Assembly (NCBI GenBank): GCA_905187655.1
Contig: CAJJIV010000001.1
Location: forward strand, 1-51,428
Direction of reading: 5' to 3'
Source of the DNA: an uncultured Eubacteriales bacterium
GTDB taxonomy: Bacteria; Bacillota; Clostridia; Christensenellales; UBA1242
DNA: 51,428 nucleotides
Every line of letters starts with the position of its first letter. Within the stretch, counting starts at the first letter, position 1. Below are positions 1 to 51,428 of this stretch, one piece after another. Position numbers and translations under genes: made by a program. A model generated the notes under the pieces. The model did no database searches. It worked only from the letters and a program-made list of their open reading frames with translations, and had not been told where the DNA came from.

Positions 1-7
1 TTTCTCA

Positions 8-37
8 ATGACATTTGTCATTTTTTTGTTTTTTTGG
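8..37 (+). terminator. Possible weak intrinsic terminator for a gene ending upstream of the window
   Basis: Short AT-rich palindrome atgac-attt-gtcat followed by two T-runs. Confidence 0.3.
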
Positions 38-527
38 GCAGTTGACTATAATTTTCTGTTTATTTTTTGTTTTGTTGTTTCATACTATAAATAAAATATT
101 TCAAGGTGGTATTATGTTGAAAAAAATAAAAAATTTATGTTGGTTATTTTGCACAAAAGCCAATTTTATTGCAGTAAATAAAATATTTTTAAAAATTTTC
201 TATCTTCATTTTTTGCTGAAAAACAAACACTTTTTAATTAAAAAATTTTGTGTTTGGCACAAAACTTTGAATTTTTGATTTTTATATGTCATAATGCATT
301 TGTAAAGTTAATTTACAGTTTAATTTCCCCCAAATTTAATTTACCCAATTCACCATTGCCTTCCCCAAAAGCAAAATCACAAATACAAAAACACAAGTTA
401 AAACAGGGTTATACCAATTGTTTTAAGCAGTGTTACAAATTAATCTGGCCTAAGATAAATTATTTGGTTATCACAAATGGTAAAGTGCACCAAGCCCCCA
501 AATTTGGTAAGTTTTGTATTAACTAAT

Positions 528-560
528 AAAACGAAAAAAGGTTGAAGTAAAGTCTTCAAC
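528..560 (-). terminator. Intrinsic terminator downstream of SRP RNA
   Basis: Stem gttgaag/cttcaac (541-560), followed on the minus strand by cttttttcgtttt. Confidence 0.6.
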
Positions 561-571
561 CTTGTTAAACT

Positions 572-843
572 AAAAAAACTGCACATCTTTTTTCGTTACA
601 CTATACCGAAGCGGTGGCAGAGTAGTTAACTCCTCCAAAGCATCCTTGTGGCACACAGCAGATTTTGCTTAATGCTGCTGCGGTCAGGCTCTGACATGGT
701 TCACAAAGTGCTGTTGCACAAGACCTTGGTATCATAATCACTTGCTCTGATCAGCCTTCCATATAATGTACCTAGAAAAGCATTCAGCCCTGCTATAGCG
801 GATTGCAGGAATAGGGCACCGCTAACTCCCCACCTAGTGCAGT
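572..843 (-). ncRNA. ffs: Signal recognition particle RNA, long Bacillus-type form with Alu domain (about 266 nt)
   Basis: Minus-strand read has the Alu-domain block gttagcggtgccctattcctgcaatccgctatagcagggctgaat. It also has the domain IV block aaccatgtcag...agcagcattaag, as recalled from B. subtilis scRNA. 5' ACUGCAC pairs with 3' GUGCAGU, followed by a U-run. A canonical promoter lies 7 nt upstream. Confidence 0.85.
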
Positions 844-849
844 CCAATA

Positions 850-878
850 ATTATATGCCAAATTCAATAAAATTGCAA
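850..878 (-). promoter_or_regulatory. Sigma-70-type promoter of SRP RNA
   Basis: Minus strand TTGCAA (873-878), 17-nt spacer, TATAAT (850-855). Confidence 0.7.
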
Positions 879-918
879 TATTTTTACCCAAGTTTTTATT
901 AAAACATTTTTAAAAGGT

Positions 919-947
919 TTGAAATCGACATTTTACTATGGTATACT
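919..947 (+). promoter_or_regulatory. Promoter of the HEPN-like/CBS gene
   Basis: TTGAAA (919-924), 17-nt spacer, TGg-TATACT extended -10 (942-947). Confidence 0.6.
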
Positions 948-985
948 AACAGCGAAGGGCTATAATGTAAACACAGGAGATATTA

Positions 986-1705
986 ATGGAAAAATCAAAA
1001 TCCAACGCAGAGCGTTTTATTACCGCATATAACCGGCTAGACAAGGGCATAAGAGATATTTACAATTTTAAGCCCGCACTCAGTTTTTCAGATGTAATTA
1101 GAAAATCGGCATCAATTAATCTTGTTATTAAAAAGCACGAAGATGACTTAATTGACTATGGCAGATTGCGAAATGCCATTGTGCATCGTAGTAACGATAA
1201 GGTTATTGCTGAGCCACATGACGACATTGTAGAAGACATAGAATCAATTGTTCGTGCTATTACAACACCACCACTTGCAATGCAGTCGGTTGTTAACCGA
1301 AGTGTATTTATTGCTCAGGGCGAAGTTAAATTGGGAAATGTTTTGGCAGAAATGTACCGAACGGGTTACAGCAATATTCCTGTTTATCTTGAAAGTACTT
1401 TGGTTGGTGTGCTAAACAGAAAAATGATTATTGATAAACTGGGGGAAGCGGTTTCTAAGGGTGAAGATATAAATAAACTTATGGGCAAACGGGTGGTAGA
1501 CTGTTTGTCTGTTTTAGATGAAAATAATCACTATGAAGTTGTGTCAGATAATGTTACTATAGACAATTTGTTATATATGTTTCAGCAAAATCGCAAACTA
1601 AGCACGGTAATAATAACCCCAAGCGGAGCATATACCGAAAAGCCTGTTGGCATTGTTGTTACCGCCGACATAATAGATATGCAGACCATTTTAGACAACT
1701 ATTAA
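986..1705 (+). CDS. CBS-pair protein with an N-terminal helical domain carrying an Rx4H (HEPN-like) motif
   Basis: 239-aa ORF with AGGAG SD. The C-terminal ~140 aa have tandem CBS-like repeats (NIPVY...VGVLNR, ...PVGIVVTADII). The N-terminal ~95 aa are helical with R62-NAIV-H67. Confidence 0.75.
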   Translation: MEKSKSNAERFITAYNRLDKGIRDIYNFKPALSFSDVIRKSASINLVIKKHEDDLIDYGRLRNAIVHRSNDKVIAEPHDDIVEDIESIVRAITTPPLAMQSVVNRSVFIAQGEVKLGNVLAEMYRTGYSNIPVYLESTLVGVLNRKMIIDKLGEAVSKGEDINKLMGKRVVDCLSVLDENNHYEVVSDNVTIDNLLYMFQQNRKLSTVIITPSGAYTEKPVGIVVTADIIDMQTILDNY

Positions 1706-1765
1706 AATTGTTGAATTAGGCAAAAATTAAACAAATTGCAAATAATAAAGGGAAAACAAAAAACA

Positions 1766-2617
1766 ATGAAAGTTAACTATGATTGGAAAGATTTCTGTGT
1801 TTTAGAAATGGGCAAGGGTGAAAAACTTGAAAGATGGGGAAGTGTTACTCTTTTAAGACCAGACCCACAAATTATTTGGGGCGAAAAAATTGATGAAAAA
1901 AAATGTGATGCACACTATTTTAGGTCAGACACAGGTGGCGGAAAATGGAAGCAGATAAAAAATATGCCTGAAGAATGGCAAATTGGTTGGCGCAATCTTA
2001 AATTCTTAATTAAACCAATGGGTTTTAAGCATACGGGGTTGTTTCCGGAACAGGCAGTTAACTGGGATTATATGATACAAGAAATTAAATTGGCCAAACG
2101 CCCAATAAGTGTACTTAATTTGTTTGCTTACACTGGTGGCGCAACAGTTGCGTGTGCAAGCGCAGGTGCAAGTGTTACACATGTAGACAGTGCAAAAAAC
2201 ATGGTAGAGCGAGCAAAACAGAATGCAAAATTAAGCGGTTTAGAAAATGCACCAATAAGATATATAGTAGATGATTGCTTTAAGTTTGTAGAACGAGAAA
2301 TAAGACGTGGCAAAAAGTATGATGCAATTATTATGGATCCACCAAGTTATGGTCGGGGAACAAATGGTGAAGTTTGGAAACTTGAAGATAACATTTATGA
2401 TTTTGTGGCATTATGTAAAAAAGTATTAAGCGATAAGCCACTTTTTGTTTTAATAAATAGTTATACAACAGGTCTTGGTGCAACGGCGATGGAAAACGTG
2501 CTTAAAAGTGCACTGGGGCTTAAAGGGAAATATGAGTCTTACGAAGTAGGCTTACCTGCCAAAAATGGATTAAATTTGCCTTGTGGCAACAGTGCAATAT
2601 TCAAAGGGGAAAACTAA
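1766..2617 (+). CDS. Class I SAM-dependent (rRNA) methyltransferase, RlmI/PF10672-like
   Basis: Motifs NLFAYTGG (SAM binding) and DPPSYG. ATG at 1766 follows a G-rich SD, and the track start at 1736 is a less likely TTG. Confidence 0.8.
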   Translation: MKVNYDWKDFCVLEMGKGEKLERWGSVTLLRPDPQIIWGEKIDEKKCDAHYFRSDTGGGKWKQIKNMPEEWQIGWRNLKFLIKPMGFKHTGLFPEQAVNWDYMIQEIKLAKRPISVLNLFAYTGGATVACASAGASVTHVDSAKNMVERAKQNAKLSGLENAPIRYIVDDCFKFVEREIRRGKKYDAIIMDPPSYGRGTNGEVWKLEDNIYDFVALCKKVLSDKPLFVLINSYTTGLGATAMENVLKSALGLKGKYESYEVGLPAKNGLNLPCGNSAIFKGEN

Positions 2618-3318
2618 TGGAAACAAAATTTAATATTCTTTATGAAGACAAGCAAATAATTGTGGTACAAAAACCACAAAATATGCCAAGCCAGGCAGAT
2701 AGCTCGGGCGATGAAAACCTTTTGGACTTAATTAAGGCATATATAAAGGAAAAAGACCATAAGCCTGGCAATGTTTACCTTGGGCTTGTTCATAGGCTAG
2801 ACCGACCTACTGGCGGAGTAATGGTTTTTGCAAAAACAAGTAAAAGTGCTGAAAGACTTTGTGAACAGTTTAAGACCGATGATGTGCATAAAAGATATTT
2901 TGCTGTTGTTGTTGGTTGTCCTAGAGAAAAGCGTGGCAGGCTTGTGCATTTCTTAAAAAAAGATGAACGCAACAATATGGTTACAATTGTTCCTGCAAGC
3001 ACTACCGATGCAAAACGTGCTGAATTAACCTATGAAGTCATTGACGAAAACAAGGGGTTTAGTTTGGTAGAAATTAATTTAATTACCGGCAGAAGTCATC
3101 AAGCAAGAGTTCAAATGGCTTCATTGGGCACACCAATTTATGGCGATGTTAAATATGGTGGGAATAAAACGGTTAAAGGACTTCTTAATTTGTATGCTGT
3201 TGAATTGCACTTTGATCACCCAGTGACAAAGGAACATATGCGATTTATTTGCTATCCGCCAGAAGACCAAAAGATGTGGAATTTATTTAATATAGAAAGA
3301 TATTTAATGATAAAGTAA
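2617..3318 (+). CDS. RluA-family pseudouridine synthase
   Basis: Catalytic HRLDRPTGG motif. TAATG stop/start overlap with the upstream gene, with the start at an internal ATG of the track ORF. Confidence 0.85.
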   Translation: METKFNILYEDKQIIVVQKPQNMPSQADSSGDENLLDLIKAYIKEKDHKPGNVYLGLVHRLDRPTGGVMVFAKTSKSAERLCEQFKTDDVHKRYFAVVVGCPREKRGRLVHFLKKDERNNMVTIVPASTTDAKRAELTYEVIDENKGFSLVEINLITGRSHQARVQMASLGTPIYGDVKYGGNKTVKGLLNLYAVELHFDHPVTKEHMRFICYPPEDQKMWNLFNIERYLMIK

Positions 3319-3323
3319 CTGCT

Positions 3324-4055
3324 ATGAAAAAAAGATTAGACCAACTTTTAACAGATAAAAAACTATTTGCCAGCCGAACAAAGTCGGCAGATGCCATTAA
3401 AAATGGTGCGGTTTGTGTTGACGGACAAGAAGTTTTAAAGCCTGCCGAACTTGTAGAAGAAGATGCCGAAATAAAGGTAGTTAAAGACACTTGTCCATTT
3501 GTAAGTAGGGGTGGGCTTAAACTTAAAGGAGCAATAGAAAAGTTTAAACTTAATTTTGCAGGCAAGGTTGTGTTAGATCTTGGTGCAAGTACTGGTGGGT
3601 TTACCGACTGTGCGCTTAAAAATGGCGCTAAAAAAGTTTTTGCGATAGATGTGGGAACAAATCAGTTAGCACCTGTGCTTAAGCAAGATGGCCGAGTTGT
3701 AAGTATGGAAAATACCGATATAAGGAACTTGGACAAAAGAGTCATTGAACAAAGCGATATTATTGTTGCCGACCTTTCTTTTGTTTCACTTGCAAAAGTT
3801 TTGGGTAAAATAATCAACGATGCAACCAGTCAGCCATTTGTTCTTTTAATTAAACCACAATTTGAATGTGGCTACAAAATTGCCAAAAAAAACAAGGGTG
3901 TTATTAAAGATTTGGCCTTAGCAGAGCAAATAGCAAAAGCCACCGTTACCCAGTTAGAGAATATGGGGCTTAAACTTGTAAATTTCGCCTTGTCGCCAAT
4001 TTTAGGCGGTGATGGTAATAGTGAATTTATTTCAATGTTTGTTAAAAACAATTAG
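3324..4055 (+). CDS. tlyA: TlyA-family rRNA 2'-O-methyltransferase (S4 domain plus FtsJ-like domain)
   Basis: N-terminal S4-like RLDQLL...SR motif and DLGASTGGFTD SAM motif. 243 aa is typical. Confidence 0.85.
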   Translation: MKKRLDQLLTDKKLFASRTKSADAIKNGAVCVDGQEVLKPAELVEEDAEIKVVKDTCPFVSRGGLKLKGAIEKFKLNFAGKVVLDLGASTGGFTDCALKNGAKKVFAIDVGTNQLAPVLKQDGRVVSMENTDIRNLDKRVIEQSDIIVADLSFVSLAKVLGKIINDATSQPFVLLIKPQFECGYKIAKKNKGVIKDLALAEQIAKATVTQLENMGLKLVNFALSPILGGDGNSEFISMFVKNN

Positions 4056-4130
4056 CAGTTTGTAATTATACATATTAATAAACGAAAATAAGTTTATAAA
4101 CTTAATCACAAGTTTAATATAACAAGAATA

Positions 4131-4170
4131 AAAAGAGAACAGTATCAAATCGATATTGTTCTCTTTTTTT
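4131..4170. terminator. Bidirectional intrinsic terminator between tlyA and pgi
   Basis: Stem gagaacagtat/atattgttctc (one G-T pair) flanked by an A-run and a T-run. Confidence 0.7.
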
Positions 4171-4199
4171 ATATTTAAACTATATTATATTTTTCCTTA

Positions 4200-5465
4200 T
4201 TACTTTTTTTGTAATATCTCGCGCATTTGTGTTTTGTATCCTTCTACCCCTGGTTGATTAAATGGATTAACACCAAGCATATAGCAATAAGTTGCACAGG
4301 CTGTTTCAAAAAAGTAAACAAGTTCACCATAAGTTTCTTCGGTTAGGCAATCTAGTTCAATTTTTAAAATTGGAACGTTTGCCTTAATATGACTGCGAAT
4401 TGTGCCTTCCTCAGCCGACATATTAATTTCAGACATTGTTTTGCCATTAAGGTAGGTAATTGGGCTTTCGGCGCCAACTTCTAGAGCAAAATCATTTTCG
4501 GTGGTAGGAATAGTTATATATGTTTCAAACAATAATGGCGTTCCCTGTTCTACGAACTGTCCAAAAGAGTGCAGGTCGGTAGAATAATTAAGACTAGTAG
4601 GGTAGATGCCCTTTTTGTTTTTTCCTTCACTTTCTGCAAACAACTGCTTATACCACTCGCCAAATTCCTTTAGTCGGTCATCAAAACAACAAAGTACTTC
4701 AATTTTTTTGCCAAACTTTTGGCTTATTAGCAATCTTGCAATAGCATAAGTATATGCTGGGTTAGTTAATGGGTCAAAATTAAAGCAGTCGTTATACATT
4801 TTCTTGGCACCGCTTAACACTTTGTCTATATTAATACCTGCAACTGCCATAGGAAGTAGACCAACAGGACTTAGCACTGAATATCTGCCACCAACGGTGC
4901 GTGGAATAACAAAGCTTGCATAGCCTTCTTTGTTGCACAACTCTCTTAGGTATCCGTTTTGGTAGTCGGTTATCATATAAATTCTGCGCTTGTATTCATC
5001 TTTCTTTTTATATTTCTTTTTCATAAAAGATTCAAACACATTAAGTGCTACCAGTGTTTCAAGCGTTGTGCCAGATTTAGATATAACCGCAAGGCAAACT
5101 TCTTTGTTTTTAAGGCTCTCAATTGTGTTAGATAATGCATATGCACTAAAATTTGTGCCAACATAAATTACTTCGGTCTTTGGAGTGCGTTTAAGCATTT
5201 TAATTGCACTATATCCGCCAAGATAAGAACCGCCAATTCCAAGAACTACAAGTACCTCGGCTTTATCTTGTATGTCTTTTGCGGTGCGCTTAATGTTCAT
5301 TAAGTCTTGCTTAGTTAACTCGTTTGGAAGTTCTATCCAGCCAGTTCCAGAAGAACGGTCAAGGTTGTGTAAATTATCGTGTGCAGAGCGTAAGGCTTTT
5401 AGCACTTTTTTATTTGTTAGGTCGTTCTGTTTAAGCCCCGAATATGCAAAATTTACTTTAATCAT
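4200..5465 (-). CDS. pgi: Glucose-6-phosphate isomerase
   Basis: 421-aa ORF with GGAGAG SD and PGI-family sequence (GIGGSYLG, ISKSGTT(L)ET). Confidence 0.9.
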   Translation of the reverse strand: MIKVNFAYSGLKQNDLTNKKVLKALRSAHDNLHNLDRSSGTGWIELPNELTKQDLMNIKRTAKDIQDKAEVLVVLGIGGSYLGGYSAIKMLKRTPKTEVIYVGTNFSAYALSNTIESLKNKEVCLAVISKSGTTLETLVALNVFESFMKKKYKKKDEYKRRIYMITDYQNGYLRELCNKEGYASFVIPRTVGGRYSVLSPVGLLPMAVAGINIDKVLSGAKKMYNDCFNFDPLTNPAYTYAIARLLISQKFGKKIEVLCCFDDRLKEFGEWYKQLFAESEGKNKKGIYPTSLNYSTDLHSFGQFVEQGTPLLFETYITIPTTENDFALEVGAESPITYLNGKTMSEINMSAEEGTIRSHIKANVPILKIELDCLTEETYGELVYFFETACATYCYMLGVNPFNQPGVEGYKTQMREILQKK

Positions 5466-5955
5466 TGTTCTCTCCTTATTTTATATTTTATGTACACCAA
5501 GTAAGCTTGGTTTATGTTCATTATTTTATTCTATCATATTTTATAATTGTGTCGCAAATGAAATTCCAACTTTTTTAACCTTAAAAACAATGTAGATTAA
5601 TTGGCAGTGCAAAATTTGAAACCTGGGTTTAAAATGGGTTTTTAACATTTGTTAAACCTTTGTTAAAAAACAAGCAAAAAATTATAAATTTTCATTAATC
5701 TATTTAATGCACATTGGACTTAGTAGGTGTAGTGTTCCCTAATTTGCCTTTTAGCGCAAACGGGGCTTGAAGGTAAAAATAAGCGAAGTTAATTATGGCT
5801 AGGATTTTGCAATTAAACATTAATAAATGTATGTACAAAATGCACAAAATTTGTTATTATGGCAAAAAAACACGCAAAAAAATAGGCTTGACAAAAGAAA
5901 TTTTAAACTTTTTTCTTTCACCCTTAAAAAACCCTTATTTTTTTTGGAAAAAGTC

Positions 5956-5984
5956 TTGACACGGAGCCGTGTGTTTAGTATAAT
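5956..5984 (+). promoter_or_regulatory. Consensus promoter of the S10-spc-alpha ribosomal operon
   Basis: TTGACA (5956-5961), 17-nt spacer, TATAAT (5979-5984). Confidence 0.8.
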
Positions 5985-6159
5985 GTGTTCGTTGCATTGT
6001 GGGGTGATGCCGAAGGTTACTCATTATGGAATCCAAAAGAGATAACTTTGGCTGACAATAGTGCCAATTAAATAAGGTGCGACAGAGAGATAATCTTGTA
6101 ACCAATCCTTATGCAACAGGAAGATTATCGCCTCTGGGAAATAAAAAAAGGAGAAGAAA
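5985..6159 (+). promoter_or_regulatory. Structured 5' leader of the S10 operon, function unknown
   Basis: About 175 nt between promoter and rpsJ. Perfect 9-bp stem 6089-6097/6121-6129. Possible long-range pairing gttgcat (5991-5997)/atgcaac (6111-6117). Confidence 0.45.
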
Positions 6160-6468
6160 ATGGCTACACAAAAAATTAGAATTACTTTAAAAGCATTTGA
6201 CCACAACCTAATTGACCAATCGGCTGCAAGGCTTGTGGAAACTGCAAAAAAGGCTGGGGCTAAGGTATCGGGACCTATTCCTATGCCAACCGAGAAAGAA
6301 GTTGTTACAATACTTCGCTCTCCACACAAACACAAAGATTCCCGTGAGCAATTTGAAATAAGAACACACAAAAGACTTATTGATATCTACAATCCATCTT
6401 CAAAGACTGTTGATTCACTTATGAAGATTGACTTGCCAAGCGGTGTTGATATCAAAATTAAGCTTTAA
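6160..6468 (+). CDS. rpsJ: 30S ribosomal protein uS10
   Basis: Conserved uS10 sequence, AGGAGA SD, first gene of the S10 operon. Confidence 0.97.
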
Positions 6469-6492
6469 TTATGGGCAGGAGGATAAAAAGAT

Positions 6493-7116
6493 ATGAACGC
6501 AATATTAGGTAAAAAAGTTGGTATGTCTCAACTATTTACAGCAAACGGTTTAGTTGTTCCTGTAACCGTAGTAGAGGCTGGTCCATGTTATGTATCACAA
6601 AAGAAGACAGTAGAAAAAGATGGTTATAACGCAGTTCAATTGGCATTTACCGATGTTAAGCCAAGCAGACTAACAAAACCAGAATTAGGTCACTTAAAAA
6701 AGGCAAACGTTGCTCCTAAAAAATATCTTAAGGAATTTGATATTGATGGCACAAACCTTGAAATAGGTGCTGAAATTAAATGTGATGTATTTAAAGCAGG
6801 TGACATTGTAGATGTAACCGGACAAACAAAAGGTAGAGGATTTACTGGCCCAATTCAAAGATGGAATCAATCTCGTGGTCCAATGAGCCATGGCTCAGGC
6901 TATCACAGAGGAGTTGGTTCAATGGGTTCAAGTGCCGACCCAAGCCATGTATTCAAAAACAAAAAAATGGCTGGTCAATATGGTAACGAAAGAGTTACAA
7001 TTCAAAACCTTGAAATTGCAAAAGTCGATGTTGAAAGAAACTTGTTGTTAATAAAAGGTGCAATACCTGGCGCAAATGGCAATCTTGTTTTCGTTAAAAC
7101 AGCAGTTAAGAAGTAA
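6493..7116 (+). CDS. rplC: 50S ribosomal protein uL3
   Basis: Conserved uL3 sequence and operon position. Confidence 0.97.
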
Positions 7117-7127
7117 GGAGAACAAAA

Positions 7128-7748
7128 ATGCAAACTAAAGTATATAACATAAAAGGTGAAGAAGTTGGCAAAATGACTTTAAAAGATGATGTCTTTAAAG
7201 TTCCATACAACGAAGCAGTAATTCACCAAGTAGTTGTTGCAACACTTGCAAACAACAGACAAGGTACAAAAAGCACCCTAACCAGAAGTGAAGTTAGAGG
7301 TGGTGGCAGAAAGCCATGGAGACAAAAGGGAACTGGCAACGCAAGACAAGGTTCTACCCGTGCTCCACAATGGATAAAAGGTGGTGTGGTATTTGCACCA
7401 AAGCCAAGAGATTTCTCTAAAAAGGTTAACAAAAGGGTTAAAGAACTTGCTCTTAAAAGTGCATTGTCAACTCGTTTTGAAGAGAAGAATGTTATTGTTC
7501 TAGATGACTTAACCGTAGAACCAAAAACCAAAGAGTTTGTTAAAATTCTTGAAGCCCTTAATGTAAACAAGTCTGCACTTGTAGTTACCGATACCGTTAA
7601 CGAAAATGTAGTTCTTGCAACACGTAACCTACAAAATGTAGAAACCTCACACGCAGACATACTAAATACTTATGATGTAGTTACTAACGAAAAGCTTATC
7701 ATAACCAAGTCTGCCATCAAAAAGATAGAGGAGGCTTATGCAGAATAA
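7128..7748 (+). CDS. rplD: 50S ribosomal protein uL4
   Basis: Conserved uL4 sequence ([13 protein letters not shown]) and operon position. Confidence 0.97.
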
Positions 7749-8038
7749 TGACTATACATGATATCATAATACGCCCAGTATTAACTGAAAAATCTTATGC
7801 AGGCATCGCAACAAAAAGATACACCTTTGAAGTTGCTCCAAAGGCAACAAAAACTCAGGTTAAAGATGCTGTAGAAAAAATCTTTAAAGTTAAAGTAGAT
7901 AGTGTAAACATTGTAAATGTACACGGAAAAATTAAAACACAAGGCAGGCACAGTGGTTTAACAGGTAACTACAAAAAGGCAATTGTTCAACTTAGTGCTG
8001 ATAGCAAATCTATCGAGTTTTTCGATAGTTTAAGTTAA
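7748..8038 (+). CDS. rplW: 50S ribosomal protein uL23
   Basis: Conserved uL23 sequence. TAATG overlap with rplD. Confidence 0.96.
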
Positions 8039-8056
8039 TAATAGAGGAGTACAAAA

Positions 8057-8884
8057 ATGGCTATAAAAAGATATAATCCAACAAGTGCCGGTAGTAGATT
8101 TAAAAGTGCGCCTTCTTTTGAAGAAGTAACCACTTCAACACCAGAAAAATCACTACTTGCAACAAAAAAGAAAAATGCCGGTAGAAACTCTTATGGCAGA
8201 ATTACTGTTAGACACAAGGGTGGCGGAAACCGACAAAAATATCGTGTTATAGATTTTAATAGAGATAAAGATGGAATTCCTGCAAAGGTTGCAACTATTG
8301 AATATGACCCAAACAGAACCGCTTATATCGCACTATTACACTATGCCGATGGTGAAAAAAGATACATCTTGGCTCCAAACGGTCTTGCAGTTGGCGACAC
8401 CGTTATGAGTGGCAGGGAAGCTGAAATTAAAGTAGGTAATGCACTTCCACTAGAAGTTATTCCAGTAGGTTCAATTGTTCACAACATAGAACTATTGCCA
8501 AATCGTGGTGGTAAGGTTGCAAGAAGTGCTGGTAACTCGGCACAATTAATGGCTAAGGAAGGCAAATATGCCACACTAAGAATGCCATCTGGTGAAATGA
8601 GAAAAGTTCTTTTAACTTGCCGTGCAACAATTGGTGAAATTGGCAACCTAGACCATGAATTGGTTAAAATTGGAAAGGCTGGTAGAACAAGACATATGGG
8701 TATCAGACCAACCGTTCGTGGTGTTGTTATGAACCCAGTTGATCACCCACATGGTGGTGGTGAAGGTAAATCTCCAGTAGGTCTTCCAGCACCTCAAACT
8801 CCATGGGGCAAACCTGCTCTTGGCTTAAAGACCAGAAAGAAAAAGAACGCAACAAATAAACTTATGGTTAAGAGAATTAACTAG
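8057..8884 (+). CDS. rplB: 50S ribosomal protein uL2
   Basis: Conserved uL2 sequence ([13 protein letters not shown]). Confidence 0.98.
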
Positions 8885-8896
8885 TAGGAGGAAGAA

Positions 8897-9187
8897 ATGA
8901 GTAGATCAGTTAAAAAAGGTCCATATGTAGAAGAACGTCTTTCAAACAGAATAGACAAGATGAACGAATCTGGCGAAAAGAAAGTTATTAAAACTTGGTC
9001 GCGTTCATCTACCATACTTCCAACAATGGTAGGACATACAATTGCTGTTTATGATGGCAGAAAACATATCCCAGTTTACATTACAACTGAAATGGTAGGT
9101 TTTAAACTTGGTGAATTTGCTCCAACTAGAACATTTAAAGGTCACAAAGGTGCAAAAACAACCGCAAGCAAGGGAGGAAAACAATAA
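8897..9187 (+). CDS. rpsS: 30S ribosomal protein uS19
   Basis: Conserved uS19 sequence (SRSVKKGP...). Confidence 0.97.
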
Positions 9188-9576
9188 TGGCAACTAGACA
9201 AAGAGAAAAAGCTGCTGCAAGAGTCGCTAAAAAAGATAACAGACCACACGCAGTTGCAAAATATGTAAGAGTTTCTCCTAGCAAAGTAAGAATAATTTTA
9301 AATTTGATTAGAGGCAAAAACTATGCAGATGCAGAAGCAATTCTTGAATACAATGCAAGTCCTGCCGCAGAATTTGTTCTAAATGTTCTAAGAAGTGCCG
9401 GCGCTAATGCTGAAAACAACTTAGGACTTAACAAGTCTGAACTTTATGTTGCTGAAACTTTTGCAGATGGTGGCCCATCACTTAAAAGAAGCCAACCTGT
9501 TAACAAAGGCAGAGCACATGCAATACTAAAAAGAACATCACACATCACTGTTATTCTTGATGTGAAGAAAGCCTAG
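9187..9576 (+). CDS. rplV: 50S ribosomal protein uL22
   Basis: Conserved uL22 sequence. TAATG overlap with rpsS. Confidence 0.96.
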   Translation: MATRQREKAAARVAKKDNRPHAVAKYVRVSPSKVRIILNLIRGKNYADAEAILEYNASPAAEFVLNVLRSAGANAENNLGLNKSELYVAETFADGGPSLKRSQPVNKGRAHAILKRTSHITVILDVKKA

Positions 9577-9588
9577 GGAGGAAATCTA

Positions 9589-10263
9589 ATGGGACAGAAA
9601 GTTAATCCAAATGGTCTTCGTCTTGGCATTACTACTGGCTGGAAGAGTCAATGGTATGCAGACAAAAAGTCTTTCGCAAGTTTTATTAAAGAAGACAATG
9701 AAATAAGAAAGTATATTAAGACCAATTACAAAAATTGTGGTATTTCTGCAATTTTAATTGAAAGAGGCGAAAACAAGGTTAATATTACACTAGATACCTC
9801 TAAGCCTGGTGTCGTTATTGGGCAAAAAGGTGCTGGCGTAGAGGCTATGAAGAAGGAGTTAACAAAACTTGTTAATGGTAAAGTTGTTAACATTAATGTA
9901 GTAGAAGTTAAAGCTCCAGACTTTAATGCACAACTTGTTGCTGAAAGTATTGCTTTCCAACTTGAACAAAGAGTTGGTTTTAGAAGAGCAATGAAGCAAG
10001 CACTTAATCGTTGCCAAAGAGCAGGGGTTAAAGGTGTTAAAATTATGGTAGGTGGCAGACTTGATGGTGCAGAAATTGCAAGAAGCGAGTTCTATCAAGA
10101 AGGTTCACTTCCATTACAAACCCTAAGAGCGGACATAGACTATGGTTATGCAACAGCAAAAGCATATGGTTCTACCGGTGTTAAGGTTTGGATTTACAAG
10201 GGCGAAGTTCTTGGAAAAAAAGATTTAACAATTAGGGGAGGAAACAAAAATGTTGATGCCTAA
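9589..10263 (+). CDS. rpsC: 30S ribosomal protein uS3
   Basis: Conserved uS3 sequence ([13 protein letters not shown]). Confidence 0.98.
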
Positions 10264-10702
10264 AAGAGTTAAAAGAAGAAAACAACAAAGAGGAAGAATG
10301 ACTGGTAAGGCACTTAGAGGCAATAAACTAGCATATGGCGAATATGGAATTATCGCTACCGAACCTTGTTGGATTACTTCAAACCAAATAGAAGCTGCTC
10401 GTATAGCAATGACTCGTTATACAAAAAGAGGTGGTAATGTTTGGATAAATATATTCCCTCATAAACCAGTAACAAAAAAGCCTGCAGAAACTCGTATGGG
10501 TTCTGGTAAAGGTTCTCCAGAGTTCTGGGTAGCCGTTGTTAAACCAGGCAGAGTTATGTTTGAAATGGGTGGAGTAAAAGAAGAAGTTGCAAGAGAAGCA
10601 TTAAGACTTGCTACTTATAAATTGCCTTGTGGCACAAAAATCGTCACAAAAGCAGACTTAGAGAAGAATGATGCTAATCTAAAGGCAAAAGAGGAGGCTT
10701 AG
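10250..10702 (+). CDS. rplP: 50S ribosomal protein uL16
   Basis: MLMPKRVK... N-terminus, GGAGG SD, 14-nt overlap with rpsC. Confidence 0.97.
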
Positions 10703-10706
10703 GGCT

Positions 10707-10979
10707 ATGAAGATAGAAAAATTAAGAAATCAGTCTGATGCAGAACTTAACAAAATGTTAACAGACCTAAAGTCTGAATTATTCAACTTAAGATTTAGCA
10801 ACGCAACTGGTTCATTACAAAATCCAATGGCATTAGAGTCTTGCAAGAAGGATATTGCCAGAGTTAAGACAATTTTAAGAGAGCGTGAACTTGGCATATC
10901 TATGTCAGTTAAACCTCAAACCGCTGAAAAGAAATCGACTAAGACAACCACTAAAAAAGTTGAAACCAAAAAGGATTAA
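10707..10979 (+). CDS. rpmC: 50S ribosomal protein uL29 with a Lys/Thr-rich C-terminal tail
   Basis: uL29 core ([11 protein letters not shown]...LFNLRF) plus a ~25-aa K/T-rich tail. Confidence 0.95.
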
Positions 10980-10990
10980 GGGGATAACTT

Positions 10991-11260
10991 ATGGAAACTA
11001 AGAAACAAGAAAGAAACAATAGAAAAACTAGAATTGGTGTTGTTACAAGTAATAAAATGGACAAGACAATTGTTGTTGCAGTTAAAGACAAAGTTAAACA
11101 CCCAATATACAAGAAAACCATTAACAAGACACAAAAGTTTAAGGCACATGACGAAGAAAACACCTGCGATATTGGTGATACCGTGCTAATTGCCGAAACT
11201 CGTCACCTATCTAAGGACAAAAACTGGCGTCTTGTTAAAATAGTAGAAAAAGTTAAATAG
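10991..11260 (+). CDS. rpsQ: 30S ribosomal protein uS17
   Basis: Conserved uS17 sequence and operon position. Confidence 0.96.
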
Positions 11261-11275
11261 TAGGGAGAAATAAAA

Positions 11276-11644
11276 ATGGTACAACAGGAAACAAGATTAA
11301 AGGTTGCTGATAATACCGGTGCTAAAGAACTTCTTGTAATAAAGGTTCTTGGTGGTTCAGTTGTTAAAAGTGGTAACATTGGCGATTGTATCATTGCAAC
11401 CGTAAAAAAAGCAATACCAAATGGTGCTGTTAAGAAAGGTGATGTTGTTAAAGCAGTTATTGTAAGAACGGTTAAAGGTATTCAAAGACCTGATGGAAGT
11501 TACATTAAGTTTGATGATAATGCAGCAGTTATTATTGGTAATGATGGCTTGCCAAGAGGTACTCGTATTTTTGGACCTATTGCAAGAGAATTAAGAGATA
11601 AGGGCTATATGAAAATAATTTCGTTAGCACCTGAAGTAATATAG
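11276..11644 (+). CDS. rplN: 50S ribosomal protein uL14
   Basis: Conserved uL14 sequence ([17 protein letters not shown]). Confidence 0.98.
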
Positions 11645-11654
11645 GAGGCAGATT

Positions 11655-12155
11655 ATGGCACAATTAAACGTAAAAACTGGCGACAAAGTTGTTGTTATTA
11701 CTGGTAAAGATGCTGGTAAGCAAGGTAAGGTTCTTGCAACCAATCCAAGCAAAAACAGAATAGTTGTTGAAGGTGTGAACATAATCAGCCGTCACACAAA
11801 ACCAAGAACAGCACAAGAAACTGGCGGAATTATTAAAAAGGAAGGTACTATTGATGTATCTAACGTTATGATAGTTTGCCCAACTTGTGGAAAGCCTACA
11901 AGAGTTAAACATATGGTAGTTGATGGCAAAAGCGTTCGCGCATGTAAATGCGGAGCTGTGCTAGATACCAAGTTTGAAAAACAGGCTAAAAAGAAAGACA
12001 ATTCTAAGGATAAAAAAGAGGCCAAAAAGCCTACAACCGAAGAAAAAGAAACTAAAAAGTCGACAAAACTAGACAAGAAAGATGCACCTGCAACCAAGTC
12101 TAACACAAAAAATAAAGCAGAAAGTGTTAGAATCAGAAGAAAACAGGAAATGTAA
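11655..12155 (+). CDS. rplX: 50S ribosomal protein uL24, long form (Cys knuckle plus Lys-rich tail)
   Basis: KOW-type N-terminus (KTGDKVVVITGKDAGKQGKV). CPTC...CKC cysteines. ~60-aa K-rich C-terminal extension. Confidence 0.95.
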   Translation: MAQLNVKTGDKVVVITGKDAGKQGKVLATNPSKNRIVVEGVNIISRHTKPRTAQETGGIIKKEGTIDVSNVMIVCPTCGKPTRVKHMVVDGKSVRACKCGAVLDTKFEKQAKKKDNSKDKKEAKKPTTEEKETKKSTKLDKKDAPATKSNTKNKAESVRIRRKQEM

Positions 12156-12173
12156 TTTTTAAGGAGATAAACA

Positions 12174-12728
12174 ATGGAAAATAAAGAAATGAACAGACTT
12201 AAAGCCAAATACCTTAAAGAAGTTGTTCCTGCACTAGAAAAAAAGTTTGGTTACAAAAACATTAACCAAGTTCCAAAAATTGAAAAGATTGTTCTTAACA
12301 TGGGTCTTGGCGATGTTAAGGATAACAGCAAGTCACTTAACCTTGCAGTTGAAGAACTTGGTCTTATTGCAGGTCAAAAGCCAATTGTAACAAAGGCAAA
12401 AAAGTCAGTCGCAAACTTTAAAGTTCGTGAAGGAATGAACATTGGTGCTAAGGTTACTTTAAGAGGCACAAAAATGTATGAATTCTTAGATAGATTTATA
12501 TCTATTGCATTGCCACGAGTTAGAGACTTTAGAGGCGTAAACCCAAATTCATTTGATGGAAGAGGTAGTTTTTCATATGGCGTTAAGGAACAATTAATAT
12601 TCCCAGAAATCGTTTATGACAAAATTGAAAAAATCCGTGGGTTTGATGTAGCAATTGTTACAACTGCTAAAACTGATGAAGAAGCAAGAGAATTATTAGC
12701 GTTAATGGGTATGCCATTTAAGAAATAA
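12174..12728 (+). CDS. rplE: 50S ribosomal protein uL5
   Basis: Conserved uL5 sequence (NRLKAKY...). AAGGAG SD. Confidence 0.97.
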
Positions 12729-12742
12729 CGAAGGAGATAATT

Positions 12743-12928
12743 ATGGCAAAAAAAGCACTTATAAACAAACAACAAGGCAAACAAAAATATAGCACTCGTG
12801 AGTATACAAGATGCTCAATCTGTGGACGTCCTCATGCCGTTCTTAAAAAATATGGTATCTGCCGTATTTGTTTCAGAGAACTAGCATACAAGGGTGAAAT
12901 CCCAGGTGCTAAGAAAGCTAGTTGGTAA
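12743..12928 (+). CDS. rpsN: 30S ribosomal protein uS14, short zinc-binding (type Z) form
   Basis: 61 aa with CxxC...CxxC and a terminal ...KASW. Confidence 0.97.
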
Positions 12929-12947
12929 AATTTAGGAGGAAATTAAA

Positions 12948-13346
12948 ATGATAGTAACAGATCCTATTGCAGATATGTTAACAAGAATTAGAAATGCACA
13001 GACCTCTAGGCACGAAACCGTAACAATTCCTGATTCTAAAATTAAAAGAGCCATCGCTGAAATTCTTTTAGCAGAAGGATACATTTCTAAGGTTGAATAT
13101 ATTGAGGACAAAGTTCAAGGAAATATAAAAATCACACTAAAATACACCGAAGATAACAAAAAAGTTATCAGTGGATTAAAGAGAATTTCTAAACCAGGTT
13201 TAAGAATTTATGCAAATGCAGATGAATTGCCAAGAGTTCTTAACGGACTAGGAATTGCAATTGTATCTACTAGCAAAGGTGTACTAACAGACAGGGAAGC
13301 AAGAAAACTTGGCCTTGGTGGCGAAATTCTTGCTTACGTATGGTAA
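12948..13346 (+). CDS. rpsH: 30S ribosomal protein uS8
   Basis: Conserved uS8 sequence ([14 protein letters not shown]). Confidence 0.98.
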
Positions 13347-13360
13347 GGAGGTAATTAAAT

Positions 13361-13921
13361 ATGTCAAGAATAGGAAGATTACCAATTGAATTACCAGAAA
13401 AAGTTACTGTTGATATAACTGCTGAAAATGTTGTTTTAGTAACAGGTCCACTTGGAACTCTAAGACAAGAAGTTGATAGCGTTATTAAGGTAGAAAAAGG
13501 AACTCATAACGATAAGCCAGCACTAATCTTAATTCGTTCTAGCGACGACAAAGAAATAAAGGCTAAACACGGTTTGTATCGTGCCTTAATTTATAATATG
13601 GTTAAGGGAGTTACCGAAGGTTATAGCAAAAACCTTACAATTAACGGTGTAGGTTTTAAGTGTTCGGTAAGTGGAAATAAATTAGTATTAAACATCGGTT
13701 TTTCACACCCTGTTAATTTTGAATTTCCAAACGACATTAAAATCACCTGCCCATCTGCAACTGAAATTAAGGTAGAAGGCTGTGACAAAACAAAGGTTGG
13801 TCAGGTTGCTGCCGATATTAAGGCACTTAAACCAGTTGAACCATACCACGCTTATGGCATTAGATACACTGATCAATATGTCCTAAGAAAAGAAATTAAA
13901 AAGGCTGCTAAGAAGAAATAA
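13361..13921 (+). CDS. rplF: 50S ribosomal protein uL6
   Basis: Conserved uL6 sequence (MSRIGRLPIELP). Confidence 0.97.
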   Translation: MSRIGRLPIELPEKVTVDITAENVVLVTGPLGTLRQEVDSVIKVEKGTHNDKPALILIRSSDDKEIKAKHGLYRALIYNMVKGVTEGYSKNLTINGVGFKCSVSGNKLVLNIGFSHPVNFEFPNDIKITCPSATEIKVEGCDKTKVGQVAADIKALKPVEPYHAYGIRYTDQYVLRKEIKKAAKKK

Positions 13922-13932
13922 GGAGAAAAGGT

Positions 13933-14301
13933 ATGATTAAGAAAATTGATAAAAACTCTGTTCGTAAAGCAAAGCAAAAAAGAATTAGAGCAACATTATC
14001 TGGTACTTCGGCTCGTCCAAGACTAAATGTATACCGTTCTTTAACTAATATTTATGCACAAGTTATTGATGATGAAAAGGGTGTAACACTTTGCAGTTCA
14101 TCTACAATGGAAAAGGGAATTAAGGCAAAGCTTGCCGGAAAGACCAAATCTGAACAAGCATATATGATTGGTGAGGATATTGCAAAAAAGGCTATCAAAA
14201 AAGGTATTAAAGAAGTGGTATTTGATCGTGCTGGTTACATCTTCACTGGCAGGGTAGCAAAAGTTGCTGAAGGCGCTAGAAACGCTGGATTGAATTTTTA
14301 G
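13933..14301 (+). CDS. rplR: 50S ribosomal protein uL18
   Basis: Conserved uL18 sequence (RPRLNVYRSL.NIYAQVIDD). Confidence 0.97.
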   Translation: MIKKIDKNSVRKAKQKRIRATLSGTSARPRLNVYRSLTNIYAQVIDDEKGVTLCSSSTMEKGIKAKLAGKTKSEQAYMIGEDIAKKAIKKGIKEVVFDRAGYIFTGRVAKVAEGARNAGLNF

Positions 14302-14319
14302 GATAGGAGAGAGTAAAAA

Positions 14320-14838
14320 ATGGCAAAAGTAGAAAGAACAAAAAAAGAAGCACCTGAAAAGAAAGATGAATTTGAAAAAGTTACCGCCGATATACGCCGT
14401 GTTACAAAGGTTGTTAAGGGTGGTAGAAATATGAGATTCTCTGCTCTTGTTGTCGTTGGCGACAAAAAGGGTAAGGTAGGAATTGGTCTTGGCAGAGGTG
14501 CCGAAGTTTCAATTGCTATGGACAAAGCAGGTCTTGAAGCAAAGAAACACATAACTGAAATACCATTAAAAGACACCACTATTCCACACGAAGTTATAGG
14601 AAAGTTTGAAAAAACCAAGGTTATTTTAATGCCAGCCAAGAAAGGTAATGGTATCATTGCTGGTGGTAGTGTAAGAACTGTTGTTGAACTTGCAGGAATT
14701 AGAGATATTACTACAAAGTTATATGGTTCAAATAACCCAGTTAACTGCGTTAAAGCAACTCTAAACGGATTAATGCAACTAAGAAGCGCTGAAGAGATTG
14801 CTAAACTTCGTGGCAAAAGTGTAGATGAAATCTTATAG
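14320..14838 (+). CDS. rpsE: 30S ribosomal protein uS5
   Basis: Conserved uS5 sequence (RVTKVVKGGR...FSALVVVGD). Confidence 0.97.
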   Translation: MAKVERTKKEAPEKKDEFEKVTADIRRVTKVVKGGRNMRFSALVVVGDKKGKVGIGLGRGAEVSIAMDKAGLEAKKHITEIPLKDTTIPHEVIGKFEKTKVILMPAKKGNGIIAGGSVRTVVELAGIRDITTKLYGSNNPVNCVKATLNGLMQLRSAEEIAKLRGKSVDEIL

Positions 14839-14849
14839 GAGAGAGAAGT

Positions 14850-15182
14850 ATGGAAACAAAAACTAACAGTACAACAAAAAAGGCAACTAAAAAAGTTGAT
14901 GCTCCTGTAGAAAAGAAAAGTGCGGTAAAAACAACTGAAACTGTTGCTAAAAAAGAAACTGCAACCGCAGTTAAAAAACCAGCAACCAAAAAGAATGCTG
15001 AAAAAATGCTTAAAATTACATTAATTAAAAGCACAAACGGCGCACTAGAAAAGCAAAAAAGAACTGTTGAGGCTTTAGGTCTTAGAAAAATTAGAAGTTG
15101 TGTTACAAAGCCAGATAACGCTTGCACACGCGGAATGATTTTTGTTGTAAGACACATGGTTTCAGTAGAAGAAGTTAAGTAG
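14850..15182 (+). CDS. rpmD: 50S ribosomal protein uL30 with a 52-aa N-terminal K/T/A-rich extension
   Basis: Canonical uL30 core begins at M53 (MLKITLIKS...). Only the 14850 ATG has a strong SD (AGGAGAGAG), 12 nt after the rpsE stop. Confidence 0.9.
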   Translation: METKTNSTTKKATKKVDAPVEKKSAVKTTETVAKKETATAVKKPATKKNAEKMLKITLIKSTNGALEKQKRTVEALGLRKIRSCVTKPDNACTRGMIFVVRHMVSVEEVK

Positions 15183-15201
15183 AAAATAGGAGAGTTGAGT
15201 T

Positions 15202-15645
15202 ATGAATATACAAAATTTGTCACCAGCCCCAAATTCTACCTTTAACAACAAACGAGTTGGTAGGGGTATGGGCTCTGGTCACGGAAAGACAAGTGGTAAA
15301 GGTCATAAAGGACAAAACGCCAGAAGCGGTGGTGGAGTTCGCCCAGGTTTTGAAGGCGGTCAGATGCCACTATTGCGTAGGATTCCAAAACGTGGCTTTA
15401 CTAACAACTGGGCTAAAGAATACACAATTATTAATGTAGGACAACTTAACAGTTTGGAACCAAACACAATTGTTACCGCAGAAATGCTAAAGACAAAAGG
15501 AATGATTTCAAAAGTAGAGAAGTTTGGTCTTAAAGTTATTGGTAATGGAGAATTAACTGTTCCACTAACAGTAAAGGCTAACAAGTTCTCGGAGTCGGCA
15601 GTTCAAAAAATCCAAAAAGCCGGCGGTAGTGTTGAGGTGATTTAA
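15202..15645 (+). CDS. rplO: 50S ribosomal protein uL15
   Basis: Conserved uL15 sequence ([19 protein letters not shown]). Confidence 0.97.
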
Positions 15646-16955
15646 TGTTCAAAACGTTAGCAGGTGCATTTAAAAACAAAGAAATAAGAAAAAAATTAAT
15701 AATAACTGTTTTGTTATTATTGGTTTACAGGCTTGGCTGTTATTTGCCAATTCCTGGAATTAATGCTGAAGCATATGGGTTATCTATTAGCGAAGATACC
15801 GTTGGTGTACTTAGCTTATTAAACTCGGTAACTGGTTCAGCACTAGAAAATGGCTCGTTTCTTGCACTTGGCATAACGCCTTATATTAACGCATCAATTA
15901 TAGTGCAACTTTTAGCAGTTGGTATTCCTGCCCTAGAAAGGCTTTCTAAGGAAGGCGATGAAGGCAGAAAGAAAATGAATATGATTACAAAAATTATTGC
16001 AATCGTACTTGCAATTGCCCAAGGTGTTGGAACGGTAATTGGATTTGGAAAATCTAGTTTGGTTAACATTTTTGGTGCAGGATGCCCAATTTGGGTAACT
16101 GGAGCATTTGTAGTAATTCTAATGGTTGCAGGAACTTGCTTTACAATGTGGCTAGGTGATCGTATTACCGAGCAAAATGTTGGAAATGGTATTTCATTAA
16201 TTATCTTTGTTGGTATAATGAGTACTGCAGGACTATCAATATTAAATGCCTTTAAGAATATTTTCAGCGGAAATTTAAACGCTCTTTGGGAACTATTAGG
16301 ATTCTTGGCATTAACAGTTTTAATTTTTGCACTAATTGTTTTTGTAGATTTGGCAGAACGCAAAATTCCAGTTCAGTATGCAAAGCAAATTAAGGGACGC
16401 AAAATGTTTGGTGGACAGTCAAGTTACATTCCAATGAAAATAAACGCCAGTGGTGTTATGCCAATAATTTTTGCATCAGCAATAATAACTTTCCCAAGTT
16501 TAATTATGCAACTATTTGGTGTTACACCAGAAAGTGGGTGGTTTGCGAAATTCTATTACAATTACCTTGGAACAGGTAGCGTAGTATATAGCATTTTAGT
16601 TGGCTTGTTAATATTGTTCTTCGCATATTTTTATGCACAAATTCAATTTAACCCAGCCGATGTAAGCCAAAACATTCAACAACACGGTGGATTTATTCCG
16701 GGCATAAGACCAGGGAAGGCAACTACCGATTACTTAAAGCGAGTAAGCAACAGAATTACATTGTTTGGTGCAATATTCCTTGCATTTATTGCAATTGTAC
16801 CATCTGTAATATTTAGACTTGTTGCAGGTGATCAACTAGAATTATTAAACGCATTTACTGCAACTGGTATGCTAATTGTAGTAAGCGTAGCCATAGAATT
16901 TGGAACACAACTAGAAGCACAACTTATGATGAAGCGACACAAAAATATCTTATAG
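15645..16955 (+). CDS. secY: Preprotein translocase subunit SecY
   Basis: 436-aa multi-TM protein with SecY motifs (LGI.PYI.ASII.QLL). TAATG overlap with rplO. Confidence 0.97.
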   Translation: MFKTLAGAFKNKEIRKKLIITVLLLLVYRLGCYLPIPGINAEAYGLSISEDTVGVLSLLNSVTGSALENGSFLALGITPYINASIIVQLLAVGIPALERLSKEGDEGRKKMNMITKIIAIVLAIAQGVGTVIGFGKSSLVNIFGAGCPIWVTGAFVVILMVAGTCFTMWLGDRITEQNVGNGISLIIFVGIMSTAGLSILNAFKNIFSGNLNALWELLGFLALTVLIFALIVFVDLAERKIPVQYAKQIKGRKMFGGQSSYIPMKINASGVMPIIFASAIITFPSLIMQLFGVTPESGWFAKFYYNYLGTGSVVYSILVGLLILFFAYFYAQIQFNPADVSQNIQQHGGFIPGIRPGKATTDYLKRVSNRITLFGAIFLAFIAIVPSVIFRLVAGDQLELLNAFTATGMLIVVSVAIEFGTQLEAQLMMKRHKNIL

Positions 16956-16964
16956 GAGTACAAT

Positions 16965-17585
16965 ATGAACATCTTAATGATTGGGGCATCTGGATCGGGG
17001 AAAGGAACACAAGCAAAAATTTTGGTAGAAAAATATGGCTTTTGCCATTTATCAATGGGTGATGTGTTAAAAGAACAAGTTAAGCTTGGGACAAAAGAAG
17101 GCAAAATTATAGATGAGTACCAACGCAATGGAAATTTGGTGCCACTAGAAATTACAGTAAAAGCACTAGAAAACAAAATTGAAGCAACAAAAAATACAAA
17201 CGGTTATTTGTTAGATGGTTTTCCACGCAACATGGAACAAGTAAAGTTGCTAAAACTTAAAGTAGACCTAGTATTAAACTTCGTAAATGACCTGGAAAGG
17301 CTAAGAGATCGATTGGTTAATCGCAGAGTCTGCAAAGATTGCAATGGAAATTGTCATGTTAGCCAGTTGAAAAACGGCAAATGTCCAGTATGTGGCGGAG
17401 AAGTTTATCAAAGAACTGATGACAATGATGCTTCAATTACCAAAAGGCTAGACTTTTATCGTAAGGAAGTTATGCCAGTAGCCGAGTACTACCATAAGTC
17501 AGGCATTAAGACTGTTGATATAGATGCAGATAAGACTATTAATGAAGTTGCAGAGCAGATAGAAAATGCTATAAAAGAAGTGTAA
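16965..17585 (+). CDS. adk: Adenylate kinase with a Cys4 zinc lid
   Basis: P-loop GASGSGKGT. Lid CKDC...CPVC. Conserved position after secY. Confidence 0.93.
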   Translation: MNILMIGASGSGKGTQAKILVEKYGFCHLSMGDVLKEQVKLGTKEGKIIDEYQRNGNLVPLEITVKALENKIEATKNTNGYLLDGFPRNMEQVKLLKLKVDLVLNFVNDLERLRDRLVNRRVCKDCNGNCHVSQLKNGKCPVCGGEVYQRTDDNDASITKRLDFYRKEVMPVAEYYHKSGIKTVDIDADKTINEVAEQIENAIKEV

Positions 17586-17588
17586 AAA

Positions 17589-18335
17589 ATGATTAAAAGC
17601 AAAACTGAAAAAGAAATAGGGTGTATGCGAGAGTCGGCAAAGATTTTAGCAAAGACTCTTGAATTACTAGAAAAGGAAATCCGACCAGGAATTTCGACAA
17701 AGTACCTTGACAAAATTGCAAATGAATATATAATACAATGCGGAGCAAAACCAGCCTTTTTAGGTCAATATGGTTACCCTGCAACCATTTGCACCTCAGT
17801 TGATGATATTGTTGTACACGGCATTCCACGTGATACAACAATATTAAAAGAAGGTCAAATTATTGGCATAGACTGTGGCGTTAAATACAAGGGGTTCTGT
17901 TCAGACGCGGCGAGAACCTTTGCGGTAGGGAAAATCAGTGCAGAGAAGCAAAAACTTATTGATGTAACAAGACAGAGTTTTTTTGAAGGCATAAAAGACC
18001 TAAAAGCAGGTGCAAGGCTTGGTGACATAGGTGCTAGGGTTCAAAACTATGCCGAAAAGCATGGATTTTCGGTGGTTAGAGACTTAGTTGGTCATGGAAT
18101 TGGCAGGAATATGCACGAAGATCCATCTGTTCCAAACTATGGAACAATGGGGCTAGGAGCAAAAATTCCTAACAACTGCACGCTTGCCATAGAACCAATG
18201 GTTAATGCTGGCGATTATGAGGTAGTGTTTAATGGTATGTGGGATGTAAGGACCAAAGATGGAAAGCCAAGCGCTCATTACGAAAACACTGTCTTAATAA
18301 CCGATAGCGGAGTTGAAATTCTTACAATTTTATAA
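17589..18335 (+). CDS. map: Type I methionine aminopeptidase
   Basis: Conserved MetAP metal-ligand context (GIDCGV, HGIGR, EPM). Position after adk. Confidence 0.95.
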   Translation: MIKSKTEKEIGCMRESAKILAKTLELLEKEIRPGISTKYLDKIANEYIIQCGAKPAFLGQYGYPATICTSVDDIVVHGIPRDTTILKEGQIIGIDCGVKYKGFCSDAARTFAVGKISAEKQKLIDVTRQSFFEGIKDLKAGARLGDIGARVQNYAEKHGFSVVRDLVGHGIGRNMHEDPSVPNYGTMGLGAKIPNNCTLAIEPMVNAGDYEVVFNGMWDVRTKDGKPSAHYENTVLITDSGVEILTIL

Positions 18336-18353
18336 ATTTTAGGAGGATAACAG

Positions 18354-18572
18354 ATGTCTAAAGACGATGTTATTGAAACCGAGGGAGTTGTTGTAGAAGC
18401 GCTTCCGGGGGCAACTTTTAAAGTTAAACTATCCAACGGACACATAATTACTGCTTACCTTAGCGGAAAACTTTGGAAAAACCTAATTAGAGTTTACGAA
18501 GGTGACACAGTTAAACTTGAAATGAGCCCTTACGATTTAACAAAAGGCAGAATTATTTGGCGACAAAAATAA
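18354..18572 (+). CDS. infA: Translation initiation factor IF-1
   Basis: 72-aa S1-fold sequence (KDDVIE.EG.V.EALP...F.V.L.NGH). Confidence 0.96.
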
Positions 18573-18591
18573 ACTTAAGGAGATTACAAAA

Positions 18592-18708
18592 ATGAAAGTT
18601 AGACCAAGTGTAAAACCAATTTGTGATAAATGTAAAGTTATAAAAAGAAATGGAAAACTAAGAGTTATTTGCTCAAAGTATCCAAAGCACAAACAAGTTC
18701 AAGGCTAA
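18592..18708 (+). CDS. rpmJ: 50S ribosomal protein bL36, zinc-binding form (absent from the supplied ORF track)
   Basis: Hand translation gives [38 protein letters not shown] (38 aa). AAGGAG SD. Canonical infA-rpmJ-rpsM position. Confidence 0.95.
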
Positions 18709-18759
18709 CATACTAATTAAAAACTAAACTAATTTTTAAAATACATATGGAGGTGGCAA

Positions 18760-19131
18760 ATGGCACGTATTTCAGGTGTTGATTTACCTAATGAAAAGAG
18801 AGTTGAAATAGGTTTAACCTATATTTACGGTGTTGGTAGAGTAACTGCTAACAAAATTTTGTCAGCAACAAACATAAACCCAGACACCAGAGTTAAAGAT
18901 TTGTCTGAATCTGAAGTTAACAAAATCAGAGATTACATAGAAAAGAACCTTGTTGTAGAAGGCGATAAGAAACGTGATGTTGCAATGGACATTAAAAGCC
19001 TTATGGAAATCGGTTGTTACCGAGGTGTAAGACACAGAAAAGGTCTTCCATGCCGTGGACAAAAGACAAGCAGTAATGCAAGAACTGCAAAAGGTCCTCG
19101 TAACAGTGGAATTAAGAAGAAAGGAAAATAA
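18760..19131 (+). CDS. rpsM: 30S ribosomal protein uS13
   Basis: Conserved uS13 sequence ([10 protein letters not shown]). Confidence 0.98.
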
Positions 19132-19145
19132 GGAGATAATAAACA

Positions 19146-19535
19146 ATGGCAGTTCAAAAAAGAACAACTAAGAAGAAAAGAACAACTAATATTGATAAAG
19201 GTGTAGTTCATGTTCATGCATCTTTTAACAACACATTAGTTACAATTACCGATGTTGCTGGTAATGTTATTGCTTGGAGTTCAGCAGGAAGCCTTGGTTA
19301 CAAGGGAAACAAAAAGAGCACTCCATTTGCAGCAAGTCAAGCCGCTGAAACAGCAGCAAAAGCAGCAAAAGAGTATGGCTTAAAGAGTGTTGAAGTTTTA
19401 GTTAAGGGACCTGGTAACGGCAGAGAAGCAGCAATCAGAGCACTTGCTAATGCAGACATTGAAGTAACAATGATCCGTGATGTGTCTCCAATCCCACACA
19501 ATGGTTGCAGACCACCAAAGAGAAGAAGAATATAG
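19146..19535 (+). CDS. rpsK: 30S ribosomal protein uS11
   Basis: Conserved uS11 sequence (HV.ASFNNT.VTITD). Confidence 0.98.
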
Positions 19536-19547
19536 GAGGAGTAGCAA

Positions 19548-20168
19548 ATGGCAAAGTATACATCAGCAGATTGCAGACTATGTCGTAGAGAAGGCACAAA
19601 ACTTTTCTTAAAAGGAGACCGTTGCCTATCTAAGAAATGTGCAATAGAAAAGCGTCCAGTAGTTCCTGGACAACACGGCAATGCTCGCAAAAAATTTACC
19701 GAATATGGTAAACAATTAAGAGAAAAACAAAAAGTTAAAAGAGCATATGGTATCCTTGAAAAGCAAATGCGTGGATATTATGAAGAAGCAGAAAGACAAA
19801 GCGGAATTACCGGTGAAACAATTCTATCTTTATTAGAAAGAAGATTAGACAATGTTGTATACCGTATGGGTATTGGCGTAAGTCGTTCAGCAGCAAGACA
19901 AATTGTTAACCATGGTCATATTTGTGTTAATGGCAAAAGAGTTAACATTCCTGCTTATCAAGTAAATGTTGGTGATGTTATTTCTGTTAAAGATAACAAA
20001 AAGAATCTAGAAATGTTTAAATCGCTTAAAGAACTTAAAGTTATTATGCCAAAGTGGTTAGAATTTGATGCTAACAAACTAGAAGGCAAAGTATTAGATT
20101 TACCAAAGCGAGATGATATTGACCTTGCAATAGAAGAACACTTAATTGTCGAATTATATTCTAAATAA
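19548..20168 (+). CDS. rpsD: 30S ribosomal protein uS4
   Basis: Conserved uS4 sequence ([16 protein letters not shown]). Confidence 0.97.
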
Positions 20169-20185
20169 TAAAGGAGTAAATTATT

Positions 20186-21139
20186 ATGATGGAAATCGAA
20201 AGACCTAAAGTTATCTGTGAGGAAGACAACAATGGTGCATATGCTAAATTTACCGTTGCTCCACTTGAAAAGGGGTTTGGTGTAACTCTTGGCAACGCAC
20301 TAAGAAGAACATTGTTATCAGCGTTACCAGGTGCTGGCGTAACTGCAATTAAAATTGCTGGCGTTCAACATGAGTTTTCTACAATTAAGGGCATTAAAGA
20401 AGATGTTACCGAAATTGTACTAAACATGAAGGGTTTAGCTGTTAAAACAAGTGTGTTAGACAATGATTTCAGAAAAGTATTACACCTTTCTCACAAGGGT
20501 GCTGGTGTAGTTACTGCAAGTATGATTGCACACGATGACCAAGTAGAAGTTCTTAACCCAGACTTATACATCTGCACAATGGAAAAAGATGCCAACCTAG
20601 ATATGGACATAACAATTGGCAGAGGCAGAGGATATGTTCTTGCTGATAAAAACAAGGTAGATACCGATCCAGTTGGCACAATTGCCATGGACACAAACTT
20701 TACCCCACTTAAAAAAGTTAACTTTGAAGTTCAAAGCACTCGTGTTGGGCAGAGTATAGACTATGACAAACTTGTTCTAGAAGTAGAAACAAATGGAACT
20801 ATGAGTGCAAAGGAAATAGTTAGTTTGTCCGCTAAACTAGTAAATGACCACTTAAGTTTATTTATTGAACTTGTAGAAAGTATGGCTAGTCAATCATTGT
20901 TAGTTTCTAGCAAAGAAGATAAAGTTATAAAATTGCTTGAAATGAGCATTGAAGACATGGATTTAAGTGTCCGTTCTTACAACTGCTTAAAGAGAGCAAA
21001 TATTAATACCGTAGAAGACTTAACTAAAAAGACTGAAGATGATATGTTAAAAGTTAAAAATCTTGGCAGAAAATCTTTGGATGAAGTAATTAACAAATTA
21101 AATGGCTATGGTTTAAGTCTTAAGAACCAAGAAGAATAA
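20186..21139 (+). CDS. rpoA: DNA-directed RNA polymerase subunit alpha
   Basis: 317 aa with conserved NTD (GNALRR.LLS) and CTD (LSVRSYNCLKRANI). Confidence 0.97.
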   Translation: MMEIERPKVICEEDNNGAYAKFTVAPLEKGFGVTLGNALRRTLLSALPGAGVTAIKIAGVQHEFSTIKGIKEDVTEIVLNMKGLAVKTSVLDNDFRKVLHLSHKGAGVVTASMIAHDDQVEVLNPDLYICTMEKDANLDMDITIGRGRGYVLADKNKVDTDPVGTIAMDTNFTPLKKVNFEVQSTRVGQSIDYDKLVLEVETNGTMSAKEIVSLSAKLVNDHLSLFIELVESMASQSLLVSSKEDKVIKLLEMSIEDMDLSVRSYNCLKRANINTVEDLTKKTEDDMLKVKNLGRKSLDEVINKLNGYGLSLKNQEE

Positions 21140-21153
21140 TTAAGGAGAAAAAT

Positions 21154-21663
21154 ATGGAAACACAAAAATTAGGTTTGCCAACTGACCAAAGAAAGGCATT
21201 GCTAAGAGGATTAGAAACCGAATTGTTATGGCACGGCAGAATTGAAACCACTTTTGCAAACGCAAAAGCTGTTGCAAGACTTGCAGATAAAGACATTACA
21301 ATTGCCATTAATGCAATGAATGATGTTCAGTCTGAAGAAAGAGTTTCTACAAATAGCAAAGGCAAAGAAGTTAAAACAACCGTTGTTAAAGATGGTGCAA
21401 AAAAACTTGCTGCTCGCCGTAAACTAATGGCTCATTTATATGACAAACAGGAAGAAAAGGGCAAAAATGAAAAGAAGTCTGCCTACAAGGCAAGAACCGA
21501 ACAAATTCAACACCCATTAATTGAAAGAATATTTGATGACCTTGCTCCAAAATATGCAAAAAGAGCAGAAGAAGTTGGCTCTAAGGGTGGTTATACCCGC
21601 GTTTTAAAGACCACTTTGCGTAGAGGCGACAATTGTCAAATGGCAATCGTTGAATTAGTTTAA
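21154..21663 (+). CDS. rplQ: 50S ribosomal protein bL17, long form with an internal insertion
   Basis: Conserved N-terminal part (RKALLRGL...RIETT) and C-terminal part (GGYTRVLK...GD...MAIVELV). These flank a ~45-50 aa K/E-rich insert. Confidence 0.93.
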   Translation: METQKLGLPTDQRKALLRGLETELLWHGRIETTFANAKAVARLADKDITIAINAMNDVQSEERVSTNSKGKEVKTTVVKDGAKKLAARRKLMAHLYDKQEEKGKNEKKSAYKARTEQIQHPLIERIFDDLAPKYAKRAEEVGSKGGYTRVLKTTLRRGDNCQMAIVELV

Positions 21664-21709
21664 TTTTTAAACTAGTCACAAATTAGTTTTATAATTGGTT
21701 ATTTTATAT

Positions 21710-21744
21710 GGAATTAAGCACTCTTATGCTTAATTCCTTTTTTA
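21710..21744 (+). terminator. Intrinsic terminator of the ribosomal supercluster
   Basis: Perfect 11-bp stem ggaattaagca/tgcttaattcc, 6-nt loop, T-run. Confidence 0.85.
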
Positions 21745-21798
21745 TTTTACAAAAGTATGCTAAACTAAAAAAAACAAAAGAAAGGAGGAAGTTTGCAT

Positions 21799-22647
21799 AT
21801 GAAAATCCTAAACGGAAAGGATTTGGCTACCACAATTAAAGAAGAGATTAAAACAGAAATACAAAATGACTATATACTTAAGGGCAAAAGTGCACCAACA
21901 TTGGCGGTGGTTTTAGTTGGAGATAATCCTGCAAGCGAAATTTATGTGAGAAATAAGGTAAAAGCCTGTGAATATGTGGGACTTGGTAGTTTAGTCGAAC
22001 GACTGCCCCAAACTGCCACAGAGGCTGAAATTTTGGCTAAAATTGATATGTTAAACAAAAACAATGACATTTCTGGCATTCTAGTGCAACTTCCTTTGCC
22101 CAATAATTTAAACGAAACCAAGGTAATAGAGGCAATTGACCCTAATAAAGATGTAGATGCCTTAAGTTATATAAACAAGGGGAAATTGGTGTCAGGCACA
22201 AATATTATTGCACCCTGCACCGCAAGTGGAATAATAGATATACTAAAAATGAACGGCATAGAAATAAGTGGAAAAAGAGCAGTTGTTGTAGGAAGAAGTC
22301 AATTGGTTGGAAGACCGGTTGAAATATTATTAACCCAGAACAATGCAACTACCACCATTTGCCATAGCCGAACACAAAATTTAAAAGAAATAACAGCTTC
22401 GGCCGACATATTGGTTGTTGCTATAGGCAAACCAAACTTTATAACCGCTGAATATGTTAAAGAAGGTGCGGTGGTAATAGATGTTGGAATAAACAGGGTA
22501 AATGGCAAGGTGGTAGGAGATTGTGATTATAATAATTTACTAGAAAAAGTTGGAGCAATTACTCCTGTGCCTGGAGGTGTTGGACCTATGACAATCACAG
22601 AATTATTAAAAAACACGCTTAAACTTGCAAAGTGTCAAGAGAAATAA
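21799..22647 (+). CDS. folD: Bifunctional methylenetetrahydrofolate dehydrogenase/cyclohydrolase
   Basis: FolD motifs (VGDNPAS..YV, GRS.LVGRP, PGGVGPMT). ATG at 21799 follows AAAGGAGG. Confidence 0.93.
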   Translation: MKILNGKDLATTIKEEIKTEIQNDYILKGKSAPTLAVVLVGDNPASEIYVRNKVKACEYVGLGSLVERLPQTATEAEILAKIDMLNKNNDISGILVQLPLPNNLNETKVIEAIDPNKDVDALSYINKGKLVSGTNIIAPCTASGIIDILKMNGIEISGKRAVVVGRSQLVGRPVEILLTQNNATTTICHSRTQNLKEITASADILVVAIGKPNFITAEYVKEGAVVIDVGINRVNGKVVGDCDYNNLLEKVGAITPVPGGVGPMTITELLKNTLKLAKCQEK

Positions 22648-22739
22648 AAATTTTTATACATATTTACCGAAAAATAAAATGGGTCTAGACAAAAAACAGA
22701 AATTGTGCTAATATATTTATCGTAAACAAATAAAATCAT

Positions 22740-22768
22740 TTTACAATCTCATCGGATTTTGGTACAAT
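22740..22768 (+). promoter_or_regulatory. Candidate promoter of the accessory cassette
   Basis: TTTACA, 17-nt spacer, TGg-TACAAT. A second candidate is TAGACA-18-TGc-TAATAT at 22685-22714. Confidence 0.5.
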
Positions 22769-22800
22769 AATTATTGATTAAAATTTGAGGTTTGTTTTAT

Positions 22801-23133
22801 ATGAAGACATATGTTTACCCAGCCGTTATTTATGAAAACAAAGATGGCACTTATTATGCATCTATTATAGACCTTAACTTGTTGGCCGTTGGCGATACCG
22901 AACAAGATGCATTTATTCAAGCAAGAAATAGTTTAAAATCTTATTTTGAATTGTCGGCAAGATTTGACACCGAGGTGCCAGAACCATCAGATTTTAAACT
23001 AATTAAATCCAAATATCCAAAGCAAACTGTGGTTATGCTAGATGTATTGGTAAACGAAAGTGACCAAATACCAACCAAAGAAGACCAAAAGTACAAAGAT
23101 TTTATGAAATTGTTCTTTGATGAAGGTGAATAA
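22801..23133 (+). CDS. HicB-like antitoxin-fold (UPF0150-like) protein with no recognisable DNA-binding domain
   Basis: N-terminus YVYPAVIYENKDGTYYASIIDL...GDTEQDAFIQARNSLKSY fits the HicB N-domain pattern (Y-P-A...DG-Y...G-T-E-A). Confidence 0.55.
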   Translation: MKTYVYPAVIYENKDGTYYASIIDLNLLAVGDTEQDAFIQARNSLKSYFELSARFDTEVPEPSDFKLIKSKYPKQTVVMLDVLVNESDQIPTKEDQKYKDFMKLFFDEGE

Positions 23134-23147
23134 GGAGGCATAAAGTT

Positions 23148-23450
23148 ATGGATAAAGATTATCAAACTGACTTAGTTGTTCTTGCGCTTGCAGTTGGTTT
23201 TCAAACGGTGGCAAAGGACAAGAATATATATTTGACGACAATTTACAAAAAACAAACAAAAATGTACCCTTTTAACGAAAAGCAAGATGATATGCTATGT
23301 GGAAAGAGCGCCGAGATTTTGGCAATTATAGATGAAAGACTTGGTGTTAAAACCGACAGTAAAGACCTTAACAAAAGATACAAAGTTTTTTACGAAGCTC
23401 TTGCCGATGAAAATCATCCATTTTGGAAAATTGCAAAAGCAAATATGTAG
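23148..23450 (+). CDS. Hypothetical protein (100 aa)
   Basis: ORF with AAGGAGG SD, 14 nt after the previous stop. No recognised motif. Confidence 0.6.
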   Translation: MDKDYQTDLVVLALAVGFQTVAKDKNIYLTTIYKKQTKMYPFNEKQDDMLCGKSAEILAIIDERLGVKTDSKDLNKRYKVFYEALADENHPFWKIAKANM

Positions 23451-23458
23451 GAGGTTTT

Positions 23459-23671
23459 ATGAAAACAGTGAACAGAGCATATGGGGATTATGTTAAGCAA
23501 CTACTTGAAAAAGCGGGAGAAATTTTTAAAAACCTTACAACTGGTAAAACAGGAGAAGAAATCTTAAACAAAATAAGCACTGTTATAAAAAACGCTGAAA
23601 AGTGTTTAAAAGGTGAAATGCTTCTAGGTGGCACAATGCTTAATAAATTTATAGAGCCAACACTATCTTAA
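23459..23671 (+). CDS. Hypothetical small helical protein (70 aa)
   Basis: ATG at 23459 follows AGGAGG. The track start at 23423 lies inside the upstream gene. Confidence 0.55.
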   Translation: MKTVNRAYGDYVKQLLEKAGEIFKNLTTGKTGEEILNKISTVIKNAEKCLKGEMLLGGTMLNKFIEPTLS

Positions 23672-23683
23672 AGGAGAAATTTG

Positions 23684-24223
23684 GTGTCTACAAACTATCT
23701 AAAAGAAATAGCAACCACAATTGGTTGGCGTTTTGTTAACGATGGAGATAGATATGGTGTTTACGAATACATAAAGCAAGAAAACAAGTATGAATCTATC
23801 TGCCACATACTAAGAATTTATAATGACCCTAGTCAAGAAGAACTATATGAAATGTTTGAAACTCTTAAACGGGTTTTGCCACGAAAACTTAAAAAGGCAC
23901 TTGAAAAAATTACTAAGGGTGTAAAATTAGAAGAATTAGAAACGGTTGCTGACGTAATTAAATTTACGGTGGAAGAGTACAAATTTAAAACTGATTATGC
24001 CAAACTAAACGAGTATGGCAAGCTTTTAGGTGTTGACATACAAAAACTTGGATATAGTTTTAAGTATAAATTAACAAAAAAAGAGCGTGCAGAAATTTTG
24101 GCAAAAATTGAAATTGCCTTACCCATAGAAATTGCACCAATTTTGGGTAATATTAAAAAGGTGGATTACAAACTGGCATATATTAAAAAAAATAAGGCAA
24201 GTTTATTAGATAAAGAAGCATAA
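23684..24223 (+). CDS. Hypothetical protein (~179 aa)
   Basis: AAGGAG SD with GTG 7 nt downstream (TTG at 23681 is the alternative). No recognised motif. Confidence 0.6.
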   Translation: MSTNYLKEIATTIGWRFVNDGDRYGVYEYIKQENKYESICHILRIYNDPSQEELYEMFETLKRVLPRKLKKALEKITKGVKLEELETVADVIKFTVEEYKFKTDYAKLNEYGKLLGVDIQKLGYSFKYKLTKKERAEILAKIEIALPIEIAPILGNIKKVDYKLAYIKKNKASLLDKEA

Positions 24224-24229
24224 TATATA

Positions 24230-24273
24230 AGAGCAGATAAGTTAATGAGTATTGACTTTTCTGCTCTTTTGTT
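24230..24273 (+). terminator. Intrinsic terminator splitting the cassette into two units
   Basis: Stem agagcaga(t)aagt/actt(t)tctgctct followed by ttttgtt. Confidence 0.55.
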
Positions 24274-24280
24274 ATATTAT
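24252..24280 (+). promoter_or_regulatory. Promoter of the paralog array
   Basis: TTGACT (24252-24257), 17-nt spacer, TATTAT (24275-24280). Confidence 0.55.
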
Positions 24281-24312
24281 AATAATATAAATACACGAAA
24301 AGGAAGGCTTTA

Positions 24313-24885
24313 ATGACATTATTAACAGGATATTATGCTGACAAACAAAATTATGGCGAAATTGACCTTAATGCGTGTGCTGATAATTCCAAACGGGCTT
24401 ATATTAAATACCTAAAAGATTTGTGCAAACAGAGCATAAGCCTTGCCAAAGAATCTTTAACACATGGACATAAAAAAGAGGCTAAAAACAATTTAAATAA
24501 ATTTTATAATTACCATAAAAAACTTAATAAAATCAATCCGCTTAGTCCACTAGAATTTATAAATTATCTTAAAGACCAAGAAATTGACATTGCTGTTCAT
24601 AAACTGGGAGACATTGTAACAGAAATTAATTCTACAACTGGTGATAAAAGTTTTAAAACAAATAATAAATTGCAATACCAAAAAGATTATTTAATAAGGT
24701 ACATAACCGATTTGGCAAACCTTAAAGATAATAAAAGCATTGCAATTTTTTTGGCTCAAAGAGTTACCAGAACTTCCGGGGCTTCAGCAGAAAAGAGCAG
24801 TGTAGAAATACATTTAGATGTAGACTTAAAAAATGCATATGATAACTATTTAGAAAATCAAATGGACGATAAATTTAGTGATTAA
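24313..24885 (+). CDS. Hypothetical helical protein, paralog family member 1 (190 aa)
   Basis: AAGGAAGG SD. Shares three collinear motif blocks with the next three ORFs. Confidence 0.7.
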   Translation: MTLLTGYYADKQNYGEIDLNACADNSKRAYIKYLKDLCKQSISLAKESLTHGHKKEAKNNLNKFYNYHKKLNKINPLSPLEFINYLKDQEIDIAVHKLGDIVTEINSTTGDKSFKTNNKLQYQKDYLIRYITDLANLKDNKSIAIFLAQRVTRTSGASAEKSSVEIHLDVDLKNAYDNYLENQMDDKFSD

Positions 24886-24927
24886 CAAACAAAAATAAAA
24901 TATTAATAAAAGAAAGGGGGGAAAAAG

Positions 24928-25671
24928 ATGGCTTATTTATCAGAATTCGCATCAAAAATTAAGGAGCAATTTGGTTGCGATGGTTTAGCCCAAGAAACTA
25001 TTGATAGTGCAAAAGAAGTTGGCAAGCGAGTGTACTACGAAAAATTGCGTTACAAAAGTGTGGAATGTTTACAAATGGCAAAATGTCAAATGTCAAAAGG
25101 GGACAAAAAAAGTGCAAAAGCGTGGTTAGATGCACATAAGAAATTTCGCAAATTAGCAAAAGAAGTAAAGAATATGTCAACCAGCGCATTTTTTGCTAAG
25201 CTTGCACAACAAGAGAAAAGGGAAACAATGTATGTTCTGCAAGATATAATTGCAAAGTATGAAAAATTGGCAGGCAAAGAAAATCCTACCAAAGAACAAA
25301 AGCAACTGATGCAATATTATTCTGAAACAACCAAAGGATTGTATCAAATTTTGTCTGAATTGTATCAAAGTCCACAAATTGCCGAGTATTACCGAGCAAG
25401 CAAACTTGCTTATGATATGGGTGGTTGTAAAATTGATTTTAATAAAGAATTGCATGATGAATTAACTGGCAAAGCAAGAAAAATTGAGCCAGTAGTTTTA
25501 ACAGAAGACACTAAAACAACTTTACAAAGATTAGATAGTTTGTTTAATAAAGGTTATGACCTAAACGATAGCAAAAGCATATATCATCAATATTGTGCAA
25601 AATATGCTGTGGCACTTGGCTTGCAATTTGGCGTAATAAAGGGTCAAATACAACAAGGAGAAATTGAATAA
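24928..25671 (+). CDS. Hypothetical helical protein, paralog family member 2 (247 aa)
   Basis: GGGGGGA SD. Motif blocks shared with 24313, 25671 and 26150. Confidence 0.7.
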   Translation: MAYLSEFASKIKEQFGCDGLAQETIDSAKEVGKRVYYEKLRYKSVECLQMAKCQMSKGDKKSAKAWLDAHKKFRKLAKEVKNMSTSAFFAKLAQQEKRETMYVLQDIIAKYEKLAGKENPTKEQKQLMQYYSETTKGLYQILSELYQSPQIAEYYRASKLAYDMGGCKIDFNKELHDELTGKARKIEPVVLTEDTKTTLQRLDSLFNKGYDLNDSKSIYHQYCAKYAVALGLQFGVIKGQIQQGEIE

Positions 25672-26138
25672 TGGGTTCATTGATATTAGATTTTGGAACC
25701 AAGGTAACAAATTCAGATTGGGAATCTAGCAAAAATTACGAACAGGCATTAAGAGCGGGTAGAACGACATATCTTGAATTTGCAATATCGATAGCAAAAA
25801 CACCAAAAGCCCAAAAAGAAGTTGCGAAGTTAAGTGAATTGTCGCTAAAAGAGTTTTACATTTTATTGCGTGAAAGAGAGATTAAACTTGCTACATCTGG
25901 TGGGTTTGGAAAGCAGAATGAACAAGCGGAGAAATATGCAACAGAAATAAGAAATTGGCCAATGTTAACTAATTATTTTTTAGCTAGTAGATTGGTTGAA
26001 TCCAACGGAAGGTCAAGTCAAATTGGTTATTGTCAAATGGAGATAGACAAATATTTAGGACGTGCTAAAAGACAGTATATAACTCCAACCCCATATTGTC
26101 AGCGAGATAACCAAAATATAGGAAACGAAAATGAATAA
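25671..26138 (+). CDS. Hypothetical helical protein, paralog family member 3 (155 aa)
   Basis: TAATG overlap with the upstream gene. Motif blocks LSLKEFYILLREREIKLA and FLASRLVESNGRS. Confidence 0.7.
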   Translation: MGSLILDFGTKVTNSDWESSKNYEQALRAGRTTYLEFAISIAKTPKAQKEVAKLSELSLKEFYILLREREIKLATSGGFGKQNEQAEKYATEIRNWPMLTNYFLASRLVESNGRSSQIGYCQMEIDKYLGRAKRQYITPTPYCQRDNQNIGNENE

Positions 26139-26149
26139 GGAGATTGTTC

Positions 26150-26758
26150 GTGGCATTATTTAATGATGTAAAAGAAGATATAAGAAAGCTTTCTTCAGCC
26201 GAAATTAACGATATTTTTGAAGATGCAAAATATATTTACCGATTAAAACTAGAAAAAGAAAGATATATATTAAATTCAATGTACGAGAACCAAAACAAAG
26301 ATAAAAACCACGAGGTGTTTGTAAGGAGTTGCGGAGCAAGACTTAATTCACTATCAAAGTCCATTGATTTAATTGAAGAAACCAAGGCTGAAGATTTCGC
26401 AGATATAATGGTCATTCAGTTTAAAGATGCGTTAACAGAATTGATGTCAGATTACCTTAAAGCATATATACCAAACCTTAAAAGAGCACAAACCATTGGA
26501 GAAGGCCATAAGGCATATACCTGGCAAAAAAAAGCGCTTAGGACCAAAGAGTTTTATGGATTAGCAATAGGAATTGTTAACGAAATACAATTAGAAATGA
26601 TTTCTGAGGACTTAAAAGATATTGTAAAACCCTATTTATGTCAACAAGTTGTTTTACAAAAAGGTGAAGTGGTAAATAATTGGAAGAGTCTATTAGATAA
26701 AGTAATAAAAGGTAAGGCACTAATTCAGTTAACGCAAGAAGACCAAACTGAACAATAA
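26150..26758 (+). CDS. Hypothetical helical protein, probable paralog family member 4 (~202 aa)
   Basis: AAGGAG SD with GTG 7 nt downstream (the track TTG at 26144 is too close). Weaker shared blocks LEKERY and YLCQQVVLQKGEV. Confidence 0.6.
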   Translation: MALFNDVKEDIRKLSSAEINDIFEDAKYIYRLKLEKERYILNSMYENQNKDKNHEVFVRSCGARLNSLSKSIDLIEETKAEDFADIMVIQFKDALTELMSDYLKAYIPNLKRAQTIGEGHKAYTWQKKALRTKEFYGLAIGIVNEIQLEMISEDLKDIVKPYLCQQVVLQKGEVVNNWKSLLDKVIKGKALIQLTQEDQTEQ

Positions 26759-26771
26759 ATTAAAATATTAA

Positions 26772-26800
26772 AAACCGCTAAAGTGTTTCTTTAGCGGTTT
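26772..26800. terminator. Bidirectional terminator between the cassette and serS
   Basis: Perfect 12-bp stem aaaccgctaaag/ctttagcggttt with T-runs on both strands. Confidence 0.85.
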
Positions 26801-26811
26801 AATTTTATTTT

Positions 26812-28101
26812 TTAGTTCTTTTTAGGTTCAATTTTTGTTTTGCCACCCATATATGGTCGTAGTACTGTTGGAATATTTACACTGCCATCTTCATTTAAGT
26901 GATTTTCAATAAGTGCTATTAGCATTCTTGGTGGGGCAACAACGGTGTTATTTAGTGTGTGTGCAAAGTGGTTGCCGGTTGCATCTTTAAACTTAATTCC
27001 AAGTCTTCTTGCTTGGGCATCGGTAAGATTACTGCAAGAACCAACTTCAAAATATTTTTGCTGTCTAGGGCTCCAAGCCTCTACATCTAGACTTTTATAT
27101 TTAAGGTCGGCAAGGTCGCCTGAACAACAAATAAGTGTTCTAACAGGAATTTCCATAGAAACAAACAAATCCACAGTGTTTTGCCAAAGTTTTTTATACC
27201 AAGTTTCACTTTCTTCTGGCTTGCAAATTACTATCATTTCTTGCTTTTCAAATTGATGAATGCGGTAAATTCCTCGTTCTTCAATGCCGTGAGCACCTTT
27301 TTCTTTTCTAAAACAAGGCGAATAGCTAGTAAGAGTAAGTGGCAATTTCTTTTCATCAATAATTGTATTCATAAATCTGCCAATCATAGAATGTTCACTG
27401 GTGCCAATTAAATAAAGGTCTTCGCCTTCAATTTTGTACATCATATTGTCCATTTCATCAAAACTCATTACACCGGTAACTACATCGCTTCTAATCATAT
27501 ATGGTGGAATTACATAGGTAAAACCACGGTCAATCATAAAATCTCGAGCATAACTAAGTACGGCACTATGCAATCTGGCAATGTCCCCTGTTAAGTAATA
27601 AAAACCTTGCCCGCTTGTTCGCCTTGCACTATCTACATCTATGCCATCAAGATTTTCCAAAATGTCTAGATGGTAGGGAATATCAAAAGGTTTAAGTTTT
27701 GGTTCCAAAAATCTTTGACCCTCCACATTTTTGCTGTCATCTTCGCCAAGTGGCACATCATCAGCAATAATATTAGGAATGGTCATCATAATTTTTTTAA
27801 GTTCGCCGTTAAGCAAATTTTGATTTTCTTCTTCGGCAGAAATTTTTGAGTTTATTTCATTAACTTTTGCCTTGTTTTTGTCGGCTTCGGCGATATTCTT
27901 TTCTTTCATAAATTTGCCAATTAGTGAAGAAAGAGTGTTTCGTTCTGCTCTAAGGGTTTCTGCCTTAGTTTTGCTTTCTCTTATTTGTTTGTCTAGTTCA
28001 ACAGCCTTGTCAACCAAATTAAGCTTATGGTTTTGAAACTTTTTTTTAATATTTTCTTTAACAAGGTCTGGATTGGTTCTTAGCAAATTAATATCTATCA
28101 T
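26812..28101 (-). CDS. serS: Serine--tRNA ligase
   Basis: 429 aa with an N-terminal coiled-coil arm and class II core (TSEHS, FRKE.G..G...RG..R.HQF.K.E). Confidence 0.95.
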   Translation of the reverse strand: MIDINLLRTNPDLVKENIKKKFQNHKLNLVDKAVELDKQIRESKTKAETLRAERNTLSSLIGKFMKEKNIAEADKNKAKVNEINSKISAEEENQNLLNGELKKIMMTIPNIIADDVPLGEDDSKNVEGQRFLEPKLKPFDIPYHLDILENLDGIDVDSARRTSGQGFYYLTGDIARLHSAVLSYARDFMIDRGFTYVIPPYMIRSDVVTGVMSFDEMDNMMYKIEGEDLYLIGTSEHSMIGRFMNTIIDEKKLPLTLTSYSPCFRKEKGAHGIEERGIYRIHQFEKQEMIVICKPEESETWYKKLWQNTVDLFVSMEIPVRTLICCSGDLADLKYKSLDVEAWSPRQQKYFEVGSCSNLTDAQARRLGIKFKDATGNHFAHTLNNTVVAPPRMLIALIENHLNEDGSVNIPTVLRPYMGGKTKIEPKKN

Positions 28102-28129
28102 AGTAAAATGTCCTTTAATTTTTTGTATT

Positions 28130-28159
28130 ATTATAAACCCAACAACACAAGTTTGTCAA
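28130..28159 (-). promoter_or_regulatory. serS promoter (short leader, no T-box)
   Basis: Minus strand TTGACA (28154-28159), 18-nt spacer, TATAAT (28130-28135). Confidence 0.6.
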
Positions 28160-28161
28160 TT

Positions 28162-29298
28162 TTAATTTGTATTATTCTTTTTGTCTGGCTTTTTGCCAAG
28201 GAAGGAATAGTAGGTGCATTCAATGTTTGCATTAAACAATTTTCGCTTTTTGTCAGCATGGCGATTTAATGCTTTTTCAACCGATTTATAGTTGGTAAGA
28301 AGATAGGCGCTCCAATTGTTTAAACCGTTAAGCATTTTGTTAAAATCTTTGTACATACCAGGTGCATCACACGAGTTGCCAATGCGGTAGCCATATGGCG
28401 GATTTGATATAATTACTCCAAAGTCATCTGTGGATTTAAAGTCTTTCATATCTCCAACTTCAAATTTAATTACATTATCCACCTTTGCATTCTTTGCGTG
28501 AAATTTGGCTATTTTTATGGCTTCTGGATTAATATCCTTGGCAATAATATTAGGCTTAAAATCGTGTAAAATGTTGCGTTTTGCTTCCGCTCTGACAGAG
28601 TCTATTGCACGCTGAGGGAAGTTCTTAAAGTGTTCAAAGTCAAAGTTTCGGTATAGTCCTGGCGCAATTTGTTTTGCAATTAGTGCGCACTCAATAGCAA
28701 TGGTTCCACTGCCACAAAATAAATCGGCAAATGGTTTTTCTTTGTTGTAAACAGAAAGTAAAATCATTGCGCTAGCAATTGTTTCTTTTATGGGTGCGGT
28801 GTAACTAAGAGTGCGGTAGCCACGCTTATGAAGCCCATCTCCTGATGAGTCTAGGTACACTTTTACAAGGTCATTTTCTATGTTAAAAACAACAACAGCT
28901 CGATAACCACTTTCAGTTATATCAGTTTTGTAATAATTTTTTAAGCGATCAATTATTGCTTTTTTACACACTCCGCCAGTTGCCTTAATTGCCATAAGTT
29001 TACTGTTTTTGCAATTTCCGTCTAGTAAAATGTGGTGGGTTGGGGTAAGGTAATCTTCAAACGGAATTTTTTTAACTTCGTTATAAAAGGTGTCAAAGTC
29101 AGTTGCAACAAACTCGGCAAGTTTAATTAAAACTCGCTCAGCTGTTCTTAGGTTAACATTAAGTTTTGCAAGACAGGTATAATCGCCTTCTAATTCAATT
29201 TTGCCTTCAATTGCCCTGGTGTCGGCGTAGCCAAGTTTTAACAATTCTCTTTTGGTAACCGCTTCTATTCCAAAAGCGGTTGTTACTGCAATTTTCAT
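28162..29298 (-). CDS. THUMP-domain class I SAM-dependent RNA methyltransferase (RlmL/YpsC-like)
   Basis: Motifs DLFCGSGTIAIE and NPPYG. Start taken at MKIAVTT..., an internal ATG of the track ORF. Confidence 0.85.
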   Translation of the reverse strand: MKIAVTTAFGIEAVTKRELLKLGYADTRAIEGKIELEGDYTCLAKLNVNLRTAERVLIKLAEFVATDFDTFYNEVKKIPFEDYLTPTHHILLDGNCKNSKLMAIKATGGVCKKAIIDRLKNYYKTDITESGYRAVVVFNIENDLVKVYLDSSGDGLHKRGYRTLSYTAPIKETIASAMILLSVYNKEKPFADLFCGSGTIAIECALIAKQIAPGLYRNFDFEHFKNFPQRAIDSVRAEAKRNILHDFKPNIIAKDINPEAIKIAKFHAKNAKVDNVIKFEVGDMKDFKSTDDFGVIISNPPYGYRIGNSCDAPGMYKDFNKMLNGLNNWSAYLLTNYKSVEKALNRHADKKRKLFNANIECTYYSFLGKKPDKKNNTN

Positions 29299-29421
29299 AT
29301 TATTTGTTCCTTTAATGTTAATAAGTATAAACAAAATAACTAAAATTTCAATTGTTATTTAATATATTTTTAAATTGTTGACACAAGATGATACAATAAA
29401 AAGAGATAAGGAGAACTACAA

Positions 29422-29772
29422 ATGAATATTTATACATCTTCAAGATACTATAACACAAAAAAAGTTATTATATCCAATTACGGAACTCCAAAAGAACTTG
29501 CCGATTTTGAAATGGACTTTGCATCGCTTAATTACTGTTTAAATTCAGTTGAAAAGAGTTTGGCAGATCGCAAAATAGGTGAAGTTTTTAACCTGGACCC
29601 AAATGTAATTAATTTATCAAAGTCACAGCCCAATATGGTAAAGATTCTTAGTGAAATAGAAAGTTGTGGCGATCGCTATAATCCCAAAGAGCAGAAAATA
29701 GTTTCCGCTGTGCTTAAAAAAGTGTACTTTGATAAATACATAAAAACAAAAGAAGAACAAGAGCAAAAATAA
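29422..29772 (+). CDS. Hypothetical protein (116 aa)
   Basis: AAGGAG SD. No recognised motif. Confidence 0.55.
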   Translation: MNIYTSSRYYNTKKVIISNYGTPKELADFEMDFASLNYCLNSVEKSLADRKIGEVFNLDPNVINLSKSQPNMVKILSEIESCGDRYNPKEQKIVSAVLKKVYFDKYIKTKEEQEQK

Positions 29773-29835
29773 AATACGATTTTTAGGTCAATTTGTTTTG
29801 TGTATAAGTTAAGCTGTTGTGTTAATTTAACCCCC

Positions 29836-29864
29836 TTGACTTAATAGGGGCAATAAGTTATAAT
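29836..29864 (+). promoter_or_regulatory. dnaB-alaS promoter
   Basis: TTGACT, 17-nt spacer, TATAAT. Confidence 0.7.
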
Positions 29865-29891
29865 AATATTACTAAAATCAATGGTGAAAAT

Positions 29892-31478
29892 ATGGCAAAA
29901 ACAAACGACAACAATACAAAGCAATTGGCACAAATAATGCCAAGTAATACCGAGGCTGAACTTGGTGTTTTGGGTAGTGCCCTTATAAGTGAAGATGCTT
30001 GCGTTGGCATAATGGGTAAACTTAAACCAACTGATTTTTACTCGGAAGTTAACCAAAAAGTTTTTGAAGCTATGTGTAATCTATACAAAAGAAATGTTGT
30101 AGTAGATTACATTACTTTAACTGATGAACTGGAACATATGAATATGTTAAACGGCGTTGGTGGTGCTGAATTTATTATGAGCTTAACTAACGTTGTGCCA
30201 AGTTCTGCAAGATGGACACAATATGTAGATATAGTTAAAAGATGTGCTACAAATCGCCGACTAATTGGTATATGTGACCGTGTTACACGAAAGGCATATA
30301 ACGGAGATGAAGATAGTCTTAATGAAGCCGAAAAGGGAGTATTTGAGCTTGCTGAAAGTGGGCAGGTTTCCGACCTTGAACATATTAACCCATATCTAGA
30401 TGTTGTAATGAGCAAGTTTGAAACCATTAATAAAAACGGTGGGCAACTTCAAGGTGTACCATCTGGATTTTATGCAATTGATGAAATTACGCGTGGTTGG
30501 CAAAATAGTGACCTTATTGTTATTGCTGCAAGACCAGCTGTTGGTAAAACTGCATTAAGTATGAATTTTATTGTAAATGCCGCCTTAAAAAAATATAAAT
30601 GTGCAGTATTTTCGTTAGAAATGAGCAAATCGCAATTAACTCAGCGTATGATATGTTCGGTTGCTGGGGTAGATATGAGTAAGGCATTATGCGGAAAACT
30701 TTCTAGCGCGGATTGGACAAAATTATTTAATGCACTAAACACATTAAAAGAATGTGAAATATATATTGATGACAGCACGCTTAATACACCGGCAGAGATA
30801 CTTAGCAAATGTCGAAAGTTAAAGAGAGAAAAGGGTTTGGACCTTATTATGATAGACTATTTGCAGTTAATGTACAGTGACAAAAAGTCGGATAACAGAC
30901 AAAGTGAAGTTGCAGATATTTCAAGAAGAATGAAGATATTGGCAAAAGAGCTTAATGTGCCAGTGCTGTTACTTAGTCAGTTAAACCGTTCGGTTGAAAC
31001 CAGAAAGGGTAAACCAGTTTTAAGTGACCTAAGAGAAACTGGTGCAATTGAACAAGATGCAGATATTGTTATGTTTATTCATAAGCCAGAAGAGATGAAG
31101 GGTGTTGAGCACGAAGATGCTCCAAGTGACTACACCGCAGAAATAATATTTGCAAAGCATCGTAGCGGTAAAGTTGGTAGCGTATACATTGGGTGGAAAG
31201 GTTCAAGAGTATCTTTTGTTAACCTGCCTAAAGATGGTGATATGCAAAGCTTAATGGAAGGTGCACCTCCTGAGCCAAAACGAATTAAAGGGCCAGAAAA
31301 AATTGAAAGTGGCGATTTTAACGACATATTTGTAGATGAGGCAAATTTGCCTCCGTTTGATGTAGAGTATAGCGGAGATGGTTCGCCTTTGCCTGAAGAT
31401 GAACCAGATTTTCCTTCTGAAGAAGAGGCACCACCTGTGCAAAAATTAGATGACCCCAATGGGGATATATTTGAATAA
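29892..31478 (+). CDS. dnaB: Replicative DNA helicase DnaB with an 83-aa acidic/Pro-rich C-terminal extension
   Basis: N-terminal P.N.EAE..VLG motif. Walker A ARPAVGKT. RecA-like core (IDYLQLM, LSQLNR). The core ends near ...VSFVNL. Confidence 0.95.
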   Translation: MAKTNDNNTKQLAQIMPSNTEAELGVLGSALISEDACVGIMGKLKPTDFYSEVNQKVFEAMCNLYKRNVVVDYITLTDELEHMNMLNGVGGAEFIMSLTNVVPSSARWTQYVDIVKRCATNRRLIGICDRVTRKAYNGDEDSLNEAEKGVFELAESGQVSDLEHINPYLDVVMSKFETINKNGGQLQGVPSGFYAIDEITRGWQNSDLIVIAARPAVGKTALSMNFIVNAALKKYKCAVFSLEMSKSQLTQRMICSVAGVDMSKALCGKLSSADWTKLFNALNTLKECEIYIDDSTLNTPAEILSKCRKLKREKGLDLIMIDYLQLMYSDKKSDNRQSEVADISRRMKILAKELNVPVLLLSQLNRSVETRKGKPVLSDLRETGAIEQDADIVMFIHKPEEMKGVEHEDAPSDYTAEIIFAKHRSGKVGSVYIGWKGSRVSFVNLPKDGDMQSLMEGAPPEPKRIKGPEKIESGDFNDIFVDEANLPPFDVEYSGDGSPLPEDEPDFPSEEEAPPVQKLDDPNGDIFE

Positions 31479-31494
31479 AGGAAGTTAAAAATCT

Positions 31495-33336
31495 ATGAAA
31501 GTTACAAGTAAAGAGTTGCGAGATACTTGGATTAAATTTTATGAAAGTAAAGGACACAAAAATATTGGTGCGGTATCGCTAATTGGTGATGGAACAACAG
31601 GTGTTATGTTCAACGTTGCAGGAATGCAACCTTTAATGCCTTATCTACTTGGCAAAAAGCATCCAGATGGTACCAGACTTTGCAACGTTCAGGGCTGTAT
31701 AAGAACGGTTGATATTGATGAAGTGGGCGATGATTGCCACCTTACATTTTTTGAGATGATGGGGAATTGGAGTCTTGGCGACTATTTTAAAAAAGAGAAG
31801 ACTGCATGGACGGTGGAATTACTTACTGAAAAGTTTAAACTAGACATAAACAAATTGTGTTCAAGTGTTTTTGCCGGCAATGAAAGTGCTCCACGAGATG
31901 AAGAAACAGTCAATTTACTAAAAGACCTAGGAATTAAAGAAGAGAATATTTTTTATCTTGGGAAAAAAGAAAATGGTGAAGAAAACAACTGGTGGGAACT
32001 AGATGGCACAGTTGGCACACCTTGTGGTCCGGATAACGAGTGGTTTTATCCGTTGACAGATAAAAAGTGTTGTGATAATTGCGACATAAATTGCAAGTGT
32101 GGTCGATTTGTAGAAGTCGGTAACGATGTATATATGCAATACAAAAAAACAGCAAATGGTTATGAGCCTCTTGAAAACAAAAATGTTGACACAGGTTTTG
32201 GCTTTGAGCGTTGCTTAATGTTTTTAAATGGCTTAACTGATGTGTATAAAACAGACCTATTTGCAGATGTAATTAAAATAATTGAAACTGAATGTGGTGC
32301 AAAGTATGGCGAAGATGAGGGCAAAACCAGAATGATGCGTATTATTGCCGACCATACTAGAACAAGTGTTATGCTAATTGGTGATGTTAATGGAATAGTT
32401 CCAAGCAATGTTGGGGCTGGTTACATTTTAAGAAGAGTTATGCGAAGAGCAATAAGATATACAAGGCAACTTGGAGCAACACCTGACCTATTGAACAAAA
32501 TAGCCAAGCATTTTATAGAAGATATTTACTCCGAAGCTTATCCACTATTAAAAGAGAAAGAAGACTACATTTTGGCTGAAATCACCAAAGAAGTTGAAAA
32601 ATTTGATAAAATGCTGATTCAAGGCAGCAAAGAGTTTGAAAAAGTAATAGTTGGCATAGAACGAAAAAGAGAGTTTTTGCAAAAGACCGACCCTAATGCG
32701 GTAGTAGAAAATGTTATTAATGGCAAAACAGCTTTTAGATTATATGATACTTTTGGATTTCCTTTAGAATTAACAACCGAAATGGCAACCGAGCGAGGCT
32801 TTAAAGTTGATGTAGATGGGTTTAAAGAAGCCTTTAAAGAGCATCAAGAAAAGAGCCGAACGGTAGACAAAGGAACATTTAAAGGTGGCTTAGATGATAC
32901 TGGTGAACAGACCACTAAATTGCATACGGCGTGTCACTTGTTACTTTCTGGTCTTAGACACAAATTTGGCACCGAAGTGGAACAAAAGGGAAGCAATATA
33001 ACAAGTGAAAGATTAAGGTTTGATTTTAACTTTAATCGCCCGCTAACTTCGGAAGAAATAAAAGAACTAGAAGATTATGTAAATAATGCAATTAAAAGCG
33101 GAATAAAGGTAGAGAGAGTAGAACTTCCTTTTGCTGAGGCATTAAAACAAGGTGCCTATGGTGTTCATAAGGCCGAGCCAACCGACATTGTTTCGATATA
33201 TAAAATTGGGGACTTAGATTTTCAAATATGCGGTGGCCCTCATGTTAAAAACACAAGCGAAATAGGTAAATTTAAAATTACCAAAGAGCAGAGTAGCAGT
33301 AGTGGCATAAGAAGAATTAGGGCTGAAATAGAATAG
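31495..33336 (+). CDS. alaS: Alanine--tRNA ligase, compact form (613 aa) without a C-Ala domain
   Basis: Class II AlaRS motifs (HLTFFEMMGNWSLGDYFK, RFVEVGNDVYMQY). Editing-domain HTACHLL and CGGPHV. Ends right after ...GIRRIRAEIE. Confidence 0.85.
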   Translation: MKVTSKELRDTWIKFYESKGHKNIGAVSLIGDGTTGVMFNVAGMQPLMPYLLGKKHPDGTRLCNVQGCIRTVDIDEVGDDCHLTFFEMMGNWSLGDYFKKEKTAWTVELLTEKFKLDINKLCSSVFAGNESAPRDEETVNLLKDLGIKEENIFYLGKKENGEENNWWELDGTVGTPCGPDNEWFYPLTDKKCCDNCDINCKCGRFVEVGNDVYMQYKKTANGYEPLENKNVDTGFGFERCLMFLNGLTDVYKTDLFADVIKIIETECGAKYGEDEGKTRMMRIIADHTRTSVMLIGDVNGIVPSNVGAGYILRRVMRRAIRYTRQLGATPDLLNKIAKHFIEDIYSEAYPLLKEKEDYILAEITKEVEKFDKMLIQGSKEFEKVIVGIERKREFLQKTDPNAVVENVINGKTAFRLYDTFGFPLELTTEMATERGFKVDVDGFKEAFKEHQEKSRTVDKGTFKGGLDDTGEQTTKLHTACHLLLSGLRHKFGTEVEQKGSNITSERLRFDFNFNRPLTSEEIKELEDYVNNAIKSGIKVERVELPFAEALKQGAYGVHKAEPTDIVSIYKIGDLDFQICGGPHVKNTSEIGKFKITKEQSSSSGIRRIRAEIE

Positions 33337-33364
33337 ATAATAAAGGTAATAGAATAAAGGGCAA

Positions 33365-34990
33365 ATGAAAAAAATAATTAACAAAGTGATACTTATAGCA
33401 TCTTGCATATTATTTATTTTTTTAGCACTGGGAGCAACAATGGTGTTCATTCCGGGTGTTAACATTTTGGGTGTAAAATATGTTAGATCTACAAGTGGTA
33501 GTGTTTATGACATAAAACAAAAATATGCACCAGAAGGTAGTTTTAGTTCGGTGGATATTGTTGCCGATAATATTCCTATTAAATTAAACTTTGTACAAAG
33601 TTATAATTATACAGTAGAACTAAATGAAAGGTTTAATGGGTTTTCAAAATATACCGAAACTCCAAAGTTAACTATGGAAGTAGTTGATGGTGCATTAAAA
33701 TTTTATGCAAAAGAATATAAACCTTTTATTTACCATAACCGATTAGATGAGTATGGATTAATAATTTCAATTCCTGTTTATTACCTGGGTAAGGTAAGTG
33801 TAACAAGCCAAACAAGTAAAATTACCGTTGGTGGACTAACAGGTCAGCTAGATACTCTAAGTTTAAACACCAAGGGGTTAATTACTATAGAAGACAGTTT
33901 TTCGGCAAACAATTTAGAAATTGTGTCTGGGTCTAAGTGGATTAAAATTAACGAAAATTGCAAAATAGCAAACAATCTAACTATTAAAACCACAAATGGC
34001 TCGGCAGAAGTTTTTGCACCAATTGGCGGAGAAATAAATTTTACATCAAATAGTGGTAAATTGTTTTTTAATTTGTGTAACTCACTTAAAGTAACTTGCA
34101 AAACTGGTGGAGTTGAACCGTTAGACAAAAGTGAAGGCAAGGTTAATACAACGGCAGATATTTCTTGCAATGGTTCAACTGTAATTTATTCAGCCCAGTC
34201 GGTTACCGCAAAAACAAAGAACGGAGACTTTTCTTTTGGACAATCTGGGCTTATTAACAATTCTAAGTTAGATGTTGAAACAAAAAGTGGAAATATAAAA
34301 CTTTTGGGTGAATTTAAAGCAGAAGATGTTTCATTAAAAACAAATTCAGGTGATATTGCTATTCAAAAAATTGACACTATAAAAATTAACACCAAGCACG
34401 GTAAAGTTAAATTAAATAGTGTAGAAACTGCCGAAATTAATGCTGGTTCAAGCGGAGTAGAAATATTAAAAGCGACCAATAATGTAACAGTGTCTACCCG
34501 AAGTGGATATGTAAAACTTGGAACTAGTGGTGCGGACTTTAATGCAAGTGCCACTATTAGCACTCTTGGTGGCGATGTAAAAATTATAAGCGGAGATGGT
34601 AAATCTTATGATATTACCACTAAAAGTGGCAAAGTTCAAATAACAAATTGTTATGATAATATAAGTGAATACAAAATAACTTCAAAAAGTGGAAGCATTT
34701 CTCTTCAAGGAATAAATGGAAAATCAGATATACAGACATCGGGAGAAGTAAGCTTAAGTGTGCACGAATTTAATGGTGAAGTAAGTGTTAATGCAAAAAA
34801 TAAAAAAGTTGAAGCTGTTGTAGAAGATGAAGCAATTTATTATTTACAAAGCAAGGGCAAAAAGGTAAGCGTGCCAGCCAAGAATGAAAAGGTTGAAATA
34901 TACAACACAACAATTGGTGCAACTGATACAAAAAATTTATTGACAGTAAAAACACATAAAGGTAAAATAACAATATCTGAAAAATTTTAA
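33365..34990 (+). CDS. Membrane-anchored beta-strand-repeat protein, DUF4097/LiaG-like putative adhesin
   Basis: N-terminal TM helix, then ~16 degenerate repeats built on [ST]-x-[SNG]-G-x-[IV]-x-[IL]. Confidence 0.7.
   Translation: MKKIINKVILIASCILFIFLALGATMVFIPGVNILGVKYVRSTSGSVYDIKQKYAPEGSFSSVDIVADNIPIKLNFVQSYNYTVELNERFNGFSKYTETPKLTMEVVDGALKFYAKEYKPFIYHNRLDEYGLIISIPVYYLGKVSVTSQTSKITVGGLTGQLDTLSLNTKGLITIEDSFSANNLEIVSGSKWIKINENCKIANNLTIKTTNGSAEVFAPIGGEINFTSNSGKLFFNLCNSLKVTCKTGGVEPLDKSEGKVNTTADISCNGSTVIYSAQSVTAKTKNGDFSFGQSGLINNSKLDVETKSGNIKLLGEFKAEDVSLKTNSGDIAIQKIDTIKINTKHGKVKLNSVETAEINAGSSGVEILKATNNVTVSTRSGYVKLGTSGADFNASATISTLGGDVKIISGDGKSYDITTKSGKVQITNCYDNISEYKITSKSGSISLQGINGKSDIQTSGEVSLSVHEFNGEVSVNAKNKKVEAVVEDEAIYYLQSKGKKVSVPAKNEKVEIYNTTIGATDTKNLLTVKTHKGKITISEKF
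33797..34804 (+). repeat. Degenerate ~17-20 aa coding repeats within the DUF4097-like gene
   Basis: Recurring TKSGNIKL, TNSGDIAI, TKHGKVKL, TRSGYVKL, TLGGDVKI, TKSGKVQI, SKSGSISL units. Confidence 0.7.
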
Positions 34991-35004
34991 AGGTAGATAA
35001 ATTT

Positions 35005-35697
35005 ATGAGCGAACAAAAGAAAGCAAAACCAATTATTGTAACCCTTCCTCCCAATGCCTTGGAACAATCTAGTAATATGGAGAACTTTAAACTAGTTTTT
35101 GATGCCAATAACGAAATAAGACAATCATTGCTTAAGCGAGCAATAAAAGGCAAAGGAACAAGCAGTGAAAAATTGGAACTAATTGCAAAGTTCTTTGCAA
35201 CAAACATAAATATAGATTTTACTGATAATTGTAACCTATATAGTTTTGAATTAAAAGACAGCTTGGGTGAGCAAGAATATGCAATGTCACCTGTTTATGT
35301 GGGGAAGTACTTTTTAAAGTCTTCTAGGTTTGCCACCGCCGAAAACAAGCAATGGTATAGGCAAATTAAAGAGACATTACCGGTAGAGCTTTCACCTAAC
35401 ATATATTTAACTGAGCACGGAAAGTCGCTTTCAATTGCACAAGAAATTTCGTATTTTGCAAGTATGTTTGGCATAGAAAACGAAATACATAAATGTGGCA
35501 AAAAAAGACTTTTTAATAAAGAAACTGAAAGGTATGAGAGCCTTGAACTGTACACAAACCTGGTAAAAGTTAAAACTGAAGATGGGTTTAAGGTATTAAC
35601 CATAGATGTAACAACCACCATAACAGAACTAGATGCATTAAAGTGCCGTACACGAGACAAAATTATGGCCGGTTTGATAACTGATAATAATGCCTAA
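35005..35697 (+). CDS. Hypothetical protein (230 aa)
   Basis: ORF 14 nt after the DUF4097-like gene. No recognised motif. Confidence 0.6.
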   Translation: MSEQKKAKPIIVTLPPNALEQSSNMENFKLVFDANNEIRQSLLKRAIKGKGTSSEKLELIAKFFATNINIDFTDNCNLYSFELKDSLGEQEYAMSPVYVGKYFLKSSRFATAENKQWYRQIKETLPVELSPNIYLTEHGKSLSIAQEISYFASMFGIENEIHKCGKKRLFNKETERYESLELYTNLVKVKTEDGFKVLTIDVTTTITELDALKCRTRDKIMAGLITDNNA

Positions 35698-35706
35698 AAG
35701 AAATAA

Positions 35707-35735
35707 GAGTAAGTGAGAAATCACTTGCTCTTTTT
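35707..35735 (+). terminator. Intrinsic terminator
   Basis: Stem gagtaagtga/tcacttgctc (one G-T pair), GAAA loop, T5. Confidence 0.7.
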
Positions 35736-35765
35736 GGTATATTTTGTACATATGGTTGTTTTTGT

Positions 35766-35794
35766 TTGACACAAATAGATAAAAAATGTAAAAT
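35766..35794 (+). promoter_or_regulatory. Glycogen operon promoter
   Basis: TTGACA, 17-nt spacer, TG-TAAAAT extended -10. Confidence 0.7.
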
Positions 35795-35872
35795 TTATTA
35801 GATACTAATTAATATGGGGGAGCGTTTAAACCGACTAGACTTGGGTAAATGCTCCTTTGCTTTAAGGGGAAA

Positions 35873-37756
35873 ATGGACACAAAAAAATCTTTATATTTAT
35901 TTCAACAAGGCACCTATTACAACTCATATGAATTTATGGGTTGTCATTTGTGTTCAATTAATAAAGTAGATGGTGCCATTTTCCGAGTTTTTGCTCCTAA
36001 TGCTAAAGCAATAAGTGTTGTAGGTGATTTTAATGCCTGGAACGAAAAAGATGGGCAGATGCATCGCATAGATAATGGAGCAGTATGGGAAAAATTTGTA
36101 CCAAACGTACAAGTATATGACAACTATAAGTTTTTGGTAACAAATGCAAAGGGTGAAAAAGTTTTTAAGGCGGACCCATATGCTTTTCATAGTGAAACAA
36201 ATGGTCAAACAGCATCAAAGGTATACAATTTATCTGGTTACACTTGGGCAGACCAAGACTATCAAAAGTCTAAAAACATAACCAATCACTACACCTCTCC
36301 AATGAATATTTATGAAGTAAACTTTTGTTCATGGCAAAGGTATCCAGATGGTAATTATTTTTCTTATCGCAAACTTGCCGAAGAATTAATACCATATGTT
36401 GTTAAAATGGGCTATACACACATAGAAATTATGCCACTAACAGAATACCCTTATGATGGGTCTTGGGGCTATCAACCAACAGGGTACTTTTCGGTAACAA
36501 GCAGGTTTGGCACCCCACACGACTTTATGTATTTTGTAGATTGCTGTCATCAAAATAATATTAGTGTAATACTAGATTGGGTACCAGCACATTTCCCTAA
36601 AGATGAGCACGGCTTAATTGAATGGGACGGAACTTGTTTATATGAGTATAATAGTTGGGACCGCAAAGAGCATAAATCATGGGGAACTCGCCGTTTTGAT
36701 TATGGCAAGCCAGAAGTACAAAGTTTTTTAATTTCTAGTGCAATGTTCTTTTTAAAAGTCTTTCATATAGATGGCTTGCGGGTAGATGCCGTGGCATCAA
36801 TGTTATACCTAGACTACGATAAAAAGAATGGGGAGTGGGTTCCAAATTGTTATGGAAACAACAAACACCTAGAAGCCATTTCTTTCTTGCAAAAATTAAA
36901 TTGTGCCGTATTTAAAGAATTTCCTAGTGCACTAATGATAGCCGAAGAGTCTACTGCTTGGCCACTTGTAACAAAACCAACTGACATAGGCGGGCTTGGG
37001 TTTAATTATAAATGGAACATTGGCTGGATGAATGACACTCTAGAATATATTTCAATGGACCCATTTTTTAGAAAAGACAATCATAGCAAAGTCACCTTTT
37101 CAATGTTCTATGCGTTTAGTGAAAACTTTGTTTTGCCAATTTCGCATGATGAAGTAGTTTATGGCAAGCGGTCATTAATTAATAAAATGGCAGGTGATTA
37201 TGACCAAAAATTTAATTTAATGCGTGCGTTTTATGGTTATATGATGGCACACCCTGGTAAAAAACTTACTTTTATGGGCTCTGAAATTGGGCAATTTGAT
37301 GAGTGGGATAATACAAAATCGATTGAATTTTTTTTGTTAGACTATCCTAAACATAAAGAGCTTAATGACTATGTAAAAGACCTTAATTGGTTTTATTTAA
37401 CTCATAGCGAACTATACAACATAGACTTTTCTTGGGACGGATTTGAATGGATAATATCCAATGACACTCGCAACAATGTGGTTGTGTTTGCTCGAAAAAA
37501 CAACAAGGGCGAAAAATTGATTTGTGTAACAAACTTTTCGCCAGAGGAATTGTCTGGTTACCGAGTGTACCTAGATAAAGGAACTTACGAAGAAGTATTT
37601 AATTCCGATTTGAAGAAATATGGTGGTACAGGTATAACAAATGGAAAAATAAAAACTAAGCCAGATGAAAACAATAAAAAGGCAAACTACATAACCTTAA
37701 AAATACCGCGCAATAGCACAATGTATTTTAAAAAAGTAGAAACAAAAAAAATATAA
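35873..37756 (+). CDS. glgB: 1,4-alpha-glucan branching enzyme
   Basis: GH13 regions (ILDWVPAHF, IDGLRVDAVASM, IAEEST, SHDEVV). ATG at 35873 follows AAGGGGAAA. Confidence 0.93.
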   Translation: MDTKKSLYLFQQGTYYNSYEFMGCHLCSINKVDGAIFRVFAPNAKAISVVGDFNAWNEKDGQMHRIDNGAVWEKFVPNVQVYDNYKFLVTNAKGEKVFKADPYAFHSETNGQTASKVYNLSGYTWADQDYQKSKNITNHYTSPMNIYEVNFCSWQRYPDGNYFSYRKLAEELIPYVVKMGYTHIEIMPLTEYPYDGSWGYQPTGYFSVTSRFGTPHDFMYFVDCCHQNNISVILDWVPAHFPKDEHGLIEWDGTCLYEYNSWDRKEHKSWGTRRFDYGKPEVQSFLISSAMFFLKVFHIDGLRVDAVASMLYLDYDKKNGEWVPNCYGNNKHLEAISFLQKLNCAVFKEFPSALMIAEESTAWPLVTKPTDIGGLGFNYKWNIGWMNDTLEYISMDPFFRKDNHSKVTFSMFYAFSENFVLPISHDEVVYGKRSLINKMAGDYDQKFNLMRAFYGYMMAHPGKKLTFMGSEIGQFDEWDNTKSIEFFLLDYPKHKELNDYVKDLNWFYLTHSELYNIDFSWDGFEWIISNDTRNNVVVFARKNNKGEKLICVTNFSPEELSGYRVYLDKGTYEEVFNSDLKKYGGTGITNGKIKTKPDENNKKANYITLKIPRNSTMYFKKVETKKI

Positions 37757-37771
37757 TACAAGGGAAGAAAA

Positions 37772-39421
37772 ATGGTAGAAACAAAAGTAAAATCTTCACA
37801 AACAGTAAAAAGGCAGGTGGCACCAAAAGCACCACAAAAACAGCAGAAAAATAATGTGGCAGAAGTTAAACAAACTGCAATAATAAAGCCAAAGGCTTCC
37901 GAACTTAAAGTTTGCCAAACCCCAAAAGAAGAAAAGGTGACAGTAAATAACATTAATCAACAACAACAAGAACAACCAAAGGCTCAGCCAATAAAAAAGA
38001 GCATACTTTTTGTAGCATCAGAAGCTCAACCATTTTGTGCAACAGGAGGTTTAGCCGACATTGCATGTGGGCTTCCAAGGTTTATAAAAAGTCAAAAGCC
38101 AGAAATAGATATAAGGGTAATTTTACCTCTATATAGTTTTATAAAACCTGAGTATAAAAACAAGTTTACCTATTTAGGGAATAAGTATGTAAAATTATCG
38201 TGGAGAAATGAATACTGCGGAATTTTTGAATACAAATTAAACGGAATGACCTATTATTTTGTGGATAATGAAAAGTATTTCAAAAGAGATAGAATGTATG
38301 GTTATAACGATGATAACGAAAGGTTTGCATTCTTTTCTAAGGCAGTGCTAGAAAGTTTGTCTATTACTAATTTCTTCCCTGATATTATTCATGTAAATGA
38401 TTGGCAAACCGCGTTAATACCTACTTACCTTAAAACAATTGCTTGGCAAGATGGGCGATACAATCGCATAAAAACAGTGCTTAATATCCACAATCTTCAA
38501 TATCAAGGTAGATTTGGAATAAAAACCATTGAAGATGTGATTGGCATAGACCGTCGCTATCAAGGCATTTTGGAACAAGATGGAGATGTAAATTACTTAA
38601 AGTCGGCAATAGTTACCGCTGACCGTATTGTTGCTGTAAGCCCAAGTTATTCAGAAGAAATTAAGTATAGCAATTCTGGGTGCGGTTTAAACAAAATAAT
38701 TAAGCAAAATGAGTATAAATTAAGTGGAATTCTTAATGGGCTAGATTATGATTTCTATAATCCAGAAACTGATAATATAATTTACAAGAACTATAATATA
38801 AATTCAATTGAACTTAGAAAAGAAAATAAAATGAAGTTGCAAAAGGATTGGGGATTAGAAGTTAACCCTGATATCCCAATGGTTGCCATAGTTTCAAGAA
38901 TGGAAAAGCACAAAGGGTTAGACCTTGTTAAGCAATGTATGGAAAAGTTGATAATAGAAAACAACATACAACTTGTTGGTGTTGGCGAAGGAGCAAACGA
39001 ATATCACGATTATTTCAGATATTTAAACAACAAGTTTCCAAAACAATGCCATATTAACATAGGATATAGCCTAGAGATTGGGAAAATAATTTATAGCGCT
39101 ACCGATATTTTTGTAATGCCATCACTTGTAGAGCCATGTGGTCTTGCACAAATGGTTGCAAGCCGATATGGAGCTGTACCAATTGTAAGAGAAACTGGTG
39201 GCCTTAAAGATAGCATAAGAGATTTTGGCTGTAAAGGTGGAGGAAACGGATATACTTTTAGCAATTATAGTGTTAGTGACCTTGTTTATTCAATAAAACG
39301 TGCCTTAAATGATTTTAAAGACAAAAAATCTTGGGAAGAAAAGATTAAAACGGTTATGAAGGTGGATTTTAGTTGGGACAAAACTGCTCAAAAGTATATA
39401 GAAATTTATTTCAGCCTATAA
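37772..39421 (+). CDS. glgA: Glycogen synthase (GT5) with a ~75-aa low-complexity N-terminal extension
   Basis: GT5 core starts at ILFVASEAQPFCATGGLADI. The N-terminal Q/K/P-rich region is not part of canonical GlgA. Confidence 0.9.
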   Translation: MVETKVKSSQTVKRQVAPKAPQKQQKNNVAEVKQTAIIKPKASELKVCQTPKEEKVTVNNINQQQQEQPKAQPIKKSILFVASEAQPFCATGGLADIACGLPRFIKSQKPEIDIRVILPLYSFIKPEYKNKFTYLGNKYVKLSWRNEYCGIFEYKLNGMTYYFVDNEKYFKRDRMYGYNDDNERFAFFSKAVLESLSITNFFPDIIHVNDWQTALIPTYLKTIAWQDGRYNRIKTVLNIHNLQYQGRFGIKTIEDVIGIDRRYQGILEQDGDVNYLKSAIVTADRIVAVSPSYSEEIKYSNSGCGLNKIIKQNEYKLSGILNGLDYDFYNPETDNIIYKNYNINSIELRKENKMKLQKDWGLEVNPDIPMVAIVSRMEKHKGLDLVKQCMEKLIIENNIQLVGVGEGANEYHDYFRYLNNKFPKQCHINIGYSLEIGKIIYSATDIFVMPSLVEPCGLAQMVASRYGAVPIVRETGGLKDSIRDFGCKGGGNGYTFSNYSVSDLVYSIKRALNDFKDKKSWEEKIKTVMKVDFSWDKTAQKYIEIYFSL

Positions 39422-39434
39422 AAAGGAGATAATA

Positions 39435-41855
39435 ATGAGACAAATTTCAGTTAAAGAAGAAAAAGAGTATAAGGAAGAGCTAGAAAAATATTTGCTTGGG
39501 CATTACGATTGTAAACTTAAAAATGCAACAACCGAGCAAGTGTTTAGGGCTCTTGCTGGTGTTATAAACAACAAATTATATGAACTAAGAGAACAGCAAA
39601 ATGCTGAAACTGAAAACCGAAATGCAAAACAATTGCATTATGTATCTATTGAATTTTTGTTAGGCAAATCATTAAAAAACCATTTGTGGAATTTGGGGCT
39701 AGAACAAACTTTTACAAAAATTTTAAAGTCGGCGGGTATTGATATTAATGATGTTTACGACAAGGAAGATGAATCTTGTTTAGGGAATGGTGGGCTTGGC
39801 AGACTTGCTGCATGTTATTTAGATTCACTTTCGGCACAAGGCTACCCAGTTTGTGGGCATTGCATTAAGTACGACTATGGTTTGTTTAAACAAAAAATAA
39901 TAGATGGTCAACAATTTGAACTTCCGGACTCACTAAATAGTGAAGTTTGGTTAAATCCACGTGGCGATGAGAGTTGTTCGGTATACTTTGGCGGAAAGGT
40001 TGTACAATCTTTAAACAAAGATGGTACCCTTGCTTTTAAGTATGAAAATGCAATGGAAGTTATTGCATATCCTTACGATATGTTAATTAGTGGCTACGAT
40101 GGAAAGAAGGTTAATGTGTTAAAACTGTGGTCAGCGCAAAGCAAAGACAGTTTTGACACACGCAAGTTTAGTCAGGGTGAATATGCACAGGCTATGGCGG
40201 TTAAAGATGAAATAGAGTCTATAAGCAAAGTTTTGTATCCATCTGATGAGCACGAGCAAGGCAAGTCATTGCGACTAAAACAAGAGTACTTTTTGGCATC
40301 AGCAGTATGTCAGAACATAATTAGTACTCACTTAAAACAAGGTAGAGCACTAGCAAAACTACCCGATTATGTTTGCTTGCAGATCAATGATACACACCCA
40401 GTTTTAATTATTCCAGAATTAATGAGGCTTCTTATGGATGAGCATCATCTAGGTTGGAATGAAGCGTGGGCAATTGTTTCCAAAATGGTTGGTTATACTA
40501 ACCATACTTTGCTAAGCGAAGCACTGTCTATTAAAGAAATTAACTTATTAGACAGATATCTTCCAAGAATTGCCATGATAATTAGAGAAATGGACCGCAG
40601 ATTTCGTTTGTCGCTTGCCGAAAATGGAACAGATAAAACAGCAATTGAAAATATTGCAATTATTTCTAAAGGCAAGGTAAATATGACCAATCTTGCAGTT
40701 TATGCAAGCACGATTGTAAATGGTGTTTCGGTTGTGCATAGTCTAATATTAAAAAACAGTCTATTAAAAGATTTTGCAAAAGTTACTCCGCATAAGTTTG
40801 TTAATATAACAAATGGCATAACTCAAAGATTTTGGCTTGCACAATCTAACCCAGAGTTAGATGGCCTTATTACATCTCTTATTGGTAATGGTTATTATAC
40901 TAACGCAAATGAACTTACAAAACTAGACAAATTTGCACTAGATGACAAAACCATTGAACAGATGGAAAAAATAAAGTTAATGAATAAAATCGCTTTTTCT
41001 AAGTACCTTTTAAAAACTCAAAAGGTATTAATAAATCCAAATTCTAGGTTTGATGTTCAAGTTAAAAGAATTCATGAATATAAGAGGCAACTGTTAAATG
41101 CGCTTAAAATAATTTATCTTTATGGACAGCTTAAAGAAAACCCAAATATGAACTTTACTCCACAAACATTTATCTTTGGCGGTAAGGCGGCTTCGGGCTA
41201 CTATATGGCAAAGCGAATAATAAAACTTATTTATAATCTAAGCCAAGACATAGACCAACACAAAAATATTTCTAAAAAACTTAAGGTTGTATTTGTAGAG
41301 AATTATGGGGTATCTGTTGCACAATTACTTATGCCAGCAACTGATGTAAGTGAACAAATTTCACTAGCAGGCAGAGAAGCAAGTGGAACAGGAAACATGA
41401 AGGCTGTTATGAATGGTGCACTTATGTTACATACCAAAGATGGTGCAAACATTGAAATTGTTGAAAAGTGCGGAGAAAAGAACTCATTTGCATTTGGGTT
41501 AACCACCGAAGAAGTAGAAAATATTTGGTCAAACGGCTATAACCCAAGATATTACTACAACAAAAGTGAAGCCATAAGAAAGGTGATTTCTATGCTAAAC
41601 GAAGGATTTATGGGAGAATCCTTTAAAGATATTTCCGATTATCTTCTTGGAGAATCTAATTACAAAGACATTTATATGTGCTTAGCAGATTTTGATAGTT
41701 ATCTTGAAGCACATATGGCCATGGATAAAGTATATCGCAATAAAAAGAATTGGTATTCTAAAGCAATTCATAATATTTCTTGTATGGGTTATTTTTCAGC
41801 TGATCGTGCCATAGAAGAATATGTTAACACAGTTTGGAAACTTAAAAAAGTTTAG
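39435..41855 (+). CDS. glgP: Glycogen/maltodextrin phosphorylase (GT35)
   Basis: 806 aa with the PLP-site motif EASGTGNMK. Confidence 0.95.
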   Translation: MRQISVKEEKEYKEELEKYLLGHYDCKLKNATTEQVFRALAGVINNKLYELREQQNAETENRNAKQLHYVSIEFLLGKSLKNHLWNLGLEQTFTKILKSAGIDINDVYDKEDESCLGNGGLGRLAACYLDSLSAQGYPVCGHCIKYDYGLFKQKIIDGQQFELPDSLNSEVWLNPRGDESCSVYFGGKVVQSLNKDGTLAFKYENAMEVIAYPYDMLISGYDGKKVNVLKLWSAQSKDSFDTRKFSQGEYAQAMAVKDEIESISKVLYPSDEHEQGKSLRLKQEYFLASAVCQNIISTHLKQGRALAKLPDYVCLQINDTHPVLIIPELMRLLMDEHHLGWNEAWAIVSKMVGYTNHTLLSEALSIKEINLLDRYLPRIAMIIREMDRRFRLSLAENGTDKTAIENIAIISKGKVNMTNLAVYASTIVNGVSVVHSLILKNSLLKDFAKVTPHKFVNITNGITQRFWLAQSNPELDGLITSLIGNGYYTNANELTKLDKFALDDKTIEQMEKIKLMNKIAFSKYLLKTQKVLINPNSRFDVQVKRIHEYKRQLLNALKIIYLYGQLKENPNMNFTPQTFIFGGKAASGYYMAKRIIKLIYNLSQDIDQHKNISKKLKVVFVENYGVSVAQLLMPATDVSEQISLAGREASGTGNMKAVMNGALMLHTKDGANIEIVEKCGEKNSFAFGLTTEEVENIWSNGYNPRYYYNKSEAIRKVISMLNEGFMGESFKDISDYLLGESNYKDIYMCLADFDSYLEAHMAMDKVYRNKKNWYSKAIHNISCMGYFSADRAIEEYVNTVWKLKKV

Positions 41856-41863
41856 AGAAATAT

Positions 41864-43648
41864 ATGCAAGAGTTTAAATTTTTTAATCTTACACACAAAG
41901 TGCCAAGTGGAACGGCACAAGCAAAACAAAAAGTTAGTTACACCCTAGAAGTGGCACAAAATGTGTACACTCCTAAGGTGTACTTTGTTTATTTTAAAGA
42001 TGGTGAAACGGAAAGATTTACCCAGGAAATGCACTTTGTTAAAATGGAAAATGGCTATAAACAATTTATTGTGCAAACCCATTTTAGTTCGGCAGGACTA
42101 TATTGGTACTATTTTATTGCAGGCGATAAGATAATTCAGGCAGGTAAAAATGATGGAGAAATTGTTGCACAAAAAAAACTTACCACTCCATTTTCAGAAA
42201 TAGTAACTGCAAACAAGCCAATTATGGATACCATAAATTACACTGATGGAATAATTTATCATGTTTTTGTAGACAGATTTAATAAGGTGGGAGAAGTAGA
42301 GTCGCGAGAACCTTTGTTCTTAAATCCCAAGTGGGGTGGAAGCTGTACCGATAGCACCGACTATAAAGTAATTAATAGTGAATGTTACGGTGGAAACTTA
42401 AAAGGCATTACGCAAAAATTGCCATACCTAAAAACTTTAAATGTTAAAATTTTATATTTGTCACCAATTTTTTATGCAAATAGTAATCATAAATATAATA
42501 CAGCGGATTTTATGCAAGTTGACCCAATGTTTGGCTCAGAAGAAGACTTAAAAGAATTATGCGCAAAGGCCGAAAAATTGGGAATAAAAGTGATACTAGA
42601 TGGTGTGTTTAACCATGTTGGCAGTGATAGTGTATATTTTGACCGATATAGTCGTTTTGGAGCCAAAGGTGCGTATAATTCCCTTTCTTCAAAATATATA
42701 GATTGGTTTAATTTTGCCGAGTGGCCAAACACCTACGACTGTTGGTGGGGTGACCCAACTTTACCGTGTTTAAATGAGTCTAATAGAACATATCAAAATT
42801 TAATTGTTGGCAAAAATGGTGTAATAGAAAAGTATATGGGGCTAGGTGTAAGTGGGTTTAGACTTGATGTGGTAGATGAACTTGGCGATCAGTTTTTAAA
42901 TAAAATTTGTAAAAAAATATATGAAATAAACAAAAGTGCAATAATTATTGGAGAAGTGTGGGAAGATGCTTCCAAAAAGATTTCGTACAATGAACGACGA
43001 AATTATTTGCTTGGAAAGCAGTTAAATAGCGTAACAAATTATCCACTTAAAGATGCCATTTTAGAATATGTAAAATCTGCTTCAACCGACTTATTAGAAG
43101 ACACTTTTAATAATATTCAAGATGATTATCCAAATTTTGTTAAATATAACTTAATGAATATTATTGGCTCGCACGATACAACAAGAATATATAGTTTTCT
43201 TAAAGTTAATTCAGTTAGTACACAAGATGCAATAAAACGGTTAAAAATAGCAACCCTAATTCAGTATGTTTTTGTAGGTATTCCTACAATTTACTATGGA
43301 GATGAAACACTTTTAGAAGATTTAAAGCCAAACAACAGCCGAAATTGTTTTCCTTGGGGAAAGGAAAATATTAATTGCCAAAACTGGTTTATTTCGCTTG
43401 GTAAATTAAGAAAAGAAAAGGCAGTTGTTATGGGAGAAATAGATTTATTTGTTCCAGAAAATGGGGTAGTGATAATTAAACGAAGTTACAAAAAAGAAGA
43501 AATTCTGCTTGTCACAAATATGCAAGACAACTTGTTTGAATTATCAACAGAAGATGGATATTTAGATTATTTTACCGCTGAAAAAATTACCGACAAAATT
43601 AAAGTTGGTTCAAAGGGTTTTGCTTTGTTAAAACGAAAGAAACAATAA
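41864..43648 (+). CDS. GH13 alpha-amylase-family enzyme (neopullulanase/cyclomaltodextrinase-like)
   Basis: GH13 regions I-IV visible (DGVFNHVG, GFRLDVVDEL, GEVWED, IGSHDTTR). Confidence 0.85.
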   Translation: MQEFKFFNLTHKVPSGTAQAKQKVSYTLEVAQNVYTPKVYFVYFKDGETERFTQEMHFVKMENGYKQFIVQTHFSSAGLYWYYFIAGDKIIQAGKNDGEIVAQKKLTTPFSEIVTANKPIMDTINYTDGIIYHVFVDRFNKVGEVESREPLFLNPKWGGSCTDSTDYKVINSECYGGNLKGITQKLPYLKTLNVKILYLSPIFYANSNHKYNTADFMQVDPMFGSEEDLKELCAKAEKLGIKVILDGVFNHVGSDSVYFDRYSRFGAKGAYNSLSSKYIDWFNFAEWPNTYDCWWGDPTLPCLNESNRTYQNLIVGKNGVIEKYMGLGVSGFRLDVVDELGDQFLNKICKKIYEINKSAIIIGEVWEDASKKISYNERRNYLLGKQLNSVTNYPLKDAILEYVKSASTDLLEDTFNNIQDDYPNFVKYNLMNIIGSHDTTRIYSFLKVNSVSTQDAIKRLKIATLIQYVFVGIPTIYYGDETLLEDLKPNNSRNCFPWGKENINCQNWFISLGKLRKEKAVVMGEIDLFVPENGVVIIKRSYKKEEILLVTNMQDNLFELSTEDGYLDYFTAEKITDKIKVGSKGFALLKRKKQ

Positions 43649-43662
43649 AAAAGACAGCCTAA

Positions 43663-43666
43663 AAAT
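43663..43666. repeat. Target-site duplication, left copy (AAAT)
   Basis: AAAT immediately precedes IRL. An identical AAAT follows IRR at 45541-45544. Confidence 0.7.
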
Positions 43667-43703
43667 TGCAGTGCACCCCAAAACTGACATACGAAAAAAA
43701 GTA
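43667..43703. repeat. Left terminal inverted repeat (IRL)
   Basis: tgcagtgcaccccaaaactgacatacg..., aligned with the reverse complement of the right end. Confidence 0.75.
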
Positions 43704-43710
43704 TGAGTTT

Positions 43711-43749
43711 AGAAAGAAATAGTTTAATCGCTATTTCTTTCTTTTTTTG
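43711..43749 (+). terminator. IS-internal terminator upstream of orfA (blocks read-in transcription)
   Basis: Perfect 12-bp stem agaaagaaatag/ctatttctttct, 8-nt loop, T7. Confidence 0.8.
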
Positions 43750-43825
43750 TGTCCAACAATGAGATAAATATGTTATACTCTATATGGTTGGTAGATGACT
43801 ACCACAAATAAAAGGAGATAACATT

Positions 43826-44119
43826 ATGGCAAAGAAAGGACAGTATTTTCAAAGTTATTCTAATGACTTGAAATACGAAGTGTTGGTAAAACACTTTAAT
43901 GAGTTTATTCCAGATACTCAGTTGTCCAAAATGTATGGGATACCCCGTGGTACAATAAGAAACTGGATAATTAAGTGTAAGAAAGGAGAAGATTTTTACA
44001 CAGACTATAGAAGTTTAGGCTATGGCAGACCAAGAGTAGCAGATATTGACTATAAGGAAAAATATATGTTACTAAAAAAAATCCTGAATTTCAAAACACA
44101 ACTAAAAGAGAGAAGATAA
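43826..44119 (+). CDS. IS3-family transposase OrfA (HTH)
   Basis: 97 aa with AAGGAG SD. Small basic HTH-like protein preceding the rve-type orfB. Confidence 0.85.
   Translation: MAKKGQYFQSYSNDLKYEVLVKHFNEFIPDTQLSKMYGIPRGTIRNWIIKCKKGEDFYTDYRSLGYGRPRVADIDYKEKYMLLKKILNFKTQLKERR
44074..44080 (+). promoter_or_regulatory. Programmed -1 ribosomal frameshift site A AAA AAA
   Basis: Heptamer in the orfA zero frame (cuA AAA AAA auc). The -1 frame is open from 44056 and continues into orfB. Confidence 0.75.
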
Positions 44120-44943
44120 TCTTAATCAACACACTTAAAGAGCATTATCCTGTAAGATTGTTATGTGATTTGCTAGATATTTCAGAACGAACATATTATA
44201 GACATAGAGATGATAAAGACTCTGATATTGCAGATTATCTCCTTATAAAAGAAGTCTTTAATGATTCTATGCAAACTTATGGATATAGAAGAATTAAGAA
44301 AGCTTTACTACTTAAACATGGTGTGGTAATGAATGAAAAGAAAATACTCAGGATTATGAGAAAATATGGTTTAATGGCTAGATATGTTACTAAATGCAAG
44401 AAACCACATTATCGTAGAATTGAAGAAAATGTAAGACCGGACTTAGTTAAAAGACATTTCAATGTAGATGCTCCAGATAAAGTTTGGGTTACTGATATAA
44501 CCTATTTAACTTTAGGTAACAAAAGAATGTATTTATCTACTATTCTCGACCTATATGATGGTAGTGTTGTATCTTACAAAGTTCATCATTCTCCAACTGT
44601 TGATTTAGTTATAGAAACCCTAAAATTTGGTCATTTAATGAGATATTGGGCTAAAAATGTAATTATTCATAGCGACCAAGGAACTCAATATACTTCTCAT
44701 GAATACAAAGCATTTTGTAATAATTTAGGATTTCAAATATCGATGAGCAGAAAAGGTAGTCCATTAGACAATGCTGTTATGGAAAACTGGCATAGTTTAC
44801 TTAAAAAAGAGACCTTACACAACAATGATTACCAAGATATTAACGAGTATGTAAATGGTGTTTTTGACTGGATTTGGTTCTATAAGACTGAAAGGATTAG
44901 CTTAAGTGAACGACAACATAATATAAATGAAAATATTTGTTAG
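44080..44943 (+). CDS. IS3-family transposase OrfB (DDE/rve catalytic part, made as an OrfAB fusion by -1 frameshift)
   Basis: DDE context VWVTDITY, HSDQGTQYTS, DNAVMENWHSLLKKE. There is no convincing independent start, and the track start at 44158 is a TTG. Confidence 0.85.
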   Translation, partial: NPEFQNTTKREKIILINTLKEHYPVRLLCDLLDISERTYYRHRDDKDSDIADYLLIKEVFNDSMQTYGYRRIKKALLLKHGVVMNEKKILRIMRKYGLMARYVTKCKKPHYRRIEENVRPDLVKRHFNVDAPDKVWVTDITYLTLGNKRMYLSTILDLYDGSVVSYKVHHSPTVDLVIETLKFGHLMRYWAKNVIIHSDQGTQYTSHEYKAFCNNLGFQISMSRKGSPLDNAVMENWHSLLKKETLHNNDYQDINEYVNGVFDWIWFYKTERISLSERQHNINENIC

Positions 44944-45016
44944 TTTAAATTTTGGTTTTGGTATTGAAATAAATATCTAAATATGCTATACTCTCTATAA
45001 TTTTAAGGAGAGTATT

Positions 45017-45475
45017 ATGTCAACACCATCAAATGTAAGCAGTATTATGATATATAAAATAATGAGGGATTTTGAAAAAACAGGCAGAACATTGCATTTC
45101 ATGTTTGAACTTGACAATTTTTCGCAACAAGTCATTGATTTTGCAAATTCAATTAGTGATGATAATTTTTGGATTGCCCCAACACCAGAAGTTAAAGAAG
45201 ATTTATTAAGAATATGTGATGTTAATAGTTCATTTTGTAAATTAAACAAACAAAAATATGCTAACGGTGGGGAAAAATTTGCAAAAATCAAAATTGGACA
45301 AATGCCATATTCTTGGCTAAAAGGCTCTGTTAAAGTTTTTAAAGAATATGAAGAAAAAAGACAACAAATTCCAGCAAAATCTACTATTCATTATCCTAAC
45401 GGAGAGAAACAAACATCAGCAATATTTTGGGATGGAGAACCAATTATTATAGAGGAAGATACTTTTAGCAAATAA
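45017..45475 (+). CDS. Passenger ORF of unknown function (152 aa) inside the IS
   Basis: AAGGAGAG SD. Own promoter TTGAAA-17-TGc-TATACT (44964-44992). Own terminator. No recognised motif. Confidence 0.65.
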   Translation: MSTPSNVSSIMIYKIMRDFEKTGRTLHFMFELDNFSQQVIDFANSISDDNFWIAPTPEVKEDLLRICDVNSSFCKLNKQKYANGGEKFAKIKIGQMPYSWLKGSVKVFKEYEEKRQQIPAKSTIHYPNGEKQTSAIFWDGEPIIIEEDTFSK

Positions 45476-45477
45476 AA

Positions 45478-45510
45478 AGAAGGGCAAATTTTGCTCTTCT
45501 TTTGTCTTTT
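45478..45510. terminator. Terminator after the passenger ORF, probably works in both directions
   Basis: 9-bp stem agaagggca/tgctcttct (one G-T pair), followed by tttgtcttttt on plus and ttttattt on minus. Confidence 0.65.
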
Positions 45511-45540
45511 TATAGTGTGTCATTTAAAGGTTGCTGTTCA
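45504..45540. repeat. Right terminal inverted repeat (IRR)
   Basis: Reverse complement reads tgaacagcaacctttaaatgacacac... Confidence 0.75.
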
Positions 45541-45544
45541 AAAT
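45541..45544. repeat. Target-site duplication, right copy (AAAT)
   Basis: Identical to 43663-43666. Confidence 0.7.
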
Positions 45545-45570
45545 TATGGCTGTCTTTTTGTTTACTATAC

Positions 45571-45993
45571 TTACTTTTTATTTAATACTACCGAAACAAG
45601 CTTCATGTCTACCTGTCCGTTATAGTTTGTCTTAAAGTGTTTCATAACAACGGGAACTGATTTGTCTGGAAGCGAATTAATAATTTCAGCAATTTCAGTT
45701 TCTGTTAGCATTTTAGGAAGGTACTTTTGAATTGCTTCTTTTTGAGCAAGAATGTTATTTGCTTGTTCGCTGTTATTTGCTTTAAGGTAATTGGCGTGTT
45801 CTTCATCTAATTCTTTTATGGTTTTAGTAATAATTTTAACCATTTCTGGGTCGCCAATTTCATTGTTATTTGTTCTTGCTTCAACGCTTGCAAGTAAATA
45901 TTTGTTCATAATAATTCCATAAATATTCCTTGCATTTTTATCTTTGTTTTTAAGGGCTTCAATATTAGCCTTTTTTATTTCATCTATTATCAT
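45571..45993 (-). CDS. yqeY: GatB/YqeY-domain protein
   Basis: 140 aa with the YqeY pattern (IKKANIEALKNKDK...YLPKMLTE.EI...I). AAAGGAG SD. Confidence 0.8.
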   Translation of the reverse strand: MIIDEIKKANIEALKNKDKNARNIYGIIMNKYLLASVEARTNNNEIGDPEMVKIITKTIKELDEEHANYLKANNSEQANNILAQKEAIQKYLPKMLTETEIAEIINSLPDKSVPVVMKHFKTNYNGQVDMKLVSVVLNKK

Positions 45994-46021
45994 AATTTTC
46001 TCCTTTAATTATAAAATCAAT

Positions 46022-46447
46022 TTAATTCATTGACCCACACTTTGGGCAAGCACCATAGTTTTTGTTGTATTGAGCACCGCAATTTTTGCAAACAATTATT
46101 CTTGTTTCTGCATCGGTTATACTTGGCATATCGTTTTGTTTAAGTTCAAATTTGGGCAACTCTTTCTTTTTTAATGGGTCGTTTTCTTCGTTTTCGTTTG
46201 CTTGTCTGACGTTTTCTTCTTGCTCTTTGTTAAGGTCAACACGCTTGTCTCCAACTAATTGTGCAAATTTAAATTTTTCTATGCTTTGTGCATTTCTAAC
46301 GCGAATATCTTCTTGATACTTGCGGTCGGACTCTTTTTTTTCTTTTCGTTGTTTCATTTTTTCTATTAACTTTTTTCTGCCATCTTTAATGAAAATAAAA
46401 AGCAAAACAACCGCAACACCAAGCAAAATAATTTCGGCTGTAGTCAT
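46022..46447 (-). CDS. Membrane-anchored zinc-ribbon protein
   Basis: N-terminal TM helix, charged linker, C-terminal CKNCG...CPKCG. The start is uncertain: the track ATG at 46489 lies only ~4-10 nt from the predicted TSS. Confidence 0.6.
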   Translation of the reverse strand: MTTAEIILLGVAVVLLFIFIKDGRKKLIEKMKQRKEKKESDRKYQEDIRVRNAQSIEKFKFAQLVGDKRVDLNKEQEENVRQANENEENDPLKKKELPKFELKQNDMPSITDAETRIIVCKNCGAQYNKNYGACPKCGSMN

Positions 46448-46499
46448 CACAAGTTTTTTTCCTAAAACAGAAGCGAATAAACTTACCATATTATATAGT

Positions 46500-46528
46500 A
46501 TTATACTTTAATTAAACTTTATTTGCAA
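46500..46528 (-). promoter_or_regulatory. Promoter of the zinc-ribbon/yqeY unit
   Basis: Minus strand TTGCAA, 17-nt spacer, TATAAT. Confidence 0.65.
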
Positions 46529-46569
46529 GTAAATATATAATTAGTAAATTCAAAAATATGTTATAATTC

Positions 46570-46598
46570 TTGCAAGATTAACGTTGTTGTGGTATAAT
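46570..46598 (+). promoter_or_regulatory. Promoter of the ABC transporter gene
   Basis: TTGCAA, 17-nt spacer, TGg-TATAAT. Confidence 0.7.
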
Positions 46599-46624
46599 TT
46601 AGTCTAATTTTTCGGAGGTCAACA

Positions 46625-49321
46625 ATGTTAGAATTAAAAAACATAAGTAAAATATATGAAACAAAAGACCTAAAAGTTACTGCCCTAGATGGAATTAGTA
46701 TTAGTTTCAGAAAGAGTGAGTTTGTGTCTATTTTGGGTCCAAGCGGATGCGGTAAAACTACAATGTTAAACATTGTCGGTGGCCTAGATAAGTACACTAG
46801 TGGGGACCTTGTTATTAACGGCAAAAGTACCAAAGATTTTAGTGACCGAGATTGGGATTCTTACCGGAATCATACTATAGGATTTGTTTTCCAAAGTTAT
46901 AACTTAATTCCGCATCAAACGGTACTAGAAAATGTTGAACTTGCATTAACTCTTTCTGGAATTAAAAAAGAAGAAAGACATCGAAGAGCAACAGAAGCAC
47001 TTGCCAAAGTAGGACTAAGCGACAAACTTAAAGCAAAACCAAACCAATTATCTGGTGGACAAATGCAAAGGGTAGCAATTGCCAGAGCCTTAGTTAACGA
47101 CCCAGACATTGTGCTAGCCGATGAACCAACTGGTGCGTTAGATAGTAAAACTAGTGTTCAGGTTATGGAACTTCTTAAAGAAATATCTAAAGACAAACTT
47201 GTTATAATGGTTACTCATAATCCAAGTTTGGCAGAAGAATATAGCAGTAGAATAATAAAATTGCTAGATGGCAAACTTATTAATGACAGTAACCCCAAAA
47301 CCGCAGAGAATGAGTTAGAAGAGGTAAAAACAGTTAACGAAACTTTATCTAAACTTCGAAAGAGCAAAAAAAGACATCATTCACCAAAAACTACAATGTC
47401 ATTTTTCACGGCCTTGTCACTTAGCCTTAAAAACCTATTAACAAAAAAGGCAAGAACATTTTTGGTTGCCTTTGCAGGAAGTATTGGCATAATTGGAATT
47501 GCACTTGTGCTTGCGTTGTCTACCGGATTTTCGGGGTATGTTAACAGAGTGCAAGAAGATACCTTGTCTAGTCACCCTATAACCATAGAAGCACAGAGTG
47601 TTAGTTATATGGACATTATGGCGGCAATGATTATGGACAATAGTAGCACCAATAAGGCATCAACTGACAACGGAGTGGAGTCTGGTGGTGCACTTGCGGA
47701 AATTATGAATAAATTTGGTAAAGCATTAAAGGTTAACAATCTTCAAAAATTTAACAATTATTTAGTTGAAAATTATGCACAAATACAGGAACATGTAAGC
47801 GCAATTCAATACACCTATGACATTGGATTGGAATTTTATGATAGCGTAAATAAGAATGTTCAGCCATATAGCAGTGCACTATATAATGTCATAATCAATT
47901 ACTCTATGCAATATTTAAGGCAAAAGACCAACCTAGTTCCAACAAAAATTGCAAACGGATACAACTTGTCAGTTCCAGAAGATGGTAATTACGATCTTAA
48001 ATTTTTGGAAGATTATAGTTCGGTAGAGGCAGTAGCGGGTATTGTTACACAACTTAAAACCGCTGGTCAAGTTGATTTAACAAACGAACAAGTTGCCGGT
48101 ATTGTTACACTTTTAATGAACATTCCAATTTCTAACTTTGCAATTTATAATATGCAAATTTTTAACGAAGCCATAGATAGTCCTCAATTACTAAAAGAGC
48201 AATATTCTCTTGTTGGAGAAGGTAGTAAGTGGGCAACTGAAAGTAATGAAGTTATGCTTGTATTAAACAGTGATAATCGTCTAGATGACTATATTTTGTA
48301 CGCACTAGGTCTTGTTACCGAAGAGCAAATGACAGAATCACTAACAAATTTGCTAAACAATCAAGACTCTACTATGAAAGTCAACTATTCTGACATTTTG
48401 GGCAGGGAATATAAGGTGTTAACCGATTCCGATTATTATCTAAATATAAGTACAGACCCAGATGTTAAAAATATTGTGGATATCAGAAAATATTATTACC
48501 ACGAAGAAAAAGATGCACAAGGTAATATCACAAGTTCTTATTATGATGCGGAGTTCTATACCAAGTATAACGAAATATTAGAAAACTGTACAAATAAAGT
48601 TAAAATTGTTGGTGTGCTTAAACCTAAAGAAGATGTTACAAACGGCTGTTTAACAAGCGGGATTGCTTATTTGAACTTATTAACGCAAAAAATGATTGAA
48701 ATAAATAATAGTTCGCTAGCAGTTGAAAGTGATGAAACTAATAAAATAGATACATCAACTCCAATTAAAATTAGCATTTATGCAAGCAGTTTTGATGCAA
48801 AAAATTCTATTGAAGACTTTATTAAAAATTATAATAAGAATGCCAAAGAAGGCGACCAAATTGAATATTCTAACCTAATTGGCACCATCATGTCTGGTGT
48901 TTCAACCATTATTAGTGCAATAACCTATATTTTAATTGCTTTTGTTTCGGTCTCTCTTGTTGTATCTTCAATAATGATAGGCATTATAACTTATATTTCT
49001 GTTCTAGAACGCATAAAAGAAATAGGAATTTTAAGGAGTATTGGTGCAAGCAAACAAGATATTAAGCGAGTATTTACTGCCGAAACCTTAATTATTGGTT
49101 TTATTGCAGGTCTTCTTGGTATATTGGTAACACTTATTTTTACCATACCACTTAATTTAATTATAAAGGCAGTAGCAGGAATAAATATTCATGCCAGTCT
49201 TCCAATTTTGGCAGCAATAATTTTAATTGCAATAAGTATGCTGTTAACCTTTATTGCTGGATTAATTCCATCAAGAATTGCGAGCAAAAAAGATCCAGTT
49301 GTTGCCTTAAGAACCGAATAA
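46625..49321 (+). CDS. Fused MacB-type ABC transporter (ATPase plus FtsX-like permease)
   Basis: Walker [10 protein letters not shown], signature LSGGQMQR, Walker [13 protein letters not shown]. Then TM1, a roughly 450-aa extracytoplasmic region and 3 C-terminal TM helices. Confidence 0.9.
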
Positions 49322-49334
49322 AACTAACGACAAT

Positions 49335-49360
49335 AAAGACCGCTAATTTTAGCGGTCTTT
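49335..49360. terminator. Bidirectional terminator between the ABC gene and the SDR gene
   Basis: Perfect 11-bp stem aaagaccgcta/tagcggtcttt. Confidence 0.8.
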
Positions 49361-49375
49361 ATGCTTTGTGTAAAG

Positions 49376-50182
49376 TTATCGGTATTGTCCACGCTTTTTT
49401 TCACATTTGGTCCAACGCTTATATAAAAGTGAAGCAATAAACGTTTCGGTTGCGAACTTAGAAAGTAACCACATAAGTTTGTTAAAAAAACCGGGAATAT
49501 ATTTAGGCTCGTTTTTTTGTACCTTTTTAAGTGAAACTTTTGCAACTGTTTCGGTTGGCATTAAAGAAAGTCTTCCACCAATTCCTTGCGATTTTATGCT
49601 TAATTTCATATCATCGTTTGTTGCCATGCTTCCAGGGCAAACGGCGGTTACGAAGCAGTTTTTGCCTTTAAGTTCTCGCCTTAAAGCGACAGAAAAGCGA
49701 GTAAGCATACTTTTGGATGAACTATAAATAGCCATTTGTGGCAGTGGGTAAAAACTTGCAAGACTAGAAACAATAATAACATGATTTCTAATTGATATAT
49801 CTCGTTGAGCTAAAAATTTGTAAGTAAAATCTATGGTACCAACGCAGTTTACTTTAATTGCCTTTGTAACTTCTTCGTTGGAACAGCCCATAAAACTTCC
49901 TTCTAAAATATAGCCAGCATTGTTAATTAACATATTTGGTTTAAGCCCTTGCTGTTTAATGTAGTCCCAAAATTCTTCTCTGCTTTTGTCATCGCCAAGG
50001 TCACAAGCCTTTGCCCAAATTTTAATGTCTGGATACTCGGTTAAAACTTCGGCTTTAAGTAATTCAAGCCTTTCTTGTTTTGTGGCAGAAAGAACAATAT
50101 TGTAGCCTTTTTTAGCACATTCATAAACATAACTTTTTCCAAGTCCACCTGTTGCACCGGTAATTACTGCAAGTGTTACCAT
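49376..50182 (-). CDS. SDR-family oxidoreductase
   Basis: TGATGGLGK cofactor motif and YSSSK catalytic motif. ATG at 50182 follows GGGAGA. Confidence 0.88.
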   Translation of the reverse strand: MVTLAVITGATGGLGKSYVYECAKKGYNIVLSATKQERLELLKAEVLTEYPDIKIWAKACDLGDDKSREEFWDYIKQQGLKPNMLINNAGYILEGSFMGCSNEEVTKAIKVNCVGTIDFTYKFLAQRDISIRNHVIIVSSLASFYPLPQMAIYSSSKSMLTRFSVALRRELKGKNCFVTAVCPGSMATNDDMKLSIKSQGIGGRLSLMPTETVAKVSLKKVQKNEPKYIPGFFNKLMWLLSKFATETFIASLLYKRWTKCEKKRGQYR

Positions 50183-50330
50183 TATTTCTCCCAAATAAAA
50201 AATTTATTTTCTATAAATATTATCTCATAAAACAATAATAAAAGTCTAGCAAAAGAGTTGTCATTTTGTTTCAATTTATGTTAAGATAAAAGAACGGGTA
50301 GTTAATTTTGTAATAAGGTACTTAGGTTTA

Positions 50331-51137
50331 ATGTCAAAAATAATAATTTCAAGCGAAAAACAAATCAATCTTCATCAGAACCATCGTGAAAGGGTTAAAG
50401 ATAGATTTGTTAAGTATGGATTAAGCAATTTTATGGAGCACGAAATACTAGAATTATTGTTGTTTTATGCAGTTCCGCAGGTGGACACCAATCCTATTTC
50501 TCATCAGTTAATAAATAAATTTAAAAACTTAAAGAATGTTTTTAATGCTGATATTAATGATTTAATTAGCATTCCGGGCATAGGTATGCATAGTGCAATA
50601 CTAATAAAATTAATCCCAGAACTTGCACGCCTATTAAATGAAAGTAAAAATGATAAACTGAAATACTTAAATAATCAAGAAAATTCAAAAGAATTTGCTA
50701 AAAGATTATTTGAAAATGTAACAAATGAAGAGTTTTATGTTATTTGCCTAGATGACAGTAATGGAATTATTAATACTCACAAAGAAACTTCAGGAGAGTT
50801 TAGTAAGGTAGAAGTTCAGATAAGAAAAATAACTGACCACATTTTAAAGAGTAGGTGTTCTAGGATAATTATTGCACACAATCACCCATTTGCCGATGCT
50901 GAACCATCAGATGAAGACCTAGTTATGACACACAAACTTTACAGCAGTTGTATATTAAATGATATAGACATTTTAGATCATATTATTTATTCGCCCACAA
51001 AAATATACAGTTTTGCTGAAACCGGAATGTTAAAAAACATAAGGAACGATATTCTAGTGCTGTTGAATTATGGCAAAAATGCCTATAAATCAAAACAGTT
51101 CAGAGAAAATACAACCCCTTATGTAATTTTAAAATAA
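50331..51137 (+). CDS. radC: RadC-family JAMM-motif protein
   Basis: HhH-like IPGIG and the JAMM motif HNHP....PS.ED. Confidence 0.85.
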   Translation: MSKIIISSEKQINLHQNHRERVKDRFVKYGLSNFMEHEILELLLFYAVPQVDTNPISHQLINKFKNLKNVFNADINDLISIPGIGMHSAILIKLIPELARLLNESKNDKLKYLNNQENSKEFAKRLFENVTNEEFYVICLDDSNGIINTHKETSGEFSKVEVQIRKITDHILKSRCSRIIIAHNHPFADAEPSDEDLVMTHKLYSSCILNDIDILDHIIYSPTKIYSFAETGMLKNIRNDILVLLNYGKNAYKSKQFRENTTPYVILK

Positions 51138-51166
51138 ATGTTGATTATATTTTTTTGTACAAAATA

Positions 51167-51193
51167 AAAAGTCTTTCATGGTGAAAGACTTTT
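51167..51193. terminator. Bidirectional terminator between radC and the tRNA
   Basis: 12-bp stem aaaagtctttca/tgaaagactttt with a 3-nt loop. Confidence 0.75.
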
Positions 51194-51196
51194 TCT

Positions 51197-51273
51197 TGGT
51201 TGCGGAGGCAGGATTTGAACCTACGACCTTTGGGTTATGAGCCCAACGAGCTTCCGGGCTGCTCTACTCCGCG
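51197..51273 (-). tRNA. Initiator tRNA-fMet (CAU), CCA encoded
   Basis: Minus-strand read is CGCGGAGTAGAGCAGCCCGGAAGCTCGTTGGGCTCATAACCCAAAGGTCGTAGGTTCAAATCCTGCCTCCGCAACCA. It has a C1/A72 mismatch and a GGG/CCC anticodon stem, and is near-identical in pattern to E. coli tRNA-fMet. Confidence 0.93.
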
Positions 51274-51291
51274 ATAGTTACAACATTAGCA

Positions 51292-51320
51292 ATTTTAACA
51301 CAGCAAATGCATCTTGTCAA
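51292..51320 (-). promoter_or_regulatory. Promoter of tRNA-fMet
   Basis: Minus strand TTGACA, 17-nt spacer, TAAAAT. Confidence 0.65.
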
Positions 51321-51428
51321 GTATATTTACATTATAAATAAAATTTATTGTAACGGCAAATATTTACCTTGTTTACTTACCATATAATTATATGCAAGAT
51401 GATTAATTATTTATTCCAAATGTAACAA

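Follow-up and report, generated by a model that had tools for sequence, protein, structure and literature searches.

A HicB-like operon of uncultured gut bacteria and its younger, fast-diverging neighbour between folD and serS

HicBA loci and the folD–serS interval

The commonest genomic context of HicA is a compact hicBA locus coding for a small HicB that lacks a DNA-binding domain, and toxin–antitoxin loci as such are laterally mobile (PMC10865869). The RNase activity and the toxicity of HicA both need a catalytic histidine with a nearby glycine (PMC11594946), and the N-terminal domain of HicB suffices to neutralise the toxin (PMC11594946; PMC13621843). In a minimal genome, inactive toxin homologs have been retained along with a solo HicB-like gene (PMC13621843).

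The window analysed here is a 51,428-nucleotide stretch of DNA from an uncultured Eubacteriales bacterium, in which eight same-strand ORFs, o1–o8, fill the interval between folD and serS (Table 1). A sequence-only reading had regarded them as real genes, and this holds up: GGAG-type Shine–Dalgarno sites accompany all eight, and each is an intact ORF in a second species (L092). The same reading took them for one cassette, likely a novel defence, immunity or phage-derived module. We instead posit that the interval comprises two operons differing in age and behaviour, o1–o4 (unit 1) possibly encoding a hicBA-derived complex and o5–o8 (unit 2) being accessory; to this joint reading we assign a probability of roughly 55%. 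The genes are spaced 8–14 nt apart in unit 1 and −1 to 42 nt apart in unit 2, with 89 nt between the units. A comparison with the flanks for foreign composition came out flat, the GC3 of the eight genes (0.22–0.31) lying in the range of their neighbours (0.18–0.32) with no anomaly.

Table 1. Genes and predicted transcription signals of the folD–serS interval (positions in the window).
Feature	Position	Strand	Description
folD	21799–22647		left flank of the interval
Palindrome GTCTAGAC	22683–22690		overlaps P1, at its −35
P1, promoter-like	22686–22714	+	TAGACA, 17 nt, TAATAT; TG before −10; 9/12 matches
P2, promoter-like	22740–22768	+	TTTACA, 17 nt, TACAAT; TG before −10; 10/12 matches
Unit 1	22801–24223	+	o1–o4
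o1	22801–23133	+	110 aa; HicB N-terminal domain, no DNA-binding domain
o2	23148–23450	+	100 aa; no family
o3	23459–23671	+	70 aa; small, poorly conserved
o4	23684–24223	+	179 aa; founder of a 26-cluster family
Unit 1 end hairpin	24229–24273	+	intrinsic-terminator-like, with U-tract; −23.4 kcal/mol, z = −6.45
P3, promoter-like, unit 2	24252–24280	+	TTGACT, 17 nt, TATTAT; 10/12 matches
Unit 2	24313–26758	+	o5–o8
o5	24313–24885	+	190 aa; o5/o6/o7 paralog family
o6	24928–25671	+	247 aa; o5/o6/o7 paralog family
o7	25671–26138	+	155 aa; o5/o6/o7 family; start overlaps o6 stop
o8	26150–26758	+	202 aa; unrelated to o5–o7
Terminator hairpin common to o8 and serS	26772–26800		bidirectional; 12-bp stem on both strands
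serS	26812–28101	−	right flank of the interval

Inheritance, expression signals and proteins of unit 1

The architecture of unit 1 is the same in every related context read besides the window's species: in 11 of 11, o1 is followed by o2 and o3, or by one fused gene, and then by o4. The rplQ-(folD)-...-serS neighbourhood of the window recurs in L092, L102, L103, L106, L111 and L112, the order being rplQ-folD-o1-o2-o3-o4-serS in L111 and L112, the same with other genes added in L102, and rplQ-o1-o2-o3-o4-serS, lacking folD, in L106. Elsewhere the unit follows glyA and folD (glyA-folD-o1..o4 in L099–L101), lies upstream of rpsL in the more distant L108–L110 (o1-X-o4-rpsL-rpsG-fusA) or is found as dnaB...o1-X-o4 (L104). 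Between the window and L092, o1 (81% identity), o2 (79%) and o4 (71%) are conserved to a degree comparable to the enzymes FolD (79.5%) and RlmL (77%). Unit 1 is an ancient, vertically inherited, core-like operon rather than an island, confined to one clade of uncultured gut bacteria, which NCBI lists under Christensenellales. The single-cassette proposal fails for these four genes, since they are syntenic in all related contexts read. Conservation of the interval in place, with annotated core functions, had been named as what would speak against a novel module; o1–o4 are indeed conserved in place and carry no such annotation.

Transcription of unit 1 is predicted to start from two conserved, housekeeping-style extended −10 promoter-like sites and to stop at the unit's own terminator. 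Both sites fall in about 110 bp of upstream DNA conserved across six species: P2 is the candidate that had already been proposed, and P1 is a second one, with −35 and −10 columns that are invariant in the six-species alignment (A8), P2 being conserved in the same six. An internal terminator and promoter had also been suggested to divide the locus into two four-gene units, which agrees with the predicted fold and with a counterpart in L092, where changes on both arms leave the stem of the hairpin fully paired (−23.7 kcal/mol). P3 is embedded in this hairpin, with its −35 in the descending arm, and L092 shows the same terminator/promoter arrangement, keeping TTGACT and a TATAAT-like box. At the far end, the strong bidirectional terminator proposed to be shared with serS folds on both strands at −17.6 kcal/mol each (z = −5.2 and −6.9).

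The HicB-like nature ascribed to o1 is confirmed by profile searches. It matches PHROG 497 (E = 2e-13), the only PHROG match among o1–o8; a profile of 11 orthologs retrieves HicB chains as five of its seven top PDB matches (E = 0.02–0.4); and its orthologs have precomputed Pfam matches to PF15919/PF15970. The protein has the N-terminal, partial RNase H-like domain that marks the antitoxin of HicAB systems, and a motif, YKxFMKxFFDEGE, is conserved at its C-terminus (11-species alignment A12). The other seven proteins belong to no known family, as had been surmised, and no transmembrane segments are seen in the unit 1 proteins.

The toxin of HicAB systems is a protein of 50–100 aa with a dsRBD-like fold (PF07927). 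A low-confidence model of o2 (single-sequence AF2, pLDDT 66) shows an alpha-beta-beta-beta-alpha topology plus two helices; the invariant motifs of its family are LxxLAxxxGF and LxIxDxRLG (alignment A5), and o2 has no sequence match in Pfam, PHROGs or PDB. The adjacent o3 is only 40% identical to its L092 ortholog and ranges from 51 to 85 aa in relatives, and in distant relatives a single gene of 157–213 aa stands in for o2 and o3. The protein o4, whose family spans 39–99% identity, is more confidently modelled (AF2, pLDDT 90, pTM 0.81), with a predicted N-terminal alpha-beta-beta-beta-alpha domain (residues 4–63) followed by a helical C-domain that bears the invariant motif LPxExAPxLGKIKKxDYKI (alignment A4). 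Foldseek finds no match to this model in the PDB at E < 0.1; its local matches include HicA 6g26_F (prob 0.72) and 1whz (prob 0.69). The same HicA chain is independently recovered by the o2 model in a weak match (prob 0.60, TM 0.53, E = 0.58), the matches of both models being non-significant (E = 0.6–1.0), and no relationship between o2 and o4 themselves is detectable. Searches of Pfam, PHROGs and PDB profiles with 24 o4-family and six o2-family members picked up no trace of HicA, though such tests are weak for HicA, as the E. coli protein finds only itself in the PDB at E ≤ 10. Descent of o2 and o4 from HicA is thus not demonstrable by sequence, and is suggested by the modelled topology together with the non-significant Foldseek matches.

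No conserved histidine or Gly-His motif occurs in either the o2 (A5) or the o4 family (A4), which excludes HicA-type chemistry. Our best guess, held with low confidence, is that unit 1 encodes a domesticated, non-toxic hicBA-derived complex. It would have arisen from a hicBA-type module in which a small HicB, devoid of a DNA-binding domain, had a HicA-fold protein close behind it; it would since have lost the catalytic histidine and become fixed in a non-toxic cellular function. By analogy with the way HicB covers HicA, o1 might dock onto the dsRBD-like domain of o2, of o4 or of both, and this might modulate their contact with an RNA partner. The repeated siting beside ribosomal-protein, serS and rpsL operons, along with the strong promoter-like sites, points circumstantially to a role in translation or RNA housekeeping.

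Alternatively, unit 1 might be an active toxin–antitoxin or abortive-infection module that became fixed in the clade, with o1 neutralising a novel toxin, o2 or o4. A HicB N-domain like that of o1 is sufficient against HicA (PMC11594946; PMC13621843), the 14-nt gap between o1 and o2 recalls compact hicBA pairs (PMC10865869), and the palindrome at the −35 of P1 could be an operator. However, this palindrome is lost in L102 and L111, and a DNA-binding domain is recognisable in none of the unit 1 components. Moreover, o2 and o4 lack the histidine required for HicA toxicity (PMC11594946), and what we find in place of a patchy, mobile two-gene module is a four-gene operon beside core operons in all 11 contexts, a lasting synteny that is atypical for mobile toxin–antitoxin loci (PMC10865869). 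We therefore regard an active module as unlikely.

Unit 2 and readings of the whole block

The slot between o4 and serS varies in content and is filled here by unit 2, a young, fast-evolving operon with its own candidate promoter, made up of three paralogs and an unrelated gene. Unit 2 had been described as four paralogs, which is right for o5, o6 and o7: o5 and o6 match each other in BLASTP with 33–39 bits (E = 2e-6), o7 matches the L092 protein p6 (E = 1.7e-5), and the motifs LSxxEF...EI and Y[FY]LASRLxxSNG are common to six paralog/ortholog copies (A6). The description is wrong for o8, which shows no relationship to this family (hhalign probability 0.3%). Among 5.8 billion proteins the sole cluster match of o6 is 99% identical, and among 1.84 billion representatives the sole remote match of o7 is its ortholog P0004 (E = 2e-7). 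Identity to L092 is 34% for o5 (over 68 aa), 23% for o6 (not significant), 32% for o7 (p7) and 27% for o8 (p8), as compared to 93–95% for RpoA, RplQ and SerS; unit 2 thus diverges far faster.

Across relatives unit 1 is kept everywhere read, while o5–o8 are present only in the window's species and L092, where five more genes accompany them in the slot. L106, L111 and L112 have nothing in this slot, whereas L102 has two unrelated paralogs and an XRE regulator there and L099 a DUF6273 gene together with a DGR reverse transcriptase. Within the species, contigs with an identical o1 or o6 carry the same genes as far as each extends, with all eight on every contig spanning the interval; these contigs show no presence/absence polymorphism, and the longer ones no frameshifted copies. 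One variant (P0003) lies on an 889-bp contig and is probably an assembly artefact. The gene o8 has a polymorphic tract at 26296–26632, with pS = 0.093 and pN = 0.035 between haplotypes (pN/pS = 0.37, not above 1).

Only o5–o8 behaves like an accessory insertion. Its role, suggested with low confidence, is most likely an accessory, conflict-type or niche-specific one under diversifying or relaxed selection. Weak constraint may be all that lies behind the rapid divergence, given the pN/pS of o8 within the species. Alternatively, unit 2 might have no selected function, its ORFs being newly born or in decay and subject to neutral drift, in line with its extreme divergence between the two species, the lack of homologs elsewhere among the 1.84 billion representatives and the GC content of o5, the lowest of the region. 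This is improbable, since o5–o8 remain open in both species with similar lengths, Shine–Dalgarno sites and order even though folD differs by 20%, the family motifs are retained in six copies, the preceding terminator/promoter pair is conserved in L092, o8 has a pN/pS of 0.37 and frameshifts are absent from the longer contigs.

An accessory unit 2 beside a core-like unit 1 must also be weighed against readings of the eight genes as a single block. One sees a novel anti-phage defence or immunity island among housekeeping genes: o2–o8 lack known families, HicB-like genes often occur in toxin–antitoxin or defence loci (PMC10865869), the slot downstream of o4 varies by species with a DGR-associated gene in L099, and o8 is polymorphic. 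Yet a PADLOC-DB 2.0 search for defence components yielded nothing above noise, seven of the eight proteins having no match and o6 a single noise-level one (DrmMII, E = 0.0044, 14 bits). Further, o1–o4 have been passed on vertically in many species, with synteny and a conserved promoter region; each half of the block has transcription signals of its own, the halves diverge at very different rates, and the usual marks of a genomic island are missing. There is no tRNA within 24 kb, no integrase nearby, no flanking direct or att-like repeat, no deviant composition and no presence/absence variation within the species; the only transposase ORF, at 44158–44943, is 17 kb away. The earlier view that this is not a classical mobile island thus stands, and we deem a single defence island quite improbable.

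A further reading takes the block for a prophage or mobile-element remnant, with early or moron-type genes left after decay. The match of o1 to a phage HicB-like PHROG, the small orphan helical proteins typical of phage early regions and the resemblance of the o4 N-domain to a 56-aa viral protein (Foldseek prob 1.0, TM 0.71) lean this way. Against it, searches of phage genomes and viral contigs turned up no homologs: IMG/VR has no relatives of o1, o4, o8 or the o7-family profile, tblastn with o4 finds no match in 50,697 phage genomes (INPHARED), and PHROGs have none for o2–o8 or their families. The interval also gave no Pfam, NCBIfam, viral-contig or mobility signal. As att-like repeats and an integrase are likewise wanting and the position is constant across species, such an origin is highly improbable.

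Comparison with known systems

The slot of unit 2 resembles the variable accessory slots between core genes known as hot spots or islets, the o4–serS interval being likewise empty or differently filled depending on the species. It differs from these in that the o5–o8 insertion shows no recombinase, repeats or compositional shift, its content is not recognisable as defence and the filled slot has gone to fixation in the species.

For unit 1 a close likeness is the compact hicBA of Class 2, whose small HicB is without a DNA-binding domain (Gerdes 2024, mBio; PMC10865869). In both, a HicB-like gene comes first and a small gene follows closely, o1 is likewise a HicB N-domain without a DNA-binding domain, and o2, at 100 aa, takes the HicA topology in its low-confidence model. 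In contrast to Class 2 loci, unit 1 lacks a HicA sequence signature and a conserved catalytic His/Gly, has four genes, including the larger o4 with the same predicted N-terminal topology and a helical extension, and bears strong housekeeping-type dual promoter-like sites. Further, it is fixed and syntenic by core operons across its clade, while hicBA is mobile and patchy. A second likeness is offered by minimal, solo HicB-like proteins and by inactive toxin homologs kept in reduced genomes (MMSYN1_0080, MMSYN1_0281 and MMSYN1_0805 of JCVI-syn3.0; PMC13621843): there, as here, a HicB N-domain protein has neither a DNA-binding domain nor a canonical HicA partner. Such toxin–antitoxin-derived proteins have apparently been retained to serve the cell, as we propose for unit 1; they come from other organisms and are likened here by domain and retention, and o1, unlike them, has three conserved operon partners.

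Anatomy and transcription signals of the folD–serS interval

The interval between folD and serS holds eight same-strand ORFs (o1–o8), all with a GGAG-type ribosome-binding site and none with a membrane-spanning stretch, which are arranged as unit 1 (o1–o4; intergenic gaps of 8–14 nt) and unit 2 (o5–o8; gaps of −1 to 42 nt), with 89 nt between o4 and o5. The hairpin between the units (−23.4 kcal/mol, z = −6.45) is followed by UUUUGUU, and the same hairpin/promoter arrangement recurs in L092, the locus of a sister species sharing all eight genes, with both arms changed and the stem fully paired. Thus, the anatomy proposed by the sequence-only reading, namely the ORFs, their promoters, the internal terminator and promoter, and the end terminator shared with serS, is borne out by the ORF coordinates, ribosome-binding sites and hairpin folds.

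Features of the folD–serS interval and of the rest of the window
Feature	Coordinates	Strand	Remarks
Large (Bacillus-type) SRP RNA	579-842	-	Rfam/ARAGORN scan
folD	21799-22647	+	left flank of the eight-ORF block
Promoter-like site upstream of o1	22686-22714	+	TG before -10 box
Promoter-like site upstream of o1	22740-22768	+	TG before -10 box
o1	22801-23133	+	110 aa
o2	23148-23450	+	100 aa
o3	23459-23671	+	70 aa
o4	23684-24223	+	179 aa
Promoter-like site between o4 and o5	24252-24280	+	-35 TTGACT in descending arm of the hairpin
o5	24313-24885	+	190 aa
o6	24928-25671	+	247 aa
o7	25671-26138	+	155 aa
o8	26150-26758	+	202 aa
Bidirectional hairpin, end of block, common to serS	26772-26800	both	12-bp stem
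serS	26812-28101	-	right flank of the eight-ORF block
Orphan gene between rlmL and dnaB	29422-29772		116 aa
Alanyl-tRNA synthetase	31495-33336		613 aa
Glycogen-metabolism operon	35849-43648		glgB-like, glgA-like, phosphorylase, amylase
IS3-type transposase ORF	44158-44943		rve + HTH_21
tRNA-Met	51197-51273	-	Rfam/ARAGORN scan

About 110 bp 5′ of o1, including both promoters, can be aligned in six species with 20–50% protein divergence (alignment A8: window 22680–22770, L092 7060–7160, and the related loci L102, L111, L099 and L106), without any variation in the −35 and −10 columns. This DNA displays two tandem extended −10 promoters, with most −35 boxes being of the TAGACAAA type, and a palindrome, GTCTAGAC, that is retained in four of the six species. 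An o1-upstream 12-mer occurs once in the window and the motif GGTCTAGACAAA has no second copy there; given this uniqueness, nothing points to a regulon inside the window.

The GC3 of o1–o8 (0.22–0.31) lies in the same range as that of the flanking housekeeping genes (0.18–0.32), so that a comparison of GC and codon usage with the flanks reveals no foreign signature, and the slightly lower overall GC of the block stems from amino-acid composition rather than foreign codon usage. Near the block there is no tRNA gene, integrase or flanking direct repeat, as the sequence-only reading had noted, and no Rfam element either, the search for flanking repeats returning short chance matches only. The SRP RNA and tRNA-Met are the only Rfam and ARAGORN matches in the window, and there is no T-box ahead of serS. 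The latter gene starts 60 nt downstream of rlmL, with which it probably shares a transcript.

Elsewhere in the window, the transposase ORF is situated 17 kb downstream of the block, just after the glycogen-metabolism operon. Bacterial alanyl-tRNA synthetases usually have about 870 aa; the version in the window is close in length to those of its relatives (596–612 aa), and its C-terminal part is thus apparently missing. The product of the orphan gene has no Pfam match and is 44% identical to its counterpart in the sister species.

A clade-core operon followed by an accessory one

The block consists of two operons of different age: unit 1 is a clade-core operon, and unit 2 is an accessory, fast-evolving one that is fixed within the species. 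We put the probability of this evolutionary and structural description at about 0.85. Relatives were reached via an o5+o6+o7 profile search and the o4 family, which comprises 26 clusters at 39–99% identity; a folD scan of GTDB genomes gave a best match of 56% identity and none of 80 loci was syntenic. Besides the window's own species, 11 related gene contexts were read. The order rplQ-folD-o1-o2-o3-o4-serS, with nothing in the slot between o4 and serS, is found in L111 and L112, and L106 shows the same order and empty slot with folD missing. In L102, an XRE regulator and two unrelated paralogs (207 and 206 aa) lie between rplQ-folD-o1-o2-o3-o4 and serS; in L099–L101, glyA-folD-o1-o2-o3-o4 is followed by a gene for a DUF6273 protein. 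Other loci have a single gene between o1 and o4, coding for 157–200 aa in L108–L110, where rpsL-rpsG-fusA follows, and for 171–213 aa in L104 and L107. On the 561-kb contig of L092, the same eight genes come directly after rplQ-folD and are followed by five extra genes and then serS. Between the window and L092, the unit 1 proteins are 81% (o1), 79% (o2), 71% (o4) and 40% (o3) identical, as compared to 95% for rpoA, 93.5% for rplQ, 93% for serS, 79.5% for folD and 77% for rlmL. Within the window's species, contigs with an identical o1 or o6 carry the same genes as far as they reach, and all eight genes are present on every contig spanning the whole interval.

The conserved contexts, the conserved promoter DNA and the uniform gene content within the species indicate that unit 1 is vertically inherited and not an island. 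Hence, the proposal of a single novel eight-gene island is not supported, as the gene contexts split the block into core and accessory parts; o1–o4 are conserved in position, but have no annotated function. Uncharacterised genes amid housekeeping genes need not constitute an island, which is a lesson for genome annotation.

Neither unit is a mobile or phage-like element, and neither corresponds to a known defence system. The idea of a defence, immunity or phage-derived module gained nothing from PADLOC or from searches of viral and phage databases, which returned no relatives (IMG/VR with o1, o4, o8 and the o7 family; INPHARED with o4). For o2–o8 no match reached the curated cut-off in Pfam/NCBIfam or rose above noise in PHROGs and PADLOC, and Pfam scans were likewise empty for the orthologs from L092, for the genes in the L102 slot and for the single proteins encoded between o1 and o4. 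Sub-cut-off, mutually inconsistent matches were treated as noise: Acb1 (o2), MT0933 (o3), Thr_dehydrat_C (o4) and DrmMII (o6), the first of these because o2 is devoid of the two HxT/S motifs of Acb1.

Unit 2 and the turnover of the slot

Unit 2 had been described as containing four paralogs. Of these, o5, o6 and o7 are indeed related (o5 versus o6, E = 2e-6), sharing the motifs LSxxEF...EI and Y[FY]LASRLxxSNG across six sequences including the L092 copies, but o8 has no detectable relationship to them (hhalign probability 0.3%); thus, there are three paralogs plus one separate gene. Among 5.8 billion proteins, the sole match of o6 is a 99%-identical cluster, and an o5+o6+o7 profile run against 1.84 billion representatives recovered only the window's proteins or near-identical variants and one remote protein (P0004, E = 2e-7), encoded on the 561-kb contig of L092. 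The identities to L092 are ~34% over 68 aa for o5, ~23% (not significant) for o6, 32% for o7 and 27% for o8, so that units 1 and 2 have diverged at very different rates. Unit 2 has therefore been added in two species only, at a slot that is occupied by different genes from one species to the next. To judge from ORFs intact in both species, retained motifs and an o8 pN/pS of 0.37, it is maintained as coding sequence.

Two haplotypes in the window's species differ by ~28 substitutions in 337 bp within o8 (26296–26632), as compared to about 0.3–0.5% for most of the region and about 0.3–0.7% for the surrounding 20 kb. The o8 tract has pS = 0.093 and pN = 0.035 versus 0.01–0.04 and 0–0.005 in flanking housekeeping genes, suggesting an imported (recombined) or long-maintained divergent allele. 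Unit 2 contributes a fast-evolving family that is confined to one lineage, and its variable locus is of the kind where new conflict systems usually turn up; a conflict-related role for it is plausible but unsupported.

The slot has other occupants in relatives. Directly after o1–o4, L099 (11145–15749) and L100 (11016–15620) have genes for a 661-aa DUF6273 protein, a bAvd-like protein and a reverse transcriptase, an arrangement resembling a diversity-generating retroelement; in L101 the DUF6273 gene is present and the reverse transcriptase is missing. The L102 paralogs (10632–12134; 206/207 aa), accompanied by a divergently oriented 65-aa XRE-type HTH gene, are 25% identical to each other, belong to no family, and upon comparison proved unrelated to the o5–o7 family and to o8. 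The five extra L092 genes, between the o8 counterpart (p8) and serS (11506–16251), code for a methyltransferase, a LysR regulator, an acetate kinase, a 472-aa unknown and a NUDIX protein, and point to further turnover at this locus. In several metagenome assemblies (L118, L119 and L002; GCA_900524185.1 is among them) the contig ends within o5, where the GC content of the region is lowest (0.27–0.29). P0003, on an 889-bp contig, is a version of o5 whose C-terminus is scrambled, probably an assembly artefact.

Fold and possible origin of unit 1

The only recognisable product of the block is o1, which matches the HicB-like PHROG 497 (E = 2e-13), in agreement with the initial assignment of the first gene alone to a known family; five of the seven top PDB matches of a profile of 11 o1 orthologs are HicB sequences, and o1 has neither an RHH nor an HTH domain. 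The remaining genes of unit 1, o2, o3 and o4, represent three conserved families without Pfam coverage. The o4 model (24-sequence alignment; pLDDT 90, pTM 0.81) is of high confidence and has no PDB counterpart: it displays an N-terminal alpha-beta-beta-beta-alpha domain (residues 4–63) and a helical C-domain, and Foldseek against PDB found nothing at E < 0.1. Among the local matches of the N-domain, which are not statistically significant, are 6g26_F, a HicA toxin (prob 0.72, target TM 0.57), and 1whz, a HicA-like protein (prob 0.69, target TM 0.59); in BFVD a viral protein of 56 aa ranks first among the local matches (prob 1.0, TM 0.71). The o2 model, built from a single sequence (pLDDT 66), shows an alpha-beta-beta-beta-alpha core plus two helices and likewise recovers 6g26_F without statistical significance (prob 0.60, TM 0.53, rmsd 3.5 Å). 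Aligning o2 with the o4 N-domain by hhalign matched the first helix only (probability 0.9%), which does not demonstrate a common origin. Pfam, PHROG and PDB profile searches gave no HicA match for either family, a weak test for HicA, as E. coli HicA itself recovers only itself in PDB.

Neither family has a conserved histidine, the residue required for HicA toxicity (PMC11594946). Given that the catalytic residue is lacking and that the locus, driven by strong promoters, has a fixed place next to translation-related operons, a domesticated, non-toxic hicBA derivative would be the most economical account of unit 1. Its mechanistic part, in which the HicB-like o1 would regulate dsRBD-like RNA-binding partners, is a tentative proposal that we regard as possible but rather unlikely. 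Less likely again is the joint scenario, wherein two HicA-fold proteins without catalytic activity and their HicB-like partner would have been exapted throughout a gut Christensenellales clade as a core complex that is fixed, strongly expressed and probably bound to RNA or ribosomes, with the slot having recruited the rapidly diversifying o5–o7 family and o8 in some genetic conflict. If unit 1 is indeed a domesticated hicBA derivative, it would offer a clean natural case of a toxin–antitoxin module co-opted for a conserved role in the cell, in a gut lineage that is abundant but uncultured.

The gene order at the start of unit 1, with a small HicB devoid of a DNA-binding domain (o1) followed 14 nt on by a protein of HicA-like topology (o2), resembles the commonest architecture of hicBA systems (PMC10865869). 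A published parallel comes from a minimal genome in which toxin homologs that are inactive have been retained, as has a HicB-like gene standing alone (PMC13621843).

Follow-up and report, generated by a model that had tools for sequence, protein, structure and literature searches.

A four-gene operon with three tandem paralogs of an apparently undescribed protein family in an uncultured Christensenellales lineage

Organisation of the locus

The window analysed here is a 51-kb stretch of DNA (51,428 nucleotides) from an uncultured Eubacteriales bacterium belonging to the Christensenellales. Four consecutive genes lie on its plus strand: P5 (24313..24885, 190 aa), P6 (24928..25671, 247 aa), P7 (25671..26138, 155 aa) and P8 (26150..26758, 202 aa). 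The product of P5 is predicted to be all-alpha and forms one family with those of P6 and P7. P6 is extended at its C-terminus by about 70 aa, while P7 is the shortest of the paralogs, and its start overlaps the stop of P6 in the string TAATG (25669-25673). P8 is the final gene of the operon; its mechanical ORF begins with TTG at 26144, and the GTG at 26150 was used to obtain the 202-aa product. Both the four same-strand reading frames and the TAATG overlap had been pointed out in an earlier note made from the sequence alone, and both are confirmed by the ORF coordinates and by independent gene callers, which reproduced the same four products. A Shine-Dalgarno-like motif is found 7-9 nt 5' of each of the four genes, and the exact P6 protein was present on 17 contigs in a constant context. 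We rejected the idea of spurious ORFs on the grounds of their length in a 34% GC genome, the ribosome-binding sites, the orthologous ORFs of a second species and piN/piS values below 1. Since gene content is fixed within the species and piN/piS stays below 1, P5-P8 are real, constrained genes.

Upstream of P5, an intrinsic terminator on the plus strand (24220..24277) consists of a hairpin followed by UUUUGUU. The hairpin has a dG of -23.4 kcal/mol (z=-5.3; 0/200 shuffles fold as well), and an inverted repeat was also detected at this place. This terminator belongs to the preceding I1-I4 unit and separates it from the P5-P8 operon. Its equivalent in the sister species (locus L091) is a 12-bp hairpin with one G-U pair at about 8653-8687. 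A predicted sigma-70-type promoter of the P5-P8 operon lies at 24252..24280 on the plus strand (TTGACT, 17 nt, TATTAT) and scored 10/12 in a consensus scan. In the sister species, TTGACT-17-TATAAT occurs at 8673-8701, 5' of the ATG of J5, so the promoter element was kept between both species although the coding sequences diverged. Downstream of P8, a bidirectional intrinsic terminator (26772..26800; 12-bp stem, T runs on both strands) is common to the operon and the convergent serS gene. An Rfam scan of 21.6-29.5 kb gave nothing above threshold. Overall, P5-P8 compose a self-contained four-gene operon with its own predicted promoter and a terminator at either end.

The conserved I1-I4 module (22801..24223, plus strand) stands outside the P family and provides the context for the operon. 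It comprises I1 (22801-23133), I2 (23148-23450), I3 (23459-23671) and I4 (23684-24223), all on the plus strand. I1 is HicB-like: it matches the phage protein family PHROG 497 (4e-13) and reaches 18.7 bits against the Pfam model HicB_lk_antitox, whose cut-off is 27. I4 has 26 homolog clusters, and its structural model is confident (pLDDT 90), with no significant match in PDB or BFVD. The N-terminus of the I4 model is alpha-beta3-alpha, giving weak sub-domain matches to HicA structures (6g26_F and 1whz; probability ~0.7, TM ~0.58), and a helical domain of ~115 aa forms the C-terminus. No HicA signal from Pfam was seen in 24 I4 homologs. The module is conserved beside operons for ribosomal proteins, and at least 8 species-level contexts show this arrangement. 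Many species have I1-I4 with no P-like genes, and thus the module does not need them.

Between I4 and serS, beside the HicB-like module, lies a slot of variable content. It is filled by P5-P8 here and by J5-J8 in the sister species, holds an unrelated paralog pair, K5/K6, in L097 and a diversity-generating retroelement (DGR) cassette in L099/L100, contains other genes in L101 and L105, and is empty in L103 and L109. No slot cargo matched any of the PADLOC defence-system models.

Three paralogs, a fourth protein and their relatives

The earlier note described the four proteins as tandem, diverged paralogs. This holds for P5, P6 and P7, which are ~22% identical to one another, and could not be upheld for P8. 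In Smith-Waterman comparisons against 300 composition-preserving shuffles, z was 9.6 for P5-P6, 5.1 for P5-P7 and 2.8 for P6-P7. BLASTP aligned P5 with P6 over 92 ungapped residues (E=2e-6, 24% identity), and P7 matched a profile of P5 and P6 with E=0.0023. When sister-species orthologs were added to each protein (profiles F5, F6 and F7), hhalign linked F5 to F6 with E=1.4e-5 over 149 columns, F6 to F7 with E=1e-6 and F5 to F7 with E=4e-3; in a column-shuffle control for F6-F7, z was 17.7, and the score was reached by 0/60 shuffles. The three motif blocks, A to C, which the earlier note had picked out as collinear, are found at the residues it assigned to them and match the positions aligned by BLASTP and hhalign. 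In order, the family signature consists of an N-terminal helical hairpin with Gly at the turn, 'LS..EF...L..EI' and 'YFLASRL..SNG'. It is clearest in P7, where it reads 'LSLKEFYILLREREI' and 'YFLASRLVESNG'. A repeat search found no DNA homology blocks between the paralogs. These results show that P5, P6 and P7 descend from a single gene via an old tandem duplication.

The same all-against-all comparison was not significant for P8. Its Smith-Waterman z against P5-P7 was at most 0.4, hhalign gave E=0.46 and 0.15, and the column-shuffle z was 1.6, with the score reached by 3/60 shuffles. The resemblance between YEKLRY in P6 and LEKERY in P8, put forward earlier as a further link, finds no statistical support. 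P8, which has its own ortholog J8, is hence a member of a separate family or has diverged past detection. By eye, P8 and J8 have a weak collinear likeness to the three motif blocks, which is not significant.

The earlier description of all four proteins as helical can be followed for P5 only, for which an AF2 model built from a 4-sequence alignment has 7 helices at low confidence (pLDDT 61.8). Within the P5 model, a helical hairpin at residues 19-74 with G52 at the turn is confident, the rest having low confidence. The proposed absence of TM helices was corroborated, as no TM-like segment was detected in P5-P8 (maximum KD19 <1.2 for all four).

Searches of Pfam, NCBIfam, PHROGs and PADLOC, run with every one of the eight island proteins, with the orthologs from the sister species and with K5/K6, gave nothing significant for P5-P8. 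Neither did they match any described immunity family in Pfam/NCBIfam (Imm/SUKH/DUF600-type). No curated Pfam/NCBIfam cut-off was passed, the best E values (0.006-0.3) belonging to unrelated families, and the family profile matched no PDB sequence. The best PADLOC match was that of P6 to DrmMII (E=0.0044, 14 bits, 49 residues), and the orthologs have none. J7 matched phrog_2726 (E=0.004) and Pfam DUF7272 (E=0.008) weakly over the block B-C region; this was seen in 1/6 family members only, and a literature search found no papers on DUF7272. These searches agree with the earlier view that the proteins carry no recognised catalytic motif, and none of P5-P8 matched a housekeeping family in Pfam, NCBIfam or PDB.

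Relatives were equally scarce. Word-index searches with P5 and P6 returned same-species matches only, all at >=99% identity. When 1.84 billion representative proteins were searched exhaustively with profiles, only the query proteins and P0056, which is J7, were recovered. The single further carrier is thus the sister species, where P0056 is part of a syntenic eight-gene island. No relatives were found in metagenome contigs (scans with the I4 pair and with the P7/J7/J6 alignment) or in IMG/VR viral contigs (queried with P6, with P8 and with the family alignment). In 50,697 phage records, tblastn with P5, P6, P7, J7 and I4 gave nothing significant and pattern scans found no relatives, while tblastn of plasmid records, conducted with P8 only, gave no match. 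A SerRS-anchored genome scan yielded at least 80 loci with a best identity of 78%, and neither the synteny nor the island proteins appeared among the matches listed. Judging from these searches, the P5/P6/P7 family appears to be undescribed, as the earlier note had suspected, and limited to a pair of sister species within an uncultured lineage of the Christensenellales.

Divergence between species and constancy among strains

Between the window and the sister species, identity is 93-96% for housekeeping neighbours (Adk 96%, RpoA 95%, SerRS 93%), 78% for FolD and 71-81% for three members of the neighbouring module (I1 81%, I2 79%, I4 71%). It falls to 23% for P5, 22% for P6, 33% for P7 and 26% for P8. 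In ortholog matches, identity is 32% between P7 and P0056/J7 (E=1e-24) and 27% between P8 and J8, whose alignment spans 188 aa (E=8e-17). Other small proteins nearby with no predicted function also diverge fast, namely I3 (39%) and orf116 (43%). Within the species, piN/piS is 0.05 for P5, 0.14 for P6, 0.44 for P7 and 0.33 for P8, and the piS of P8 is the highest of the region.

The array of 190, 247, 155 and 202 aa is unchanged on 22/22 contigs of the species, and its content is constant on 6/6 contigs of the sister species. Thus, the copy-number variation that the earlier note proposed to look for is absent from these contigs. GC and GC3 of the array are genome-like and give no foreign signal; because GC3 resembles that of the remaining genome, nothing points to a recent import. 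No flanking direct repeats or att sites were found.

Possible roles and comparison with known systems

Our leading guess for P5-P8 is a fast-evolving binding or conflict role. We tentatively propose that this self-contained operon encodes small, soluble, non-enzymatic helical binding proteins with a conflict-type function. The paralogs P5, P6 and P7 might assemble into a hetero-oligomer, and the surfaces of P5-P8 would track a fast-changing partner, acting in a neutralising, decoy or antitoxin-like manner. A conflict role is compatible with the fast interspecies divergence and with the position in a variable slot, although neither demonstrates it. Two observations count against it: no partner, toxin, phage or secretion gene is found nearby in the 51-kb window, and the strains of the species do not differ in copy number. 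We should also keep in mind that fast divergence alone does not amount to an arms race, and much of the pattern could stem from small helical proteins being only weakly constrained.

It is possible, if somewhat unlikely, that P5-P8 play no part in conflict and are weakly constrained accessory or structural proteins specific to the lineage, for example aiding I1-I4 or serving another cell-internal function. Such proteins would drift rapidly, since small helical proteins tolerate many substitutions, and the fast divergence of I3 and orf116, the fixed gene content in two species, piN/piS below 1, the genome-like base composition and the absence of mobile-element or toxin genes nearby all fit this scenario. 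However, the strong terminator and the promoter of its own set the operon apart from I1-I4, the module occurs in many species lacking P-like genes, and P5-P8, at 22-33% identity, lie clearly below I3 and orf116. The reading offered in the earlier note, an orphan immunity array against polymorphic toxins of competitors with one toxin variant per paralog, seems rather improbable to us. Small, cytosolic, non-identical paralogs in tandem on one strand, very fast divergence and a variable-slot location speak for it, as do the strings of non-identical immunity paralogs described for T7SS loci of Firmicutes (PMC9484751); this arrangement is displayed by P5, P6 and P7, and not demonstrably by P8. Nevertheless, Pfam scans of the larger ORFs of the 51-kb window revealed only housekeeping, glycogen, ABC-transporter, IS3 and RadC domains and no toxin, LXG, Rhs, T7SS or secretion domain, which bears out the earlier remark that no toxin gene is present and leaves the suggested neighbouring toxin unfound in the window. 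Conflict arrays usually vary in copy number among strains, yet here copies are neither gained nor lost; the paralogs have no common DNA homology blocks to drive recombination, no known immunity family was matched, and the family is limited to two sister species instead of being spread by transfer. With toxin adjacency, strain variation and a known immunity family all lacking, the orphan-array proposal is not sustained. More improbable still, I1-I4 might form the centre of a conflict or regulatory system not described before. The downstream slot would then carry interchangeable cargo for specificity or immunity that evolves quickly (P5-P8, J5-J8, K5/K6, the DGR cassette), and P5, P6 and P7 would be variable binding subunits working with I1-I4.

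Two further scenarios appear very unlikely. A remnant of a phage or other mobile element with moron or anti-defence genes might be suspected from the PHROG 497 match of the neighbouring I1 and the weak phrog_2726 and DUF7272 matches of J7. The latter are confined to a single family member, though, and scans of phage records and IMG/VR, as well as of plasmid records (P8 only), were negative. The 51-kb window contains no integrase or phage structural genes, att-like flanking repeats were not found, the chromosomal position is identical in two species and GC3 is native; the phage anti-defence alternative of the earlier note is not supported either. Equally hard to credit is a set of tandem membrane-remodelling paralogs of the ESCRT-III/PspA type, with a long N-terminal helical hairpin and shorter helices. 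The core of the ESCRT-III/PspA-IM30 superfamily is a hairpin plus helices, and the top Foldseek matches of the P5 model in PDB were CdvB, CdvB2, CHMP4-7 and Vipp1 (ranks 1-4, 11, 12 and 46); protein sizes of 155-247 aa, a long hairpin modelled with confidence and acidic tails at the C-terminus also recall this family. But the matches are of a generic helical kind and fall short of significance (best E=0.3, TM <=0.32), the model has low confidence outside the hairpin, Pfam Snf7 and PspA_IM30 were not matched, and the family profile found no PDB sequence.

Taxonomically restricted families expanded in tandem are common in metagenome-assembled genomes, and our present finding is one such family, enlarged through tandem duplication. 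Its practical value is modest without a partner or phenotype. Still, two species, eight proteins and a clear signature motif make it a well-delimited test case for the evolution of orphan genes. If the divergence does reflect an arms race, P5-P8 would point to a conflict locus that has gone unrecognised in the Christensenellales, a gut lineage without cultured members.

Among known systems, the immunity paralog strings EsaG, TsaI and TipC reside in T7SS/toxin loci of Firmicutes, and their copy number changes between strains via recombination across conserved DNA blocks (Garrett et al. 2022, PMC9484751). The likeness to our array lies in non-identical small cytoplasmic paralogs arranged head to tail on one strand and in conserved sequence blocks interrupted by variable regions. 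In contrast, P5-P8 have no toxin or T7SS gene in the 51-kb window, their paralogs are only ~22% identical with no DNA repeat, and the array is the same in all sampled strains and matches no known immunity family. Immunity-type genes can also be present in a genome that lacks the cognate toxin, which corresponds to the model of the earlier note. For Bacteroidales, orphan immunity genes are described as located in acquired interbacterial defence systems, with the associated T6SS being horizontally transferred (PMC10470768). Unlike these acquired clusters, P5-P8 occupy one syntenic chromosomal site in two sister species and have native composition.

The neighbouring module invites comparison with toxin-antitoxin systems. 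In HicAB modules, a HicB-type antitoxin is paired with a HicA toxin of dsRBD fold bearing a conserved catalytic His. I1 has a HicB-like N-terminal domain and the N-terminal unit of I4 is weakly HicA-like, whereas the I4 homologs lack a HicA sequence signal, I4 possesses the extra helical C-terminal domain of ~115 aa, I1 and I4 are separated by two extra genes, and I1-I4 are vertically conserved beside ribosomal-protein operons rather than mobile. Finally, defence islands have variable cargo slots, or hotspots, flanked by conserved core genes. While the cargo described here has no PADLOC match and P5-P8 are invariant within the species, the fixed site between I4 and serS resembles such hotspots in that it receives unrelated gene sets in related species, including the DGR cassette and a second pair of tandem paralogs.

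Gene layout and transcription signals of P5–P8

In the window, from an uncultured Christensenellales bacterium, the S10-spc-alpha ribosomal-protein operons (approximately 6.0–21.7 kb) are followed by folD (21793–22647), an eight-gene plus-strand block and the convergent gene serS (26812–28101). The block ends with four genes, all on the plus strand: P5 (24313–24885, 190 aa), P6 (24928–25671, 247 aa), P7 (25671–26138, 155 aa) and P8 (26150–26758, 202 aa from a GTG start). Our inspection of the ORFs bears out the sizes, common strand, tight packing and TAATG overlap of P6 and P7 described in an earlier note made from the sequence alone. Shine-Dalgarno-like motifs accompany all four genes, the remaining five frames of the region contain short ORFs only, and the same four products are found in the independent gene calls of public assemblies.

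A strong hairpin followed by a U-run (24220–24277; dG −23.4 kcal/mol, z = −5.3) lies between P5 and I4, the last gene of the upstream I1–I4 module, and is overlapped by a promoter of its own for P5–P8, TTGACT-17-TATTAT; a bidirectional terminator is located downstream of P8. Thus, P5–P8 form a separate transcription unit. The promoter is kept as TTGACT-17-TATAAT in L091, the syntenic locus of a sister species, while the coding DNA is not conserved. In L091 it sits at 8673–8701, and the public call of J5, the counterpart of P5, starts at 8663 and therefore takes in the promoter; the true start of J5 is likely the ATG at 8729, giving 207 aa rather than 229.

Three paralogs of a new family

The earlier note took P5–P8 for four tandem paralogs, which holds for P5, P6 and P7 but is not demonstrable for P8. 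When pairs among the eight island proteins were scored with Smith-Waterman against 300 composition-preserving shuffles, P5-P6 reached z = 9.6, P5-P7 z = 5.1 and P6-P7 z = 2.8, with z ≤ 2.9 for all remaining pairs. BLASTP aligned P5 19–110 with P6 25–116 without gaps (24% identity, E = 2e-6), spanning the motif blocks A and B of the note, and a P5+P6 profile matched P7 at E = 0.0023 via blocks B and C. Profiles of P5, P6 and P7, each built with its L091 ortholog, matched one another: F5-F6 at E = 1.4e-5 (149 columns), F6-F7 at E = 1e-6 (column-shuffle control, z = 17.7) and F5-F7 at E = 4e-3. The clearest family block is the signature YFLASRL..SNG, and F82, A148 and G156 (P5 numbering) are invariant in all six family members. 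P8 showed no significant similarity to P5–P7 (Smith-Waterman z ≤ 0.4, hhalign E = 0.15–0.46, column-shuffle z = 1.6); by eye, P8 and its counterpart J8 resemble the family in a collinear three-block pattern, an excess over chance not being demonstrable. Three of the four proteins are therefore paralogs.

The suspicion that the family is undescribed proved correct, as Pfam, NCBIfam, PHROGs and PADLOC recognised none of P5–P8. The family profile matched no PDB sequence, and word-index searches of 5.8 billion clusters yielded nothing but variants at least 99% identical. When 1.84 billion representatives were searched exhaustively by hmmsearch with a P5+P6+P7 profile, the query proteins and a single new one, P0056 (32% identity to P7), were recovered; the reach of this search is limited, since the true family members J5 and J6 were missed. 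P0056 is encoded in L091, where a syntenic island immediately after folD comprises I1–I4 orthologs and J5–J8 (207 aa with the corrected start, 188, 170 and 213 aa). No relatives were found in phage records (tblastn with P5, P6, P7 and J7), in plasmid records (searched with P8 only) or in IMG/VR and JGI metagenome contigs. The family is new and restricted to two species.

The AF2 model of P5, built from a four-sequence alignment, is all-helical (seven helices, mean pLDDT 61.8, pTM 0.55), with a confident hairpin at residues 19–74 (pLDDT 82–91) whose turn is block A, and low confidence elsewhere. Foldseek gave no PDB match below E = 0.3; the top matches (ESCRT-III-type proteins, BAR domains and ferritins, TM ~0.3) are generic for helical models. 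No TM-like segment was found in P5–P8.

Genomic context and divergence

The I1–I4 module (window 22801–24223; L091 7186–8633, L097 7144–8531, L103 6946–8531, L100 7169–8534, L101 7105–8531; plus strand in the window) is kept across many Christensenellales-like MAGs, its members being unannotated. Its four genes encode the HicB-like I1 (~110 aa), a ~100-aa protein, a variable helical one of 53–85 aa and I4 (~177 aa); in two distant contexts a single protein of 171–185 aa replaces I2 and I3. I1 and I4 co-occur beside the ribosomal-protein operon in every context retrieved, and I4 has 26 homolog clusters (39–72% identity), none annotated. The AF2 model of I4 (23684–24223; 24 homologs, pLDDT 90, pTM 0.81) combines an N-terminal alpha-beta3-alpha unit with a helical C-terminal domain. 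Neither PDB nor BFVD yielded a significant match to the model; weak sub-domain matches to the HicA structures 6g26_F and 1whz suggest that the N-terminal part may be a degenerate HicA-like domain adjoining the HicB-like gene, and no HicA signal was found in the I4 sequence. I2 (23148–23450) aligns weakly in Pfam with anti-CBASS Acb1 (E = 0.041, residues 4–91 versus profile 12–100 of 144), probably by chance, since the HxT motifs of 2H phosphoesterases are missing from I2.

What follows I4 differs among loci: P5–P8 in the window; in L091 J5–J8 together with five genes of metabolism or regulation; in L097 (8632–9888) the tandem genes K5 and K6 (207 and 206 aa), then a small HTH gene on the opposite strand; nothing up to serS in L103 and L109; in L099 (9016–13620) and L100 (9145–13749) a DGR cassette made up of a 661-aa DUF6273 target, a bAvd-like protein and a reverse transcriptase; and other genes in L101 and L105. 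The array therefore occupies a variable slot. K5 and K6 are mutual paralogs (25% identity, E = 6e-13) with no similarity to the P family. L099 and L100, from a related species, carry a second DUF6273 gene upstream.

Between the window and L091, identity is 96% for Adk, 95% for RpoA, 93% for SerRS, 78% for FolD, 76% for RlmL and 81, 79 and 71% for I1, I2 and I4, versus 23, 22, 33 and 26% for P5, P6, P7 and P8. Array composition is the same on 22 of 22 contigs of the window's species and 6 of 6 of the sister species. piN/piS is 0.05 for P5, 0.14 for P6, 0.44 for P7 and 0.33 for P8 (housekeeping neighbours, 0.00–0.06), GC3 is native, and no direct repeats were found flanking the island or linking the paralogs. 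P5–P8 are therefore real, constrained genes with short-term vertical inheritance and extreme divergence over a slightly longer term. P8 has the region's highest piS within the species (0.050; neighbours 0.005–0.033), with seven alleles among 14 sequences, which may reflect local recombination or older polymorphism. Farther along, an IS3-type insertion sequence (43826–44943; a 97-aa ORF, then a transposase of 261 aa carrying HTH_21 and rve domains) lies downstream of glycogen-metabolism genes.

Possible roles of the array

The best-supported reading is that P5–P8 form an operon of narrow taxonomic range in a variable chromosomal slot, coding for small, soluble, helical proteins of which three are tandem duplicates. 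Tentatively, and at rather less than even chances, they would act as non-enzymatic binders following a fast-evolving partner. A serious rival, only a little less likely, is drift of weakly constrained lineage-specific proteins: I3 (39% identity between the species) and orf116 (43%), a 116-aa ORF without Pfam match at 29422–29772, flanked by the RlmL-like methyltransferase gene and by dnaB, diverge fast too, so the P5–P8 divergence is in part accounted for by small proteins being weakly constrained.

The earlier note had raised an orphan immunity-like array as a hypothesis and had also mentioned phage anti-defence gene sets. For the latter, and for a phage origin generally, we found weak matches in single family members and no support beyond them. 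An immunity array is improbable, three of its defining features being absent: no toxin or secretion genes were found in the 51 kb window, copy number does not vary among strains (22 contigs), and P5–P8 match no known immunity family in Pfam. Moreover, recombination across conserved blocks of DNA drives the evolution of Firmicute T7SS immunity strings (PMC9484751), whereas no such blocks were found among P5–P8. Overall, compared with known systems, P5, P6 and P7 represent an orphan family that is new but of a familiar kind, rather than a new kind of system.

Follow-up and report, generated by a model that had tools for sequence, protein, structure and literature searches.

The segment from 43667 to 45540 of the window (the whole stretch of DNA analysed, 51,428 nucleotides) is very probably an intact insertion sequence (IS) of the IS3 family that has turned into a small transporter IS. 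Few IS families are as large or as well studied as IS3, whose members are taken to hold a transposase and nothing more. Here, an IS3 lineage appears to move a fully equipped gene, sister copies and a related IS hold other genes in the same slot, and the line between IS and transposon is blurred in a family where this does not appear to have been catalogued. A preliminary description of the window had proposed an IS3-family element with a passenger gene. New relative to that description are: (i) the target, an intrinsic terminator, (ii) the exchange of cargo between near-identical backbones, and (iii) a derivative that lacks the transposase and keeps the cargo.

Boundaries and terminal repeats

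The IS3-family element spans 1874 bp on the forward strand, from a left inverted repeat (IRL, 43667-43703) that starts TGCAGTGCACCCCAAAACTGACATACG to a right inverted repeat (IRR, 45504-45540) that ends ...GTGTCATTTAAAGGTTGCTGTTCA. Aligned without gaps, the repeats are identical at 24/37 positions and terminate in TG and CA; the termini given in the preliminary description are correct, while its count of 25/37 falls to 24/37 on recounting. The tetranucleotide AAAT precedes the element (43663-43666) and is repeated behind it (45541-45544) as a 4-bp target duplication, and both element ends and both AAAT copies lie where that description had placed them. When IRL is slid against every possible right end from 44900 to 45640, the top-scoring partner falls exactly at 45540 (24/37), with a runner-up of 19; a score of 24 is reached by 1 of 200,000 random 37-mer pairs drawn from the window. 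The IRL/IRR pair is also the longest inverted repeat of the region.

Imperfect TG...CA inverted repeats and short (3-5 bp) target duplications, as known for the IS3 family, are both present in this element, the ends being kept in other copies and the duplication reading TTTT, AGAT or ACAA in relatives. The final ~38 bp are retained in all close copies, and the IRL recurs in contigs L021 and L181-L187 and, with a tip 1 nt shorter, in L018. The site in L183 fixes the 4-bp duplication and the CA terminus and rules out the alternative of 5 bp next to a terminal C. Within the 51-kb window, neither end is found a second time, nor is the element.

Transposase genes

The transposase gene pair occupies 43826-44943 on the forward strand, in agreement with the first reading of the sequence. 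The orfA gene (43826-44119) encodes 97 aa, a length found in all close copies, with a weak helix-turn-helix signal (e.g., PHROG transposase phrog_151, E = 7e-4; Pfam HTH_23, E = 0.04). The orfB reading frame (44056-44943) encodes an IS3-family DDE transposase, of which the listed ORF begins at 44158 and comprises 261 aa. OrfB matches the Pfam HTH_21 and rve domains (rve E = 3e-21) and passes the NCBIfam model NF033516 with 275.6 bits (cut-off 160), which upholds the earlier family assignment. The catalytic residues of the 261-aa OrfB are D113, D173 and E209, with DD(35)E spacing. The orfB frame is -1 relative to orfA and is open from 44056 through a run of eight adenines (A8, 44074-44081, forward strand); the IS3-type frames 0/-1, with a slippery site for a predicted OrfAB fusion, are thus present. 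The -1 shift from orfA to orfB at the A8 run may arise by ribosomal frameshifting or by transcriptional slippage. IS1447 is described to use +1 transcriptional slippage on A9 (PMC6211511); membership in a +1 slippage group of this type is rejected, as the frame relation here is -1.

Similarly to IS3-family members (IS911, IS150 and IS1447-like elements of Firmicutes), the element has two overlapping frames related by a -1 shift at a run of A, a DD(35)E transposase of the rve type recognised by NF033516, imperfect TG...CA ends, a duplication within the 3-4 bp range and a helix-turn-helix OrfA. By contrast, IS3 elements hold transposition genes only and are roughly 1.2-1.5 kb, whereas this element reaches 1874 bp through a 560-bp promoter-gene-terminator module placed between orfB and IRR, with a third, unrelated gene between the ends. 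This extra gene and length are the point of interest and, thus, are not counted against the IS3 membership of the transposase.

The promoter of orfA is probably located at 43766-43785 (forward strand), where an extended -10 (AAATATGTTATACT) is read by eye and the promoter scan made no call. The same type of extended -10 motif also precedes the cargo gene and a host gene at 46554. A 19/21-nt repeat common to the orfA and cargo promoters was considered as a duplication and rejected, as it is the host's usual extended -10, which recurs before the gene at 46554.

The cargo module

Junction alignments delimit a cargo module at 44944-45503 (forward strand) that includes a promoter, a ribosome-binding site, a 152-aa gene and a terminator; the independent ORF with its own signals that had been noticed from the sequence is borne out by the scans. 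The promoter (44964-44992) reads TTGAAA-17-TATACT with a TG extension. It agrees with the consensus at 10/12 positions, a value that is joint-best in the region covered by the promoter scan, and it is the better of the two forward-strand promoters with a TG extension found there. A ribosome-binding site (AAGGAGAG, 45005-45012) is followed by the type-1 cargo gene (45017-45475), which encodes a small cytoplasmic alpha/beta protein. The cargo transcript is predicted to end at a terminator-like hairpin (45475-45503) that is flanked by an A-tract and a T-tract, lies just inside the right end and was found by the terminator scan.

The type-1 cargo family has 29 invariant columns, and the AlphaFold2 model of the protein has a mean pLDDT of 80, with 10-residue blocks from residue 11 to 110 averaging 82-96. 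No match to the protein is found in Pfam, NCBIfam, PHROGs or PADLOC, permissive thresholds included, and a Foldseek search of the model against PDB and BFVD returns nothing below E = 1e-3, the best match being an uncharacterised Myoviridae protein (E = 3.9e-3). A profile search of 1.8 billion representatives yields only 27 members of the type-1 family and no tie to a named family. Viral contigs include no match to either element end and no cargo relative, while the plasmid collection has no cargo homologue and only distant IS3 transposases (38%). The cargo protein of the window is restricted to a narrow group of gut bacteria, and none of the cargo proteins has a recognisable function.

Copies at other sites and the third gene as a probable passenger

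The same IRL and IRR are found at other chromosomal sites with 4-bp duplications of their own: TTTT (L018), AGAT (L182) and ACAA (L183). Together with AAAT of the window, four independent insertion sites enclose a third gene between the same ends. The elements of L181 and L183 are 99.95% identical across 1836 bp, third gene included, and lie at different sites; passenger and transposase genes have thus moved as one unit. These comparisons of sequence support the third gene as part of the mobile unit, in line with the transporter-type unit first proposed, for which a search for further copies in relatives had been suggested; such copies are now found (L018, L021 and L181-L187), each close copy carrying a third ORF.

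The sequences compared are nearly all metagenome contigs, and a few are visibly chimeric across the repeat (the right flank of L186 and the flanks of L195 and L197). L181 has an odd 9-bp duplication at the site where L182 has 4 bp, and the L021 copy has no target duplication. Among GTDB species genomes there is one close copy, that of L021 (a Candidatus Onthoplasma sp. MAG), the rest being at most 36% identical, and in a metagenome contig collection nothing exceeds 37% identity. Beyond its own cluster, OrfB has no match above 58% identity, and it is ~38% identical to annotated plasmid-borne IS3 members (e.g., ISLmo1). The OrfB cluster at 90% has 71 members, and the relatives at 55-58% run to thousands of proteins.

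Homologues of the type-1 gene also occur without any IS (L008-L017, L020 and L210), where they follow a recN-like gene (L008-L017), lie near infC (L020) or head a four-gene operon (L210). These stand-alone homologues are 81-86% identical and have no IS ends, and the cargo promoter is homologous to the promoter of those in L009, L020 and L210. As to whether the passenger always travels inside the terminal repeats, a question raised at the outset, the close IS copies all hold a third gene there, and homologues of the type-1 gene also stand alone. The existence of homologues without an IS and the replacement of the gene by unrelated genes in sister backbones argue that the third gene behaves as a passenger rather than as transposition machinery. 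The cargo was probably captured from one of these ordinary genes of related bacteria, which have its promoter as well.

Such chromosomal genes, with the same promoter and no IS ends, are also what would be expected if an ordinary IS3 element ended after orfB beside a resident host gene and the IRR at 45540 were a coincidence, and related ISs with an OrfB 57% identical do end 52 bp past orfB. This chance neighbourhood is nevertheless extremely improbable, as IRL and IRR bracket a third gene at the four independent sites with separate 4-bp duplications, and as the sequences on either side of the 1874-bp unit form a perfect terminator hairpin once joined. Furthermore, homology to the stand-alone genes sets in only 18 bp after the orfB stop. 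A scan of 44944-45030 for an IRR after orfB finds none comparable: the top 25-mer reaches 16/25 and has its left arm outside the element. The better right end just after orfB that would have spoken against a passenger is, thus, not seen, and the close copies all end past the third gene, none before it. A candidate for a relict inner IRR at 44936-44965 was rejected, as its resemblance is loose, it has no CA terminus and the scan gives it no support.

Exchange of cargo between backbones

The transporter IS of the window and its sister copies form three backbones that are ~91-92% identical and carry three unrelated promoter-plus-gene modules. Homology of the window's backbone to L181 and L021 ends just past the orfB stop and returns at or after the cargo stop codon, which places the cargo slot downstream of the orfB stop and ahead of the final ~38 bp. 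The slot holds a gene of 152 aa, a gene of 137 aa or a broken gene of ~135 aa; the third gene of L021 is a pseudogene. The type-1 and type-2 proteins have a best BLASTP E-value of 0.6, and the type-2 model (pLDDT 69, moderate confidence) has no structural match. The right-end hairpin is common to the type-1 and type-2 elements, whereas that of L021 differs. An apparent fourth cargo type of 164 aa in L205 was dismissed, as L205 carries this very element, interrupted by a scaffold gap of Ns. In a related IS, the transposase regions of L190 (target duplication GCC) and L193 are 98.8% identical with different multi-gene cargo sets, and the type-2 gene recurs in a different IS, where it is reversed and has other genes around it. 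The alignments indicate that the cargo slot is exchangeable between sister backbones. As a guess, modules may be exchanged through recombination between copies; an alternative guess is that a terminator-bounded gene was captured between two insertions, of which the inner end was then lost.

An exchangeable slot bears on whether the third ORF is instead the element's own accessory protein, i.e., a regulator or target-selection factor comparable to the extra genes of IS21 or IS66. Every close copy does have one ORF of 135-155 aa at this position behind a strong promoter, and the type-1 model is weakly winged-helix-like, resembling the WH domains of ORC/Cdc6 and MUS81 at E = 0.3-1. The three slot proteins are, however, unrelated, one is a pseudogene (L021), type 1 is found outside ISs in several contexts, type 2 resides reversed in a different IS, and a cargo-less relative targets terminators equally well. 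An accessory role is, therefore, considered quite unlikely.

Marginally less probable still is the reading of the structure as a composite transposon (IS, gene, IS) in decay, no longer a functional unit, with cargoes that are independent captures in each genome. A preference for terminators would naturally leave individual genes enclosed by a pair of copies, the cargo module begins right after the orfB stop, the L021 module has its own terminator, and no exchange mechanism or recombination site is recognised. This explanation concerns the origin more than the present state. The element has one IRL, one IRR and intact orfA and orfB genes, and whole units have moved recently, as the 99.95% identical copies at two sites attest. 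The terminator and right end shared by the type-1 and type-2 elements fit replacement within a slot better than fully independent captures.

The cargo-less relative is P0059, an ordinary 1.24-kb IS with an OrfB 57% identical and an end 52 bp past orfB, and its flanks are of the same terminator type. A cargo-less IS of the P0059 type may represent the ancestral state.

Insertion into intrinsic terminators

The transporter IS splits the terminator common to the convergent alpha-amylase-family and yqeY genes. The left half of this host terminator (43648-43666, forward strand) consists of AAAAAGACAGCC and the loop, its last 4 bp being the left copy of AAAT; the right half (45541-45559, forward strand) begins with the right copy of AAAT (45541-45544) and continues with TATGGCTGTCTTTTT. 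The predicted empty amylase/yqeY site is AAAAAGACAGCCTAAAAATTATGGCTGTCTTTTT. When reconstructed, the site forms an A-tract, a hairpin and a T-tract (-17.4 kcal/mol, z = -7.2). All five of the reconstructed empty sites are intrinsic terminators of this form, with dG of -11.4 to -19.6 kcal/mol and z of -3.3 to -7.6, and in each of the five the insertion point is in the loop or at its edge. The empty site of the window insertion was not found, since the contigs with an identical YqeY that reach the intergenic region all carry the element; thus, the hairpin targets are reconstructions. The stems of the five targets (GACAGCC, ACACACTC, GGCACAAG, GTCATCA and AGAGCC) are unrelated and each has A and T tracts, which identifies the targets as gene terminators rather than a repeat family. 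Correspondingly, the five hairpins are not repeated sequences of the REP/PU/BIME type.

The element also has terminator-like hairpins of its own, with two observed by the terminator scan versus 0.5 expected. In addition to the right hairpin described above, a left hairpin (43711-43742, forward strand) followed by a T run lies just inside the left end and is conserved in L018, L021, L181 and L190. The left hairpin would halt read-through from the upstream host gene whose terminator the insertion destroyed, and the right hairpin, on the other strand, would stand in for the destroyed yqeY terminator. Intrinsic terminators are a safe site and follow almost every operon. A preference for terminators, in an element that supplies replacements for them, points to a strategy of insertion at low cost, which could explain the persistence of such elements in small gut genomes.

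Proposed mechanism and relation to known systems

The OrfA and OrfB products are proposed to be fused through the -1 shift at the A8 run into an OrfAB DDE transposase that would act on the outer ends at 43667 and 45540, most likely by IS3-type copy-out/paste-in as judged from the family. All DNA between IRL and IRR, third gene included, would travel as one and would insert within or next to the loop of an intergenic intrinsic terminator hairpin, with duplication of 4 bp. The end hairpins would then supply the flanking genes with a terminator again and protect the transposase genes from incoming transcription. The cargo module is self-contained: one gene behind a consensus-like promoter and a strong ribosome-binding site, closed by a terminator. 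Inspection of the abutted IRR-IRL junction reveals no convincing -35/-10 pair like the junction promoter of the IS911 type.

Transporter ISs (tIS) are listed in one database paper for the IS1595 and IS66 families only. The element resembles these tIS in being IS-like and in holding a passenger inside the terminal repeats that would move at every transposition; it differs in its transposase family and in that the passenger is also swapped between near-identical backbones. The tIS trait of a passenger between functional terminal repeats is seen at four insertion sites. A gene that is swapped in sister backbones and is found outside ISs argues for a passenger that may be unrelated to transposition, while databases give no functional match for it.

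IS1397, ISKpn1 and ISPsy8 are likewise IS3 members that choose palindromic intergenic hairpins, and target specificity is reported to lie with the transposases themselves in IS1397 and ISKpn1 (PMC1525189). By contrast, those elements target one repeat family (REP/PU) and have no cargo, whereas the five targets here have only the terminator form in common (an A-tract, a GC-containing stem, a small loop and a T-tract, with no common sequence). ISPpu9, of the IS110 family, is described as sitting in intergenic palindromes with an additional expressed module, ssr9, past the transposase gene (PMC12288879). ISPpu9 is similar to the present element in both respects, and is distinct in its DEDD transposase, small-RNA passenger and REP target, compared to the DDE transposase, protein gene and terminators found here.

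Taken further, this IS3 clade of uncultured low-G+C gut Bacillota may tentatively be viewed as a gene-shuttle platform with terminator homing, replacement terminators and an exchangeable gene slot, a possibility that we regard as rather doubtful. If true, the platform would be functionally comparable to a mobile one-cassette integron, and its cargo families (type 1, type 2, type 3, DUF5680 and others) would form an accessory gene pool, possibly linked to conflicts with phages or other mobile elements. Annotation pipelines that end IS3 elements after orfB would miss mobile genes, and functional screens could reasonably take up the cargo proteins, which mobile elements have recruited repeatedly.

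A transposase-less derivative

A derivative of 812 bp found in L018/L019, at one site only, has no transposase and keeps both ends and the cargo. Between IRL with 90 bp on the left and IRR on the right lie a 110-bp remnant of orfB and the cargo, such that the equivalent of window positions 43670-43759 is joined to 44834-45540, and it is flanked by a TTTT duplication at another site than that of the window. The retained orfB stub shows that the derivative arose recently, by deletion within the full element. With IS ends around a coding gene, no transposase and a target duplication, the derivative matches the definition of a MIC among the MICs and MITEs (term per PMC3129680), from which it differs in its 110-bp orfB stub and its single site.

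Boundaries and insertion site

A 1874-bp block (43667-45540), delimited by inspection of window positions 43400-45900, sits between an alpha-amylase-family gene (41864-43648, + strand) and a convergent yqeY-like gene (45571-45993, - strand). Its inverted repeats have TG...CA termini and AAAT on both sides, as noted in a preliminary description of the sequence, which had counted 25 matching positions of 37 where 24 are found here. When the left repeat (IRL) was compared with all positions from 44900 to 45640, the top right partner (IRR) fell exactly at 45540 (24/37; runner-up, 19), a score reached by only 1 of 200,000 pairs of 37-mers drawn at random from the window. A better right end directly after orfB, which would place the third gene outside the element, is not seen (best, 16/25, with a partner outside the element), and close copies all extend through a third gene.

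The flanks immediately outside the block are AAAAAGACAGCCTAAAAAT (left) and TATGGCTGTCTTTTT (right). With one AAAT removed, the two join as a perfect A-tract, hairpin and T-tract (-17.4 kcal/mol, z = -7.2), a reconstruction from the flanks, as the empty site of this insertion was not recovered. The rejoined site is predicted to be the common terminator of the alpha-amylase-family and yqeY-like genes; thus, the block is read as having inserted within the terminator loop. The ambiguity of the boundary is resolved by the site in L183, a locus on another contig, which shows a 4-bp duplication and a CA terminus of the element.

Transposition genes

The orfA gene (43826-44119, + strand) encodes 97 aa with only weak helix-turn-helix and transposase signals. 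The orfB product (ORF 44158-44943, + strand) combines HTH_21 and rve domains, scores 275.6 bits against the NCBIfam IS3 transposase model (cut-off, 160) and includes the catalytic residues D113, D173 and E209, with the expected 35 residues from the second D to E. The orfB frame is -1 relative to orfA and is open from 44056 through an A8 run (44074-44081). This layout is the classical IS3 way to make an OrfAB fusion, which may form here by a -1 shift, ribosomal or transcriptional, at the A8 run. In the Firmicutes IS3 subgroup of which IS1447 is the type, by contrast, slippage on runs of this kind is transcriptional and +1 (PMC6211511). The proposed IS3-family assignment is borne out by these features; the transposase and ends depart from the sequence-level description of the family only in that ordinary members have transposase genes alone and span 1.2-1.5 kb, whereas this element is 1874 bp and has a third gene. 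The closest OrfB relatives beyond its own 90% cluster are at most 58% identical and the annotated IS3 transposases of plasmids about 38%; thus, the IS is probably without a name so far.

The third gene and mobility of the whole unit

The third gene, or cargo, is a 152-aa ORF (45017-45475, + strand) for which the promoter, ribosome-binding site and terminator previously ascribed to it are all located as predictions on the same strand: a near-consensus TTGAAA-17-TATACT promoter with TG extension (44964-44992), a strong ribosome-binding site, AAGGAGAG (45005-45012), and, by terminator scan, a terminator-like hairpin (45475-45503). The extended -10 motif AAATATGnTATAMT precedes orfA (43766-43779), the cargo gene (44979-44992) and the host ABC-transporter gene at 46625 (46554-46567). 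Its presence before a host gene led to rejection of duplication as the source of the orfA/cargo promoter likeness, which is instead attributed to host promoter style. The host is probably a human-gut Bacillota bacterium of low G+C (34%) and a relative of Candidatus Onthoplasma.

Exact copies of the element in human-gut metagenomes all occupy the same amylase/yqeY site and are thus uninformative on mobility. Elsewhere in the 90% OrfB cluster, this IRL-IRR pair encloses a third gene at another site in L182 and L185 (duplication AGAT; L186-L187 share the site) and at a further site in L183 and L184 (ACAA), which supports the claim that the passenger belongs to the IS. Across all 1836 bp, third gene included, the element of L181 is 99.95% identical to that of L183, which lies in a different terminator; this amounts to recent transposition of the entire three-gene unit. 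An 812-bp derivative in L018/L019 joins window positions 43670-43759 directly to 44834-45540 and so comprises IRL, 90 bp, a 110-bp orfB stub, the cargo gene (protein 86% identical) and IRR; it lies in a further terminator, between copies of a separate duplication (TTTT), and is best described as a transposase-less mobile insertion cassette (MIC) retaining the cargo. Transporter ISs (tIS) and MICs are described as IS derivatives in ISsaga (PMC3129680), and the window element would functionally be a tIS.

All comparisons are based on metagenome contigs, of which L186, L195 and L197 are chimeric across the repeat and several among L194-L203 join left and right flanks of different sites. The copy at L021:2509-4336 has no target duplication and is flanked by halves of two different terminators, suggesting that two copies recombined or that the contig is mis-joined. 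L181 (2983-2997) shows a 9-bp duplication (AGATAAACT) where the same site in L182 (2989-2998) shows 4 bp, AGAT. A 9-bp duplication is unusual for an IS3-type element; the L181 scaffold is from ENA and has four similar places. These caveats leave untouched the reading of the 1874-bp unit, cargo included, as the transposable element.

Exchange and probable origin of the cargo

Three backbones are mutually 91-92% identical from IRL to just beyond the orfB stop and in the last ~38-70 bp (OrfB of the window and L021, 97%), and each holds a different gene in between: type 1 (152/155 aa) in the window and L018, type 2 (137 aa, MKYPTNDLYVRCFERKDF...) in L181-L186, and type 3 (~135 aa, disrupted by a frameshift and a stop) in L021, from a Candidatus Onthoplasma sp. 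MAG. Types 1 and 2 have no similarity by BLASTP (lowest E-value, 0.6). In junction alignments, the divergent block begins immediately 3' of the orfB stop codon and a promoter of the same general form comes with each cargo gene; the terminator and right end are common to types 1 and 2, while the type 3 terminator hairpin differs. The modules are read as exchangeable between backbones, perhaps by recombination between copies or by gene capture between two insertions.

The passenger does not always travel inside the terminal repeats. Type-1 homologues of 81-86% identity lack IS ends in L008-L017 (downstream of a recN-like gene), L020 (near infC) and L210, and their DNA homology to the window starts at 44947-44964, 4-21 bp after the orfB stop and just upstream of the cargo promoter; therefore, the window cargo looks like a captured resident gene. 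In L210 (2501-4307), the homologue is the first of four small uncharacterised ORFs in a tight operon (155, 144, 129 and 159 aa), ~270 bp downstream of a sequence resembling the 3' end of a tRNA gene; the operon may thus lie at the border of an integrated island.

The type-2 gene is seen only together with ISs, including a second IS in L190 (3808-6650) and L193 (30-3874; element of 3845 bp) with an orfB ~67% identical in DNA and related terminal repeats. In L190 the target is a terminator and the duplication GCC. The two transposase regions are 98.8% identical, and the cargo sets differ: in L190 the type-2 gene (139 aa) is accompanied by one DUF5680 gene and one gene of 117 aa, in L193 the type-2 gene (137 aa) by genes of 216 and 393 aa. 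A decayed L193-type remnant (L192:3690-4760) has a degenerate end, an apparently intact type-2 gene (140 aa) and short orfB and orfA stubs, and is a second case of cargo outlasting transposase. Cargo carriage and turnover are thus recurrent in this part of the IS3 family.

No cargo type matches a Pfam, NCBIfam, PHROG or PADLOC family. The type-1 family, with only 27 representatives in 1.8 billion clustered proteins, has 29 invariant columns, two cysteines among them. Its AlphaFold2 model (mean pLDDT 80; confident for most of the first ~110 residues) has no match below E = 1e-3 among solved and viral structures; the best are an uncharacterised Myoviridae protein (E = 3.9e-3) and, weakly, winged-helix domains in the PDB (E = 0.3-1). 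For type 2, the model is less confident (pLDDT 69) and has no structural match.

Terminators as targets

All five reconstructed empty sites (window, L018, L182, L183 and the related element in L190) fold as an A run, hairpin and T run (-11.4 to -19.6 kcal/mol, z -3.3 to -7.6), with the insertion point inside or bordering the loop. The stem sequences are mutually unrelated; therefore, what the element recognises appears to be terminator shape rather than a repeat family. IS1397, ISKpn1 and ISPsy8 are likewise IS3-family members that home to palindromes, but these insert in REP/BIME units (PMC1525189), one repeated sequence family, whereas the targets here share form only. The element is rated as an IS3-family tIS, a kind that may have been described before among ISfinder entries, whose target has the shape of a terminator and whose cargo module is exchangeable and self-expressed.

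Terminator-like hairpins lie just within both ends (43711-43742 and 45475-45503; 2 observed, 0.5 expected). These would substitute for the host terminator destroyed by insertion and would shield orfA and orfB from outside transcription.

A cargo-less relative of ~1.24 kb (P0059; OrfB 57% identical; IR TGAAGTGAACCCC) likewise has terminator-type flanks; thus, the preference belongs to a wider clade, of which P0059 would show the plain ancestral form. ISs of this type (L194-L203) have many copies in gut metagenomes, also within terminator-like hairpins, and in L201 one adjoins an IS110-family transposase gene.
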